From Verrucomicrobiota bacterium (lineage in GTDB: Bacteria; Verrucomicrobiota; Verrucomicrobiia; Limisphaerales; AAA164-E04): a stretch of DNA of 64,000 nucleotides. Positions 1 through 64,000 of this stretch are shown one piece after another. The notes under the pieces are model-generated. The model was not told the origin of the DNA. It did no database searches and saw only the letters and a program-made list of their open reading frames with translations. The stretch is from the NCBI GenBank assembly GCA_047947115.1, contig CP170459.1:5792001-5856000 (forward strand), given 5' to 3'. Numbering within the stretch: position 1 is the first letter of the stretch; each line of letters opens with the position of its first letter. Made by a program: the position numbers and the translations under genes.

Positions 1-79
1 TATATACATCTTGCGGTTGTGCCGAGGCGTTTAAACCACCGGCTAACATGAGTAACACCCATTTATTAATCAACTTCAT
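1..79 (-). CDS. Partial CDS (runs off the window start); secreted hypothetical protein, next gene of the secretin operon
   Basis: Manual translation from ATG at 79 gives MKLINKWVLLMLAGGLNASAQPQDVY, a Sec signal peptide with an A-S-A|Q site. It starts 27 bp after the stop of 107..1582. Not in the ORF track. Confidence 0.7.
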   Translation of the reverse strand, partial: MKLINKWVLLMLAGGLNASAQPQDVY

Positions 80-106
80 ATGCAAACAAAATTCCTTGAA
101 AGGAAA

Positions 107-1582
107 TTATCGAGAAAAAATCAGACTTTCCAATGCCTCTAGATCTGCCCCTTGTGGAAATACGACAGGATCATTGGTTGTCCCATCAAATGCTCCCCAC
201 ATTTGCCAGCTAACTGCTCCAAAAGTGCCATTTTCCAGATAGGCACCAGTAGCATCGACAACTCCATTCCAAAAAGGAGTAACCGTATTGAACGTTAACG
301 TAGCACCTCCAATAATCCCTGGTCCATCGTCATCACCAGTTGTTCCATCAAATGTGTCACTATTGATCCAGTTGACATTGCCAAGTGCCAATGGAGTGTA
401 AGTCACCGGATCCTGGGCGAAAGCTCCTTGTAAATCCCGAGCGTCAAATCTAAGATCTGGCTGGATCAAATTACGAATCAACCTCTGTGATCTCCGCACT
501 CCATTGGTAACGTAGTTGTCGGTAAAATTAACCGTCATTGGCGTAAAAAATTCACCCAGTAGGGAATCATAATTGGCTTCCACAAAATCCAGGACACCAA
601 TACCACCCCTAACAGCAGGGTTGATAAAAGTTGTCGTTCCGGCACCCGCACCACCAGCTGGTTGGGTTCCAGTTGTTACGGTAGCGACTGCATTGGTTGC
701 AATAACGGCTGAATCATAAGCCCCGCCCCCCGAACCACCGGGAAATCCGCTGTAGTCATAAATGCCCCCACCACCAACAGCACCACCACCGCCAGCAACG
801 ACACCGCCAGTGCCGGTCACATCAGGAATCGACGTTTCCATGTTGTAGTTTTTGGGATTGTAGAGATACTTTATGCCTCCGACATCATCACGGCTGAGGC
901 TGGAGATGTAGAGACCTGATAGCAGTTCAACAGGACCACTACGAGCGGCGGAAGCAGGTGTAGTTGTAGTAAAAAACCTCTCAGAAGGATCTACCGGGAA
1001 GACAGACGGACAACCTTGCCGATTATAAGTGTAAAGGGTACCGTTGACATACGGACTCATTAAATAAGTCACCGGATCAAAATTCCGGACAGTGAGGTAG
1101 TATTCAACAACAGCACCATTTTGAATCCACGCATTTCTTGGCGCATAAACGTAGGCTGTTGGATCTTCCAAACCTAGGGCACGCATGGTGCTTTGGATTG
1201 CAATTGATTTGACATCCATCAACCCTAAGGCGCGCGCACGGTGATTGATCCTCATACTCTGAGTTGGATAATCATCGATATTGAGTGCATCGGCACTGGG
1301 CAATTCATCAAGAACAGCTATGGCCTTTTGAATTTCCTCTACACCACGCGCACCAAAAAAACTCGCGAAGTCGGAAGTAACACCGTAAGTGATAATGGGA
1401 ACGTTAAACCGGTATTCCTCATCAATGTTCATCGGCCCGGTAAGACCACTATAACACGCATTGCTAGAGGGAATTGCCTCAGACATCCAAGGGGGTCGAG
1501 GACCTGCCAGCGAGAAGGCGTTTGTGTCACTGGTAGAAACCAGAAGAACAGTCAAAGCTACTAAATTGAAAAATCTTGTCAT
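107..1582 (-). CDS. Secreted hypothetical protein with a degenerate matrixin (M10 metzincin)-like N-terminal domain and a Gly/Thr-rich linker
   Basis: 491 aa ORF with a signal peptide. DVKSIAIQSTMRALGLED sits where DLxSVAxHExGHALGLxH is expected, and LSRDDVGGIKYLY resembles the matrixin LxxDDIxGIxxLY helix. Confidence 0.75.
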   Translation of the reverse strand: MTRFFNLVALTVLLVSTSDTNAFSLAGPRPPWMSEAIPSSNACYSGLTGPMNIDEEYRFNVPIITYGVTSDFASFFGARGVEEIQKAIAVLDELPSADALNIDDYPTQSMRINHRARALGLMDVKSIAIQSTMRALGLEDPTAYVYAPRNAWIQNGAVVEYYLTVRNFDPVTYLMSPYVNGTLYTYNRQGCPSVFPVDPSERFFTTTTPASAARSGPVELLSGLYISSLSRDDVGGIKYLYNPKNYNMETSIPDVTGTGGVVAGGGGAVGGGGIYDYSGFPGGSGGGAYDSAVIATNAVATVTTGTQPAGGAGAGTTTFINPAVRGGIGVLDFVEANYDSLLGEFFTPMTVNFTDNYVTNGVRRSQRLIRNLIQPDLRFDARDLQGAFAQDPVTYTPLALGNVNWINSDTFDGTTGDDDGPGIIGGATLTFNTVTPFWNGVVDATGAYLENGTFGAVSWQMWGAFDGTTNDPVVFPQGADLEALESLIFSR

Positions 1583-1590
1583 AGTTTGTA

Positions 1591-3507
1591 TTACTTCAGT
1601 CTGACAACTCGATAGATGTTCTGTGCTTCAGAAGCAGTTATGGACATTCGTTCACCGACGTCACCTGCCACCTTGGGACCTGTGACATTACCCCACTGAA
1701 GGAGATCTCCGGTACTTTGAATTTGATATACTGCACCGGGAATTGTATCCCAAGTCAGCCAATAATCGCCATCCAATTTCTCCATACCGACCTGGAGAAC
1801 ACTGCGAGGGTTCAAAGGATTGGTTCCAGCCAGCAACTCTTCCAAATTGGTGAGCCCATCGCCGTCACTATCCATTTGTGAGTCATCCCATTGTTTCGGG
1901 TTAAAACCCCAAAATGTTTGCTGAAAACTGTCGGGCAAGCCATCGTTGTTATTATCATCCCCCCACGTAGTTCCCTCACCGGGTGCGCTCAAGGTTGATT
2001 TAACTCCAGCGGTTGTCACATAGGAAATGCTGGCACTATGACGTGAGCCTGCGGGTAGATCAGTAATTTCAATGAAATTGGAGCTTGATATGATCGGGGA
2101 ACTCGAATCATCCAAAGTCACCTCATAATGTTTAACGTCAGCGTTTTCAACAGCTGGCCAAGTGATTCCAAGTTTATTGAAACCAAGCCCATATACAAAC
2201 GGGGTCGAAGGATTTTCCAACTGAACACCCGAGCTTGATTGGCTACCTTCAAATTTTAATGCTCGCAGGTCGAAACTCTGCACACCACCCAAATATGAAC
2301 TCCAAACGGCCACAAAATCACCGCTGTCAGTGGCGGCAAGCGAGGGCATGTATTGTAAGCTGGATTGGTCCTGATTTACAAATGCTGGAGAACCGGAAAC
2401 TGATCCATCGTCATTCAGCATGACACCATAAATATCTGAACCATTACCATCACCGCCAAAGCCGGTCCATGCAACCATCAGTTGATTGCCGCTACGAGCG
2501 ATTACTGGAACCGCTTGATCATTACCAGCATCTATGGATATTTGCTGAGATGAGTTTATGGATCCATCCGAACCAATAATAGATGCAAAAATTGCCCAGT
2601 TACCTGGCTCACCTACAAGAGAAACTTCCTGGAAGGCGGGATTCTGCAACCCTGAATAAACAAGCGCCAAATCGCCACTACCATTGAGAGCAATGGAAGG
2701 ATTTGCAGCCAAAGTTGTTGTTTCAGTGAGTTGAAATTCGTCCCCCTTGGGCTTGCCATTGTAATAAAAATGACGACCCCACACACTCACGGAAAAGTTT
2801 GAACCTAGACCACCAACAGGAGCCTCGGAAACCCAGACAACAAAAAAGCCTCCGTCCGCAGTCTTAGTAATGCCCGGACTTCTTTGGTTGAGGAAAGAGC
2901 TTTGTGGAACGGAAAATTCAGGACCAATTTTTGCGCCTTCCGTACTAATGATTTGTCCAAAAACACCTAACCGGTCTCCATCCTGGTCTTCACTTTCCCA
3001 TACAACAACAGCATTTCCATTGTCTAAAACAGTAATAGAAGGATTTTTTTGGTTGTGATCCGTATACGAATTGACATCAAAATCATCAGCCAAAAACGCC
3101 CCATCCTCCCCCATCAATCGGGCTCTGATATTACCGTCGCTTTCCCATATGAAAAAAGCCCCATTGTCACCAGTTAAGGCAACATCCGGATTTTGCTGGT
3201 CTCCATCTGTGGTCATATTAACCACAAAAGGTTCAAAAACGGGATGGAGTTCCTCGTTTAGCCGAACGGCACTGATGCCTTGACCATCACCGTCCATTGC
3301 ATTTCCCTCCCAGATCACGTATCCACCGTTGGGACCCAATGCGATCTTACTGTTGATCTGATCACCAGGTAGGGATGTTGCGATGGAAAATTCGCTCCCG
3401 ATGGGAGTGAGCTCAGCCATACAATTGCCTATGCAAACAGCACCAATAAGTGTGGTAAGCACGGGCTTTGTCAGACTGATGATGGTATTTCGATTCATTT
3501 CCAACAT
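1591..3507 (-). CDS. Secreted surface protein: 7 tandem repeats (probable beta-propeller), FN3-like domain, Ca-binding DxDxDG repeats, C-terminal beta domain
   Basis: Signal peptide; seven EFxVN..xQxNPxIA..GxFxVVWxS-type repeats; ITWPAV..YEV..ITDLPAGSRH FN3 pattern; DSDGDGLTNLEELLAGTNP; LTWDTIPGAVYQIQSTGDLLQW..IYRVVRLK. Confidence 0.8.
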   Translation of the reverse strand: MLEMNRNTIISLTKPVLTTLIGAVCIGNCMAELTPIGSEFSIATSLPGDQINSKIALGPNGGYVIWEGNAMDGDGQGISAVRLNEELHPVFEPFVVNMTTDGDQQNPDVALTGDNGAFFIWESDGNIRARLMGEDGAFLADDFDVNSYTDHNQKNPSITVLDNGNAVVVWESEDQDGDRLGVFGQIISTEGAKIGPEFSVPQSSFLNQRSPGITKTADGGFFVVWVSEAPVGGLGSNFSVSVWGRHFYYNGKPKGDEFQLTETTTLAANPSIALNGSGDLALVYSGLQNPAFQEVSLVGEPGNWAIFASIIGSDGSINSSQQISIDAGNDQAVPVIARSGNQLMVAWTGFGGDGNGSDIYGVMLNDDGSVSGSPAFVNQDQSSLQYMPSLAATDSGDFVAVWSSYLGGVQSFDLRALKFEGSQSSSGVQLENPSTPFVYGLGFNKLGITWPAVENADVKHYEVTLDDSSSPIISSSNFIEITDLPAGSRHSASISYVTTAGVKSTLSAPGEGTTWGDDNNNDGLPDSFQQTFWGFNPKQWDDSQMDSDGDGLTNLEELLAGTNPLNPRSVLQVGMEKLDGDYWLTWDTIPGAVYQIQSTGDLLQWGNVTGPKVAGDVGERMSITASEAQNIYRVVRLK

Positions 3508-3607
3508 GTTCTGTAATTAGATTTGCCTCTTTGACTCTATCTACGAGCAATTTCAATTCCAAATAGTAGTAAACGCTCGTTTAGTCGTTAAATGATTGGT
3601 TCAGCCC

Positions 3608-6598
<2,991 letters not shown>

Positions 6599-6647
6599 CA
6601 AACTAAAATTGAAATTTAAATGGGTTGTTCAATTGGATGGAGTTTCT

Positions 6648-7439
6648 TTATTGAACAATTCCTTTGGTTATGGTCGTGTGCTTAGATGTCTTTTCGTCAG
6701 ACAAAACAACTTCGGTTTCGGAAACAAATACAATTTCGTAATTGCGCTTATCAATAGAAATCTTGTCACCTTTCATGACGCTGGTGAATTTCCGGCGTCC
6801 GGCAGCATATTCCAGATCCGCTTTGTAACCTGCAATTTCTGTATATGGCTCTTGCGCATTGACAGTTATGGTTTTGTTTGATGCCAACAATTCAAGTACG
6901 AATGACTCAGGCCTGAGGGCATCCCCTTTCACTTCACGCAGAATAAAAATATCATTTTTATCACGTAAGCGAGCGTTGCGTGTCATCCGTCGACGCTCAC
7001 TTCGTTTTTCGGCAGCTTCTCTCGTAACAGAAAAACTATACTTGGGGTTTTCCACATCCAACTCCTTGTCGGCATTGAATTCGATAGTCAAGTAGAGTGG
7101 TTCAGTTGCCAATATCTCGACAGCGTTAGGTCCTTTGTGTCCGTAAAAACGATCCTTGACCAGTGTTCCGTTGTCTTCCAACCATCCGACCGGATTAAAC
7201 GTATTGTGGTCGGGACCAGCCAAACGGATGTGCTCCGGGTTCTTGGCACGATTCAACAAAGCGAGGCTTTCGCTGAGATCTTTCTGTTGAAATTCTTTTG
7301 GCTTTCTGGGACGTATACTCTCCTCCAATTCGGCGCGAATCGCGGACACCGAAAAGGGCAAGTATGCCGCAGCCCCAGCCAGACCGAGCAAGACCACGGC
7401 CAAGATTATCTTTTCGTAATGCTTTTTTAGAAAATCCAT
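6648..7439 (-). CDS. Amuc_1099-like pilus/secretion system protein with an N-terminal membrane anchor
   Basis: MDFLKKHYEKIILAVVLLGL N-terminus; lies between the Amuc_1100-like gene and the secretin, as in the Akkermansia cluster. Confidence 0.65.
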   Translation of the reverse strand: MDFLKKHYEKIILAVVLLGLAGAAAYLPFSVSAIRAELEESIRPRKPKEFQQKDLSESLALLNRAKNPEHIRLAGPDHNTFNPVGWLEDNGTLVKDRFYGHKGPNAVEILATEPLYLTIEFNADKELDVENPKYSFSVTREAAEKRSERRRMTRNARLRDKNDIFILREVKGDALRPESFVLELLASNKTITVNAQEPYTEIAGYKADLEYAAGRRKFTSVMKGDKISIDKRNYEIVFVSETEVVLSDEKTSKHTTITKGIVQ

Positions 7440-7461
7440 GTTAAATCAAATCAATCTTTGA

Positions 7462-8574
7462 TTAATATCCATACCCGCCAGATCCGCCATCATCTTCCTC
7501 GTCGGACGGTAGAGGCATCAATGAGTCGAGTTCTTCCTCGGGGAAAGTAGCTATGGCAACCAAACTCATATTGACGGTCAAGGGGCTTTCGTCAAGATCT
7601 TCGAGTTTGTTGTTGTCCTGCATCGGTTGTTGCCCTCCGCCAGCCATTCCTGCATAAGGATTTCCACCACCGTATCGGCTTGCTTGGCCTGCAGAAGATG
7701 GTTCAAGACCATACATGCGCTGCATCATGGAGTCTCCACCTATTCCGGATCCGTATGATGAACCACCCCCGTCTTGTTCAACGGCCATCCACTTGATTCG
7801 GAAATAGTGGTTCGAACGGTTGAATCCATCCATCACCCTGGCCAGTTCCGAGCTGAAGCATTGAAAACTGATCTGGAATGGAATCATGATGGCATTAATA
7901 TTAGGATCTTGGGTTGCCACATCCTCTATATAATTTTCACCCGCTGATGCGCTTGAAGAAGTGCTAGTGGATGTTACCCCCAAACCGATTCCCCCTGCAG
8001 CACTTGGACCGTCGTTGTCACTGACTGGCAAACGCTTTATAGCATTAATGCCGTGAATCTTAGCTTCAAACAACACGTTGCACAATTCCCGAATTTCGTA
8101 GAGCTGGAAGGTCAGTGGCCGAAGCGCTTCCGGCTCCAGATCAATTCTTGGGCGAATGTCATCAAATGAAAATCCATAACTGCCCTGATCCACAGATGGG
8201 AGACTGATGCCAGTATACCTGGCATCTCTCTGCATTTCAGAAAGTGTGTTTTCCAGTATTTCCTTGAATTCGGAAATTGAAAGTGACTCTGGGATTTCGA
8301 ATCCAGGAAAATAAGATTCCATCGGTCCAAGCACAACTTCCTGCACACGCGCCTGTTCCTTTTGGACCGCACCGATATTGTCAACCTTGTCCGTACCGGG
8401 ATGGGGATCACGGTTATAGAGCTGTTGAACCAAAGAGCGCTGTTGCTCAAGATCAGCCGTAACGGTTTTTTCCAAATCGATCTGCGACATCATGTACCAA
8501 ACGGCCACTCCCATTAGAATGAGAGCTGTGACTCCGCCGATCACCAATCCCACGTTTTGCTTAATCCAGTTCAT
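7462..8574 (-). CDS. Amuc_1100-like (PilO-like) protein
   Basis: MNWIKQN plus a TM helix and coiled coil, YGFSFDD motif, PFQISFQC..ELARVMDGF PilO-like core; its start overlaps the pilM stop (TAATG). Confidence 0.7.
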   Translation of the reverse strand: MNWIKQNVGLVIGGVTALILMGVAVWYMMSQIDLEKTVTADLEQQRSLVQQLYNRDPHPGTDKVDNIGAVQKEQARVQEVVLGPMESYFPGFEIPESLSISEFKEILENTLSEMQRDARYTGISLPSVDQGSYGFSFDDIRPRIDLEPEALRPLTFQLYEIRELCNVLFEAKIHGINAIKRLPVSDNDGPSAAGGIGLGVTSTSTSSSASAGENYIEDVATQDPNINAIMIPFQISFQCFSSELARVMDGFNRSNHYFRIKWMAVEQDGGGSSYGSGIGGDSMMQRMYGLEPSSAGQASRYGGGNPYAGMAGGGQQPMQDNNKLEDLDESPLTVNMSLVAIATFPEEELDSLMPLPSDEEDDGGSGGYGY

Positions 8575-10454
8575 TAGTCCACCAGTGAAATAGGTTCTTT
8601 CAGTTTCAAGGAAATTTCAAAATCGAAGGTTCCTTCCTCTTCGTCCACAGGAGCCAACTCACCGGTCAATTTCGTGTCGTCAGCATTGAAATAATTCGTT
8701 TGGGACTGCAGTTTTTGAAGCAAAGTAAATGCCAAATTGTTATTTGCATTGGGATTAATCGCTCGCCGATTCACTCCCCGACATGTTAGTGTCAGTTTGG
8801 AGATCAAATCTTCATTCTCCTCGTCTGATGTGTCCCCTTCTTCATCATCCCAATCATCTTCACCCCCACTGTCGCCCATGGGTATCAAGCCATACCGCTT
8901 CATCATTTCGATATCCATCATGGGAGTCTGCTCCTCTTCATCATCCCAATCATCAAACGTTTCGGCTGCACCAGTCAGATCAATTCCCGCACTGTCAGGT
9001 AAGAGAGACTCGATCCAAAGCCCGGAATCAAGCGAAAACCGACGCTGTGCTTCATTTTCAGCTTCGACCAGAGAACCGCGTATAACTTTAAGGAGGTCAC
9101 TCCAAAGGTACCGCTGGTTGAGAAGTTTTCCGTAGATTTCCGCTTTGCTCAACTGGGTTTCAAGAGCGGATTCTTCTGGACGAAGTTGTTGTTCCAAACT
9201 TTGCAGTGGAGCCGCGATGGTCCGAAGTTCGTTCAAGACGCGTTGTTTCTCGCCGTGAACCTGTGAGAAAAAGAGACCGATAGAAGCAACCACCAGCACC
9301 AACCCGAACACTGCAGAGATCAAGTAAGGCTTTTTGCGATTGAACTCCTGACGTTGAAGGGAGGATTTGGGCATCAAGTTCAGCTCCACAGGGCACTGAA
9401 CCACGTTTCGAAGCCCGAGCCCGACAACCTCCCCAAATGAGTGGGCTACCCGAGCCAATTCTTCCAAGTTGATGGAAGGATCAATCTCGACAGCCCGGAA
9501 AGGATTGAAGTATTCCACTTCAACGTTTAATTTTTCTGCAAAAAATTGGGCTGTATATGGCATGATGGAAGCCCCACCCGCCAGGAACAGTCGATCAGGC
9601 GCGGAACCACCCTGTTGACTGCGATAAAACTGCATCGTCTGGTTCACCTGGATATGCAGGCGAGTCATCACCTGACGAGCAATTTTGGAAATTTGTGCTT
9701 GCTGAGGATTGTCAGGATCTTCATAAGCCCCCCCCAAACTGACGAAGCCCTGTTCAATTTTGAATTTTTCCGCCTCAGGAAAGCGCATCTTTGCTTCGGT
9801 GGAGAATTCCTGAGTAATGGAATTGGCACCAATGTTTATACTGCGCGCAAATACTTTGCCCTTTTCGAAAAACAACAGGTTGCTGGATTTAGCCCCGATA
9901 TCCAACAGCATCGTGCAACCTTCCAAATCCCCGTAATTGTATCGGAAAGCATTGCAGATGGCGGCCTGCGAAACGTCCACGAGGTTAACCACCATTCCGT
10001 GGTTTTCGGCGGCCTTGAAAACTTTATCCACCAATTCAGTCTTGATGGCTACCAGAAGCACTTCCAGTTCACCACCTGGGGATGTCCCCATGATCTGGTA
10101 GTCCCAAACTACCTCATCCAGAGGGAAGGGCACATTCTGCTGCGCCTCGTATTGAATGATCTGGGTGACCTTGGACGAGTCAACGGGTGGAAGTTTGACG
10201 AACTTGGAGAACACCTGATAACCAGGAGCACAGACGTTGATTTGTTTCGTGGAAAATCCCTGTTCATTTACCAGAGATTGCAAGGCCTTTTTGACAACAC
10301 CTTCGCGAACGGCATCCTGAGCACCAGGCAATCCCAGAGCGTGCTGGCCGAATTTCTTCAATACCAGGCTGCCAGAATCGGTCTGATCAAACTCAGCGAC
10401 TTTGACGCAACCAGCGCCTAGATCGATGCTCAAAAACGATTTTGTCTTTAACAT
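8574..10454 (-). CDS. pilM: Type IV pilus assembly protein PilM fused to a PilN-like C-terminal region (Amuc_1101-like)
   Basis: Actin-like motifs SIDLGAGCVK, LDIGAKSS, LAGGAS and VVGLGLR, then the PilN-type ELNLMP motif, a TM helix and a coiled coil. Start moved to ATG 10454 (MLKTK). Confidence 0.9.
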   Translation of the reverse strand: MLKTKSFLSIDLGAGCVKVAEFDQTDSGSLVLKKFGQHALGLPGAQDAVREGVVKKALQSLVNEQGFSTKQINVCAPGYQVFSKFVKLPPVDSSKVTQIIQYEAQQNVPFPLDEVVWDYQIMGTSPGGELEVLLVAIKTELVDKVFKAAENHGMVVNLVDVSQAAICNAFRYNYGDLEGCTMLLDIGAKSSNLLFFEKGKVFARSINIGANSITQEFSTEAKMRFPEAEKFKIEQGFVSLGGAYEDPDNPQQAQISKIARQVMTRLHIQVNQTMQFYRSQQGGSAPDRLFLAGGASIMPYTAQFFAEKLNVEVEYFNPFRAVEIDPSINLEELARVAHSFGEVVGLGLRNVVQCPVELNLMPKSSLQRQEFNRKKPYLISAVFGLVLVVASIGLFFSQVHGEKQRVLNELRTIAAPLQSLEQQLRPEESALETQLSKAEIYGKLLNQRYLWSDLLKVIRGSLVEAENEAQRRFSLDSGLWIESLLPDSAGIDLTGAAETFDDWDDEEEQTPMMDIEMMKRYGLIPMGDSGGEDDWDDEEGDTSDEENEDLISKLTLTCRGVNRRAINPNANNNLAFTLLQKLQSQTNYFNADDTKLTGELAPVDEEEGTFDFEISLKLKEPISLVD

Positions 10455-10540
10455 GTGTTTTACTTTCCTGTCTATCAGGGCAACAAAAATCCTGTGAGAG
10501 CACATGCCCCCAAGAACTCACATTGCGAAGGTCGGGGAGG

Positions 10541-10569
10541 TGAATATGGGAAATTACCCATCGGGTCAA
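10541..10569 (-). promoter_or_regulatory. Candidate promoter of the pilM operon with a 16-bp near-palindrome in the spacer
   Basis: Minus strand TTGACC-N17-TATTCA (weak -10), with ATGGGTAATTTCCCAT at 10546-10561. Confidence 0.35.
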
Positions 10570-10704
10570 CAGAAAACTGACCCCTTACTCAACAAACACC
10601 GCATTTCGCAACTTCATCCCATTTTTTGATGCCCTGTTTGGTTTCCAATGCGAGGTCTTTGAGTTTCTTTGACCGCTTCCACTTTCCACCTACTCAAAAA
10701 TAAC

Positions 10705-10729
10705 TGAAGGCGTGTTTCGCACTCCTTCA
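10705..10729 (-). terminator. Possible intrinsic terminator after the priming glycosyltransferase
   Basis: Minus strand TGAAGGAGTG-CGAAA-CACGCCTTCA (one mismatch) followed by GTTATTTTT. Confidence 0.45.
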
Positions 10730-10750
10730 AGGCACCTTTACGGGGTTCTT

Positions 10751-12169
10751 TCATTTGGCTCCCTCACCGGCAATCACAACGGGTATCGTTCTCAATAGAA
10801 TCTTGATATCCAGCCATAAGGACCAATTGTCGATGTATTCGAGGTCCAGTCTGACCCATTCTTTGAAATCAGTCACCTTATTTCTTCCACTGATTTGCCA
10901 AAGACAGGTTAAACCTGGTTTCACACTTAAGCGCCGACGATGTGCCAGTTCGTCGAATTGCATGGTTTCGTCCACCGGAAGCGGCCTTGGCCCCACCAAA
11001 CTCATCTCCCCCATCAGCACGTTGAACAATTGGGGCAATTCATCAAAGCTGCGCTTGCGAAGAAATTTACCAATGGGTGTGACACGCGGATCATTCGTTA
11101 CCTTGAATACCGGCCCCGCCATCTCGTTGTAGGCCTGCAATTCATCTTTTCGTTGTTCGGCATCGGTGACCATGGTGCGGAATTTGAACATCGTGAACGG
11201 GCGCCCGTTCAAACCGCTCCGCTGCTGCCTGAAAAACACCGGGCCAGGAGACGTTAACCTGATGGCAAGAGTGCAAAATATAAGAATGGGACTGAAGAGC
11301 AGGATTGCGAACAGAGCCCCTGTAAAATCGATGGCCATTTTACCCACGGCTTGCCATGAAAAATCCGGAGTGGATCGGAAGATCACCACCGGACGGCCGT
11401 ATAATTCATCCAGGGTGGTGCGCGAAATTTGTGTATTGAAAAAATTGGCAAACATCCAAACTTCTACCCCTTCCAGCTCACAGGCTTGAATCACTTTTTC
11501 TATGCGACCGAAATAAGTATGTTTTGTAGCCAGCAAGACACCGTTTGCAGAATGCGTGTGCAAGACTTCAACAAAGGTGGAAAGATCGGATTTGTTCACA
11601 TCCAACTCCGCCACAATTTCTATGTCACGCGCTTCCTCCAGGTGAAAATCCTCCCGAACCTGCTTCACGTCCTCCGGCGTGCCCACCACGATGATGCGAC
11701 GCCTTAACCGCGCCTGCCCGAGAGCATGCAGCAAATAGCGCTGGAGAATTTCCTCCTTAGCAAACACCAGCAGAAAACTGAAGATACCAAAAAGGATAAA
11801 CACAGACCGAGCCAAGTGCTCCTTGGCGAGGAAGGCTGCCAGCATCAGTCCCAGGGTGATAAACGTGCAGACCTTGAACAACTGCCACGCCGTCACCTTT
11901 CTGGAAGCAAGCAGCGGCCGACTGTAAAAGCCTTGAGTCTGAAGCAAAACAAGCGAAAGGGGCACAGTCAGGACCAGATATGGCAAGAATTCATCGAAGG
12001 ATTCAATTTCTTTCGTCCCACCGAAGATAGCCAGCATTCGAAGCCCATATTCACCAACTAACGATTCATTGGTTCGAAGCCAATAAGCAGACCACAGACC
12101 CAGCGCAAAAAGAGCGGCATCCAGGAGACGCTGGATATGGTTTCGAATCTGCTGTTGACGTCTAAGCAT
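10751..12169 (-). CDS. Polyprenyl glycosylphosphotransferase (priming sugar transferase, WcaJ/WbaP family)
   Basis: N-terminal TM helices, a CoA-binding-like middle, and Bac_transf motifs FKFRTM, DPRVT, DELPQLFNVLMGEMSLVGPRP and DLEYIDNWSLWLD. Confidence 0.95.
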   Translation of the reverse strand: MLRRQQQIRNHIQRLLDAALFALGLWSAYWLRTNESLVGEYGLRMLAIFGGTKEIESFDEFLPYLVLTVPLSLVLLQTQGFYSRPLLASRKVTAWQLFKVCTFITLGLMLAAFLAKEHLARSVFILFGIFSFLLVFAKEEILQRYLLHALGQARLRRRIIVVGTPEDVKQVREDFHLEEARDIEIVAELDVNKSDLSTFVEVLHTHSANGVLLATKHTYFGRIEKVIQACELEGVEVWMFANFFNTQISRTTLDELYGRPVVIFRSTPDFSWQAVGKMAIDFTGALFAILLFSPILIFCTLAIRLTSPGPVFFRQQRSGLNGRPFTMFKFRTMVTDAEQRKDELQAYNEMAGPVFKVTNDPRVTPIGKFLRKRSFDELPQLFNVLMGEMSLVGPRPLPVDETMQFDELAHRRRLSVKPGLTCLWQISGRNKVTDFKEWVRLDLEYIDNWSLWLDIKILLRTIPVVIAGEGAK

Positions 12170-12240
12170 AGGACTTCAAATTGAGTATTCGGGCCTGAAT
12201 TCAGGAGTAAGAGAAAACGGATTAAACTTCAAATGCAAGG

Positions 12241-12969
12241 CTATTTGGCGTTTTCAGTCCTGGCAACAACATGGCTTTCCGGAAGTGTTTTTTGGAATAC
12301 CGGCACGGCATTCTGGATAAACCACTCCATGTGCTTGAATCCCGCCTCTTCCTGCCCAGGAATGACGATCGCAGAAAAGGTGATATAGGCCCATCGCTGC
12401 ATCTTACCTGTGGTAAAAAGATCCTTACCCATCAACCACATCCTTTCATAATGCTGATTGGTCACATGCTTGTCGTCTACGAACCAGTAGTAAAGCAACC
12501 CGCTATATTCATTGCCTTCTATGGTTTTGGTAGATTTCAACTGCATGACTGGCAATTTGAATGGCGCCGGCCTGGCGATTTCAATTACCTTGGCGTTGGT
12601 TTGTTGAATATGATACCCGGCACCGGTCAGGCAATACTGAGGCTTGTGAATACTGGTCCTGTCCAACCCCATTAACACAACCATCACATCGATAAAGAAC
12701 CCGTTCGGATGCTTGTATCGACGCTTGGTGATCGTCGTGTCCGGAGGCAAAGCATCTTTTTCAACATCACTTACCGGCAAATCTTCTCCCGTATAGTCCA
12801 GCACCCAATCCGGGAGTAACACCGGAGGTTTATCACTACCTGAATGCTCCAGCAACCTCACCCCTGGTTCTCCCATGGTCTGGTGAGCTTTCCAGTAATT
12901 TAGAAACCCGCCCGTAGAGCCAATGAGCATCAGCAGACTCACAAGCATGAAGACATTTTTCTTAATCAT
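12241..12969 (-). CDS. Exosortase-associated EpsI-family protein
   Basis: N-terminal TM helix, DRTSIHKPQYCLTGAGY (HxPxxC) motif and YYWF; ATGA overlap with the exosortase. Confidence 0.85.
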   Translation of the reverse strand: MIKKNVFMLVSLLMLIGSTGGFLNYWKAHQTMGEPGVRLLEHSGSDKPPVLLPDWVLDYTGEDLPVSDVEKDALPPDTTITKRRYKHPNGFFIDVMVVLMGLDRTSIHKPQYCLTGAGYHIQQTNAKVIEIARPAPFKLPVMQLKSTKTIEGNEYSGLLYYWFVDDKHVTNQHYERMWLMGKDLFTTGKMQRWAYITFSAIVIPGQEEAGFKHMEWFIQNAVPVFQKTLPESHVVARTENAK

Positions 12970-13946
12970 GCATCCACCTCCTCTGGCTGGATGTCATTCC
13001 CATTCTCTGAAACAGGTTCTTTGAGCCAAATATCCATGATAAACACTCCCAAAATGGCGACCAAGAAAGTCACAAACCCCAATTTCTGCTCCCACAATTT
13101 ACCAGCTTCCTGGCCATACTGGTTTGCTATAATGATCACTAAAATAAGGCGAAGCGTGTTACCTGCAATGGCCAAAGGAATAGAGGACAACACAAGCAGG
13201 ACTCGTTTCCAACTGGTTTTGTAAGCAATAAATCCAAACGCCAAAGTGAGAGGAACCAGGGTCATCAGACTGTTGATACCACTGCAAGCAGGAGCGACGT
13301 CGTAACGAAATGTTCCGGCGAAGTTCGTGATGAATGTCCCCTGGCGCATGACATCAATTTGAAGAGCATGATCGGAAAACCCTACCGCCAGAGCGCTGAC
13401 AAACACGCGCAATGGAAACGTCAGAGGCTGAGCCAATGAGCCTATCGGCACACAGAACAGAAATAACACGTATGGAAAAATGACCACTTTCAACCAGGCC
13501 TTCCCCCAGCAATACCCCATCAAGCCATATAACCCGACGAACATCCCCAGAACCGAAAGGCGCGTTTGTTGAGCCATAAATCCGACAATGTGGAACAGAA
13601 GCCCCACTGCCACCAGCATTAGCCCGGGGTTCCACGCTTCGTAATTGAATTTCAAGAATTCCTTGCGCTTCCAGATCAACAGAGCAATGACCGCAAACGG
13701 AATCAAGTTTCCATGGCCGTCCTCGGACAGCTTTGCATTGTATGAATTATACATCCAATGGTAAACCGACGTGGTATCGACATATCCAAAGGTGGAATTC
13801 CCCAGCCATTGAAATAGAACGATCCAAGCCACAAAACCGACGATAAATACGGTTTTATGGGGTAGCTTCTGCCACAACTCACCCAGATCCCTGAGGATCT
13901 CCAAAAATATATTCTTACCCGAATCGCTGGTCTTTGTGTGTTCCAT
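12966..13946 (-). CDS. Exosortase/archaeosortase-family membrane transpeptidase
   Basis: Multi-TM protein with HGNLIP, FPYVLFLFCVP, catalytic VAPACSG and GNTLR motifs; adjacent to EpsI. Confidence 0.9.
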   Translation of the reverse strand: MEHTKTSDSGKNIFLEILRDLGELWQKLPHKTVFIVGFVAWIVLFQWLGNSTFGYVDTTSVYHWMYNSYNAKLSEDGHGNLIPFAVIALLIWKRKEFLKFNYEAWNPGLMLVAVGLLFHIVGFMAQQTRLSVLGMFVGLYGLMGYCWGKAWLKVVIFPYVLFLFCVPIGSLAQPLTFPLRVFVSALAVGFSDHALQIDVMRQGTFITNFAGTFRYDVAPACSGINSLMTLVPLTLAFGFIAYKTSWKRVLLVLSSIPLAIAGNTLRLILVIIIANQYGQEAGKLWEQKLGFVTFLVAILGVFIMDIWLKEPVSENGNDIQPEEVDA

Positions 13947-14039
13947 GAAAAAACTGATCTAGTATGCCTTTGACTACTTTTATGCCATTTTGCTCATACA
14001 AAGACAGGATATTAATAAAAACACCCGAGATAACACAAT

Positions 14040-14813
14040 CTAATTACCCTCGGATGCACTCCAGGCCTTGCCGTTGATCATCCCTATTAAAAGCAAATAC
14101 AAAAACATGGAGTTGTAATATACATACCGCCCCAGCAAACGCCTCGGTTCGCTGCAAAGGCGATAGAGCCATCCAAGACCATTGCGCTGCATCCACAACG
14201 GCGCATCCGGTTTCGTTCCCGCATTGACATCAAAAGCAAATCCGACTGCCATAACGGCTCCACGTTTGATGGCGTCCTTATGTTGATGAACCCAAGCCTG
14301 CTGTTTCGGAGTCCCCAAGCCCACCCAGACGAAGTCGGGCGACAGTTCGTTGATCTCATCCACAATCCGCCCGGAATCTCCTTCTTTGAAATAGCCGTGA
14401 TGCTTGCCAATGATCCTTACCTTTGGTTGCCATTTGCGAAAGGAAGCCTCCAGCTTTTCAAGGCACTCTTCAGATCCCCCCAGAAAGTAATGGGTAAAAG
14501 GCTCCGGGGAATGAGTGACACAGTGGCGCATAAAAGTCGGACCATACACCCGGTCAGAAAGACCTGCTTTTTGAAGATTCAAACACCAGATCAAGGGCAT
14601 GCCGTCCGGAATGAAATAATCCACCTTGGATGTCGCTTCCCAAAATTGTCCGTCCAGTTTGCGCATGGTAACAATCTGGGTATTGGTAAAATCAACCGAG
14701 AACACGGATGAACTTTTCACTTTGGACTGACAGAAATCGGTCAGTTCCTCGTAAGTAGTAGCTCGGACCGGCGTGCCAAGGATGTGAAAACGTTTCAGGT
14801 CTTTCGGGATCAT
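14040..14813 (-). CDS. WecB/TagA/CpsF-family glycosyltransferase
   Basis: PDGMPL, RVYGP, VWVGLGTPKQ and APLWMQRNGLGWLYRL..EPRRL motifs. Start moved to ATG 14813 (ATGA overlap with the epimerase stop). Confidence 0.93.
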   Translation of the reverse strand: MIPKDLKRFHILGTPVRATTYEELTDFCQSKVKSSSVFSVDFTNTQIVTMRKLDGQFWEATSKVDYFIPDGMPLIWCLNLQKAGLSDRVYGPTFMRHCVTHSPEPFTHYFLGGSEECLEKLEASFRKWQPKVRIIGKHHGYFKEGDSGRIVDEINELSPDFVWVGLGTPKQQAWVHQHKDAIKRGAVMAVGFAFDVNAGTKPDAPLWMQRNGLGWLYRLCSEPRRLLGRYVYYNSMFLYLLLIGMINGKAWSASEGN

Positions 14814-15850
14814 GAGGACACTTGATCGATCATTCGCTCCAAAATCCGGTCCAGCGACCATTCCAATTTCCATTTGGGAAAATGAGATTGGAACTTACGC
14901 AGATCGGACATGTAACAAATGTGATCACCCTTGCGATTTTCATCCACATACCGCGTTTCGACGCCGCGACCAAGCAGTTGTTCAATTTTTTCCACGCACT
15001 CCAGAATCGAAGCGCTGTTACCGCGCCCTCCTCCCAAGTTATAGACTTCCCCGGGCCTCGGGTTGGCAGCAAAGGCCAAAAAGGCGTTAATAACATCTTC
15101 GCTGTGAATCTGATCACGCACCTGTTTTCCTTTGTATCCGAGAATGGAATACGTTTCGCCCGCTTTGGCGACTTTGACCAGGTAGGAAAGGAAACCATGC
15201 AATTGAACCCCAGAATGGTGTTCCCCCGTCAGGCATCCTCCACGAAACACTCCGACATTCATGCCGAAATAGCGGCCATACTCCTGAGCCATCACATCCG
15301 CAGCCGTTTTGCTCGCTCCAAACAGGCTGTGCATGGTTCGATCAATGCGACAAGATTCACTGACTCCGTGAAAATCCGATTCGTTTGCATAATCCCACCG
15401 TTTGGAAAGTTCCTTGAGCGGAATCTCGTTGGGAGCATCCCCGTAAACCTTGTTGGTCGACATGAATACGAACACCGACTCAGGCTGGGTTTGACGTGTC
15501 GCTTCCAGAAGATTGAGCGTTCCGACAGCATTGACATCGAAATCGATGAATGGAATGTCCTTCGCCTTGTCATGAGAAGGCTGAGCTGCACAGTGAATGA
15601 TCAGGTCAAACCGCTCCGACTTAAACAAATCCAACACCTTTTCCCGATCACGAATGTCCAGAGAATGATGGGTAAAGGATCGAGTCGTGTTTCGCAAACG
15701 TTCAAGCACCCATGTCGTGTCACCGCCCGGGCCAAAGAATTCACGCCGCATGTTATTGTCGATCCCAACAATCACATGCCCGGATCGATCCAACAGCCTG
15801 ACAGCCTCGGATCCGATCAATCCACTTGAACCAGTAACCAGCACTTTCAT
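14810..15850 (-). CDS. NAD-dependent epimerase/dehydratase (CDP-paratose 2-epimerase-like extended SDR)
   Basis: TGSSGLIG, HCAAQPSHD, STNKVYGD, FGASK and GKQVRD motifs. Confidence 0.92.
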   Translation of the reverse strand: MKVLVTGSSGLIGSEAVRLLDRSGHVIVGIDNNMRREFFGPGGDTTWVLERLRNTTRSFTHHSLDIRDREKVLDLFKSERFDLIIHCAAQPSHDKAKDIPFIDFDVNAVGTLNLLEATRQTQPESVFVFMSTNKVYGDAPNEIPLKELSKRWDYANESDFHGVSESCRIDRTMHSLFGASKTAADVMAQEYGRYFGMNVGVFRGGCLTGEHHSGVQLHGFLSYLVKVAKAGETYSILGYKGKQVRDQIHSEDVINAFLAFAANPRPGEVYNLGGGRGNSASILECVEKIEQLLGRGVETRYVDENRKGDHICYMSDLRKFQSHFPKWKLEWSLDRILERMIDQVSS

Positions 15851-16013
15851 CCGGGCAAAACGATAAGGGCAGAAAGCAATAGTAAAAGGAAATTCCTCAG
15901 TGTGAAGAAAGGTTTATCCATCAGGAATTCCACTATGATTGTCAACCGGACTTGAAACCAGAGATGTTCCCCAAGGAAAGGACGGAGAAAATCTGGAAGA
16001 AACCTTGATAAAA

Positions 16014-16088
<75 letters not shown>

Positions 16089-16236
16089 GTGCCTTGATGT
16101 TTGCCGACCAGGCAAACGCAGGAAGAGATGTAGTAATTCAAACAGCTCAAGGTGACAAGTGATTATTTTGAAGAACTTCAAGTAAGGGCATCGATCTTCG
16201 CCTTTTCTTTTCCTTACCAATGCCTATACTGCCCCC

Positions 16237-18411
16237 GTGACACGATCCCATTTGATCCAATCTTTGGTACCGGTCTTGAAATGGTCGCTCGCCGTGATGC
16301 TTTTTCCCACCGGCACTGGGGCGCTCCGTTCACTGGGAGCAACCAGCGAGTGGCGCCATTTCGGCAGTGACCCGGCCAATTCACAATACTCCCCCCTCAA
16401 GCAAATCCATCGCGGAAATGTGGGACAACTGACCAAAGCCTGGGAATATGCATCGGAAAACGTAGAGACAAAAACAAGATCCCAGATCCAATGCAATCCC
16501 CTGATTGCAGATGGAATTCTTTACGGCACCTCCCCCACCCTCAAAGTGTTCGCGCTCGATGCGGCCTCCGGACAGGAGAAATGGATGTTCAACCCATTTC
16601 AGAACACCAATCCGATCGGGGTCAATCGAGGAGTGGTTTACTGGAGCCACCAGGAACAATCCCGCATCCTGTTCACCGCCAGTCACTGGCTTTATGCGCT
16701 TGATGCAATTACAGGAAAACCAATCCCTGCTTTCGGCCGGGAAGGTCGAGTGGACTTGCGACAAGGTTTGGGGAGAGATGCAGATAAACTTTTTATCCTC
16801 TCCAATACACCGGGTTCTGTTTACAAAAATGTATTGATCCTTGGAACAAGGGTTAACGAAGGCCCCGGCCCATCGGCACCGGGATATATCCGTGCTTATG
16901 ATGTCGAAACAGGCGAACTGAAATGGGTGTTTCACACCATCCCCCATCCGGGTGAAGAAGGGCATGACACTTGGCCGCAAGACGCATGGAAAACCGCTGG
17001 AGGCGCCAATGCCTGGGGCGGGCTGGCTGTTGATGAATCAAGAGGCTGGGTCTTTTGCCCGACGGGATCGCCTGCGTTTGATTTCTGGGGAGGCAACCGA
17101 GTCGGAAAAAATTTATACGGAAACAGCCTTTTGGTGATTGATGCCAAAACGGGAAAGAAAGTCTGGCATTACCAAATTGTACACCATGATCTGTGGGACA
17201 GAGATCTCCCCGCCTCTCCCAACCTGTTGGAATTGACGATCAACCATGAAAAAATACCCGCCGTGGCCCAAATCACGAAATCCGGCCATGTCTTTTTGTT
17301 TCACCGAGAAACCGGAAAACCCATCTTTCCAATCGAAGAACACCCATTCCCCCCCTCCGACCTGATGGACGAACAAGCCTGGCCTACCCAACCCATCCCT
17401 ACTTCACCGCCCCCCTTTGCCAGGCAAGCATTCAAACCAAAAGACGTGTCCACACTTTCCCCCGAAACACACGATCAAATGCTCGAGAAACTCCTTTCAG
17501 TAAGAAGCGGCGGTCAATTTGTGCCCCCCAGCACCATTGGCACGGTGATTTTCCCTGGTTTTGACGGGGGTGCAGAATGGGGAGGTGCCGCATGGGATCC
17601 TCAAAACGAATTTCTTTATGTCAACGCCAACGAAATGCCCTGGATTCTGACCATGGTTGATATTCGCAATAAATCACAATCCACGAACCAATCCGATGGA
17701 GCATTTTTGTATCAAAGACTATGCGCCGTCTGCCACGGTATAGACCGCATAGGAGATCCTCAAAAAACATACCCTCCCCTGCTAAACATCGGACAAAAAA
17801 TGAGCGCACAACAGATTATCGACCAATTGAGCCAGGGAAAAGGACTGATGCCTGCTTTTGGATTCCTCACATTGCCTGAAAAAACTGCGATCGCTCTATT
17901 TCTTCTGGGTAACCCAGAAGAAACCAAACAATCCCCCAAGGAAACAACTGTGTCAGAAAATCCAGCTAACAACGGCAAGGAGCCTTATTCGCACACCGGA
18001 TACAATCGATTCCTGGATTCGAATGGATATCCAGCCATCAAACCACCATGGGGCACCCTTAACGCCATCGACCTGAAGGCGGGACGTATCGCCTGGCAAG
18101 TGACACTAGGTGAGTTTGATGACTTACAAGCAAGAGGATTATCCCCAACAGGCACCGAGAATTACGGTGGCCCCGCCGTCACCGCAGGCGGACTGGTATT
18201 CATTGGAGCATCCAAAGACGAAAAATTCAGAGCTTTCGACAAATCTACAGGAGAAATGCTCTGGGAAACAAAACTGCCGGCAGGTGGATACGCCACTCCG
18301 TCCGTGTATGAAGCAAACGGAAGACAATTCGTCGTCATCGCATGCGGTGGCGGAAAAATGAATACAAAATCAGGCGTATCCTATGTTGCCTTTGCGCTGC
18401 CAAAACCATGA
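16237..18411 (+). CDS. PQQ-dependent (glucose/quinate-type) dehydrogenase with an inserted cytochrome c domain
   Basis: PQQ propeller motifs ([33 protein letters not shown]) and a CAVCH heme motif with distal GLMPAF. Confidence 0.9.
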
Positions 18412-19142
18412 CAAATTCCCTCCCCACTCCAAAGAAGCACATGGATCTGTTCAAAAAAGCTTTCACGCTGATCGAACTGCTGGTGGTCATCGCCATCATC
18501 GCCATACTGGCAGGCATGCTCCTTCCGGCGTTGAGCCAGGCCAAAAAAAAAGCCAACCGGATTGTCTGTGTCTCCAACATGCGCCAAATAGACCTTGGAT
18601 TCCGAATGTATCGATCGGATCATGATGAACGTTTTCCGGACAGACGTGACCTGAAAAAAATCTTACCTGGCGGCTACCGCCCATGGACTGCTTGGCCTCC
18701 ATCCGATCCCCGCAGCGGTTGGGCAGGATTCATCCTGTCAAACCATGTCGGATCCGCCAACTTATGGATGTGCCCAAGCATTAAAAAATCTCCATTGGGT
18801 AAATCCATTTCATCTGTACAACCGATGGGATTCGAAACAAACGCACCATTGGCCGGCTATTGGATGTGGAGATTTGACCGTGCCGATGAGGAAATACCTT
18901 TGGATAATTTCTGGGGTAAAACAGAAAATCAAGTGATCCAACATTTGCGAAAAGAAGCAAATCCGTTCATCGGAATTCCAAATGGCCCTTCCGATGTGGA
19001 ATTGATGGTGGATGTGTACTATCCTTCAACCATTGAAAGCATCGAGGAAACCATCCGAGGCCGAGCGGTGCACCCGATGGGCAGAAACCAACTCATGTTG
19101 GATGGTCATGTTCAATTCAAAAAAGACGCAAGGACTCGATAA
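18408..19142 (+). CDS. Prepilin-type N-terminal cleavage/methylation protein with a C-terminal H-X9-DG motif
   Basis: [35 protein letters not shown] and [14 protein letters not shown]. Start at 18408 gives an ATGA overlap with the dehydrogenase stop. Confidence 0.9.
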
Positions 19143-19174
19143 AAAAACCCGTTTCTCATCAGCTGAGAAACGGG
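19141..19174 (-). terminator. Intrinsic terminator of the alpha operon
   Basis: CCCGTTTCTCA / TGAGAAACGGG 11-bp stem followed by a T7 tract on the minus strand, just past rplQ. Confidence 0.85.
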
Positions 19175-19202
19175 CGTTGAAAAATATATTGCTGGGGACA
19201 GA

Positions 19203-19751
19203 TCAGGCGTCTTTCTTCTCCTCACCTTCGGAGCTACCCTTGTCAGCCGCATCAGCATCATCTTCGGCAGCGGGGCCGTCCTCGGTAGCTTCAGCCTTGG
19301 CCTCATGAGCAGCCGGGGCATCCTCGGTTTCTGCTTTGGTAGGAGCGACCTCTGCTTTTGCAGCGGCATCACCTGAGGGAGATACAGCGGCATCACCTTC
19401 TTCAACAAATTCAATGATGGCCATCTGGGCAGCATCGCCTCGACGATCCATCAATTTGATGATACGGGTGTAACCACCCGGGCGATCCTGATGTTGAGGT
19501 GCAATTTCACTGAAAAGAATTTGTACCGCATCTTCCTGGTGCAATCTGGAAACAGCCAAACGACGGTGATGGATAGTTCCTTTCTTACCGAGGGTCACCA
19601 TCTTTTCAACAACCGGACGCACGGCTTTCGCTTTGGCAAGAGTTGTTGTTACGCGCTTGTGCTTGATCAAACTGCATACCATATTCGCCAGCATCGCGTT
19701 CCGATGAGCGCCTTTGCGGCCGAGTTTGGCATTTCGTTTTAAATGTCTCAT
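19203..19751 (-). CDS. rplQ: 50S ribosomal protein L17 with an acidic Ala/Glu-rich C-terminal tail
   Basis: MRHLKRNAKLGR, TTLAKAK and RPGGYTRIIK motifs. Confidence 0.98.
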   Translation of the reverse strand: MRHLKRNAKLGRKGAHRNAMLANMVCSLIKHKRVTTTLAKAKAVRPVVEKMVTLGKKGTIHHRRLAVSRLHQEDAVQILFSEIAPQHQDRPGGYTRIIKLMDRRGDAAQMAIIEFVEEGDAAVSPSGDAAAKAEVAPTKAETEDAPAAHEAKAEATEDGPAAEDDADAADKGSSEGEEKKDA

Positions 19752-19772
19752 GTAAACAGCTTGTTAAATTTT

Positions 19773-20786
19773 TTACTCTAATGCGCTGTAGTCTTCTTTG
19801 GAATCCAGAAGCGCAGGATCAATGTTCATACCAAGAGACAGGCCTAAACCGGTCAACTTGTCCTTAATTTCGTTGAGAGACTTTTTGCCGAAGTTTCGAT
19901 ACTTCAGCATTTCGGCCTCTGATTTGATTGCCAGTTGGCCCACCGTGGTGATATTGGCATTATTCAAGCAGTTGGCAGCACGGACACTGAGCTCAATCTC
20001 GTTGACGCTCATGTTGAGAAGCTTCTTCATGCGAGACTTCTCGTCATCCTTTTGATCCACCACTTCCTCAAATTCAACAGCGTTTTTGTCGTAACCCACA
20101 AACACGTCGAGGTGATGCTGCAAAATAGCGGAAGCCTGAGTCAACGCATCATCAGGAGTAATACGACCATCTGTCGTAATTTCCATGATCAAACTGTCGT
20201 AATCTGTGCGCTGGCCAACACGGGCGCTTTCCACAGAATAACGAACACGGCTGACAGGCGAAAAAATAGAGTCAATAGGGATCACACCAATGGCTTGATC
20301 AGGCTTCTTATTCTCGTCACCAGGACAAAAACCACGACCTACTTTTACCTCCATCTCAATCTCGAACTTCTTCTTTTTATCCAACGTACAGATATGTTGG
20401 TCGGGATTGACGAGTTCGAGATTTTGATTCAATTGAATATCAGCTGCTGTGACTGCCCCTGCTTTATTAACGCTTAGCAAAACTGTCTGAGGATCGCGCG
20501 AATGACAAATGAACTTTACCTTTTTTAAGTTCAGCACAATGTCGGTAACATCCTCCGCAACACCTTCTACGACGGCAAACTCATGCATAGCCCCGTCAAT
20601 TTTGACAGAGGTAATAGCTGCTCCTTCCAACGAAGAAAGAAGCACTCTGCGAATGGAGTTACCGATAGTGTGTCCGTAACCTGTTTCAAATGGCTCCGCA
20701 ATGAATCTCGCGAATTTGTCTGTAGCGGTATCCTCATCTTTAGTCAACCGCTTGGGCATTTCAAAACGACCTAATCTTACTGGCAT
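19773..20786 (-). CDS. rpoA: RNA polymerase alpha subunit
   Basis: EPFETGYGHTIGNSIRRVLLSS, ELSVRAANCL and NFGKKSL motifs. Confidence 0.99.
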   Translation of the reverse strand: MPVRLGRFEMPKRLTKDEDTATDKFARFIAEPFETGYGHTIGNSIRRVLLSSLEGAAITSVKIDGAMHEFAVVEGVAEDVTDIVLNLKKVKFICHSRDPQTVLLSVNKAGAVTAADIQLNQNLELVNPDQHICTLDKKKKFEIEMEVKVGRGFCPGDENKKPDQAIGVIPIDSIFSPVSRVRYSVESARVGQRTDYDSLIMEITTDGRITPDDALTQASAILQHHLDVFVGYDKNAVEFEEVVDQKDDEKSRMKKLLNMSVNEIELSVRAANCLNNANITTVGQLAIKSEAEMLKYRNFGKKSLNEIKDKLTGLGLSLGMNIDPALLDSKEDYSALE

Positions 20787-20872
20787 ATATTTTAATGGGT
20801 AACAGTTTTAATCTGACTACTGAACGTTATCCCGATCATTCAGAAGTCCGTATAACTGAAAATACAGGGTTG

Positions 20873-21481
20873 TTATCGGGAATAAAATTCGATGACAGTT
20901 TGTTCGTTTCCGATAGGTTGGATTTCATCCCTGGAAGGAACACGCATGACCACTCCTTTGAAAAAGTCGCGATCTAGATGCAACCACTCAGGAATTCGTC
21001 GGCTGGTGGACAACTCCATATTTTTGGTCGCCATTTGGCGGGAAACACTGGAGTTCTTCACTTCCACGACATCATTTACCTGAAGTGCGTAACTGGAAAT
21101 ATCAACTTTTTTGCCATTGACCTGAACATGTCCGTGGCTAACCATTTGACGGGCAGCAGGACGGCTACTGGCGAAACCGAGTTGATAAACGACGTTATCC
21201 AGTCGGGTTTCGAGGATTTGAAGCATCGTTTCGCCTGTCACACCCTTGCGGCGACGAGCAGTTTCGTAAACGGCGCGAAACTGCTTTTCCTGCAAGCCGT
21301 AAAAATAGCGAAACTTCTGCTTTTCCATCAGACCCAGAGCATACTCTGTGTTTTTGCGCCTCGAGCGAGGGCCATGCATGCCTGGGCCGTAATTGCGACG
21401 TTCTAGATATTTTGAAGGCCCAAAAATGGGCATGCCAAATCTGCGGCTGATCTTCGTTTTGGGTCCGGTATAACGAGCCAT
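20873..21481 (-). CDS. rpsD: 30S ribosomal protein S4
   Basis: MARYTGPK, LETRLDNVVY, ARQMVSHGH and IEFYSR motifs. Confidence 0.99.
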   Translation of the reverse strand: MARYTGPKTKISRRFGMPIFGPSKYLERRNYGPGMHGPRSRRKNTEYALGLMEKQKFRYFYGLQEKQFRAVYETARRRKGVTGETMLQILETRLDNVVYQLGFASSRPAARQMVSHGHVQVNGKKVDISSYALQVNDVVEVKNSSVSRQMATKNMELSTSRRIPEWLHLDRDFFKGVVMRVPSRDEIQPIGNEQTVIEFYSR

Positions 21482-21502
21482 AATACTTAAAAATCCTGTT
21501 CT

Positions 21503-22084
21503 TTAGACGCGACGTTTCTTCCTTGGTCGGCAACCATTGTGTGGGACCGGGGTAACGTCTTTGATGGAGTTGATTTCTAGCCCAATGGCCTGTAATGCAC
21601 GAATAGCGGATTCACGGCCAGATCCAGGTCCTTTGACCTTGATCTCCACTTCTTTGAGTCCATGAGCCATTGCGGCACGACCAGCATCCTGGGCAACTTG
21701 TTGAGCAGCAAATGCGGTGCTCTTACGCGATCCCCTGAATCCCACCTTACCGGCGGAAGACCAGCTTACCACGTTGCCATGCATGTCCGTGATCGAAACA
21801 AGCGTGTTGTTGAAAGTCGCGCAAATAGTGGCCACACCTGAGACCACGTTCTTCGAACCTTTGGCCTTGATGATTTTTGCAGGGCCAAGATCGGTCGAAA
21901 GAAGTTCTGCCGCGGAGGGAGCTTCAGCTGCTGCTGGTCCTTCCTGTTCAGCCTTGTCACTGCTTTTTGCTTCTTTTGGCGCCTTGGCCTCAGCCTTTGG
22001 CGCTTCCGCCTTGGGAGCGGATTCGGCTGAAGGGGCATTTTCAGCCTCTGTTGCTTCAACCTTTTGTTGTTCTTCGTCTGCCAT
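21503..22084 (-). CDS. rpsK: 30S ribosomal protein S11 with a ~70 aa low-complexity N-terminal extension
   Basis: [18 protein letters not shown] and [12 protein letters not shown] motifs. Confidence 0.98.
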
Positions 22085-22105
22085 AGTCTAATTCAGATAA
22101 AAACC

Positions 22106-22501
22106 TTAATGGATACCGGATTTTGCATTCGGATTACGTTGGATACCCACGGTTTTGCGGGGACCTTTGCGAGAGCGTGCATTTGTCGACGTGCGCTGCC
22201 CGCGAACAGGTAATCCTCGAATGTGGCGAATACCACGATAGCAACGGATCGCCTGAAGTCGCTTCAGGTTCATGCTGATTTCCCGACGCAAATCACCTTC
22301 GATGACGTATTGACCTTCCTGAATCGCATGTACGATCTTGGAAAGTTGGTCTTCCGACAGATCCTTGGCGCGTGTGGCCGGATTGATACCTGTCGCTTCG
22401 ATGATTTCATTGGAAACGGCCGGACCAATGCCATACATATATCGCAGAGCAATATCGATACGCTTGTGTCCGGGAATGTCTACACCCATGATTCTTGCCA
22501 T
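22106..22501 (-). CDS. rpsM: 30S ribosomal protein S13
   Basis: [10 protein letters not shown] and [17 protein letters not shown] motifs. Confidence 0.99.
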
Positions 22502-22518
22502 AATCTATTACCTTCCAA

Positions 22519-22632
22519 TCAACCTTGTCGCTGTTTATGACGTGGATTGGTACAAATCACACGAACAATACCTTTTCGGCGAATAATGCGACAATGTTCG
22601 CAAAGTTTTTTCACTGACGCTCTAACTTTCAT
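22519..22632 (-). CDS. rpmJ: 50S ribosomal protein L36 (zinc-ribbon form)
   Basis: Manual translation [37 protein letters not shown]; below the ORF-track size cutoff. Confidence 0.98.
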
Positions 22633-22641
22633 AAATCACTA

Positions 22642-22854
22642 CTATCCATTTACAATGGTCCCTCTCGCCATATCTGCCGGCGAGAAGAAAATGGCGATCT
22701 TATCGCCTACCTTTACCTCTGACAATTTAAATTTTGATTTTTTTGGCACCACACCCACTGCATGGTGTCCATTGGGCATCGCAATGATCACTCGATCATC
22801 GCCCAATTTACTCAAGACGATGCCTCGACTTTCGAATGCATCCGGGTCGCGCAT
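22642..22854 (-). CDS. Highly divergent translation initiation factor IF-1-like protein
   Basis: 70 aa at the canonical map-infA-rpmJ position; retains E..G.V, NGH, GDK and SP.D..RG.I. Overlaps the map 3' end by 43 nt. Confidence 0.75.
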   Translation of the reverse strand: MRDPDAFESRGIVLSKLGDDRVIIAMPNGHHAVGVVPKKSKFKLSEVKVGDKIAIFFSPADMARGTIVNG

Positions 22855-23591
22855 GTTAAAATTTCAGGTTCTCCCTCTGTCACCAGAACCGTATGTTCAA
22901 AATGAGCCGAAGGCTTTCCATCCCGAGTAATCACAGTCCAACCATCCGGTTGAACCTGAACATCAGGGCTCCCCATGTTAACCATGGGCTCAATGGCAAT
23001 GGTCATGCCTGCTTTAAGTTTAGGTGAAGGCCCACCGTCCACAAAATTAGGAATCTGTGGTTCTTCGTGCATTTTTCGGCCAACCCCGTGGCCAACAAAT
23101 TCCCTGACAACACTAAAACCATTAGCTTCAACGTGCTTCTGTATCGCACGCGATATATCCACCACACGATTACCAGCGACAGCCTTGAAAATTCCTTCAT
23201 ACAGTGACTTTTCAGTCACATCCATCAAGGTCTGCACCTCCACATCGCAGCCTCCGGCCGCGACTGTCAAAGCGTTATCACCAATAAATCCATGGTAAAC
23301 AACACCAACATCCAAGCTGATGATGTCTCCAAACTGCACTATCCTTCCGCCCGATATCCCATGAACCACTTCTTCATTCACTGAGATACATGTGTAACAA
23401 GGATACCCCCTGTAACCAAGGAAAGCAGACTTGCCGCCATATTCTTCGATACGGCGAGCCGCATACTCATCAATTTCACGAGTAGAAATACTCGGTTGGA
23501 TTATTTTTGCGACATCCAGTAGAACGGCATTTGCCAAAGCACCGGCCTCACGCATTCCCTCAATTTCCTTGTCGTTTTTTGGACGAATCAT
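22812..23591 (-). CDS. map: Type I methionine aminopeptidase
   Basis: CISVNEEVVHG, GHGVG..MHEEP, EPMVN and SAHFEHT motifs. Likely start at ATG 23591. Confidence 0.97.
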   Translation of the reverse strand: MIRPKNDKEIEGMREAGALANAVLLDVAKIIQPSISTREIDEYAARRIEEYGGKSAFLGYRGYPCYTCISVNEEVVHGISGGRIVQFGDIISLDVGVVYHGFIGDNALTVAAGGCDVEVQTLMDVTEKSLYEGIFKAVAGNRVVDISRAIQKHVEANGFSVVREFVGHGVGRKMHEEPQIPNFVDGGPSPKLKAGMTIAIEPMVNMGSPDVQVQPDGWTVITRDGKPSAHFEHTVLVTEGEPEILTCATRMHSKVEASS

Positions 23592-23641
23592 TGATGAAAC
23601 CTTGGACAATTGAGGTGAAGGGAATGGTATGTATCCCCCTA

Positions 23642-25021
23642 TTAGAACCGACCCTTGATCTTTCCCTTTTTGAGGAAACCGTCATAATGACGGGTTAACA
23701 AATGGGATTCCATTTGCCGCATTGTATCCAGGACAACACCGACCGTAATCAACAGACTGGTGCCGCCAAAAAATGTAGCTGCGGCGAAAGGAATATTCAT
23801 CGCCCGAGTCAGGACAAGGGGGATAATTGCAATACCGGTCAGGAACATGGCGCCTGCAAAAGTGATTCGGCTCATCGTCCGGTGCAAAAAGTCACTTGTT
23901 GCCGTTCCGGGACGAACACCTGGTATGTAACCACCATATTTCTTCAAATCATCAGCAATCTGAATTTCATTGAACTGTGTCGCCACCCAAAAATAAGAGA
24001 AGAACAGGATCATCAGACCCTCAAGAAGCATGTAGCCACCACTTCCGTATGTGATCAAGGCACTGACTTCATCGAACACTTTAATTTCGGTAATACGTCC
24101 CAGTGTTGAGAAAATCTTGTCAGGAAACATCAAGATGGCCTGAGCAAAGATAATAGGCATAACACCGGCATAATTGACACGCAAAGGCATGAAGGAACTT
24201 CCACCAGAGTAGACTTTTCTTCCCACCGCACGTTGTGCATACTGAACAGGAATTTTTCGCTGAGCCTGGGTCACAGCAATCACGAGTGCTGTAACAGCTG
24301 CAAATATCACCAACATGGCAATAAAATGCGCAGGATTCCACTGTGCTTCCACACCTTCGACAGGGAAAAACATGCGGTATACCTGGCTGACGGCATCAGG
24401 AAGCCTTGCAAGGATGCCAATGGTGATCACGAGTGAGATACCGTTACCGATACCTCGTTCAGTGATTTGCTCGCCCATCCACATAAGAAGCAAAGTTCCA
24501 GTAGTCAAAACCATGACGGTCTGCAGTCGGTACCAAATGGGAGATTCCGAGAGAACCAGGTCACCAGTAAATCCTGGAAACAGCACCTCGGGTTTTTCCC
24601 ACCCCAAAGCCATCACAAATCCCTGCCCCAAACAAAGAATGACGGTTAAATAGCGTCCATATTGAATGATCTTTGCACGTCCGCCTTCCTCTCGGACCAA
24701 TTTGCTCAAACCAGGCAACACTGCTGTCATCAATTGTATGATGATAGTAGCACTGATGTAAGGCATGATCCCCAATGAGCCGATGGCACAACGCTCAAGA
24801 GCACCTCCAGTAAAGAGGCTATACATTCCCAGCAAGCTGTTATTGTTCTTTTGAGCTGCTTCAGCCAGGAATTCAGACAAGGCCGCTCCATCCAATCCCG
24901 GCACCGGGATCAAGGAGATGAGTCGACAAATCGCAAGCAACAGCAGCGTGAAAATGATTCTCGACTTGAGTTCCGGAATCTTGAAGCAATTGCTGAATGT
25001 ATTAAAAATGGACGCTAGCAT
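23642..25021 (-). CDS. secY: Preprotein translocase subunit SecY
   Basis: LGIMPYISATII, GIGNGISL, IPGVRPG and GGTSLLI motifs. Confidence 0.99.
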   Translation of the reverse strand: MLASIFNTFSNCFKIPELKSRIIFTLLLLAICRLISLIPVPGLDGAALSEFLAEAAQKNNNSLLGMYSLFTGGALERCAIGSLGIMPYISATIIIQLMTAVLPGLSKLVREEGGRAKIIQYGRYLTVILCLGQGFVMALGWEKPEVLFPGFTGDLVLSESPIWYRLQTVMVLTTGTLLLMWMGEQITERGIGNGISLVITIGILARLPDAVSQVYRMFFPVEGVEAQWNPAHFIAMLVIFAAVTALVIAVTQAQRKIPVQYAQRAVGRKVYSGGSSFMPLRVNYAGVMPIIFAQAILMFPDKIFSTLGRITEIKVFDEVSALITYGSGGYMLLEGLMILFFSYFWVATQFNEIQIADDLKKYGGYIPGVRPGTATSDFLHRTMSRITFAGAMFLTGIAIIPLVLTRAMNIPFAAATFFGGTSLLITVGVVLDTMRQMESHLLTRHYDGFLKKGKIKGRF

Positions 25022-25036
25022 GAGGTAATCAATTGA

Positions 25037-25513
25037 TTAAAGAGCACGCGGGCCCGTTTTTGGAATACGATCCACAACTTCGCAGGCGCCACCGGCGGCC
25101 TCAATCTTCTGCTTGGCCGAAGCACTGAAAGCCTGAACCTTGACTGTCAACTTCTTGCTAAGTTCACCATGTCCCAGAATTTTGATACCTTGCCCCTTAC
25201 CAGACGCCAGACCAGCCTTTTGCAGAGTTTCTACATCAATCACTGCATCCACATCAAACTGTTCCAAATCGGCCACATTGACGGGTATGTAATAAATGGT
25301 GTGTTCGGCGTTGTTGAAACCACGTTTGGGCAACTGGCGATAGATAGGCATCTGACCACCAGCAAAACCTTCACGCACACTGCCGCCGGAGCGCGCACGT
25401 TGTCCCTTATGGCCACGTCCACTGGTTTTACCCAGTCCACTACCCTCACCACGACCGAGACGCTTTCTGCGGTGCTTGGCACCAGGTTGGGGTTTTAAAT
25501 CATGTAGTCGCAT
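25037..25513 (-). CDS. rplO: 50S ribosomal protein L15
   Basis: GRGEGSGLGKTSGRGHKGQ and GGQMP motifs. Start moved to ATG 25513 (MRLHDL). Confidence 0.98.
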   Translation of the reverse strand: MRLHDLKPQPGAKHRRKRLGRGEGSGLGKTSGRGHKGQRARSGGSVREGFAGGQMPIYRQLPKRGFNNAEHTIYYIPVNVADLEQFDVDAVIDVETLQKAGLASGKGQGIKILGHGELSKKLTVKVQAFSASAKQKIEAAGGACEVVDRIPKTGPRAL

Positions 25514-25523
25514 AGAAATTTCC

Positions 25524-26186
25524 TTATACTGCTTCTGTTGTTTCTGCAGGAGCCGCTTCAACGGCAGCAGCTGCCGAAGGACGGATTTCCATTCCGCGTT
25601 TTGCGTAAATATCTTTCTTCAGTTTGAGTTGGCACAAAGCCTGAAGAGTTGCTTTGGCCACATTTGCTGCGTTTTTGGAACCAAGTGACTTGGACAACAC
25701 ATTGGAAACGCCAGCTGCATCGAGAACGGAACGAACAACCTTGCCGGCGATGACTCCGGTTCCCTGACAGGCAGGTTTTAAAAGGATGTTGGCACCATCA
25801 AAGACCGAGTTCACTTCATGTGGGATGGTGTCGTTGCGAAGTGAAACACTTACCATCTGTGTCCGTGCGTTGTCGCTTCCCTTTTTGATAGCGCTGGCAA
25901 CTTCACTTGCTTTGCCGAATCCTAGTCCGACCTTACCTTCACGATCTCCAACAACGACCAGCGCGCTGAAGTTAAAGCGTCGTCCACCTTTGACAACCTT
26001 TGATGACCGGTTGATGTAGATGACCTTTTCAAATAATTCCGGCCCTTTGTCTTCACCACCCGAACGGTCCTGATTGTCCCGGCCCCGGCCCCGTCGTTGG
26101 TTGCCACGTCCGTTTCCGCCACGACCACCGAATCCACGTGAATAACCGGAATTCTGATTTTGATTTTGATTTTGATTTTCAGCCAC
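25524..26186 (-). CDS. rpsE: 30S ribosomal protein S5 with an NQ/RG-rich N-terminal extension
   Basis: INRSSKVVKGGRRFNFSALVVVGD and GTGVIAG motifs; GTG start with an upstream AGGAG. Confidence 0.98.
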   Translation of the reverse strand: MAENQNQNQNQNSGYSRGFGGRGGNGRGNQRRGRGRDNQDRSGGEDKGPELFEKVIYINRSSKVVKGGRRFNFSALVVVGDREGKVGLGFGKASEVASAIKKGSDNARTQMVSVSLRNDTIPHEVNSVFDGANILLKPACQGTGVIAGKVVRSVLDAAGVSNVLSKSLGSKNAANVAKATLQALCQLKLKKDIYAKRGMEIRPSAAAAVEAAPAETTEAV

Positions 26187-26221
26187 GATGACTCTCCTAT
26201 GATATTAAAATGCTGTCTGTA

Positions 26222-26587
26222 TTAGAAAACGAGGCCACCTTCGCGTGCCGCATCGGCCAGGGCTTTCACTTTCCCGTGGTACTTGGCTCCACTGCGATCG
26301 AAGACAACTTTCTCAATTCCTGCTGATTTGGCGCATTCAGCAGCCTGGGCACCGATTTTTTCAGCACTGGCGACATTCGCTTTCATGCTCTCCCTGCCTT
26401 CTACAGATTTGTGCAAAGTGGAGACGGAAGCCAATGTGTGTCCTCTGGAATCGTCGATAAATTGGACGTAGATGTTTTTACCGGTAAACCGAACACTCAT
26501 ACGCGGACGCTCTCCGGTACCAACGACTTTCTTGCGCGTGCGCCAACGGCGCTTCTGAACCTTTACTATATGGGAATTTGTTTTCAT
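26222..26587 (-). CDS. rplR: 50S ribosomal protein L18
   Basis: RPRMSV and VVFDRSGAKYHGKVKALADAAREGGL motifs. Likely start at ATG 26587. Confidence 0.98.
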   Translation of the reverse strand: MKTNSHIVKVQKRRWRTRKKVVGTGERPRMSVRFTGKNIYVQFIDDSRGHTLASVSTLHKSVEGRESMKANVASAEKIGAQAAECAKSAGIEKVVFDRSGAKYHGKVKALADAAREGGLVF

Positions 26588-26634
26588 GGATGTATTGAAC
26601 ACGGATTTTGCCGTGGACGATCTGCCAATTAAAA

Positions 26635-27174
26635 TTACTGGACGGTCTTACCTTCCTTGCGTTTGACCTGTTCGTCGCTGTAGCGCACTCCCTTGCCTTT
26701 ATAGGGCTCCGGAGGATAAAAACTACGAAGCTCGGCGGCTACACGACCCACAACTTGTTTGTCTGGGCCTTCTATTTTAACCTTTGTACCGCCCTCTTCG
26801 ATGGTGATTTGTATAGCACTTGGCACAGGATATTTGATCTCGTGGGAGTACCCGAGATTAAGTGTGATTTCATTGTTGGCCAAAGCGGCCTTGAAACCTA
26901 CTCCTTGAATTTCAAGCTGCTTAACAAAGCCGGTGCTGACACCTGTGACCATGTTTTGTATCAAAGACCTGGTCAAACCATGCTGTGACTTCGACTCTTT
27001 ATCGTCCTTCGCTCTGGTGACGACGACCTGGTTTTCATTGACGGAAACCGATGCGAGTGAAGGGAAGTCCCAAGACAGCTTGCCCTTTGGGCCTTCAACA
27101 TCAATGTGTCTGTCTGTGACGTTAACTTTTACCTTTTCAGGAATATCGACTGGAATTTTACCTATGCGTGACAT
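26635..27174 (-). CDS. rplF: 50S ribosomal protein L6
   Basis: MSRIGK and PEPYKGKGVRY motifs. Confidence 0.99.
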   Translation of the reverse strand: MSRIGKIPVDIPEKVKVNVTDRHIDVEGPKGKLSWDFPSLASVSVNENQVVVTRAKDDKESKSQHGLTRSLIQNMVTGVSTGFVKQLEIQGVGFKAALANNEITLNLGYSHEIKYPVPSAIQITIEEGGTKVKIEGPDKQVVGRVAAELRSFYPPEPYKGKGVRYSDEQVKRKEGKTVQ

Positions 27175-27195
27175 GTGTCTGTATCCTTAAATTAT

Positions 27196-27579
27196 TTACC
27201 AAATGTAGCACAACAGCTCGCCACCGATATTGTTTCTACGGGCCTTGGTACCTGTCATGAGGCCTTGTGATGTTGAGACGATGGCAATTCCCATTCCGCC
27301 CAAAACTTTGGGAATGTTAGTGGCACCCACATAGCGTCTCAATCCGGGCTTGCTGACCTTTTTCAGGCCGGCAAACACGCCATTACGTCCATTGAACTTG
27401 AGTTCTATTTCAAGTTTTTTAATCGTGTCTCCGCTCACTTTATACCCGGAGATATACCCTTCAGCTTTAAGGATATCGGCAATATTTTCTTTGACTTTCG
27501 AATGGCGCATTTCCACCTTCGGCAACAAAGCCGAATTGGCATTACGCAAAATAGTCAACATGTCGGCAATAGGATCCAT
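27196..27579 (-). CDS. rpsH: 30S ribosomal protein S8
   Basis: DPIADMLT, SKPGLRRY and GGELLCYIW motifs. Confidence 0.99.
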   Translation of the reverse strand: MDPIADMLTILRNANSALLPKVEMRHSKVKENIADILKAEGYISGYKVSGDTIKKLEIELKFNGRNGVFAGLKKVSKPGLRRYVGATNIPKVLGGMGIAIVSTSQGLMTGTKARRNNIGGELLCYIW

Positions 27580-27599
27580 AAATCTATCAAACTTTCGGT

Positions 27600-27869
27600 T
27601 TACCAGCTGGCCTTGGTGACGCCTGGGATCAATCCGTGCAGGGCCATTTCGCGGAATGTGAGACGTGAGACGCCAAACTTGCGGAAATAGCCATGACGAC
27701 GACCACTGATCTTACAACGATTTACAACGCGAGTAGGACTCGCGTTACGGGGTAGTTGAGACAATCCTTCGTAGTCTCTTTTTGCACGTAGTTCGGCGCG
27801 CAATTCAGCATATTTGTCAACAGTTTGCTGCTTTTTCTTGTTTCGTTCTTTCCAAGCGGATTTTGCCAT
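27600..27869 (-). CDS. rpsN: 30S ribosomal protein S14 (89 aa, zinc-free type)
   Basis: [14 protein letters not shown] and IPGVTKASW motifs; only one Cys. Confidence 0.98.
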
Positions 27870-27899
27870 AGGTCTTTGTCGTGTTAAATGCTGTGTAAA

Positions 27900-28439
27900 T
27901 TACTTGGTAAAAGGCATGCCCATCATGGTCAACAATTCATGGGCGTCCTTGTCGTTGGCCGCAGTCGTCACAATGGTGATGTCCATACCTTGTTGACGTT
28001 TGACTTTGTCCAATTCAATTTCAGGAAAAATACTCTGGTCATTAATTCCGAGTGAGTAGTTACCACGACCGTCAAAGGATCTTTTTGGGATACCACGGAA
28101 GTCGCGAATACGAGGCAATGCGGTGGTTACCAGTCGGTCAAAGAATTCCCACATGACATCTCGGCGAAGGGTAACTTTGCAGCCAATGGCTTGTCCTGCG
28201 CGCAATTTGAAATTAGAAACACTTTTACGTGCCAGACAGGTCACGGGTTTGCGCCCGGTAATGGTGGTCAGGTCGGCCGCAGCATGTTCCAGAGCACCTT
28301 TTTCCATCATTCCACTCACTCCCATATTAATGACGATCTTGGAGATGCCAGGCACCTGGTGGATGTTCTTGAACTTACCGTCGCCAATTAATTTCGGACG
28401 GACATCATTAAGGTATTTTTCGTAAAGTCTTGGTTTCAT
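27900..28439 (-). CDS. rplE: 50S ribosomal protein L5
   Basis: KIVINMGV, LPRIRDFRG and FDGRGNY motifs. Confidence 0.99.
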   Translation of the reverse strand: MKPRLYEKYLNDVRPKLIGDGKFKNIHQVPGISKIVINMGVSGMMEKGALEHAAADLTTITGRKPVTCLARKSVSNFKLRAGQAIGCKVTLRRDVMWEFFDRLVTTALPRIRDFRGIPKRSFDGRGNYSLGINDQSIFPEIELDKVKRQQGMDITIVTTAANDKDAHELLTMMGMPFTK

Positions 28440-28467
28440 AGGACCAGTATATCAGCAATGAAAAAGA

Positions 28468-28725
28468 TTAAGCATTGGCGCGTTTGGCATCGAAACGATC
28501 GGCTTTCATCACATTCGAAATGTGGATGGAGCCTTCGCGCTCCAGAATAGCCCCTTCGGGGTGTTGCTGGTTGCGGCGAACATGCTTCTTGATGATGTTG
28601 ATGCCTTCCACAATGACGCGCTCCTTCTTGGGCACTACCTGGATGATCTTTCCGCGCTTACCTTTTTCGGTTCCTGCGATGACGACAACCTCGTCGCCAC
28701 GTTTGACATGAAATTTAGTGGGCAT
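28468..28725 (-). CDS. rplX: 50S ribosomal protein L24 (short, 85 aa)
   Basis: KOW motif GDEVVVIAGTEKGKRG and IHISNV. Confidence 0.98.
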   Translation of the reverse strand: MPTKFHVKRGDEVVVIAGTEKGKRGKIIQVVPKKERVIVEGINIIKKHVRRNQQHPEGAILEREGSIHISNVMKADRFDAKRANA

Positions 28726-28730
28726 GGTGT

Positions 28731-29096
28731 TTAAATGACTTCAGGGGCCAGGGAAACAATTTTCATGAAACGTTTCTCACGCAACTCGCGGGCAACAGGA
28801 CCGAAGATGCGCGTGCCTTTAGGGTTTTTATCTTTATCAATGATGACCACGGCGTTCGAATCAAAGCGAAGGACAGATCCGTCCGCGCGATGAATAGCCT
28901 TTTTGGTACGGACCACGACAGCATTGACGACATCACCTTTTTTAACGGATCCATCGGGCGACGCCTCCTTGATATGCACTTTAAGGACATCTCCAATCTT
29001 GGCGTAACGCTGAGTTTTACCAAGTGCGGCGATCGCGGAGGCCTTTTTTGCGCCAGTGTTATCGGCGACATTTAAAATTGAGCGTAATTGTAACAT
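28731..29096 (-). CDS. rplN: 50S ribosomal protein L14
   Basis: [20 protein letters not shown] and SLAPEV motifs. Confidence 0.99.
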
Positions 29097-29116
29097 AAAT
29101 GTATGATTGCAGTGTG

Positions 29117-29389
29117 TCAGGCTTCAGCTTTATGCGTCACTTCCACCAGGCGCCAGCATTTGTTTTTGGACAAAGGCCGTGTTTCCTGGATGCGTACATG
29201 ATCTCCGATTTTCGCTTCGCTTCGTTCGTCATGAACATAGCATTTGCTGAAAACAGTAATGATCTTCTTAAACCGGGCGTGTCGAATGCGACGACGAACT
29301 CGCACGACGACGGTCTTGTTCATTTTGTCGGAAATTACTTCTCCGATGCGCAACTTGCGATGCCCGCGTTGATTGTTCTCTTCAGACAT
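29117..29389 (-). CDS. rpsQ: 30S ribosomal protein S17
   Basis: [14 protein letters not shown] and ETRPLSK motifs. Confidence 0.98.
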
Positions 29390-29401
29390 GTGTTTATAAA
29401 T

Positions 29402-29611
29402 TTATTGTTGTGCTTCTTGTCGGCGCAGGACAGACAGTTGGGTTTCTACTCTGGCAATTCCGCGACGCAGATCTCGCAGACGTGATGGTTTCTCCAACTG
29501 ACTGCTGGCTTTCTGCAACTTCAAATTGAAAAGTTCCTGTCTCAATTCATGGGATTTGGCCAGCAACTCAGGCTTGGACAATTCGACAACTTCTGAAAAT
29601 TTAACCGCCAT
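29402..29611 (-). CDS. rpmC: 50S ribosomal protein L29
   Basis: ELFNLKLQ..QLEKP..RRGIARVET pattern and operon position. Confidence 0.97.
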   Translation of the reverse strand: MAVKFSEVVELSKPELLAKSHELRQELFNLKLQKASSQLEKPSRLRDLRRGIARVETQLSVLRRQEAQQ

Positions 29612-29620
29612 ATAATTGTT

Positions 29621-30034
29621 CTATCTATGTCTTGAGATGAATTTTGTGCGAATAGGAAGTTTGGCAGCAGCCAAACGAAAAGATTCGCGTGCGACATTTT
29701 CCGGTACACCATCCACTTCGAAAAGGATGTTGGCCGGCCGGATTACAGCCACCCAACCTTCGAGAGGTCCCTTACCTTTACCCATACGAACTTCGAGAGG
29801 TTTCTTGGTATAGGATTTGTCAGGAAATATACGGATCCAAACTTTTCCTCTTCTTTTCATGTTACGGGTGATGGCAACACGTGCGGCCTCAATCTGTTTG
29901 TTGTCAAGCCAGCAACGCTCAAGGGCCTGCAGACCGTATTCACCGAATGAAACGGTCGCCCCTCGTCGTGCCAATCCGGCACGATTGCCGCGATGCATGC
30001 GCCGATACTTAACCCTGGATGGCATCAATGGCAT
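29621..30034 (-). CDS. rplP: 50S ribosomal protein L16
   Basis: QIEAAR, RIFPDK and RMGKGKG motifs. Confidence 0.99.
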
Positions 30035-30073
30035 AATTCAATCTTTCTTATTTCTTTTGTTGAAATTTTGTTG

Positions 30074-30739
30074 TTAAACCTTCTCGGCATAAGCGTTACG
30101 ATCTGCTTTTTCCACTTTGATGTCGCCCTTACAGATCCAGCATTTCACGCCGAGCACTCCATATAGAGTTTTCGCTTCAGCAAATCCATAATCGATGTTT
30201 GCTCTCAAAGTGTGCAATGGAACTCGACCCTGATTGTAGGATTCTACTCGAGCCAATTCAGCTCCCCCCAAACGACCTGCACAACGGATACGAATGCCGT
30301 CTGCACCGAAATCCATGGTTGTTTGAATGGCTTTTTTCATGGCGCGGCGAAATGAAACACGGCGTTCCAATTGAAGAGCAATGTTTTCAGCAACCAACTG
30401 AGCATCGAGTTCGGGAGTTTTAACCTCCTGAATGTCCACGTAAACTTCCTTGCCGGTCATTAAACTCAGTTCCTCTTTGATCTTGTCGATCTCGGCACCT
30501 TTGCGACCGATGACAACACCAGGACGAGCTGTGTGGATGGTAACGCGGCAACGCGTAGCAGCGCGTTCAATTTGAATGCGTGGCACGGCCGCAGCTTCGA
30601 GCTTCTTCTTTAAAATGGCCCGAATTTGATAGTCCTCCGCCAGCAGATTGCCGAAATTCTTTTTGTCGGAGAACCACTTGGATCGCCAGTCACGATTGAG
30701 GGCGATTCTTAAACCGATTGGATTGGTCTTTTGTCCCAT
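30074..30739 (-). CDS. rpsC: 30S ribosomal protein S3
   Basis: [21 protein letters not shown] and [10 protein letters not shown] motifs. Confidence 0.99.
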
Positions 30740-30748
30740 ATGATTTGC

Positions 30749-31084
30749 TTAGCTGAGATCGGAAACTACAATTTTTACGTGGCAGGTACGTTTCAGGATG
30801 GGTCCTGCAGAACCGCGTGCTTTAGGTATGAAACGCTTCATCATCGGCCCTTGTCCTGCTACGGCCATCTTGACGACCAAAGATTCGGGGCTGGCGTTGT
30901 TGTTGTGTTCGGCATTGGCAATGGCGCTTTTTAACGTTTTGGCGACAACACGTGCTGATTTACGCGGCACGGCTCCTAAAACGGCAACAGCCTGCAATGC
31001 ATTCATACCCTGGATCTGGCGCACCACCTCACGCATTTTCTGCGCGGACATGCGGACATTTTTTGTAATGGCTTGTACTTCCAT
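30749..31084 (-). CDS. rplV: 50S ribosomal protein L22
   Basis: RMSAQK, SAIANAEHN and KRFIPKARG motifs. Confidence 0.98.
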   Translation of the reverse strand: MEVQAITKNVRMSAQKMREVVRQIQGMNALQAVAVLGAVPRKSARVVAKTLKSAIANAEHNNNASPESLVVKMAVAGQGPMMKRFIPKARGSAGPILKRTCHVKIVVSDLS

Positions 31085-31088
31085 ACGA

Positions 31089-31367
31089 TTACTTGGTCAC
31101 TTTTGCAGTGTGAGCTCCATGACCCTTAAAGGTGCGTGTAGGTGCAAACTCTCCGAGCTTGTGTCCTACCATATTTTCTGTGACAAACAGTGTGACGAAT
31201 GTCTTTCCGTTATGAATGTTGATGGTATGCCCCACGAAATCCGGGGTGATGGTCGATCTGCGTGACCATGTCTTAATCGGGCGCTTTTTATCCGCCTCAT
31301 TCATCTTATCGACTTTCTTCTGGAGACTGCCGTCGACGTAGAATCCCTTTTTGATTGAACGTGCCAT
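31089..31367 (-). CDS. rpsS: 30S ribosomal protein S19
   Basis: KTWSRRS and [13 protein letters not shown] motifs. Confidence 0.99.
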
Positions 31368-31377
31368 AGGTCAAAAA

Positions 31378-32232
31378 TTACTTAAGCTTGTTTGGACGAC
31401 CATCGCGGCGTACCAAGATAAATTTGTTGGATGTTTTGTGCTTGTGACGTGTCTTGTATCCCTTGGCCAGCAGGCCCCATGGAGAAACAAGGTGCTGACG
31501 ACCACCACCGCCCTTGGATTTTCCGTTACCACCACCATTTGGGTGATCAACAGGGTTTCGGCAAGAACCACGAGTCAAGGGACGACGTCCGCGATGGCGG
31601 TTTCTACCGGCTGTTCCGATGATGATATTTTCGTGTTCGGTATTACCCACCTGACCGACTGTCGCCTGACATTTGCAGTGGATACGACGAATTTCACCGG
31701 ACGGCATCTTAATCTGTGCATATTCCCCGTCTCGCGACATCAATGTTGCGAAACTACCTGCGGTACGAGCAATCTGGCCACCACGACCAGGTGTCAATTC
31801 AATACTGTGAATTGTTGAACCGACCGGGATATTCGCCAAAGGCATGGCATTGCCGACCTCTGCAGGTGCTTCAGGGCCACTCTGAACCTTGGCTCCTACT
31901 TCAAGACCAACCGGTGCCACAATGTATCGCTTTTCGCCGTCCGAATACTGCAGGAGAGCCAAACGTGCTGAACGCATGGGATCGTATTCCAACGCGATTA
32001 CCTCGGCTTGAACACCTGATTTATTGCGACGAAAATCTACGGTGCGGATTTTCTGTTTATGACCACCACCAATAGCGCGGGCTGTGATGCGACCGTAGCA
32101 ATTACGACCACCCGTTTTCTTCTTGATCTTGGTTAGTTTCTTTTCCGGCTTCTTCTTAGTGAGGTTGGAAAAGTCAGCAACCGTTTGAAATCGGCGACCA
32201 GGTGTTAACGGTCTAAATGATTTTACTGCCAT
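31378..32232 (-). CDS. rplB: 50S ribosomal protein L2
   Basis: GGGHK, EYDPMRSA and NPVDHPNGGG motifs. Confidence 0.99.
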   Translation of the reverse strand: MAVKSFRPLTPGRRFQTVADFSNLTKKKPEKKLTKIKKKTGGRNCYGRITARAIGGGHKQKIRTVDFRRNKSGVQAEVIALEYDPMRSARLALLQYSDGEKRYIVAPVGLEVGAKVQSGPEAPAEVGNAMPLANIPVGSTIHSIELTPGRGGQIARTAGSFATLMSRDGEYAQIKMPSGEIRRIHCKCQATVGQVGNTEHENIIIGTAGRNRHRGRRPLTRGSCRNPVDHPNGGGNGKSKGGGGRQHLVSPWGLLAKGYKTRHKHKTSNKFILVRRDGRPNKLK

Positions 32233-32247
32233 ATTTTGCTCTCCCGA

Positions 32248-32529
32248 TTACGTTAATTCGATTTTGTCACCACTCTTGAGTGTGACCAGGGCTTTCTTCC
32301 AGTTAGCTGAACGTCCGGCCTGTTTGGTTCGTTGACGTCGTTTTTTGCCTCTTACATTGATCGTATTCACTCGAACAACAGATACCTTGAACAACTCCTC
32401 GACCGCGTCGCGGATCTGAAATTTGTTTGCCCGGGTATCGGCAACAACTGTGTATTGATTAAAATGATGGGACTGGTCTGTGCCTTTTTCGGTCACGCGT
32501 ACCGTCTTGATAATATCGTATGCGTTCAT
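32248..32529 (-). CDS. rplW: 50S ribosomal protein L23
   Basis: TEK, AVEELFKVSV and WKKALVTL motifs. Confidence 0.98.
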   Translation of the reverse strand: MNAYDIIKTVRVTEKGTDQSHHFNQYTVVADTRANKFQIRDAVEELFKVSVVRVNTINVRGKKRRQRTKQAGRSANWKKALVTLKSGDKIELT

Positions 32530-32539
32530 GGCCGTCTAA

Positions 32540-33163
32540 TTAGCTGAGTCTTGATTCCAATCCTGCGATCGCATCTTTAGTCATGACGATGCGATCAAAT
32601 TTCAAAGCGTCGTAAGTGTTGAGCGACTGGCTGGTCGTGATTCCAACATAGGGAATATTTCGTGCGGACAGTTGAATATTTTCATCAACGTTTGCCATGA
32701 CGAAAAGGGCCGTTCCGTCCACTTTTAAGTTGTTCAGAATATCCACCACAGCCTTTGTTTTGGGCTTTTCGAGGTTTATCTGATCCACAACCACCACTTC
32801 TCCGGACTTAATGCGTTCGCTCAGTGCCTTTTTAAGAGCAAGCTTGCGGGTCTTTTTATTGACATCCTTGCGGAAGTCTCTAGGGCGTGGTCCGAAAACA
32901 ACACCACCTCCACGCCAGATAGGGGATTGGAAAGAACCGGCACGAGCACGACCTGTTCCCTTTTGGCGCCAGGGCTTTTTACCCGTTCCGGCCACTTCGG
33001 AACGTGTCTTGGCGCAGGCAGTGCCACTCCGCTGTGAAGCCATGTAAGCTACAACGGTATCGTGCACAGCCTGGAGACCTTTCTCATCCTCCTCAATCAG
33101 GTCGAATGGTATTTCCCATTCTTCCAATGATTCGCCTTTTGTATTTTGAATGTTAATCTTCAT
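32540..33163 (-). CDS. rplD: 50S ribosomal protein L4
   Basis: KPWRQKGTGRARAGS and GGGVVFGPRPR motifs. Confidence 0.99.
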   Translation of the reverse strand: MKINIQNTKGESLEEWEIPFDLIEEDEKGLQAVHDTVVAYMASQRSGTACAKTRSEVAGTGKKPWRQKGTGRARAGSFQSPIWRGGGVVFGPRPRDFRKDVNKKTRKLALKKALSERIKSGEVVVVDQINLEKPKTKAVVDILNNLKVDGTALFVMANVDENIQLSARNIPYVGITTSQSLNTYDALKFDRIVMTKDAIAGLESRLS

Positions 33164-33184
33164 CTTTAAATCGCCCTTTTATGA

Positions 33185-33829
33185 TTAAGCTTTATTTTTG
33201 GGCTTTTTCTTGGCCTCACGAATGACGATGTAATCACCGTCCGCACCGGGAATAGCTCCTTTAACCAAAAGAAGGTTGTCCTCACCGTGCACCTTAACTA
33301 CTTTCAAATTTTGAACTGTCCGGCGCACCTGGCCCATGTGACCGGGCATCTTTTTGCCTTTGGCAACCCAACCGGGAGTCGAACCGGAACCAATGGAACC
33401 TGGACGACGTTTCCAGCCTTTGGCGCCATGGGTGGCGCGTCCACCACCAAAGTTCCAACGCTTCATCACACCTTGGAATCCGTGTCCTTTAGTGATGCCG
33501 ATGGCGTCAACGAAGTCCCCTTCAGCGAAGCAGTCGTCAACTTTAACAACATCTCCCGACTTGACTTCAAGTGAGAAATCACGAAATTCGCGAATTCTTT
33601 TAAATCCAGTGGACTTGTGTTTGGTAAAATGACCTAAACGGGGCTTTGACAGGCGCTGATCCTTTTGTGGATCGAACGCGAGCTGCACTGCGCTGTAACC
33701 ATCCGTCTCGGGTGTTTTACATTGAATGACATGATTTGGTCCGCATTCGACAATGGTCACATGGACGGCGGCCCCATCGTTGTCATAGACACGGGTTTGA
33801 CCCAATTTTTTGCCAAGTAATCCTAACAT
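33185..33829 (-). CDS. rplC: 50S ribosomal protein L3
   Basis: DGYSAVQL, KGHGFQGVMKRWNF and KMPGHMG motifs. Confidence 0.99.
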   Translation of the reverse strand: MLGLLGKKLGQTRVYDNDGAAVHVTIVECGPNHVIQCKTPETDGYSAVQLAFDPQKDQRLSKPRLGHFTKHKSTGFKRIREFRDFSLEVKSGDVVKVDDCFAEGDFVDAIGITKGHGFQGVMKRWNFGGGRATHGAKGWKRRPGSIGSGSTPGWVAKGKKMPGHMGQVRRTVQNLKVVKVHGEDNLLLVKGAIPGADGDYIVIREAKKKPKNKA

Positions 33830-33846
33830 GATCTCGTGTCTTTCCT

Positions 33847-34155
33847 TTAAATTTTAATAGTGATATCCACACCAGCCGGAAGATTTAATTTCTTCAATTC
33901 ATCAACGGTCTTGGCGGTAGGTTCCAAAATATCCAACAAACGCTTGTGTGTACGTTGTTCGAAGGTTTCATGTGATTTTTTATCGACATGAGGCGACCGA
34001 GTCACGGTGAACCTTTCAATGCGTGTTGGCAAAGGAATGGGTCCTGCCACACGTGCCCCGGACCGCTTAACGGTCTCCACAATTTCCTGGGCGGACTGAT
34101 CAATCACGCGATGATCATAAGCCTTCAGGCGAATACGTATTCTTTGTCCTGCCAT
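33847..34155 (-). CDS. rpsJ: 30S ribosomal protein S10
   Basis: [16 protein letters not shown] and SPHVDKKS motifs. Confidence 0.99.
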
Positions 34156-34188
34156 ATGATATAAAGAACGAGTGTTATTGGTTGTTTC

Positions 34189-36366
34189 TCAGGCTCGATT
34201 CACTGAAGGTGAAATCGAATCCAAAATTGAATTAACGATCTGTGTGGGAACTGGTTCAAATTTATCCGGTTCCATGGAGTAAGATGCCCTTCCCTTGGAC
34301 AATGACCGAACAGCAGTAGCGTATCCAAACATTTCAGCCAAAGGAACCTCAGAATTTAATATGGTCGCTTGCGGTTTCGAATCTATACTCACAATTTTAC
34401 CTCTACGGCGATTTAAATCTCCAAGAATATCGCCCTGATACTCATCCGGAGTAGTGACTTCCACTTTCATAACCGGTTCCAGCAAAATCATGGAGGCTTT
34501 TCGTGCAGCTTCCTTGAAAGCGAAAATACCGGCCATTTTAAAAGCTAATTCATTGGAGTCGACCTCATGGAAACTGCCATCCACGATTTGAACGGATAAA
34601 TCAACCATCGGATAGTTGGCCAATACTCCACCTTTTATGGACTCCTCAATACCGGCTATCACGGCTGGTATGAATTCTTTAGGGATGACACCTCCAACAA
34701 TCTTGTTTTCAACCTTGATTCCTTTACCGCGTTCAGCGGGTTGAATATTGATGATAGCGTGACCGTATTGTCCTCTACCACCAGATTGTCTGATAAATTT
34801 CCCTTCGCCAGTTGCGTCCTTGGTAATGGTTTCTCGATAAGCTATTTGTGGTGCTCCAGCATTTGCATCCACTTTAAATTCGCGCAACAATCGGTCACGA
34901 ATGATTTCCAAGTGCAGTTCCCCCATTCCCGCAATGATGAGCTGACCGGTTTCATCGTTGGTAAAACAACGAAAAGTAGGGTCTTCCTCAGATAGACGCT
35001 GAAGGCCTTCCGACATCTTTTCCCGATCCGCTTTGGTTTTAGGTTCGATCGCCATGGAAATCACTGGCTCAGGAAAAGTCGGCGGCTCCAGGCTGATTTC
35101 GAGATCCTGATTGCAAAGAGTGTCCCCGGTCGTCACGTTCTTGACACCTACAATAGCGACAATATCACCGGAATAAACGGCGTCACACTCAGTTCGCTTG
35201 TCAGCTTGGATCATCAACAAGCGGCTGGCCCGTTCACGCTTACCGGTTCGAGAATTAACAACAGCATCCCCCTTGTTCAAGGTACCCCGGTAAACCCTCA
35301 TAAAGACGAGCTTTCCAACGAAAGGATCGGTCCAAAGCTTAAAAGCAAGTCCACAGAACTTTGCCTTATCATCAGCTTTGATCAGGACTTCTTCTTCCCT
35401 GTTGAGATCGTGAGCTGTTGCAGCAGGCACATCTACCGGTGATGGCAGATAATCAATGACTGCATCAACAACGGCGTGGACCCCCTTGTTCTTGAAGGCA
35501 GACCCGCCTAAAACCGGGACAAATTCAAGTTGGCAGGTTAACCGTCGGATCGCTGCTTTAAGCTCCTCGGCGGGGACCGGTTTTTCTTCCAGGACCAAAT
35601 TCATGATTTGGTCATCTTTGTCCGCAACACCCTCGAGCAAGGATTCGTAAGCAGCCTTGGAACGTTCCTTATGATCACCCGGGATGTCAACAACACTGTA
35701 AGTCAAACCTGTTTTGTCGTTCTCGTCATAAACGACAGCCTTCTGGCTTACGACATCAATCACGCCCTTTAGTTGGTCCTCAGCACCAAGTGGTAAAGCC
35801 ACCGGATAAGCGTATGCACCCAACTTGGTGCGCATGTCATTTAGAGCGTTTTCAAAGTCGGCACCTGTCCGATCCATCTTATTGACGAATGCGATGCGCG
35901 GAACATTATATTTAGTGGCCTGCCGCCAGACGGTTTCAGACTGAGGCTGAACCCCGGCAACGCCACAGAAAACTGCGACAGCCCCGTCCAATACACGCAT
36001 GGACCGCTCTACTTCGGCCGTAAAATCCACATGACCTGGAGTATCAATGATATTGATACGATGTGGCACCTCAATCCAGGATTTAATCAAACCATCGTCT
36101 GCTTGTTTCCAAAAGCAAGTGATGGCAGCGGAGGTAATGGTGATACCGCGCTCCTTTTCCTGAGACATCCAGTCGGTTACGGTGTCACCGTCGTGAACTT
36201 CTCCCATTTTGTGAATGAGTCCTGTGTAAAACAGGATGCGCTCTGTCGTGGTAGTCTTACCAGCATCGATATGCGCCGCAATACCGATATTGCGTGTACG
36301 TTCAAGAGAATATTCGCGGGTAGGCGAATTCAAACTTGAGCGTTCTTGTGTTGCGGCGTGACTCAT
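34189..36366 (-). CDS. fusA: Elongation factor G
   Basis: [34 protein letters not shown] and QSGGRGQYG motifs. Confidence 0.99.
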
Positions 36367-36388
36367 TCAGTCTATTTCAGTAGAGAAT

Positions 36389-36428
36389 AAAAAGACCCCG
36401 CAGTGTTCAACAAACCACTTGAGGGGTC
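36389..36428 (-). terminator. Terminator-like hairpin between rpsG and fusA
   Basis: Minus strand GACCCC(TCA)AGTG..CACT(GC)GGGGTC followed by TTTTTATT. Confidence 0.45.
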
Positions 36429-36444
36429 GATCTGTGTAGTTATT

Positions 36445-36918
36445 TTACCAACGAAAATGTGCAAAGGCTTTGTTTGCTTGTGCCATTTTGTGAACTTCAT
36501 CGCGGCGACGGATGGAAGAGCCCTGCCCCTGATAGGCATCCATGATTTCATTAGCCAGTGCTTCAGCCATCGGCACACCTTTCCGGGAACCGGCAAACTT
36601 GACAATCCAGCGGATGGCAAGCGCATTCTGCCGTTCGGTCGGAACTTCCATGGGCACTTGGTAGGTGGCACCACCAACACGGCGGGGTTTGACTTCCAGG
36701 CGCGGTTTGGCGTTATCCACTGCACGTTGCAGCAAATCCAACGGACTGGATGCAGGGTTCTTTTCTCCCAGGGTATCCATGGCCCCGTAAACAACTTTTT
36801 GCGCGATGCTTTTCTTACCCTCGATCATGAGGATGCTCACCAAGCGGGCAACCAGTGTGCTGCCGTATTTCGGATCGGCAACCACTTTGCGCTTAACTGC
36901 TCTGCGACGTCTTGACAT
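36445..36918 (-). CDS. rpsG: 30S ribosomal protein S7
   Basis: RRVGGATYQVP and MAQANKAFAHFRW motifs. Confidence 0.99.
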   Translation of the reverse strand: MSRRRRAVKRKVVADPKYGSTLVARLVSILMIEGKKSIAQKVVYGAMDTLGEKNPASSPLDLLQRAVDNAKPRLEVKPRRVGGATYQVPMEVPTERQNALAIRWIVKFAGSRKGVPMAEALANEIMDAYQGQGSSIRRRDEVHKMAQANKAFAHFRW

Positions 36919-36937
36919 ATTAGTATATTAAAAAACC

Positions 36938-37324
36938 TTAGCTCTTTTTCTGCTCTTTAGGCCGCTTAACACCGTATTTGGAACGGCTTACTCGACGCTT
37001 TTCAACACCGTTTGCATCCAGGGCACCACGCACAACGTGGTAGCGCACACCGGGCAAATCTTTCACACGACCACCTCGTATCAAAACGATACTGTGTTCC
37101 TGTAGGTTATGTCCCTCGTCGGGAATATAAGCGATTACTTCGTATCCATTCGTCAGGCGAACTTTCGCCACTTTACGCATGGCGGAGTTTGGCTTCTTGG
37201 GTGTACGTGTCATGACTTGAACACAGACACCGCGACGAAACGGGCAATTCTCCAAAGCCGGCGAAGTCGACTTCACTTTAATCTTTTTACGTCCCTTACG
37301 GACAAGCTGATTAATGGTTGGCAT
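36938..37324 (-). CDS. rpsL: 30S ribosomal protein S12
   Basis: [18 protein letters not shown] and [12 protein letters not shown] motifs. Start moved to ATG 37324. Confidence 0.99.
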
Positions 37325-37384
37325 TTGCGATTTTAGTATAAATTCCAATAAGCCCAGTCTCTGCTCCCGAGAAATGGAGGGCAG

Positions 37385-37412
37385 ATATTATCAAAGGCCT
37401 TTCTCCATGCAA
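37385..37412 (-). promoter_or_regulatory. Sigma70-type promoter of rpsL
   Basis: Minus strand TTGCAT-N16-TAATAT with an extended TG, ~60 nt upstream of the rpsL ATG. Confidence 0.6.
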
Positions 37413-37451
37413 GAGATTATTTGAATTATTTTAATTTAATTTTTTGTCCCA

Positions 37452-40400
37452 TTATCCTGCAACCGGCTCATCCACTTCAGAAGTTGGTTCTTCTTCAATT
37501 TCAGGCGGTTCCACGAGCGGGCTTACTTTAATGTTTCGATGTTTGGGATATCCCGATCCAGCCGGAATGATGTGTCCCATGATGACATTTTCTTTAAATC
37601 CACGCAGGTAATCAACTTTACCCATCGTGGCGGCATCCGTCAGCACACGTGTCGTGTCCTGGAATGAGGCTGCACTGAGGAAACTTTCTGTTTCCAACGA
37701 AGCTTTTGTGATCCCCAAAAGAACCGGCGAAGCATCGGCAGGTTGTCCTCCCATATCTTCGACACGCTTGTTCTCTCGCTCAAAAATGGTTCGTTCCACC
37801 TGCTCACCCCAAAGGAAGATAGAATCGCCAGGTTCGGTAACACGCACCTTACGAAGCATCTGACGCACGATAATCTCTATGTGCTTGTCATTAATCGTCA
37901 CCCCCTGGAGACGATAAACTTCCTGCACTTCATTTACCAGATGTTCCTGCAATTCCTGAGGTCCGCAGACTTCCAAAATTTCATGTGGCACCACAGGTCC
38001 TTCCGTCAATTGCTGCCCCTTCTTGACGTAGTCCCCCTTGAATACAATGACATGTTTAGCAATCGCAACCAAGTGCTCCTCTTCCGTTCCGGAATCCGGA
38101 TCACGAATAATGATGCAACGTTTACCACGCACACTCGGACCAAAATCAATAATGCCGTCCATTTTTGCAATTTCAGCAGCGTCCTTCGGACGGCGAGCCT
38201 CAAACAGCTCGGCAACACGCGGAAGACCACCGGTAATATCCTTGGTCTTACTCGTTTTACGAGGTGTTTTGGCCATCAATGCACCAGCAGGAATCTTGTT
38301 GTTTTCATGCACCACAATGTGTGCCCCGGATGGAATAGGGTAATTTGCAAGAACCTCACCATTCTTGGATTCAAGGATCATGATCTGCGGGTGCAGATCC
38401 TCCTTGTGGTCAATAACAACCATGGCCTCCTGCCCCGTGGTTTCATCCACCTCCTGCTTCATGGTCACCCCCTCAATGATATCGTGGAACTTCACATAAC
38501 CGGCGCGTTCCGACAAGATGGGCACATTGTATGGATCCCACTGAACGAAGGTCTGTCCTTTTTTCACTTTCCCACCATTCTCAACAAGGATCACAGATCC
38601 TATAATGATATTGTGTGTTTCGAGTTCACGCCCTTCTTCATCCAACAACAAAATCGAACCGTTTTTATTCAGCACAATATTGTTTCCGTCTTCCAATTCC
38701 ACACATCTCAAATCACTGTAAACCACCTTTGCATCGTGTTTGGATTTGATCTGGGGTTGTTTGAAAATCTGTGATGCTGTCCCACCAATGTGAAAGGTAC
38801 GCATGGTAAGCTGAGTTCCGGGCTCACCGATGGACTGAGCGGCAATAATCCCTACTGCCTCGCCTTCCTTGACTTGGAGTCCGGTGGCCAGGTTGCGCCC
38901 ATAGCATTTAGCACACAAACCAACATCTGATTCACAAGTCAGAACGGATCGGATCTTGACTCGCTCAATGCCTGCGGAATCTACTGCCTTGGCCTTGACT
39001 TCATCAATTTCGTCATTGGCTTTCACGATGACGTTTTTCACGTCACTGGGATCGACGATATCGTCACAAGAAACACGCCCGACCAGACGTTCACTCAGTT
39101 TGACTACTTCATCTTCTCCCTCGTAAATGGCTGACACCCAGATACCATTGGATGTCTCACAGTTTTCTTCTCTCACAATGACGTCCTGGGCAACATCCAC
39201 CAATTTACGCGTCATGTAACCTGAGTCCGCAGTTTTCAACGCTGTATCAGCAAGTCCCTTACGAGCACCGTGTGTTGAAATGAAGTATTCCAAAACAGTC
39301 AAACCCTCACGGAAGTTCGAGAGAATCGGTTTTTCAATAATATCCCCGGATGGTTTGGCCATCAAACCACGAATACCAGCTAACTGGCGCACTTGCTGAC
39401 GATTACCACGAGCACCGGAATCAACCATCAGGTAAACAGGATTATATTCATCCTTACTTTGATTCGCCTGAAGTGTGCGAAGCATCACGTTTGAAATCTG
39501 GTCCGTGCAATGGGTCCAAATATCGATGATCTTGTTATACCGCTCACCCGGAGTGATCACACCCCTACGGTATTGATTTTCAACTTCCTGAATCTGGTCC
39601 TGAGCTGCACTGATTTCCTGATTCTTCTCAACAGGAATGATCATGTCATCAATACCAATGGAAACACCCGCCTTGGTCGCTTCACGGAAACCAAGTTCCT
39701 TCAAGCGGTCAAGCGTGGCGACAGTTTCTTCGTGACCACACACCTTGTAACAATTCCAGATCAGATCGCCAATTTGACCTTTACCGATGGCTTTGTTTGG
39801 AAAACCAAGTTTGGATGGCCAGATCTCACTGAAAACGACTCGACCAACGGTGGTCTCGATGACTTTTTTCTCCTTGTCTCCGTAAACGGTGTCCTGCCCG
39901 TAGTCAGGGTTGACAAGCATAACGCGTGAATGTGTGTTTAGTTCCCCATCATCGTAGGCAAAAATAGCTTCTTCTTTTGACCCAAACAAACTCAGTCGTT
40001 TATCCTTCTTCTTCGGTTCGCGTGGTTCAGCAGTCAGATAATAGCAACCCAAGGTGATATCCTGGGTCGGCGTCATGATTGGCTTTCCGCTGGACGGACT
40101 GAAAATATTGTTGGGAGCCATCATCAGGAGTCGTGCTTCCATCTGCGCCTCCACTGACAAAGGCACATGGACAGCCATTTGGTCACCGTCGAAATCCGCG
40201 TTGTAGGCTGTGCAGACCAGAGGATGTACACGAATAGCTTCACCTTCAATTAAGACAGGTTCAAACGCCTGAATGGAAAGGCGGTGCAAAGTGGGAGCAC
40301 GATTCAGCAGTACAGGATGTCCCTTGGTCACTTCTTCCAGGATATCCCAAACCTCAGGAGACTGACGCTCGATCATTTTCTTGGCGGAACGAACGGTATG

Positions 40401-41585
40401 AACGTAGCCAAGTTCTTTTAATCTTCTGATAATGAAGGGTTCAAAAAGCACCAGTGCCATCTTCTTCGGCAACCCGCATTGGTGCAGCTTGAGTTCGGGC
40501 CCGATCACAATGACCGAACGTCCAGAGTAATCAACACGTTTACCGAGCAAGTTCTGACGGAAACGTCCACTTTTCCCCTTAAGCATGTCGCTCAGAGATT
40601 TCAAAGGACGATTCCCAGCCCCGGTGACAGCCCGGCCATGACGACCGTTGTCAAAGAGAGCGTCGACGGCTTCCTGAAGCATGCGCTTTTCATTGCGAAT
40701 GATCACCTCAGGAGTTTTCAGCTGAAGCAGGTTTTTGAGACGATTGTTTCGATTGATGACACGACGATACAGATCATTCAGATCTGATGTTGCAAATCGT
40801 CCACCTTCCAACGGCACCAAGGGCCGCAAGTCAGGAGGGATCACAGGCAAAACCACTAGAATCATCCATTCCGGACGAGTCTTACTGGCAATAAATCCCT
40901 GATAAAGTTTGATACGCTTGGCAAGCTTCTTACGGATTTGCTTGCTACGCGTTTCGGTCATCGCAATCTGAAGCTCATCAACCTGAGCATCCATTTCGAC
41001 AGACTCAAGAGCCTTTCGTACAGCTCCAGCCCCCATTTCCGCTTCAAAGGCATCGGAACCATAGGTCTCACGAGCTTCGCGGTATTCCATTTCACTTAAA
41101 AGTTGATGCTTCTTGAGAGGTGTCGTTCCCGGCTCGATGACCAGGTAATCTTCGTAGTAAACCACACGCTCCAGTTCACGTGCGGTCATGTCCAGAATCA
41201 GACCGATACGAGAAGGCATGCATTTAAAAAACCAGATATGGGAAACTGGGACGGCTAATTCAATATGTCCCATGCGTTCGCGTCGAACGCGGGACAAGGT
41301 GACCTCAACACCACAGCGGTCACACACAACGCCACGATGCTTGATGCGTTTGTATTTTCCACAGGAACATTCCCAGTCCTTAACGGGACCGAAAATGCGT
41401 TCGCAGAACAACCCGCCTTTTTCGGGTTTGAAAGTTCTGTAGTTGATGGTTTCCGGATTCTTGACCTCGCCTTTGGACCAGGAACGGATCGATTCGGGTG
41501 AGGCAACGGTGATACTGATGTGATCCACCAAGTTAACTTGTTCCAACCCGAACAATTCGCGTGTGCTATTTCTGCTTTCGATCAT
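37452..41585 (-). CDS. rpoC: RNA polymerase beta' subunit
   Basis: [12 protein letters not shown] catalytic motif, N-terminal zinc finger and [13 protein letters not shown]. Confidence 0.99.
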
Positions 41586-41631
41586 GGGTGTTCTTTGAAA
41601 TCAATTGTTTGCGTTCTGTTCCTCTATACGA

Positions 41632-44600
41632 TTATCCCATCGCCGAGAGACTCGATGGCACTGACCTTAGTTCGGCATCCGGATCAATTTCCTCCGGTTC
41701 ATATCCCACATTCACATCCATACCGAGTGATTGAATTTCCTTGACCAAGACGTTGAATGATTCTGGAACGCCCGCATCCAGTGAATTGTCCCCCTTGACA
41801 ATGCTTTCATAAATTCGAGTACGACCCTGGACATCGTCCGATTTGACAGTCAGAAGTTCCTGCAACGCATAAGCGGCACCATATGCTTCCATTGCCCACA
41901 CTTCCATTTCACCGAATCGCTGACCACCATATTGAGCCTTACCGCCCAATGGCTGTTGGGTAACCAACGAATAAGGTCCAACGGCTCGGGCATGGATCTT
42001 GTCAGCCACCAAGTGACCAAGTTTGAGCATGTAAATATAACCGACGACAACCTCTTGGTCGAAACGATCCCCCGTACGACCATCATAAAGATGAGTCTTG
42101 GCATGGTCGGGCAGGTTGGCTTCTTTCAAATAACCACGCACTTCCGACTCCTTGATACCATCGAATACAGGCGTTGCAAATTTGATCCCCAAGACCCTAG
42201 CTGCCCATCCCAAGTGAGTTTCGAGCAACTGCCCCACATTCATGCGAGAGGGAACCCCCAGAGGGTTCAAGACAATATCAACAGGAGTTCCGTCTGCCAT
42301 GAATGGCATGTCTTCTTCCGGCACGATTTTGGCAACAACACCTTTGTTACCGTGACGTCCCGCCATCTTGTCACCCACAGACAATTTTCGTTTTGATGCG
42401 ATGAAAACCTTCACCGATTTGATGATGCCGGTTTCCATGTCATCCCCGGATTCAACACGTTCCATTTCTTCATCGTGCTGCATCTGGAGATCATCAAAAC
42501 GCTTCTTGTAGGCGCTGATGATTTCATTGATTTTGTTGCGAATGGGTGATGGGTCGATTTCAATGCGATCGTAAACACTCGCCAGTTTGCGCAAGAGGGT
42601 CTTGGTGATCTTGCGATTCGCTGGAATAATGATTTCACCCGTTTCGGAATTAACCACATCCAAAGGGATTTTTTCACCAAGGAGAATGTTACTCAGGGAC
42701 TCAGTCAGCTGTTCCCTCAAATCATCAATTTTTTTCTTGTGTTCATCCTCAACCTGCTTGGCATGCTTTTTGGCTTCGGAATTTGAGACTTTGACGGTCC
42801 GTTCCGATTCCTTCTTGGCAGAAACCTTCACATCCATCACGATACCGTAAGTTCCGGAAGGAACTTTCAGTGATGTATCCTTAACATCTGCAGCTTTTTC
42901 CCCGAAAATGGCGCGAAGAAGTCGTTCCTCTGGTGCAAGTTCGGTTTCGCTTTTAGGCGTGATTTTACCCACAAGAATATCCCCGGGTTTCACCTCGGCG
43001 CCAACACGAATGACCCCGTCCAGTCCGAGATTCTTTAGGGCATCTTCGCCCAGATTGGGAATGTCCCGCGTGATTTCCTCCGGCCCCAGCTTGGTGTCAC
43101 GGGCACTGACCTCAAACTCATCCACATGAATGGAAGTGTAAACGTCGTCTTTGACGATGCGCTGGCTGATTAGAATGGCGTCCTCAAAGTTGTAGCCATT
43201 CCAGGGCATGAAGGCGCACAAGACGTTTTTGCCTAGAGCCAATTCACCATTCTCAGTAGACGGACCATCTGCCAGAACATCCCCTACCTTAATTTTTTGA
43301 CCATTGTGGACCAGAGCTTTCTGATTGATACATGTGGCCGCATTGGAACGCATGAACTTTCGCAAGCGATATATGCTGATTCCATTTGCAGGATCATGCT
43401 TCAATTTCTTCTTACCGTCTGGAAGTGTCCCATCTTTGGTGATAACAATTTGATTACCAGAAACGGAGGCAACCACACCAGCTTCTTCAGCCACCAACAC
43501 GGCACGTGAATCACGGGCCACCTTTGATTCTAGTCCTGTAGCAACCAAAGGAGCCTCGGTCACCAACAGAGGAACTGCCTGGCGTTGCATGTTCGATCCC
43601 ATCAGAGCACGGTTTGCATCATCGTGTTCAAGGAAAGGAATCAAACCGGCAGCCACCGAAACCAGCTGCTTTGGAGATACGTCCATGTAATCGACACGAT
43701 CAGGAGGAACATCAATAAAATCGCCCTTGCAACGGCACATGACACGCTCGTTGAGGAATTTTCCTTTCTCATCAATTGGAGCATTCGCCTGTGCCACGAT
43801 GAACTGCTCCTCACGGTCGGCGGTCAAGTAGTCCAAATGTGTTGTAACACGACCGTCGACAACTTTTCGATAGGGCGTTTCGATGAATCCGAAGTCATTC
43901 ACACGGGCAAATGTTGCGAGTGAAGCAATCAAACCAATGTTTGGACCTTCAGGCGTTTCAATCGGGCAAATACGTCCGTAATGAGATGGATGCACGTCAC
44001 GCACTTCAAAACCGGCGCGATCACGACTCAAACCACCAGGCCCGAGGGCTGAAAGTCGTCGTTTATGAGTAAGTTCGGCCAACGGGTTTATCTGATCCAT
44101 GAACTGCGACAACTGGCTGCGTCCAAAAAAGTCGCGAATCACGGCAGAGAGAGCTTTAGGATTGATCAACTTTTGGGGAGTCATGGTGTCCAATCCCTGA
44201 TCGAACAATGTCATACGTTCCTTGACCAGGCGCTCTGTTCGAGCCAAACCGACGCGGCACTGATTGGCCAACAATTCACCAACCGTACGAACACGCCGAC
44301 TACCCAGATGATCAATATCATCCAGGGTTCCCTCACCCTTCTTCAACTTCAAAAGATACTTGGTCGCTGCCACCAAATCCTCTTTCTCTAGAACACGAGA
44401 ATCTTTGTTCAATTCAAGGTTGAGCTTCTGAGTGATTTTATAACGGCCCACGCGTCCCAAATCATAGCGTTTTGGATCGAAGAAGAGACGTTTGAGCAAA
44501 GCGCGCGCATTGGCAGCAGTGGGAGGATCGCCAGGACGCAAACGACGATAAATGTCCTTGAGAGCTTCCTCTTCATTCGTGGTGGGATCCTTTTTGAGAC

Positions 44601-45465
44601 ATTTGATGATGATGCCATCATCAATGCTTGTATCGACCACCTTAATTTTCTTGAGACCAAGATTTGCGATTTCACGCACCACGGCAGCGGACATTGGCTC
44701 AAACGCACGGGCAACGACGGCACCTTTATCGAGATCAAGCACATCCTCAATGAGTACTTTATTCTGAATATCCTCCAACTTGGCCGCGACTTTGACACTG
44801 ATGTCTTCGATATCATAGAACAACCGAAGAATATCAGCGTCTGTTCCATAGCCCAGTGCACGGAAAAAGGTGGTCGTTAAAAATTTACGGCGGCGCTTTT
44901 TGCGGTCGAGATACACGAACAAAAGATCATTCGTATCAAATTGAGCCTCGTACCAGGAACCACGGTCTGGAATGATTCGGAAAGAATGCATTGTCTTTCC
45001 ATTGGGATGCTGAGAGGCTTCGAATGCCAAACCTGGTGATCGGTGAAGCTGACTGACAATAACACGCTCGGCGCCATTGATGACAAAGCTTCCTTGGGGC
45101 GTGATCAGAGGTAGTTCACCCATGAATACCTTTTCCTCTTTCGTGCCCTGTTCGTCTCTCAAACGAAAGCTGACATGGAGCGGCGCGCCGAATGTTACTC
45201 CCTCACGGAGACATTCAAGCCAATCCAGCTTAGGCTCACCGATTTCATAGTGACTGAATTCCAGCACACATTTACCATCATAACTTTCAATCGGAAAGAC
45301 TTCATTAAAAACCGCTTGAAGACCAAGATTTTCTCGTTTCTTGGGGTCGATGTCTGATTGAAGGAATTCCGCGTAGGAATCGTTCTGCACTTCAATCAGA
45401 TTCGGAGGCGTGATAACCTCTTTGATTTTTCCGAAATTGATTCGTTCAGATGTTTTTGATGGCAT
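41632..45465 (-). CDS. rpoB: RNA polymerase beta subunit
   Basis: [35 protein letters not shown] and GGQRFGEME motifs. Confidence 0.99.
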
Positions 45466-45608
45466 GGTGACCTTATTGATAACTCAGTTCATGATCGGGA
45501 AGCCAGCGCTTACCCATTTATTTTCAGGAGACGAAACAGGTCCGCAGCTCTCAAATGCTGAGTGCTTGCGGACTTGCTGAAACAAGCGTTGACAAACTTT
45601 TGTCAAAG

Positions 45609-45632
45609 GAGCCTCTCCCTGAGGAGAGGCTC
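45609..45632 (-). terminator. Attenuator/terminator-like hairpin between rplL and rpoB
   Basis: GAGCCTCTCC-N4-GGAGAGGCTC 10-bp stem with a short CTTT tail; same position as the known rplL-rpoB attenuator of E. coli. Confidence 0.6.
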
Positions 45633-45692
45633 AAAATGTCTTGGACGCGAAAATGGATAAATCATTCAATTTCCGAATCCTGACATAGTGAT

Positions 45693-46079
45693 TTATTTCA
45701 ATTCAATGGTCGCGCCGGATTCTTCCAGCTTCTTCTTGGCGCCTTCGGCCTCTTCCTTGCTCACACCTTCGAGCAAAGGAGTAGGAGCTCCTTCAACGAG
45801 CTTCTTGGCATCTGCCAAACCGAGACCAGCCTTGACTTCGCGAACCGCTTTGATTACAGGGATCTTTTTATCACCGGGAACAGATGCCAAAATAACATCG
45901 AACTCGGTTTTCTCTTCGGCGGCACTACCACCACCAGCATCACCACCACCTGCGGCGGCGACTGCAACAGGAGCAGCAGCACTGACACCCCATTTTTCTT
46001 CCAACTGTTTCACCAAGTCGGCGGCTTCCATAACCGTCAACTCGCTCAATTCATTGATTAACTTTTCCAAGTCTGCCAT
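45693..46079 (-). CDS. rplL: 50S ribosomal protein L7/L12
   Basis: [20 protein letters not shown] and [12 protein letters not shown] motifs. Confidence 0.99.
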
Positions 46080-46090
46080 ATATTTTTGGT

Positions 46091-46142
46091 CGTCGCCATC
46101 TTCGGCCCGAGATGATTTAAAACTGCGGCCCGCAGTCCGACG
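46091..46142 (-). promoter_or_regulatory. Candidate structured cis-regulatory RNA immediately upstream of rplL
   Basis: Outer stem CGTCG/CGACG encloses two hairpins that share the cap CGGGCCG. Confidence 0.5.
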
Positions 46143-46214
46143 TATTGATTGTTATTGTTTTGTTTTGAGGTTTCGCCGGGATAGATCCCGTCAAAATTCT
46201 GTGTAAAATGTCGC

Positions 46215-46727
46215 TTATTCCTTTTCTGACTTGGCTTTGATCACCTGCGCCAGCTGAGTACCAGGAGTATTGATAAGGGTTGCCAATTTCTGAGCTGGAG
46301 CTTGAACAACTCCCACGATTTTGGCGCGCAATTCGTCCAAAGAAGGAAGGTCGGCGATGATTTTGACCTCTTTTTCGTCGAGACGCGTTTCACCCATGAA
46401 ACCAAATCTAATACCTGGTTTATCGAACTCCGACTCAAAATTCTTGACAATCTTGGCAGCCGCACTGATTTCAGATGCGCCGGTCACGACCGCCAATTGT
46501 CCGGTCAACTCGGACCTGAGTTCGCCTTCGAAACCGGCTTCTTTTGCTGCGATGCTAAAGATTCGGTTTTTGACGACATGTAGCTCTGCCTGGGCTCCAT
46601 CCAAACGCCGGCGCAGTTCGGCGAATTGGTCCACTTTCAAGCCTTGATAATCCACCACAATAAAGTAGGGAGAGGCATTGAGGCGTTCCAAGTATTCGGC
46701 ACTGATGTTTTTCTTTGCTTCACGCAT
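46215..46727 (-). CDS. rplJ: 50S ribosomal protein L10
   Basis: VDYQGLKV, VVKNR and ADLPSLDELRAK motifs; GTG start. Confidence 0.98.
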   Translation of the reverse strand: MREAKKNISAEYLERLNASPYFIVVDYQGLKVDQFAELRRRLDGAQAELHVVKNRIFSIAAKEAGFEGELRSELTGQLAVVTGASEISAAAKIVKNFESEFDKPGIRFGFMGETRLDEKEVKIIADLPSLDELRAKIVGVVQAPAQKLATLINTPGTQLAQVIKAKSEKE

Positions 46728-46761
46728 GTTGCTTGAATTCCTTTAAATTGGTTCTAGTGGT

Positions 46762-47469
46762 TTACGCTGCTGCAGCATCCTGTTGCAGTTGCTTGAGGTC
46801 GAGGGATAATCCAGGACTCATGGTGGCTGTCAGCGTGCAACTGAGCATGAATGCACCCTTGGCACTGCTCGGCCTCGCCTTTGAAACCGCATCCACCAAG
46901 GCTTTGATATTATCAGCCAACTTGTCCGCATCGAAGGAAACTTTTCCTACTGGCACGTGCAAGTTTGCGGTTTTATCAATTTTGAACTCCACACGTCCGG
47001 CCTTGACTTCCTGTACAGCCTTGGCGGTGTCATCGGTTACCGTGCCAGTTTTAGGATTTGGCATCAGACCGCGAGGTCCCAACACACGTCCCAACTTACG
47101 AACTTCCGCCATGGCTTCTGGTGTGGCAATGGCGACATCGAAATCAACCCAACCTTCGTTACACTTTTTAATGTATTCGTCGAAACCAACATATTCGGCT
47201 CCAGCGTCCCTGGCAGCCTGTTCAGATTCTCCGCCGCTGGTAAACACCAAGACGCGAACATTCTTACCGCTGCCGTGTGGTAGTGGAACCGTTCCGCGAA
47301 CCATTTGGTCTGATTGACGTGGATCAACACCTAATTTGAAGGCAACTTCCACGGTTTGGTCGAATTTGGTGGCTGGAAATTTCTTAAGAACCTCGATGGC
47401 CTCATTAAGAGTGTAACCCTTGGAGGCATCCACCATCTTCAGTGCATTTCTATAACGTTTGCTGGACAT
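46762..47469 (-). CDS. rplA: 50S ribosomal protein L1
   Basis: KFDQTVE, VRGTVPLPHGSG and LGPRGLMPNPKTGTVT motifs. Confidence 0.99.
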   Translation of the reverse strand: MSSKRYRNALKMVDASKGYTLNEAIEVLKKFPATKFDQTVEVAFKLGVDPRQSDQMVRGTVPLPHGSGKNVRVLVFTSGGESEQAARDAGAEYVGFDEYIKKCNEGWVDFDVAIATPEAMAEVRKLGRVLGPRGLMPNPKTGTVTDDTAKAVQEVKAGRVEFKIDKTANLHVPVGKVSFDADKLADNIKALVDAVSKARPSSAKGAFMLSCTLTATMSPGLSLDLKQLQQDAAAA

Positions 47470-47517
47470 GTTTATTTATGCGGTGCAATCGAGCTGACAC
47501 TCTCCCGCTGTTATTTG

Positions 47518-47943
47518 TTAGTCTTTGATTTCAATCCCCATACTACGAGCGGTGCCCGCAATGATATTGAAAGCTGCATCCTCGTTTCTCGCGTTCAGAT
47601 CTTGAAATTTAGTTTTCACAATTTCCATGACCTGATCACTGGTGACCTTGCCCACTTTTTCCTTGTTAGGCATTTTGGAACCCGAAGCAATACCTGCTGC
47701 CTTCTTCAGCAACACGGCAGCGGGGGGGGACTTGGTGATGAAGGTGAAGGATTTATCCTGATAAACAGTAATCACCACCGGAATCACCAGACCTGCCTGA
47801 TCTTTGGTCCGGGCATTAAACTCTTTGCAAAACCCCATGATGTTCACACCCTGCTGACCAAGGGCGGGTCCCACTGGCGGCGCTGGATTGGCCTGGCCGG
47901 CGGGGATCTGGAGTTTGATCATACCTGTAACTTTTTTTGCCAT
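47518..47943 (-). CDS. rplK: 50S ribosomal protein L11
   Basis: [13 protein letters not shown] and GTARSMG motifs. Confidence 0.99.
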
Positions 47944-47949
47944 AAATGA

Positions 47950-48504
47950 TTAAGATTTTTCTACTTGCCAATATTCAAGTTCAACGGGTGTGTTACGACC
48001 AAAAATATTTACCGTCACCTTGAGTTTACCTCGTTCAGGTTCAATTTCTTCAATAACACCACTGAAGTTAAGAAACGGTCCGTCATTGATTTTGATCGTT
48101 TCACCCACTTCGAAATCCACTTTTGGCTTCTCTGCGTCTTCAGCATCTGAAATCTGGTCTTTAATGGATTCGATTTCCTCAGAAGGGGTAGGCGTGGGAC
48201 GATCTCCCCCAACAAAGCCGATGATGCCTTGAGTTTCCCGAATAAAATACCATGGACGATCAATAATCCGCTGTTGATCATCCAAAAGAATCATGTTGAT
48301 GAAGACGTAACCTGGATAAAGCTTTCTATTGGAAACGCTTTTTTTTCCACTACGGATTTCCACCACCTTTTCCATCGGCACAAGAATTTCCTGGATGTAT
48401 TCTTCCATTTCCTCGGCCTTCAATCGCTTTTCAAGCGTATCTTTGACCTTTTGTTCCTGCCCCGAAAGGGTATGTATGACAAACCATTGGTTATTCATGA
48501 CCAC
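47950..48504 (-). CDS. nusG: Transcription termination/antitermination factor NusG
   Basis: WFVIHTLSGQE, YPGYVF, KOW DGPF and IFGRNTPVEL motifs. The start may be ATG 48498. Confidence 0.98.
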   Translation of the reverse strand: MVMNNQWFVIHTLSGQEQKVKDTLEKRLKAEEMEEYIQEILVPMEKVVEIRSGKKSVSNRKLYPGYVFINMILLDDQQRIIDRPWYFIRETQGIIGFVGGDRPTPTPSEEIESIKDQISDAEDAEKPKVDFEVGETIKINDGPFLNFSGVIEEIEPERGKLKVTVNIFGRNTPVELEYWQVEKS

Positions 48505-48517
48505 TCTTTATTCAGGT

Positions 48518-48769
48518 TCAGAGCACCCAATCAAGGATGGTCATCACTACCACGTCGACACCAACGGTGAACAGCCCTACAAGGACTGTCGACACCAACA
48601 CAACGATGGTGGATCCCTTCAATTCTTGTTTGGATGGCCAGGAGCACTTCTTTAGTTCGTCACGCGTTTCGCCCACAAAGCGCGACAAAGCCATTAGATG
48701 CCCTTTCTTCCACAGAAAGGCAAAAACAGCGCCTACCAAAACAATCCAGATGATAAATGAATAATCCAC
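48518..48769 (-). CDS. secE: Preprotein translocase subunit SecE
   Basis: ELKKCSWPSKQEL followed by a TM helix; directly upstream of nusG. Confidence 0.95.
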   Translation of the reverse strand: MDYSFIIWIVLVGAVFAFLWKKGHLMALSRFVGETRDELKKCSWPSKQELKGSTIVVLVSTVLVGLFTVGVDVVVMTILDWVL

Positions 48770-48786
48770 AACGTTCCTATTTATAG

Positions 48787-48876
48787 TGGCGGAGGGGGAG
48801 GGATTCGAACCCCCGTTTCGATTTCTCGAAAAGCGGTTTTCAAGACCGCCGCAATCAACCGCTCTGCCACCCCTCC
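48787..48876 (-). tRNA. tRNA-Ser (anticodon TGA), long variable arm
   Basis: GGAGGGG-TG-GCAGAGCGGTTGATTGC-G-GCGGT-CTTGAAA-ACCGC-TTTTCGAGAAATCGAAAC-GGGGGTTCGAATCCCTC-CCCCTCC-GCCA. Confidence 0.95.
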
Positions 48877-48896
48877 GATTTTAATGTTTCCAAAAA

Positions 48897-48972
48897 TGGC
48901 AGGGCGGGAGGGACTCGAACCCCCAACCGACGGTTTTGGAGACCGCTACTCTACCAATTGAGCCACCGCCCT
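48897..48972 (-). tRNA. tRNA-Trp (anticodon CCA)
   Basis: AGGGCGG-TG-GCTCAATTGGTAGAGT-A-GCGGT-CTCCAAA-ACCGT-CGGTT-GGGGGTTCGAGTCCCTC-CCGCCCT-GCCA. Confidence 0.96.
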
Positions 48973-49028
48973 ATGTTGACAACTTCAGGCGTCATCCTTA
49001 GTTGGATGCCGCCCTTTAAAAGACCAAA

Positions 49029-49057
49029 AGCTTGGCGGAAGATTAATCCGCCAAGCT
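49029..49057 (-). terminator. Hairpin after tuf (terminator or processing/stabilising stem)
   Basis: AGCTTGGCGGA-N7-TCCGCCAAGCT 11-bp stem followed by TTTGGTCTTTT on the minus strand. Confidence 0.6.
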
Positions 49058-49071
49058 GATTAAACATTTTC

Positions 49072-50262
49072 TTATTCAACGACCTCAGACACACGACCGG
49101 CACCGATCGTACGACCACCTTCGCGGATAGCGAAGCGCTGGGTTTTTTCCATAGCAACTGGAGCAATCAGCTCAACTTCTACGGAAACGTTGTCACCAGG
49201 CATCACCATTTCAACTCCCTCAGGAAGTTGCACTGTTCCGGTTACGTCACTAGTACGGAAGTAGAACTGAGGGCGATAGTTGGTGAAGAATGGTGTATGA
49301 CGTCCACCTTCATCTTTGGACAGAACATAAACTTCCGCCTTGAATTTGGTGTGAGGCTTGATGGTGCCGGGCTTGGAAAGAACCATACCACGTTCCACGT
49401 CGGTTTTCTTGATACCGCGAAGAAGCACACCCACGTTGTCACCAGCAGAAGCACTGTCCAGCAATTTGCGGAACATTTCAATGTCGGTGGCAGTGGTTTT
49501 GCGAGTGTCGCGCAATCCGACGATTTCAACTTCACTCATCTTGTTAAGGACACCACGCTCGACACGACCGGTAACAACCGTTCCACGACCTTCAATGTTG
49601 AAGACGTCTTCAATACACATCAAGAAAGGCTTGTCGATTTCACGCTCAGGCAAAGGCACGTTTGCATCGATGGCATTGAGGAGATTCTGAATGCATTCTT
49701 CACCCTCAGGTTTGGCATCCAAAGCTGCGGTTGCGCTACCGCGCACAACTGCCGCGTCATCTCCAGGAAATTGGTATTTGGAAAGCAGATCACGCACTTC
49801 CATTTCGACGAGTTCCAACAATTCTTCGTCATCCACCAAGTCGCACTTGTTCAAGAAAACCACGATGGCAGGCACACCAACCTGACGAGCAAGCAGAATG
49901 TGTTCACGTGTCTGAGGCATTGGACCGTCAGCAGCACTCACCACCAAAATCGCACCGTCCATCTGCGCGGCACCGGTGATCATGTTTTTGACATAATCAG
50001 CGTGACCCGGACAGTCAACGTGAGCGTAGTGACGCGTGTCGCTTTCGTATTCCACGTGGGAAACAGCAATCGTAACGGTCTTTGAGTCGTCACGAACGGT
50101 ACCACCCTTGGTGATATCTTTGTATGAGATCGGCGTAGCCAATCCTTTTCGGGATTGAACAGCCACGATAGCGGCGGTCAGTGTAGATTTACCATGGTCA
50201 ACGTGACCAATGGTTCCTACGTTGACGTGCGGTTTAGTTCTTTGAAACGCTTCTTTTGCCAT
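49072..50262 (-). CDS. tuf: Elongation factor Tu with a non-canonical switch I
   Basis: [33 protein letters not shown] and [10 protein letters not shown] motifs. Confidence 0.99.
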
Positions 50263-50314
50263 GCGATTTCCTTAACAGTTGTTGTTTATTTCCAATGTTT
50301 TTAGTTCAAATAAA

Positions 50315-50390
50315 TGGAGCCCATGACCGGGCTTGAACCGGTGACCTCATCCTTACCAAGGATGTGCTCTACCAACTGAGCTACATGGGC
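50315..50390 (-). tRNA. tRNA-Thr (anticodon GGT)
   Basis: GCCCATG-TA-GCTCAGTTGGTAGAGC-A-CATCC-TTGGTAA-GGATG-AGGTC-ACCGGTTCAAGCCCGGT-CATGGGC-TCCA. Confidence 0.96.
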
Positions 50391-50513
50391 CAAATCATTC
50401 TCCACTAGGCTCAGAAGCCCATATTCTCCAGACGACAAAACACCATTCACCCCATCTGTCTTCTGCCGGGGTTCCTGGCGTTTATCTCTAGTTTTAATCT
50501 TAGAGTGGGAAGG

Positions 50514-50542
50514 ACACTACCCGCAGGACGAACCTCTGTCAA
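50514..50542 (-). promoter_or_regulatory. Sigma70-type promoter of the trnT-tuf supercluster
   Basis: Minus strand TTGACA-N17-TAGTGT with an A-rich tract upstream. Confidence 0.7.
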
Positions 50543-50723
50543 CGGCTTTTTCAGAAAAAAAACCAACTGCAGCGGTTCTTGAGTAATGCTGTACTAATCA
50601 ACATAATAGATAGTGCATTTTGAACTGGAAATCAACTCAAAATAATCTTTCCACGAACCACCTTTCACCATATTTTAATCATCACTCATTCAAAGTCCTT
50701 AACATACGCACTAAATTCTTGTC

Positions 50724-52016
50724 ATGAATCCAGAAATGAATCGCAGACATTTTATCAAACACTCCTCCACCGCGACAGCCATGTTGGTCAGCTCTGGTGC
50801 ACTTTCCCTGCACAACACACATGCTCAAGGCAATACGAGCAATAAAATCCGCGTCGGCGTTATGGGACTGAGCCGCGGCATGGCTCATGTCAATAACGCT
50901 GTCAGTCTTCCAAATGTTGAAGTTGCCTATGTTTGTGACGTGGACCAACAACGAATCGACCGTGCCATCGATGTCGTCGATAAAAAAAACGCCCCTAAAC
51001 CCAAAGGAGTGCAGGATTTCCGCCACATGCTCGACGATAAGGATGTGGACGCCATCATGATTGCCACCTGCAATCACTGGCACGCCCCGGCAACCATTCT
51101 CGCCTGCTCCGCCGGCAAGCATGTCTATGTGGAAAAACCAGGAAGCCACAACCCTCAGGAAGGCATATGGATGGTCCAAGCGGCTCGCAAACACAATCGC
51201 GTCGTACAAATGGGCAACCAGCGGAGGACCTGGCCAGCCATCCGGGAAGCCATGAGCAGACTCCACGCCGGGGTTATAGGTGAAACCACATTTGCACGTT
51301 GCTGGTATGATAACGCACGCGACACTATCGGCACCGGTAAAAAGATTCCCGCACCACCCCACCTTAACTACGACCTATGGCAGGGCCCGGCACCCAGAAA
51401 AGATTACAAGGACAACCTGGTCCATTACAACTGGCACTGGCACTGGCACTGGGGCAATGGCGAACTCGGCAATAACGGCATCCACGCTCTGGACCTTGCC
51501 AGATGGGGCCTGAATGTCGAACTCCCCAAAAGCGTTTCTTACACAGGTGGTCGATACCACTATCAGGACGACCAGGAACCCCCTGACACAGCCATTGCAA
51601 CATATGATTTTGGCGGCAAAGGGGCTTCATGGGATTGCAGCAGTTGTCACCCCAGACGTGAAGAAAAGCACGATTTCGTCCGGTTTTATGGCACCAAGGG
51701 CTCTCTGGCCATCAACGGGGCAGGATATGAAGTGTTTGATCTGGACGGTCAATCACTTGAAAAACACAGCGACGAAGGCGGGGACCGGGGGCATATGGAT
51801 AACTTCTTTAATGCGATAAGAACAGGTAAGCGTCCGAACTCCGAGATCGAAATCGGCCAAACCAGCACGCTCCTGTGCCATTTGGGCAACATCGCCTACC
51901 GCACCGGCCAGACCGTCCATTTTGACCCGGCAAGCCGATCAATCACATCAACGCACCAACACTCAGACAACCTCTGGGAAAGAGATTATCAGCCAGGTTG
52001 GAAACCCATCATTTAG
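50724..52016 (+). CDS. Gfo/Idh/MocA-family oxidoreductase with a Tat signal
   Basis: NRRHFIK Tat motif, IRVGVMG, NHWH, GKHVYVEKP and QMGNQRR motifs. Confidence 0.93.
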   Translation: MNPEMNRRHFIKHSSTATAMLVSSGALSLHNTHAQGNTSNKIRVGVMGLSRGMAHVNNAVSLPNVEVAYVCDVDQQRIDRAIDVVDKKNAPKPKGVQDFRHMLDDKDVDAIMIATCNHWHAPATILACSAGKHVYVEKPGSHNPQEGIWMVQAARKHNRVVQMGNQRRTWPAIREAMSRLHAGVIGETTFARCWYDNARDTIGTGKKIPAPPHLNYDLWQGPAPRKDYKDNLVHYNWHWHWHWGNGELGNNGIHALDLARWGLNVELPKSVSYTGGRYHYQDDQEPPDTAIATYDFGGKGASWDCSSCHPRREEKHDFVRFYGTKGSLAINGAGYEVFDLDGQSLEKHSDEGGDRGHMDNFFNAIRTGKRPNSEIEIGQTSTLLCHLGNIAYRTGQTVHFDPASRSITSTHQHSDNLWERDYQPGWKPII

Positions 52017-52084
52017 TTAAATCAGACGAACCCCTTCAAAAAAACACCCCAAAATGGAGTCGTGCGTTTTTTCTTGTTTCAAAC

Positions 52085-52113
52085 TTGAAGCATTTCTCCG
52101 GGAAAAGTAGGAT
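52085..52113 (+). promoter_or_regulatory. Candidate sigma70 promoter with no credible downstream ORF
   Basis: TTGAAG-N17-TAGGAT. Confidence 0.4.
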
Positions 52114-52119
52114 AAGTGT

Positions 52120-52217
52120 GTCTTGGATGACTCAGGACTTATTTGCTTGAAGTGTTTAAGCGTTACTACGTGTGATGAAATCGGATTGGCCGGAGCAATG
52201 TGCTCCGGCCTTTTTTT
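52120..52217 (+). ncRNA. Candidate small RNA (~100 nt)
   Basis: Bounded by a promoter-like element and a strong terminator; internal hairpin GCTTGA/TTAAGC; no credible ORF. Confidence 0.3.
52188..52217 (+). terminator. Intrinsic terminator
   Basis: GGCCGGAGCA-ATG-TGCTCCGGCC followed by T7. Confidence 0.85.
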
Positions 52218-52301
52218 GTGACACAACAAATTTCTTTTGAATAAGCCCCCGACAAGCATCCGTCCAAAGCGGCAAGTTTGTTCATTTGTACGTTTGGGTT
52301 C

Positions 52302-52338
52302 AGGCCGGGCAGTTATCTGTCCGGCCTCTTTATTTTTC
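52302..52338 (+). terminator. Second terminator-like hairpin
   Basis: AGGCCGGGCAG-TTAT-CTGTCCGGCCT followed by CTTTATTTTT. Confidence 0.6.
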
Positions 52339-52392
52339 ATGATGAATCCTGATTTGCATTCTTCACCAGCTCATGACTATAGTGCCTGCTCT

Positions 52393-52902
52393 ATGGCAGA
52401 TTTAAATTCATCCATCGCAGTCATCACAACCGACGCCGGAACCATGAAACTCAAGTTCTGGCCTGAGGTTGCTCCAAAAACAGTCGAAAATTTCATCAAG
52501 CTCGCCGGCGAAGGATTTTATGACGGAACCGCTTTTCATCGTATCGTCAAAGGGTTTATGATCCAAGGCGGCGACCCCCTGAGCAAAGAAGATCACCCTC
52601 AGGTCGGCACAGGCGGACCCGGATACAAGATTAAGGCCGAATTTAACGACCGTCCCCATGTCAAAGGAGTCATCTCCATGGCCCGTTCCCAGCACCCGGA
52701 CTCCGCGGGCAGCCAGTTTTTCATTTGCCTGGCGGAAGCCAGTTTTTTGGATGGACAATACACCGCCTTCGGAGAATTGATCGAGGGTGAAGATATTCTG
52801 GAGAACATCGGCAACACTCCAACCACCATGAGCAACAGCGGTGAGAGGAGCAAACCCGAAAACAGGGTCGGAGTGAAAAGCATTACCATTGAACAAGCTT
52901 AG
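52393..52902 (+). CDS. Cyclophilin-type peptidyl-prolyl cis-trans isomerase
   Basis: APKTVENF, FHRIVKGFMIQGGDP, SAGSQFFI and LDGQYTAFG motifs. Start moved to ATG 52393. Confidence 0.96.
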   Translation: MADLNSSIAVITTDAGTMKLKFWPEVAPKTVENFIKLAGEGFYDGTAFHRIVKGFMIQGGDPLSKEDHPQVGTGGPGYKIKAEFNDRPHVKGVISMARSQHPDSAGSQFFICLAEASFLDGQYTAFGELIEGEDILENIGNTPTTMSNSGERSKPENRVGVKSITIEQA

Positions 52903-52989
52903 GCCCACAAGGGAGTCCCCCTTCCCCAAGGAAAGCAGATCAACAATGAGTCCCTCCCCCCTCTTCCATCGGAAGCAGAACTGAATCAG

Positions 52990-53169
52990 TTGGCCGCCCT
53001 ACTTAAGCAGTTCGGTTGCCCAGGTGATCGGGCAAGTGTCATGGCCAGCCAACTGGATAAGAGGGCACGACAGTTATCCACAGAAAAAGGCAAGGCGTAT
53101 CCGGAAGCGCTCGCTCACCTTTTAAAACTCATGCGCCAGGGTTGGGCTGCCAAGGAAAAAGGGCTTTGA
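52990..53169 (+). CDS. Small helical hypothetical protein (start uncertain)
   Basis: Manual translation (L)AALLKQFGCPGDRASVMASQLDKRARQLSTEKGKAYPEALAHLLKLMRQGWAAKEKGL. Its stop overlaps the NUDIX start (TGATG) and it fills an otherwise empty 266-bp gap. Confidence 0.65.
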   Translation: MAALLKQFGCPGDRASVMASQLDKRARQLSTEKGKAYPEALAHLLKLMRQGWAAKEKGL

Positions 53170-53720
53170 TGTCGAAAATCCAACCCTGGCCAACCATAAA
53201 AACCTGTTCCCTGAAGGATTACCGAATCCTGTCGGTGCGCTCAGCTGTCCGCACAAATCCACGGACGAATGAAGACCATGAGTTTTTTATTCTGGATTGT
53301 CCGGATTGGGTTAACATCATTGCCACCACTCCTGACAACAAACTGGTCATGGTCGAACAGTATCGCCATGGAACGGATACCGTAGATCTGGAAATCCCCG
53401 GAGGTGTCATGGATCCAGAAGATGCATCCGCAGTGGAAACAGGTGTGCGCGAGTTGCGTGAAGAAACCGGCTATGAAGGAAGAAACGCCCGTTTGATCGG
53501 TGAAATTGCGCCCAACCCGGCCATTCAAAGCAATATTTGCCGAACCGTATTGATCGAAGACTGCGAGCACAAGCACGCCACAGAATTCGATTCCGGTGAA
53601 GACATCCGCACGCGCCTGGTCCCCATAGAGGAAATCGACCAGATGGTCCGATCAGGAAAAGTGCATCATTCATTGGTCGTCGTTGCCTTTTACCATTACA
53701 AACTACTTAATAAGTCCTGA
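53169..53720 (+). CDS. NUDIX hydrolase (ADP-ribose pyrophosphatase-like)
   Basis: QYRHG and EIPGGVMDP..RELREETGY Nudix box. Start moved to ATG 53169. Confidence 0.95.
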   Translation: MSKIQPWPTIKTCSLKDYRILSVRSAVRTNPRTNEDHEFFILDCPDWVNIIATTPDNKLVMVEQYRHGTDTVDLEIPGGVMDPEDASAVETGVRELREETGYEGRNARLIGEIAPNPAIQSNICRTVLIEDCEHKHATEFDSGEDIRTRLVPIEEIDQMVRSGKVHHSLVVVAFYHYKLLNKS

Positions 53721-53738
53721 CGAATCCGCCTTTTTCTT

Positions 53739-53766
53739 TTGCATGATCGCAGTTTGAGGTCATAAT
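53739..53766 (+). promoter_or_regulatory. Sigma70-type promoter of the peroxiredoxin gene
   Basis: TTGCAT-N16-CATAAT. Confidence 0.5.
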
Positions 53767-53848
53767 TCCAACTCTGTCTCCCATTGTCATATTGAGGGGA
53801 TTCAGAAATTTGAACAATTAGAACGAAATCCATTACATTATTGAAACT

Positions 53849-54448
53849 ATGAGCGTATTAGTTGCGAAAGAAGCACCTGACTTTAAAGCGGCGGCAGCCA
53901 TGCCGGACGGAAGCATCAGTGAAATCAGCTTGTCCGATTACAGAGGCAAATATGTCATTCTCTTTTTCTGGCCATTAGACTTCACGTTCGTGTGCCCAAC
54001 TGAAATCATCGCAATGGACCACCGCCAACCAAAGTTTGCCGAACTCGGCGTGGAAGTTCTGGGCGTTTCCATTGACTCCCAGTTCACCCATCATGCCTGG
54101 CGAAACACCCCGGTGAACAAAGGTGGCATTGGCCCCGTGAAGTTCCCGATCGTGGCGGACGTAAACCATAAGATCACCCAATCCTACGGCGTGGAACACC
54201 CTGAGGCCCACGTGGCCATGCGAGGCACCTTCCTCATCGACAAAGACGGCGTTGTCCAATCCCAAACGGTTAACAATCTGCCACTCGGACGCAACATCGA
54301 TGAACACCTGCGTGTGGTGGAAGCATTGCAGTACTTTGAACAAAACGGAGAAGTCTGCCCGGCTGGCTGGCAAAAGGGTCAATCCGGCATGAAACCCGAC
54401 GCAGACGGCGTGGCGAGCTATCTCGCAGCCAATGCCGAAAGCCTCTAA
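53849..54448 (+). CDS. ahpC: 2-Cys peroxiredoxin (AhpC/TSA)
   Basis: PLDFTFVCPTE and GEVCPAGW motifs. Confidence 0.96.
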   Translation: MSVLVAKEAPDFKAAAAMPDGSISEISLSDYRGKYVILFFWPLDFTFVCPTEIIAMDHRQPKFAELGVEVLGVSIDSQFTHHAWRNTPVNKGGIGPVKFPIVADVNHKITQSYGVEHPEAHVAMRGTFLIDKDGVVQSQTVNNLPLGRNIDEHLRVVEALQYFEQNGEVCPAGWQKGQSGMKPDADGVASYLAANAESL

Positions 54449-54466
54449 GTTTGTGTAGCCATTTTG

Positions 54467-54501
54467 AAAAAGCGGCGAGGTCCCCCTCGCCGCTTTTTTT
54501 T
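54467..54501 (+). terminator. Intrinsic terminator (potentially bidirectional)
   Basis: AAAAAGCGGCGAGG-TCCC-CCTCGCCGCTTTTTTTT. Confidence 0.9.
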
Positions 54502-54635
54502 ATTCCTACAGAAAAAGGCGATCAAGAGAACTTGCCTCTCCATATACAGGTTGCGGCAAAGGTCAAAAAGAGGGTCCCGGATCTCGAGTGCCCACAACAC
54601 AATTTGACCGCACCTGGGGAAACCTCATCAAAAAC

Positions 54636-54667
54636 AAAAAAAGAGCCGTCGAATGAACGACGGCTCT
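54636..54667 (-). terminator. Intrinsic terminator of rplM-rpsI
   Basis: AGAGCCGTCG-N6-CGACGGCTCT stem with a T tract on the minus strand. Confidence 0.85.
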
Positions 54668-54696
54668 CGTGAAATCCAATATTTGAAAAGGATAAA

Positions 54697-55092
54697 TTAA
54701 CGCTTGCTGTATTGGAAACGACGGCGCGCGCCGGGCTGACCGTACTTCTTACGTTCCTTCATACGAGGATCGCGAGTCAGAAGCCCTGCAGACTTGAGCA
54801 ACGGGCGAAGATTTGGATCCACATTGAGCAGCGCGCGGGAAATCCCATGACGTGCCGCTCCTGCTTGCCCGGTCATGCCACCACCGCAAACATTGATGCG
54901 AACATCCAATTTGTTGGTGGTATCGGTCAAGTTCAAAGGAAGCAGCACATCGTTACGTTGAATTTCCATCGGGAAATAATCTTCGAAGCTACGGCCATTA
55001 ACGGTTACCTTGCCGGTTCCGGTCGCCAGACGTACGCGGGCGACGGAAGTTTTTCTACGGCCGGTTCCCAAATAATCAGTGGTCTCAGACAT
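54697..55092 (-). CDS. rpsI: 30S ribosomal protein S9
   Basis: [17 protein letters not shown] and ERKKYG..QYSKR motifs. Confidence 0.99.
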
Positions 55093-55127
55093 ATTTTATT
55101 TCAAAAAAAAGTTTAGTGGGTCAATGA

Positions 55128-55556
55128 TCAAACCTTCAAGGGTTCGGGTTGCTGGGCGTCGTGTGGATGTTCCGTGCCACGATATACTTTCAACTTGGTC
55201 AACAGTTTGCGACCCAGGCGGTTCTTGGGCAACATACCCTTCACAGCGTGGAGGATCAAGCGATCAGGGTGCGATTCACGCACTTCAGGAACAGAGCGAT
55301 ATCGCTCGCCACCAAAATACCCGGAATAGCTCATATAGGTCTTCTGATCTTCCTTTTTCCCGGTCAATTTAACCTTCTCGGCATTGATAACCACCACGAA
55401 ATCACCGGCATCCAAATGCGGGGTATAAGTAGGTTTATCCTTACCACGCAGGACGTCCGCAACCTTGGTCGCGAGACGGCCGAGGACAATATCCTCAGCA
55501 TCAACCACGTGCCACTTGCGCTTGTCTACATCAATCTTTGGCAGAAAAGTCTTCAT
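55128..55556 (-). CDS. rplM: 50S ribosomal protein L13
   Basis: [18 protein letters not shown] and [13 protein letters not shown] motifs. Confidence 0.99.
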
Positions 55557-55580
55557 TACAAATCCAAAATAAGAGGGAGG

Positions 55581-55608
55581 ACAGTAGCAAACCCGGAAAC
55601 GGAGTCAA
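55581..55608 (-). promoter_or_regulatory. Sigma70-type promoter of rplM
   Basis: Minus strand TTGACT-N16-TACTGT with an extended TG. Confidence 0.6.
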
Positions 55609-55823
55609 CCATGATTTGGAAATATTTTTGTTCTTTTTCACATTTTTTCCACCTCGTGCCCGGAATTGAATCAAAAATTACCCCATCACTCGATCCAAAG
55701 GACTGGTCCACTGTTTGATATCCTTTTTCATCACATGGATGCATATCTCCGTGGTTTTCACATCCGCATGCCCCATCAGTTCCTGCAAAATTCGTATGTA
55801 GGCCACGTCAGATACAGTCCTTT

Positions 55824-56141
55824 ATGAATCGCTCACACTGGATCGTATCAGCAGTGCTACTCGCCGCACCGATTGCGTTTACTTTGAGTTCCGCGCATGA
55901 GTTTTTCTCCGTTGACTGGGTACTCGACGCGGGTGCGAGTTACGACTATGGGACCGCCCCCCCCGACTTCACAAAGGGTCATCCATTCATTCCTTTTTCC
56001 GAGCGCCACCCAACACTCGGCAAGATTACCACAGGGTCTATTTTAGGAGTGATTGTCTACACGGTGGTAGTTATGATGTCGAGCAGGAAGAGGCATGTGT
56101 CCTACCAGGGCGGTGCAGGCAACTGGCCACCGCTGCCGTGA
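55824..56141 (+). CDS. Small hypothetical membrane protein (two hydrophobic segments), possible gene-cassette remnant
   Basis: 105 aa ATG-started ORF with N- and C-terminal hydrophobic stretches; flanked by an imperfect inverted repeat. Confidence 0.5.
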   Translation: MNRSHWIVSAVLLAAPIAFTLSSAHEFFSVDWVLDAGASYDYGTAPPDFTKGHPFIPFSERHPTLGKITTGSILGVIVYTVVVMMSSRKRHVSYQGGAGNWPPLP

Positions 56142-56277
56142 TTTGGAGTGTATGATGAAATTTGAACCAATAACTTAATAGCGTCAGGTCGACTTACTGC
56201 TCATGCCTCGACGGTATGCACTCCAAATTGACGCACTTCACAGGATCTTGACACTTGGTTCACACCTTAATTCTATC

Positions 56278-58734
56278 ATGAAACGACTTCATCACTTCTT
56301 TTCAGCCCTTTGCAGGCCTTGTCTGCGTGGGACATTATTTGCGCTGGCGGCGTGGATGTGTGTATGGACCAACCCAAATTTGTCTGCAGATTGGGCCAAG
56401 GATTTCGAACAACAAAACCCGCTGACACGTCCTGCACTGGAATCACGTTACACCTCCTCCAACAGGGATGGTTTTCTAATCGAAGCTTCCGATTACTCCA
56501 TCAGTTTTACGCTCGACCAGCAGGGAGGTCACCGGATTACTTCCATCGACCGTGATGGGATGCGGTTGATTGCCAATGGATATTTAACACTTCAGGACAC
56601 CAGCGGCAAAATCTGGAGCACTTTGCACGCAAGCAAAGCATCACGAGTCAATCTTTATCGTCGCGGACCATATTATCACGAAGTCCACTGGTTGGATGTT
56701 GCGTGGCAAAATGCCCAAGGTGCGGTGCTTCCTGTGAAGGGGGAAATCATTTTCCATTGTTATCCTGACCATTTCCGATGCGCCATTGTCATGCACCCAA
56801 TCGAAGCGATCACACTGGAAAACCTCACCTTTCACATGACCTTTGAAGGGATGAAACCGGACAAACCCACGCTCAATGAATTTGGACCAGACACCCTTAT
56901 CCTGGAACAGCCAGATGGAGCAGCTGCCTGGTTCCCGACCACTCAGCCAAAGGGCAAGATGTCCTATCCCTCGGCAAAAACCATCGCTCTTACCTGGAAA
57001 GTTCAATCAGAAGCCCTGGCATCCGGATTCAGTAATCGTCTGACATTTGGATGCGGATTCATTCCTCTCAAAAAGGAAACGGGCCAAATAAACTGGGATC
57101 CATTGAGGGCACAAGTCTCCCCATTAAATGACCAGCAATTGACTTTGATCGAAGGGCTGTCATTTGCGCACGATCCCGTGCGGGGCGATTATACTGTGGC
57201 TTCCCATAATCCAGGTTCCTTCAGCTACCACTATTATGAAGCACCCAACGGTTACCTCCGGACGAAAGCAAGGATTCGTAACGACGAGATCCCGCGTAAA
57301 ATCTATCTGCGCCACGAAGTGGGAAGCGGCAGCAAAGGACAGGTGGAATGTGGAGTTGTTCTGGATGAAACCGATGAACTGGTTCCCATACTGACTCAAA
57401 TCAGCAAAAATTTTGCAGGTGAAAAAGAAGAGAAATTCTACAATCCTGAAGACACACCTTTCAGCGAAATCATCTTTCCGCTTCACTTGAACGCGAACGA
57501 AACTCGAACTTTTTCGAGCCTGCAACTCTATCAGAACTGGGGCAATCACCCGCTCAAGCAGTTCTCATCGCTGGGAGCCTGGATGGATTACTACCACATG
57601 TCCACAGGGGTGACCGAAACAACGTGCTATGTTCCTTTTAAATTCTACACCGGCATCAGTATCGCCGACCTGCGGGGGATGAGCGGCACCATGTGGACCA
57701 GCCAACCACAACACGATAATGCAGGGGGTCACCTGTTCATGGAATACTACCCTAAAGATCATCCGGGGAAAAAGGTATCCCTTGAGTATGTGGGAACCGA
57801 TTTTCATTCCACCGGTCCGGCCTGGGCGCATGTCACATTAAACTATTTGTCTGAAGACAAACGGCTCAAGGTATCGCTGGAAGCATTTGAATTCCCACAG
57901 TTGGATGAGTTGCGCAGTTTCATGCGTCTTCGCATGGAACCATTGGACGACATCCCGATTGAAGATTGGGCGACTGATTTTCGCATCATGCAAATCGATA
58001 CGCGCACCCAGAGTCTGCGTTATCAGAAAATCACATGGACCGATGCAAACGATCAAATCACCACGCGTGATATCGACTTTAACGACACCTGGACATTGAA
58101 AGGCGAGCCGCTTTCCAAACAGGCTCCCACTGCCGTGCTCTGGAACTCCCCCAAAGGCAACAACGCATTCATTGTTGAGGACTGGAAGGGAAGCATCGGG
58201 GGAATGCCACTGGAAGGTCTCGGCATTTCATGCGAAGGTCGAAAAGATCTGAACTCAAACCTGGTCCTCCACCCGCTGACAGACAAAAAAGGATGGATCA
58301 AGGGAGACTTATTGGAATTGGATCTATTCATCATGCCCTTTGGGAAAGAACACACGGACTATCATCCAGCCATGACCGAAAGGGAACGATATGGTTTAAA
58401 GCCAGTCAAACTCACGGCACAGTCCCATTGTGTAGTGCTTTCAACTTTTCCACCTCGGCTTCGATGGATGGGAGACCATGCCACATTCGATCTCCAAGGC
58501 GGCTACTCGGACATCACCGTTCAGGTGGAAGGGCTGCCAGATTTCAGGAACTGGCACATTCAAAAAAAGGTTGGGCAGCATTGGGAGGAGATCACACACA
58601 GCAATCCCCGGTCGAAAAGACCGATCGGGGGTGAAGGACAGCAGCGATATGTTGGCCAGGATGGCCAATTCGGCATTTCATTCCGCCTGAATCTGGATGG
58701 CCAAAACAATCGCTACCGCCTCGTCCGCCATTGA
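56278..58734 (+). CDS. Large secreted hypothetical protein (~818 aa), family not recognised
   Basis: Long uninterrupted ORF with a signal-peptide-like N-terminus from ATG 56278 (MKRLHHFF..LSA|DW); aromatic- and beta-rich. Confidence 0.85.
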   Translation: MKRLHHFFSALCRPCLRGTLFALAAWMCVWTNPNLSADWAKDFEQQNPLTRPALESRYTSSNRDGFLIEASDYSISFTLDQQGGHRITSIDRDGMRLIANGYLTLQDTSGKIWSTLHASKASRVNLYRRGPYYHEVHWLDVAWQNAQGAVLPVKGEIIFHCYPDHFRCAIVMHPIEAITLENLTFHMTFEGMKPDKPTLNEFGPDTLILEQPDGAAAWFPTTQPKGKMSYPSAKTIALTWKVQSEALASGFSNRLTFGCGFIPLKKETGQINWDPLRAQVSPLNDQQLTLIEGLSFAHDPVRGDYTVASHNPGSFSYHYYEAPNGYLRTKARIRNDEIPRKIYLRHEVGSGSKGQVECGVVLDETDELVPILTQISKNFAGEKEEKFYNPEDTPFSEIIFPLHLNANETRTFSSLQLYQNWGNHPLKQFSSLGAWMDYYHMSTGVTETTCYVPFKFYTGISIADLRGMSGTMWTSQPQHDNAGGHLFMEYYPKDHPGKKVSLEYVGTDFHSTGPAWAHVTLNYLSEDKRLKVSLEAFEFPQLDELRSFMRLRMEPLDDIPIEDWATDFRIMQIDTRTQSLRYQKITWTDANDQITTRDIDFNDTWTLKGEPLSKQAPTAVLWNSPKGNNAFIVEDWKGSIGGMPLEGLGISCEGRKDLNSNLVLHPLTDKKGWIKGDLLELDLFIMPFGKEHTDYHPAMTERERYGLKPVKLTAQSHCVVLSTFPPRLRWMGDHATFDLQGGYSDITVQVEGLPDFRNWHIQKKVGQHWEEITHSNPRSKRPIGGEGQQRYVGQDGQFGISFRLNLDGQNNRYRLVRH

Positions 58735-58803
58735 CGACCGTTCATGGGGGTCCTATGCTCCCAGCGTAAACCAGTCATTGAAAAACGAGCAAAAAGAATT
58801 CGC

Positions 58804-59358
58804 ATGTACAAGCATTTGAAACTAAGTCTGGCCATTCTGGCTGTCGCACTCATCGCCGGAACATTCACCTCTACTCGATTGATTGCCGAGGAATCGGAGT
58901 TTTCGTCGGCAACCATTGATCTGGGTTGTGTTGTCAGCGACATCGAGAAATCGGTAACCTTTTATACCAAAGCGATTGGTTTCAAGGAAGTTCCCGGCTT
59001 TTCGGTCCCGGGTGATTATGCTTCCAAGGTCGGACTCACGGATGGGAAGCATCTGGACATTAAGGTATTGAAACTGGGTGAAGGAGCAGGAGCCACCAGC
59101 CTGAAGCTCATGCAAGTCAAGGGAGCTAGAAGTAAAAAGACCGACAACAGCTTTATCCACTCACAACTGGGGTTCAGTTACCTGACCATTCATGTCAAAG
59201 ATACCACCAACGCACTTGAACGGCTCGACAAAGCCGGAGTGAAGCCCATCGCAAGGGGTTCACAGGAATTGCCACCCTCTTTGGGCAGCGGTGTTTTCCT
59301 GACCATCGTTCGTGATCCGGACGGTAATTTTGTGGAATTGGTCGGGCCCAAATCCTGA
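58804..59358 (+). CDS. VOC/glyoxalase-family protein with a signal peptide
   Basis: VSDIEKSVTFYTKAIGF and RDPDGNFVEL motifs. Start moved to ATG 58804. Confidence 0.9.
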   Translation: MYKHLKLSLAILAVALIAGTFTSTRLIAEESEFSSATIDLGCVVSDIEKSVTFYTKAIGFKEVPGFSVPGDYASKVGLTDGKHLDIKVLKLGEGAGATSLKLMQVKGARSKKTDNSFIHSQLGFSYLTIHVKDTTNALERLDKAGVKPIARGSQELPPSLGSGVFLTIVRDPDGNFVELVGPKS

Positions 59359-59433
59359 TGGAGTCCCACCTGAAAACCGACACAGACCACGGCAAGGCAA
59401 TTCTCAATCTACCAATTGATTCCCATATTAGAC

Positions 59434-62418
59434 ATGCGCATGAGACGACCCATCCAAACCCATCTCATTCAATCGCTGTTAGCAGTTAGTTGCTACACGC
59501 TAGTTTTGTCCATCCAGGCGGATTCCGCCGGGTCCGCCATTCGGTATAACAAGGACGTATTGCCCATTCTTTCCAAGCACTGCTTTGCGTGCCACGGTCC
59601 GGACAAACAACAACGCAAAGCAGACCTGCGCCTGGACACAAAGGATGGTCTGTTTGCAACATTGGACGGCAAGGCGGTTGTCAGCCCGGGTTCCCCCGAA
59701 TCCAGTTCATTGGTCGAACGTATCCAAACCCACGATCCGGACAACCTGATGCCACCGCCGGAATCCAAGAACCCCATGACACAAGACCAGATCAATCTGC
59801 TGGTTGAATGGGTCCGTCAAGGGGCTGAATGGGAAGGTCACTGGGCGTTTGTCGCCCCCATGACCCCGGACCTTCCCCTGGTCAATCAAAGCGAATGGGT
59901 ACGCAACCCCATCGACCGGTTTGTGCTGTCCAAACTCGAAACAAAAGGGCTTACCCCCAACGAGGAAGCGGATCGGGCAACCCTGATCCGTCGCGTAGCG
60001 TTTGACTTGACCGGCTTGCCGCCTTCGCCTGCGGAAGTAGAGGCATTTGAGGAAAACACCGATCCGAGCGCTTACGAGCAGATGGTCGACGACTATCTGA
60101 ACTCCCAGAAATTCGGCGAACGCATGGCACTGGCCTGGATGGATCTGGCGCGTTACGGGGATTCGAGTGTTTATCACGCTGACGGGCCCCGCTACATGTG
60201 GTTGTGGAGGGACTACGTAATCAATGCCTATAACGACAACAAACCTTTTGATCAATTCACCATCGAACAACTCGCAGGCGACCAAATCCCCAACGCCAAC
60301 ACCTGGCAGAAGGTTGCTTCGGGATTCAACCGCAATCACGGAACCACCGACGAAGGCGGCGCCATCGCGGAGGAATATCGGGTGGAATACATCGTGGACC
60401 GGGTCAAGACCACCAGCATGGTGTGGTTGGGCCTGACCATGGAATGCAGTCAATGCCACGAACATAAATACGATCCCATCTCGCAGAAAGAATACTACCA
60501 GTTCTATGCGTTCTTCAATCAAGCCAGCGATCCCGGCATGCAGACTCGCAACGGCAATGAGGCTCCCTTCGTGCGGTTCTATCAGGACGACCAACAAGCC
60601 CGGCATGAAGCATTGAGCGAAGAAATCAAAACACTCAAAAAAATCCACGGCTCCAGCAAACCCGACGTGGAACTCGTCAAAACCTGGGCCGTCGGTGAGC
60701 AATCCAAACTCGAGCCTGACCTGCCCGCAACCTCTCCCTGGAAACAAATCGGCCCCTTGACCTCGGGCGATAAGAATGAACTATTTGCCAAGGATTTCGG
60801 ACCTGAATCAACGTTGGATTTGGCTGTGGAAATTCAGGCAAAGAAATGGGAGGACAAGAAGGATTACAAAGACGGGGCATTGGTCGACCTAGGGCTTCCT
60901 GACAATTCGTCCGTTTATCTTTACCGAACACTCACCAGCGAGAAAGACGCCACCATCAAAGTTTCACTGGGGAGTGACGACGCCATCAAATGCTGGTTGA
61001 ACGGTCAACTTGTGTTGGAAAACAACGCCGATCGTGGCGTGGCGCCTGATCAGGATTTTGTGTCACTGGAACTGAAGAAAGGTGAGAACACTTTTCTGAT
61101 GAAAATCGTCAACGGAGGAGGCGGCAGCGGCTTCTATTTCAACCTCACTGGCAGCAGCCTGCCCGAAGAAGTCCGGAACGTGTTGAAAATCGCCGCCGGT
61201 GATTGGAGCAATGAACATTACAAGACACTGGAAAAGCATTATCAAACCAACCTGTGGCAGGAGGGATTGAAACGCGCCGAACGAATCGCAAATCTGGAAA
61301 AGGAAGAAAAAGACCTATTACAGTTAGTGCCCACCTCCATGATCATGGGAGATTTGCCGGAGGGCCGTGACACCTTCGTTTTGATGCGGGGGCATTACGC
61401 ATCCCCGATGAAAGACGAAGTCATCAAGCCTGACGTCCCGGCATTCCTGCCGGACCTGCCCGAAGGAGCCCCCCGCAATCGACTGGGTATGGCGCAATGG
61501 CTGATGACACCTGAACACCCATTGACAGCCCGCGTCGCAGTGAATCGTTACTGGTCGATGTTCTTTGGACGCGGCATCGTACCGACAATCGAAGATTTTG
61601 GCACACGAGGCGCCTGGCCTTCACACCCTCAGTTGCTGGACTGGATGGCGCGTGACTTCGCTGACAACGGCTGGAACATCAAAGGCACCATCAAGCAAAT
61701 GCTCATGTCGGCCACTTACCGGCAATCGGCACACGTCTCCGCAATCAAGAAGGAAGCAGATCCGGAAAACGTAATGCTTTCGCGCGGGCCACGTCGACGC
61801 TTGCAAGGCGAGTTCATCCGCGACAACGCACTACAGTTAGCCGGAATATTGAACGAAAAAGTGGGCGGCCCCAGCGTAAAGCCCTATCAACCTGAACGTA
61901 TCTGGAATGAAGTTTCATTGGACGGAAACCTGAAATACCAACGAGACACCGGTAAGAAACTTTACCGTCGCAGCATGTATACCTACTGGAAGCGGTCCGC
62001 CCCGATGCCCAACATGATGGCTTTCGATGCTCCCACTCGTGAGAAATGCGTCATCCAGCGCCAGGTCACCAACACCCCGTTACAGGCCTTGGTCACCATG
62101 AACGACGAACAATTTGTCGAAGCCGCGCGCCTTTTTGCGGAGCGCATCATGACCCGGGGTGGCGACACCTTCGAATCACGTTTGCACTTCGCCTTCCTTC
62201 TCGCAACCGCCCGGCCGGCTGACAGTTTGAGGATCGAGGTGTTGAGAGAATTTTATGACAGGCAGTGGAACATCTATCGTGAACAGACAGAAAGGGCCAA
62301 GGACCTTTTGAAGATCGGCGAATTTCCATATGACGAAAAACTGGATGCCGCCGAGCTTGCAGCCTGGACCATGACGGCAAGTGCCATCCTGAACCTGGAT
62401 GAAACCCTGACACATTAA
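59434..62418 (+). CDS. PSD1/planctomycete cytochrome c protein (PSCyt1 + DUF1549 + PA14-like insert + DUF1553)
   Basis: CFACHGPD..LRLD, HWAF, LIRRVAFDLTGLPP, WMDLARYGDS, CSQCHEHKYDP, GSDDAIKCWLNG, HPLTARVAVNRYW and NTPLQAL motifs. Confidence 0.93.
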   Translation: MRMRRPIQTHLIQSLLAVSCYTLVLSIQADSAGSAIRYNKDVLPILSKHCFACHGPDKQQRKADLRLDTKDGLFATLDGKAVVSPGSPESSSLVERIQTHDPDNLMPPPESKNPMTQDQINLLVEWVRQGAEWEGHWAFVAPMTPDLPLVNQSEWVRNPIDRFVLSKLETKGLTPNEEADRATLIRRVAFDLTGLPPSPAEVEAFEENTDPSAYEQMVDDYLNSQKFGERMALAWMDLARYGDSSVYHADGPRYMWLWRDYVINAYNDNKPFDQFTIEQLAGDQIPNANTWQKVASGFNRNHGTTDEGGAIAEEYRVEYIVDRVKTTSMVWLGLTMECSQCHEHKYDPISQKEYYQFYAFFNQASDPGMQTRNGNEAPFVRFYQDDQQARHEALSEEIKTLKKIHGSSKPDVELVKTWAVGEQSKLEPDLPATSPWKQIGPLTSGDKNELFAKDFGPESTLDLAVEIQAKKWEDKKDYKDGALVDLGLPDNSSVYLYRTLTSEKDATIKVSLGSDDAIKCWLNGQLVLENNADRGVAPDQDFVSLELKKGENTFLMKIVNGGGGSGFYFNLTGSSLPEEVRNVLKIAAGDWSNEHYKTLEKHYQTNLWQEGLKRAERIANLEKEEKDLLQLVPTSMIMGDLPEGRDTFVLMRGHYASPMKDEVIKPDVPAFLPDLPEGAPRNRLGMAQWLMTPEHPLTARVAVNRYWSMFFGRGIVPTIEDFGTRGAWPSHPQLLDWMARDFADNGWNIKGTIKQMLMSATYRQSAHVSAIKKEADPENVMLSRGPRRRLQGEFIRDNALQLAGILNEKVGGPSVKPYQPERIWNEVSLDGNLKYQRDTGKKLYRRSMYTYWKRSAPMPNMMAFDAPTREKCVIQRQVTNTPLQALVTMNDEQFVEAARLFAERIMTRGGDTFESRLHFAFLLATARPADSLRIEVLREFYDRQWNIYREQTERAKDLLKIGEFPYDEKLDAAELAAWTMTASAILNLDETLTH

Positions 62419-62439
62419 TCAAACCCCGACGCACCTATC

Positions 62440-63897
62440 ATGAATCCAATTCACCTGACACCCCAACCTCAAAGTCGCAGAAATTTCCTGAGAATGGGAG
62501 CCACCGGCATGGGAGCGCTCGGATTGGCATCCCTGCAGCAACCGAACCTGTTGAATGCGGCCGTCGATGACCCGGTCCGTGGCGTTCTCGGCAAACCACA
62601 TTTCAAGCAAACGGCGAAGCGCATCATCTTTTTGTTCTTTTCAGGAGGGCCATCGCATATCGACATGTTCGACTACAAACCCGCCATGCACAAACTGCAC
62701 GGTATCGAACTCCCCGATTCCATCCGACAGGGACAGCGCCTGACCGGAATGACCTCCGGCCAGAAGTCCTTCCCCTGCGTGGCACCGATGTTCAATTTCA
62801 AGCGGTATGGCAACCATGGCACCTGGGTGAACAGTGACCTCTTGCCCCACATTGGTTCCATTGCAGACGAAATCACCATCGTCAAAACCCTCAATTCAGA
62901 AGCCATCAACCACGATCCGGCCATCACATACATCAACACCGGCACCCAACAACTTGGCCATGCCTGCCTGGGTTCCTGGTTGAGTTACGGGCTGGGAAGC
63001 CCCAACCAGAATCTGCCCGCCTACATCGTCAGGATCTCCAAAGGACGCGGGCAGAGTCAGGCGCTGTATTCGCGCCTCTGGAGCAGCGGTTTTCTGCCAT
63101 CACGCCATCAGGGTGTCAAATTCCGCAGCGCGGGCGAGCCGGTTTTATATTTGAACAATCCGAACGGAGTGGATGGCAAAGATCGACGTGCTTTCCTGGA
63201 TGCTGTCGGCAAAATCAACCGATCCACATTCGAAGAAGTCGGCGACCCTGAAATCGAAACACGCATTTCACAATACGAAATGGCCTATCGCATGCAGACA
63301 TCCGTTCCGGAACTCACCGATCTTTCGGACGAACCGGAACACGTGTTCGAGATGTATGGACCCGACGCCAAAAAACCGGGCACGTTCGCCTACAACTGCA
63401 TTCTCGCCCGACGCATGGCAGAACGAGGAGTCCCCTTCCAACAACTGTTTCACCGCGGATGGGATCAACATGGCAATCTGCCCAACCTGATCAAACTTCA
63501 ATGCCAGGACATCGACCAACCCGCTTCCGCTCTCGTGCGGGACTTGAAAATGCGGGGCATGCTGGACGACACGCTCGTCATTTGCGGCGGTGAATTCGGC
63601 CGTACCATATACTCCCAGGGAACCCTCACCAAAGACAACCACGGACGCGATCATCACGGTCGCTGCTTCACCATGTGGATGGCCGGAGGTGGCGTCAAAG
63701 CCGGATTCGAATACGGCGAAACCGACGACTTCTCCTACAACATCGTCAAGGATCCAGTGCACATCAGAGATTTTAACGCGACCATTCTACACTGCCTGGG
63801 CATCGATCACGAACGATTCACATTTTCCTATCAAGGATTGGATCGACGGTTGACAGGTGTGGAACCGGCACACGTGGTGCACGATATTCTGGCTTGA
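62440..63897 (+). CDS. DUF1501-family protein with a Tat signal
   Basis: [31 protein letters not shown] and GRDHH motifs; usual partner of PSD1 genes. Confidence 0.94.
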
Positions 63898-63949
63898 CGA
63901 GATTGAGATCCCCCTTTTGCCGGCAGAACAGCGACATACCCATGAAATC

Positions 63950-64000
63950 ATGAAACGTTTTTCCGGTTACATTTTGTGGGGTCTCCTTTTTGCGCTGTCT
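63950..64000 (+). CDS. Partial CDS start (signal-peptide-like), runs off the window end
   Basis: MKRFSGYILWGLLFALS from ATG 63950. Confidence 0.5.
   Translation, partial: MKRFSGYILWGLLFALS

Follow-up and report, generated by a model that had tools for sequence, protein, structure and literature searches.

The MUL2 cluster of Akkermansia is needed by that bacterium for mucin foraging, and one of its products, Amuc_1100, acts on the host. The cluster has already been described and is conserved beyond Akkermansia (PMC13174399). A preprint traces MUL2, or Amuc_1098-1102, to Davey et al. 2023 and gives the likeness of Amuc_1100 to PilO/PilN (bioRxiv 10.64898/2025.12.30.696933); Amuc_1098 is reported as the most abundant outer-membrane protein (PMC4960237). 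In the named Akkermansia loci L038-L040, the order is Amuc_1102-1101-1100-1099-1098, followed directly by coaE. Operons of the pilMNOPQ type normally carry no ATPase, platform or pilin gene. Type II secretion (T2SS) loci are known in which a substrate gene adjoins the secretin genes, and in Dichelobacter nodosus subtilisin-like proteases are secreted in a type IV pilus-dependent manner. In the T9SS, the cargo carries a C-terminal domain, and the PorU peptidase and the PorZ propeller belong to the attachment complex.

The window is a stretch of 64,000 nucleotides of a Verrucomicrobiota genome (contig CP170459.1). The cluster at its left end lies entirely on the minus strand, in the order PilM-N fusion, Amuc_1100 homologue, anchored protein, TPR-secretin and signal-peptide genes. 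It is the known MUL2 core plus a secreted-protein extension (D1-D4), and a search of 200 genomes outside the order of the window gave no match to the body of D3. The features are as follows.

8574..10454, minus strand: PilM-PilN-type fusion (PilM-N), counterpart of Amuc_1101 / MUL2B, by profile matches
7462..8574, minus strand: Amuc_1100-family protein, PilO/PilN-like, with an N-terminal TM anchor, 370 aa, by profile matches
6648..7439, minus strand: anchored inner-membrane periplasmic protein in the Amuc_1099 position, 263 aa, by position and a weak anchor match
3608..6601, minus strand: TPR-secretin, counterpart of Amuc_1098 / PilQ, 997 aa, by PF00263 and NF042912
1591..3507, minus strand: D1, secreted propeller-type protein, 638 aa, by TSP3_bac, CTD and modelled repeats
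107..1582, minus strand: D2, secreted metzincin-like protein, 491 aa, by its model only, with no family
1..79 and on to G000:C1:5789254, minus strand: D3, secreted beta-helix protein with its 5' end in the window, 943 aa, by ORF and model
G000:C1:5785517-5789257, outside the window: D4, S8 subtilase, 1246 aa, by Peptidase_S8
L002:11494-11467(-): terminator-like hairpin with a 12-bp stem, between the D4 stop and coaE

The core genes and their relatives

The PilM-N protein matched PF11104 PilM_2 of Pfam (E 1.9e-39, residues 27-367) and TIGR01175 pilM of NCBIfam (157.5 bits, above the cut-off of 133). Against NF045709 Amuc_1101_fam it reached E 5e-147 and 491 bits over model positions 1-461 of 608; since this is under the cut-off of 650, we class the protein by its sequence as a homologue of Amuc_1101 and not as an equivalog. 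Using tblastn, the Akkermansia loci were found at E 2.8e-75 to 5.5e-72. Pfam and NCBIfam gave no PilN family match to PilM-N. A TM helix at about residues 393-417 and a periplasmic tail, both read by eye, suggest the PilN half of the fusion. The first-pass annotation had ended the gene at 10454. Its reading frame is open to 10505 (8574-10505, 643 aa), and 10454 is an internal Met at which the family alignment begins and is the likely start. The gene is single-copy in 174 of the 201 sampled Verrucomicrobiota genomes.

The start of the Amuc_1100-family gene overlaps the PilM-N stop by 1 bp. Its product scored below the cut-off of NF038287 (E 6.6e-14, 52 bits; cut-off 180), and a single-sequence phmmer search of the PDB gave no match. 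With its profile, the Amuc_1100 crystal structures 6LAD and 6KNY were matched at E 5e-5, and hhalign of 20 homologues with Akkermansia Amuc_1100 gave a probability of 95.5% (E 1.4e-8, 298 columns), which upholds the identity first proposed for this protein. The protein in the Amuc_1099 position matched NF042425 over its N-terminal 54 residues only (E 0.0035), and hhalign with Akkermansia Amuc_1099 covered 29 columns (20%). The ESM Atlas offered leads only (T2SSC at 0.77; a weak TM of 0.45 to a verrucomicrobial cluster with TSP3). Using tblastn, the gene was detected in 24 of the 35 loci of relatives. It may have a PilP/GspC-like role. It has the position and topology of Amuc_1099, of which it is a candidate counterpart; the profile match is limited to the N-terminal anchor.

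The secretin domain was matched by PF00263 (Pfam, E 2.1e-29), and the whole protein by NF042912 Amuc_1098_fam at E 5e-93 (313 bits, cut-off 750). The GspD, MshL and PilQ models all remained under their own cut-offs, among them TIGR02517 GspD (E 4.4e-42, 144 bits, cut-off 351) and TIGR02515 PilQ. The tblastn match to the Akkermansia gene covers query residues 56-977. The PilM and secretin domains assigned at first agree with the profile searches; for the TPR repeats the matches are weak (TPR_11, E 0.0053; PilW TPR, E 7e-4). The protein has long poly-glycine linkers, and residues 451-600 are 52-54% glycine. The contig ends of several relatives fall inside the secretin gene; the RNA contigs described below end at 5031-5241, also within it.

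The matches to the Amuc_1101, Amuc_1098 and Amuc_1100 families bear out the equivalence to Amuc_1098-1101 that had been claimed from the letters. By sequence, the first four genes are the counterpart of Amuc_1101/1100/1099/1098, a MUL2-type core in which the Amuc_1099 protein is a candidate by position and is matched in the anchor only; all four NCBIfam scores are below the equivalog cut-offs. The order of PilM-like fusion, Amuc_1100-family protein, anchored protein and TPR-secretin is that of Akkermansia MUL2, and coaE lies downstream in both. The locus differs from MUL2 as follows. It has no Amuc_1102 (MUL2A), in place of which a sugar transferase gene lies 5' of the PilM-N gene; its Amuc_1099 counterpart is shorter and matches in the anchor alone; and four additional genes occupy the interval of about 10 kb between the secretin and coaE.

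Like the type IVa pilMNOPQ operons of, for example, Pseudomonas or Myxococcus, the cluster brings together in one operon a secretin, an actin-like PilM, a small adaptor of the periplasm and bitopic proteins of putative PilN/PilO type, and the genes for ATPases, platform and pilins would lie elsewhere here too. The PilM actin-like and PilQ-type secretin domains are present (TIGR01175, PF11104 and PF00263 above cut-offs), and no PilN, PilO or PilP family was matched in Pfam or NCBIfam at E up to 0.01. In contrast to type IVa operons, PilM and PilN are fused here, the secretin carries a fused TPR module, a TM anchor holds the adaptor, which is not recognisable as PilP, and exoprotein genes are appended. 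The Pfam and NCBIfam scans found no ATPase, platform or pilin family among the cluster proteins, in agreement with the first-pass annotation, which had also advised a search for PilB/PilC elsewhere. The whole genome holds 10 matches to the T2SSE ATPase, all of them elsewhere, the nearest about 57 kb from the cluster, and no T2SSF platform match lies within 700 kb. The pilus or pseudopilus motor, with its ATPase, platform and pilins, probably has its genes in other places of the genome, like that of pilMNOPQ operons. Membership in the T2SS was rejected: the GspD model is below its cut-off, no T2SSE or T2SSF match lies within 57 kb and, unlike in T2SS loci, no GspC/L/M/E/F genes adjoin the secretin. 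The genome has eight secretin loci; D1-D4 could leave by any one of these or by some other route.

The proteins encoded behind the secretin

The genes follow the secretin in the order D1, D2, D3 and D4, and then come a strong terminator-like hairpin and coaE. The gaps are 100 bp (secretin-D1), 8 bp (D1-D2) and 27 bp (D2-D3), and D4 overlaps D3 by 4 bp. The D3 reading frame starts with an ATG at 79 and leaves the window at its edge; D3 and D4 beyond the window occupy G000:C1:5785517-5792085. No terminator-like site was found in these gaps between the genes, and the hairpin appears only past D4. The signal peptides of the cluster proteins were judged by eye. The minus-strand list of ORFs reproduces both the co-directional secretin and signal-peptide genes and the three gaps given at first. 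An extension of "at least three" secreted proteins had been proposed; the three genes are there, and the real extension is four, with D4 outside the window.

D1 combines repeats that were modelled as a beta-propeller with an Fn3-like region, a TSP3_bac calcium-binding repeat (Pfam, E 2.9e-7) and a terminal CTD, which matched the CTD HMM at the very end of the protein (E 1.2e-16). Its repeats and its signal peptide were recognised by eye. In D2, a Gly-rich linker joins a metzincin-like N-terminal domain to a C-terminal beta domain; the protein has no CTD and matched no family in Pfam or NCBIfam. The best matches to its model (pLDDT 72.5, pTM 0.77) are the catalytic domains of MMP, astacin and serralysin, and they are weak (Foldseek E 0.9; VIA Z 4.1, rmsd 4.2, 116 aligned); the ESM Atlas lead was Peptidase_M10 at 0.77. 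The HExxH zinc motif is absent from D2, and the 24 aligned homologues have no conserved His/Glu there. We rejected D2 as a metzincin metallopeptidase, as it is without the HExxHxxGxxH zinc site and the fold likeness is weak. Judged by the model, it may at most be a degenerate relative of metzincins.

D1 and D2 are predicted to form a heterodimer. The binding prediction scored 0.89, and the best of three controls scored 0.00. Of 157 solved complexes, 116 score this high, as do 2 of 215 mismatched pairs; these counts hold only roughly here because the D1 and D2 alignments were self-made. The runs agreed in at least 74% of contacts, and the pLDDT of the partners was at least 71.

D3 carries a DxDGDG calcium-type motif and the CTD. 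Its all-beta model (pLDDT 87) predicts a beta-helix; the fold matches to beta-helices of autotransporters, two-partner secretion and tailspikes are weak (best E 7e-3). D4 matched PF00082 Peptidase_S8 (Pfam, E 2.7e-54) with all triad motifs in place (DTG 205, HGT 260, GTSFAAP 434); by sequence it is an S8 subtilase with an intact catalytic triad. Its best NCBIfam match is the T7SS mycosin model, under the cut-off (E 3.6e-44). The protease domain was found in 14 of the 35 loci, mostly in the family of the window itself.

The alignment of D1, D3 and D4 revealed the common CTD, a C-terminal beta-sandwich of about 70 residues. Its HMM matched 50 ORFs of the genome; in about 40, the match ends no more than 0-8 residues before the stop. 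The proteins that carry it are otherwise unrelated exoproteins and include cytochromes, peptidases and glycan-active proteins. In 38 sequences searched against Pfam and NCBIfam at E up to 1, there was no match to Por_Secre_tail or another curated sorting-domain family, and the CTD was rejected as a T9SS C-terminal sorting domain. Among the matches that recurred, the best were partial ones to F5/8 type C and DUF3999 (6 of 38). The CTD also occurs in 30 of 200 genomes outside the order of the window, and in one genome of 82% completeness (G026) it has 15 matches with neither D2 nor D3 found.

Proposed export through the secretin and its rivals

We prefer to read the cluster as a MUL2 core whose four Sec-exported companions are probably transcribed together with it and, as a surface protease/adhesin complex, probably pass through or decorate the outer membrane via the secretin, and we give this reading a probability of about 0.45. 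The core would be the envelope-spanning part of a type IV pilus-like machine (MUL2, Amuc_1098-1101). D1-D4 would reach the periplasm by Sec and leave through the secretin of the cluster, and the CTD of D1, D3 and D4 may hold them at the cell surface. As in T2SS substrate loci and the D. nodosus system, the cargo of the secretin-based machine would be folded exoproteins that depend on Sec, an S8 subtilase among them.

Synteny was assessed in 41 genomes of the order, from which 35 loci were fetched. D2 and PilM-N are each present in 36 of the 41 genomes. They share a contig in 23 genomes (24 loci), 7-11 kb apart and in the same orientation, and in all of these 23 genomes, the contiguous assemblies of the order, D1-D2-D3 lie behind the secretin. 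It turned out that the downstream genes are kept in place throughout the order in contiguous assemblies, as far as the test suggested at first is concerned. Among the other 13 genomes with PilM-N, eight have a contig end inside the cluster, four are alike by coordinates only, and one (G029) differs. D1 adjoins the secretin in 29 of the 35 loci, D1 and D2 occur together in 28, and D3 is present in 26. D2 and D3 were not found in three Akkermansia MAGs, a counter-case in which the core is functional without the block.

The cluster is well represented in RNA libraries. At least half of the words sampled from window positions 1-10000 occur in each of 20 RNA-library runs, which come from 16 studies. 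In four runs (metatranscriptomes of four studies) whose contigs are 98-99% alike, the contigs bridge the secretin-D1 gap (3507-3608, singled out in the first-pass annotation for RT-PCR) in four of four, the D1-D2 gap in four of four and the D2-D3 gap in three of four. The neighbouring stretch 14000-19200 gave only short, thin contigs in X1-X3 of those runs, and the rpoA/ribosomal stretch from 19200 was well covered. This contrast speaks for RNA rather than contaminating DNA. Bridging contigs are no proof of a single transcript, and their depth cannot be ranked between genes.

It is possible, though rather unlikely, that D1-D4 are an independent operon of surface proteins or exoenzymes, which was inserted in the ancestor of the order between the secretin (or an exonuclease gene) and coaE and kept by read-through of a strongly expressed operon. 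The proteins would then exit by another secretin system or route, with the MUL2 core neither needing nor handling them. In Akkermansia, as in two genomes from other classes (L087, L098), the block is absent and coaE directly adjoins the secretin, and a housekeeping 5'-3' exonuclease gene separates the secretin from D1 in 11 of the 35 loci. Since coaE follows the secretin in distant lineages and the exonuclease gene is inserted, the neighbourhood also keeps unrelated genes together. The exonuclease gene also weighs against the earlier proposal of D1-D4 as putative accessory, tip or cargo subunits. The eight secretin loci and 10 T2SSE matches would leave other exits, and the CTD is found on about 50 unrelated ORFs and in other orders. 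However, in this sample the block was never found away from the secretin in the 24 contiguous loci, its genes are co-oriented with small gaps and no internal terminator-like site, and the RNA-library contigs bridge the junctions.

Protease partners exist in other secretion systems. D1-D4 might similarly be periplasmic or outer-membrane accessory factors, the S8 protease maturing the secretin or fibre subunits and D1-D2 with D3 forming a ring or cap rather than cargo. The conserved position behind the secretin, the predicted D1-D2 complex and the mycosin match of D4 fit such a role. We nevertheless consider it improbable, because PilM-N is present in 174 of 201 genomes of the phylum versus none of 200 for the D3 body, the protease domain occurs in only 14 of the 35 loci, and the propeller, beta-helix, TSP3 and terminal beta-sandwich are a surface or extracellular make-up.

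The Amuc_1102 family was found in 0 of the 41 genomes of the order, and the genome of the window gave no match either to the Akkermansia protein or to NF042424. As a positive control, the family lies directly upstream of PilM-N in five of five genomes outside the order. In our preferred reading, the secreted module may stand in for the pilin-like Amuc_1102. That the D proteins replace it as a machine-built tip or fibre-like adhesin complex, like PilY1/PilC, is very doubtful. PilY1 has a propeller-like region with a calcium-binding motif, and so does D1 with its propeller-like repeats; D2 is present in 36 of the 41 genomes that lost Amuc_1102. But the D proteins have ordinary Sec signal peptides and not prepilin leaders (by eye), Pfam and NCBIfam show no PilY1 or pilin homology, and the reciprocal pattern counts as one evolutionary event, which the relatives have in common.

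By analogy with the T9SS, a bolder version of the export reading can be drawn, which we regard as a long shot. After giving up Amuc_1102, the MUL2 machine of this order would serve as a gate devoted to the export and display of a surface complex of four proteins, in which a propeller with its bound, dead metzincin is joined by a beta-helix and a subtilase; the CTD would be an undescribed sorting or anchoring tag, and D4 and D1 would act as PorU and PorZ. As in the T9SS, a beta-sandwich at the very C-terminus is carried by many unrelated exoproteins, including a co-encoded peptidase (D4) and propeller (D1). In contrast to the T9SS, the CTD is outside the Por_Secre_tail-type families and occurs also in genomes that yielded neither D2 nor D3. 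If true, secretion and attachment would here depend on the CTD, in a pathway that has a type IV pilus-like secretin as its basis.

Significance for MUL2-type machines

Most Verrucomicrobiota carry the PilM-N core of the MUL2 machine in a single copy. A whole order is without the proposed pilin and has instead, directly behind the secretin, a conserved secreted-protein module that RNA libraries represent well. This order, lacking Amuc_1102 and possessing the D module, is a natural experiment. The CTD is a separate lead on the sorting of dozens of surface enzymes. If the D proteins depend on the secretin, MUL2-type machines would be protein export or display systems, and not pilus builders alone.

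Gene order and transcription of the cluster

The genome (6.08 Mb, a single contig, of which the window covers 5792001-5856000) carries seven closely packed genes on the minus strand of the window, namely four genes of a secretin machine (the core) and the first three of four secreted-protein genes, D1-D4 (the D block).

Genes of the cluster, in window coordinates
8574-10505 (-): PilM-N fusion, 643 aa; the family alignment starts at the Met of 10454
7462-8574 (-): Amuc_1100-like protein, 370 aa
6648-7439 (-): anchored protein in the Amuc_1099 position, 263 aa
3608-6601 (-): TPR-secretin, 997 aa
1591-3507 (-): D1, 638 aa
107-1582 (-): D2, 491 aa
ATG at 79, running out of the window (-): D3, 943 aa in full
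after D3, with a 4-bp overlap, outside the window (-): D4, 1246 aa

The gaps of 100, 8 and 27 bp that the first-pass annotation had given 3' of the secretin were the same in the ORF coordinates. The three downstream proteins it had counted are present, and a fourth gene, D4, has to be added beyond D3. A hairpin resembling a terminator, its stem 12 bp long and accompanied by a T run, lies 3' of D4, and then coaE follows. This hairpin is the only scan call that we used: promoter and terminator scans within the cluster gave chance-level counts (12 against 15.5 expected and 16 against 14.9 expected, respectively), and the sites called there were set aside.

Twenty RNA-library runs contained 50% or more of the words sampled from window 1-10000; they belong to 16 studies of aquatic, freshwater, estuary, marine and marsh samples. 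Four of the runs, each from a different study (X1-X4), were mapped in detail. In these four, contigs 98-99% alike covered all 30 bins of window 1-10800. Contigs, which cannot prove a single transcript, crossed the secretin-D1 and D1-D2 gaps in 4/4 runs each and the D2-D3 gap in 3/4, and the sole contig break, at 5031-5241, is the poly-glycine repeat of the secretin. Since RNA libraries can contain DNA, the same runs were compared on window 14000-26000. It turned out that in X1-X3 the contigs of 14000-19200 had 354 bases at most and a depth of 0-10, whereas the rplQ/rpoA stretch from 19200 gave long contigs with a depth of 23-32 (X1, X2) or 9-12 (X3); X4 showed the same contrast. The cluster contigs had depths of 12-20 (X1, X2), 3-9 (X3) and 114-154 (X4), one figure per contig, which cannot rank genes. 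This uneven coverage favours an RNA origin and a well-expressed cluster. A strain 98-99% identical to the genome occurs in RNA libraries of 16 studies from 2016-2024 (freshwater, estuary, marine, marsh; window 1-26000). This may reflect a very wide distribution of the organism or else a common source of the libraries.

Genes for a priming sugar transferase (Bac_transf), an EpsI-like DUF3485 protein and an exosortase occupy window 10751-13946 (-), directly upstream of PilM-N and co-directional with it. The sugar transferase gene adjoins PilM-N in 12 of 35 relatives' loci, and a single X4 contig spans the secretin gene through all three. Judged by eye, no PEP-CTERM-like tail closes D1-D4. Further upstream, window 18342-19142 (+) encodes a protein with a prepilin-type N-terminus; the RNA contigs have many loose ends at 18462-18505, as expected for a large paralogue family.

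Identity of the core and its candidate motor

A complete PilM domain is present in the first protein (PF11104, E 1.9e-39), for which TIGR01175 also exceeds its cut-off. Using the NCBIfam models, we matched the PilM-N fusion to the Amuc_1101 family (E 5e-147), the 370-aa protein to the Amuc_1100 family (E 6.6e-14) and the fourth protein, which has a secretin domain, to the Amuc_1098 family (E 5e-93). All three scores are under the equivalog cut-offs, so the core proteins are relatives and not equivalogs. On the same models, the proteins of three named Akkermansia MAG loci, located by the published Amuc_1098 primer, score above the cut-offs. The PilN half of the fusion, TM helices and signal peptides were judged by eye. 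At window 4800-5300 (residues about 450-610) the secretin has long poly-glycine linkers with 52-54% Gly, and contigs of several relatives stop within the secretin gene.

The expected match of the middle genes to Amuc_1099 and Amuc_1100 was borne out for the second of these. By hhalign, a profile of 20 homologues of the 370-aa protein aligned with Akkermansia Amuc_1100 over 298 columns (95.5%, E 1.4e-8), and it also retrieved 6LAD and 6KNY (E 5e-5), both crystal structures of Amuc_1100. A PDB search with a single Amuc_1100-like sequence gave no match; the family profile alone reached Amuc_1100. The likeness of the 263-aa protein to Amuc_1099 is confined to the N-terminal anchor, and its one match in the PDB search is at chance level. 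It is the positional counterpart of Amuc_1099 and a putative homologue.

In a pilMNOPQ-type operon, ATPase, platform and pilin genes are expected to be absent. Their absence from the cluster, pointed out in the first-pass annotation, holds: within 57 kb there is no T2SSE ATPase, platform or secretin match except the cluster's own secretin, and all T2SSE and platform matches are at least 57 kb off. Elsewhere in the genome we counted eight secretin loci, no fewer than five platform genes and 10 T2SSE ATPase matches. A group at 494873-500359 of the contig, with no secretin match nearby, comprises three genes for T2SSE-type ATPases and one platform gene; the platform gene has one in-frame TAG within the match. 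This set is a candidate motor for the secretin cluster.

Place and origin of the D block

We searched 41 genomes from the window's genus, family and order (Limisphaerales). D2 is present in 36 of them, and PilM-N likewise in 36/41 (E up to 1e-40). In 23 genomes (24 loci) a single contig carries the two, at a distance of 7-11 kb and with order and orientation unchanged. In eight of the other 13 PilM-N genomes, the fetched loci have a contig end inside the cluster, often in the glycine-rich part of the secretin gene, and four show the same pattern, judged from coordinates alone. In the exception, G029 (2.6 Mb), a contig end holds genes for a secretin, the exonuclease and a D1-like protein, and its two D2-like genes lie in other places. 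The place of D1-D3 behind the secretin, whose synteny had been in question, is conserved throughout the contiguous assemblies (23 genomes, 24 loci) of the order sample.

The 35 loci fetched around D2 or PilM-N matches were mostly picked by the D2 match, so that the finding in them is D2's place beside the secretin and not D2 presence itself. Secretin and D1 occur in 29/35, D1 and D2 in 28/35 and D3 in 26/35. Some D4-like gene is found in 19/35 and the D4 protease domain in 14/35 only, 13 of these 14 being from the window's family and genome G028. The main rival explanation is that D1-D4 form an independent exoprotein operon merely located in a conserved neighbourhood. This neighbourhood also retains coaE and, between secretin and D1 in 11/35 loci, a 5'-3' exonuclease gene, and both points speak for the rival, which we consider less likely than our preferred reading. 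The exonuclease is of the FEN/Pol I N-terminal type (about 310 aa), and its loci come from other families of the order; such a gene is present behind the secretin in two genomes of other classes, too.

Loci with the exonuclease gene between secretin and D1, co-directional
L016, L017, L019-L021, L023-L025, L027, L028, L034

Genome G023 has two diverged full copies of core, exonuclease and D1-D3 (L023, L024). We dropped this double cluster as evidence of a functional unit, since the housekeeping exonuclease gene is present in each copy as well and, with 4% contamination in the bin, a mixture of two strains is as likely as a real duplication.

Outside the order, in an even selection of 200 other genomes of the phylum, PilM-N occurs once per genome in 173 (174/201 with the window's genome). 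The D3 body is found in 0/200, and the last 100 residues of D3, and nothing else of it, are matched in 30/200. In the three Akkermansia MAGs the secretin is directly followed by coaE and rho, and D2 and D3 were found nowhere in them. Twelve loci fetched from the outside sample have the same core. In three (L087, L092, L098) coaE directly follows the secretin, and in two (L096, L097) the order is secretin, exonuclease gene, one other gene, coaE. Among the twelve is G121, which, labelled "same class" as the window and not "same order", has ORF lengths equal to those of the named Akkermansia loci and a near-identical Amuc_1100 N-terminus. Three outside loci (L089, L093, L095) have two tandem secretin genes behind the PilM-N, Amuc_1100-like and Amuc_1099-like genes. 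Most simply, the locus comparison can be read as a gain of the D block in the ancestor of the window's order, at the site where coaE followed the secretin (or the exonuclease gene). Loss of the block in Akkermansia, our first reading, was given up, as the outgroup loci favour gain.

The family of Amuc_1102, the pilin-like protein encoded upstream of PilM in Akkermansia, lies directly 5' of PilM-N in 5/5 genomes tested outside the order and was found in 0/41 genomes of the order sample; searches of the window's genome gave no match either. This distribution is the reverse of that of the D block. It is conceivable that D1-D4 replace the lost Amuc_1102 as a fibre or tip; we regard this as very improbable.

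The secreted proteins and their possible role

In D1, about seven sequence repeats, which the complex prediction models as a beta-propeller, precede an Fn3-like region and a calcium-binding repeat of the TSP3 type (E 2.9e-7). D2 has no curated family match in Pfam or NCBIfam. Its model (pLDDT 72.5, pTM 0.77) gave weak fold matches, with metzincin catalytic domains at the top of both searches (Foldseek E 0.9; VIA Z 4.1, rmsd 4.2, 116 aligned). ESM Atlas points the same way at the level of a lead, and the zinc motif is missing in all 24 aligned homologues. D3 is predicted to be an all-beta protein (pLDDT 87) with a beta-helix fold, and has weak likenesses only, to autotransporter, two-partner-secretion and tailspike beta-helices. 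Fold searches found a convincing relative for neither D2 nor D3, and "metzincin-like" and "beta-helix" are fold descriptions only. D4 belongs to the S8 subtilases (E 2.7e-54), and its Asp, His and Ser motifs are all present.

The complex of D1 (residues 32-520) and D2 (residues 23-491) was predicted in three runs with three controls. The binding score was 0.89, and the best control reached 0.00; among 157 solved complexes, 116 attain this mark, as do 2 among 215 mismatched pairs, counts that apply only roughly because our own alignments were used for D1 and D2. At least 74% of the contacts are common to the three runs, with a partner pLDDT of at least 71. In the model, a conserved D2 loop (residues 183-200) sits on the propeller face of D1. 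The predicted D1-D2 heterodimer supports binding of the two. That D1-D4 are assembly or maturation factors of the machine seems improbable to us.

A C-terminal beta-sandwich domain (CTD) of about 70 residues closes D1, D3 and D4. A conserved W, the stretch G-x-x-Y-x-[VL]-[EQ], another W and [FY][FY]R at the end mark its sequence.

Examples of the CTD
window 1594-1818 (-)
locus L002, 15257-15481 (-)
locus L002, 11520-11744 (-)
also in loci L041-L080

At E below 0.01, the CTD HMM matched 50 ORFs of the genome; in about 40, which encode unrelated exoproteins, the match lies within 0-8 residues of the stop codon. Among twenty CTD ORFs searched against Pfam, 14 had matches (multihaem cytochromes, CotH/LTD, another S8, C11 peptidase, beta-helix, PKD, Calx-beta, Ig and glycan-related proteins) and 6 had none. 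No curated family in Pfam or NCBIfam covers the CTD. Its pattern makes it a candidate C-terminal sorting or anchoring domain. The Akkermansia MAGs gave weak matches only (E 2e-4 or worse), and G029 none. A strict link between CTD and D block is ruled out by genome G026, with 15 CTD matches and both D2 and D3 absent, and by CTD-like ends in 30/200 genomes outside the order.

The reading that we prefer, with a probability of about 0.45, is that D1-D4 are exported by Sec and would cross or decorate the outer membrane via the secretin of the MUL2-type core (the counterpart of Amuc_1098-1101). A pilus or pseudopilus motor encoded elsewhere in the genome would provide the drive, and the four proteins may form a protease/adhesin complex that the CTD would hold at the surface.

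The MUL2 core is already known in print. In A. muciniphila, no outer-membrane protein is more abundant than Amuc_1098 (PMC4960237), and MUL2 synteny is conserved in aquatic Akkermansiaceae and other Verrucomicrobiales (Wilkie et al. 2026, PMC13174399). As flanks, the main text and supplementary passages of that paper name a secretion channel protein, coaE, rho, tRNA ligases and a 3-dehydroquinate dehydratase, and no others (PMC13174399). Our full-text literature search found no description of the four-gene D block, nor is one given in these parts of Wilkie et al., figures aside. What MUL2-type secretins handle could be tested directly on the D block.
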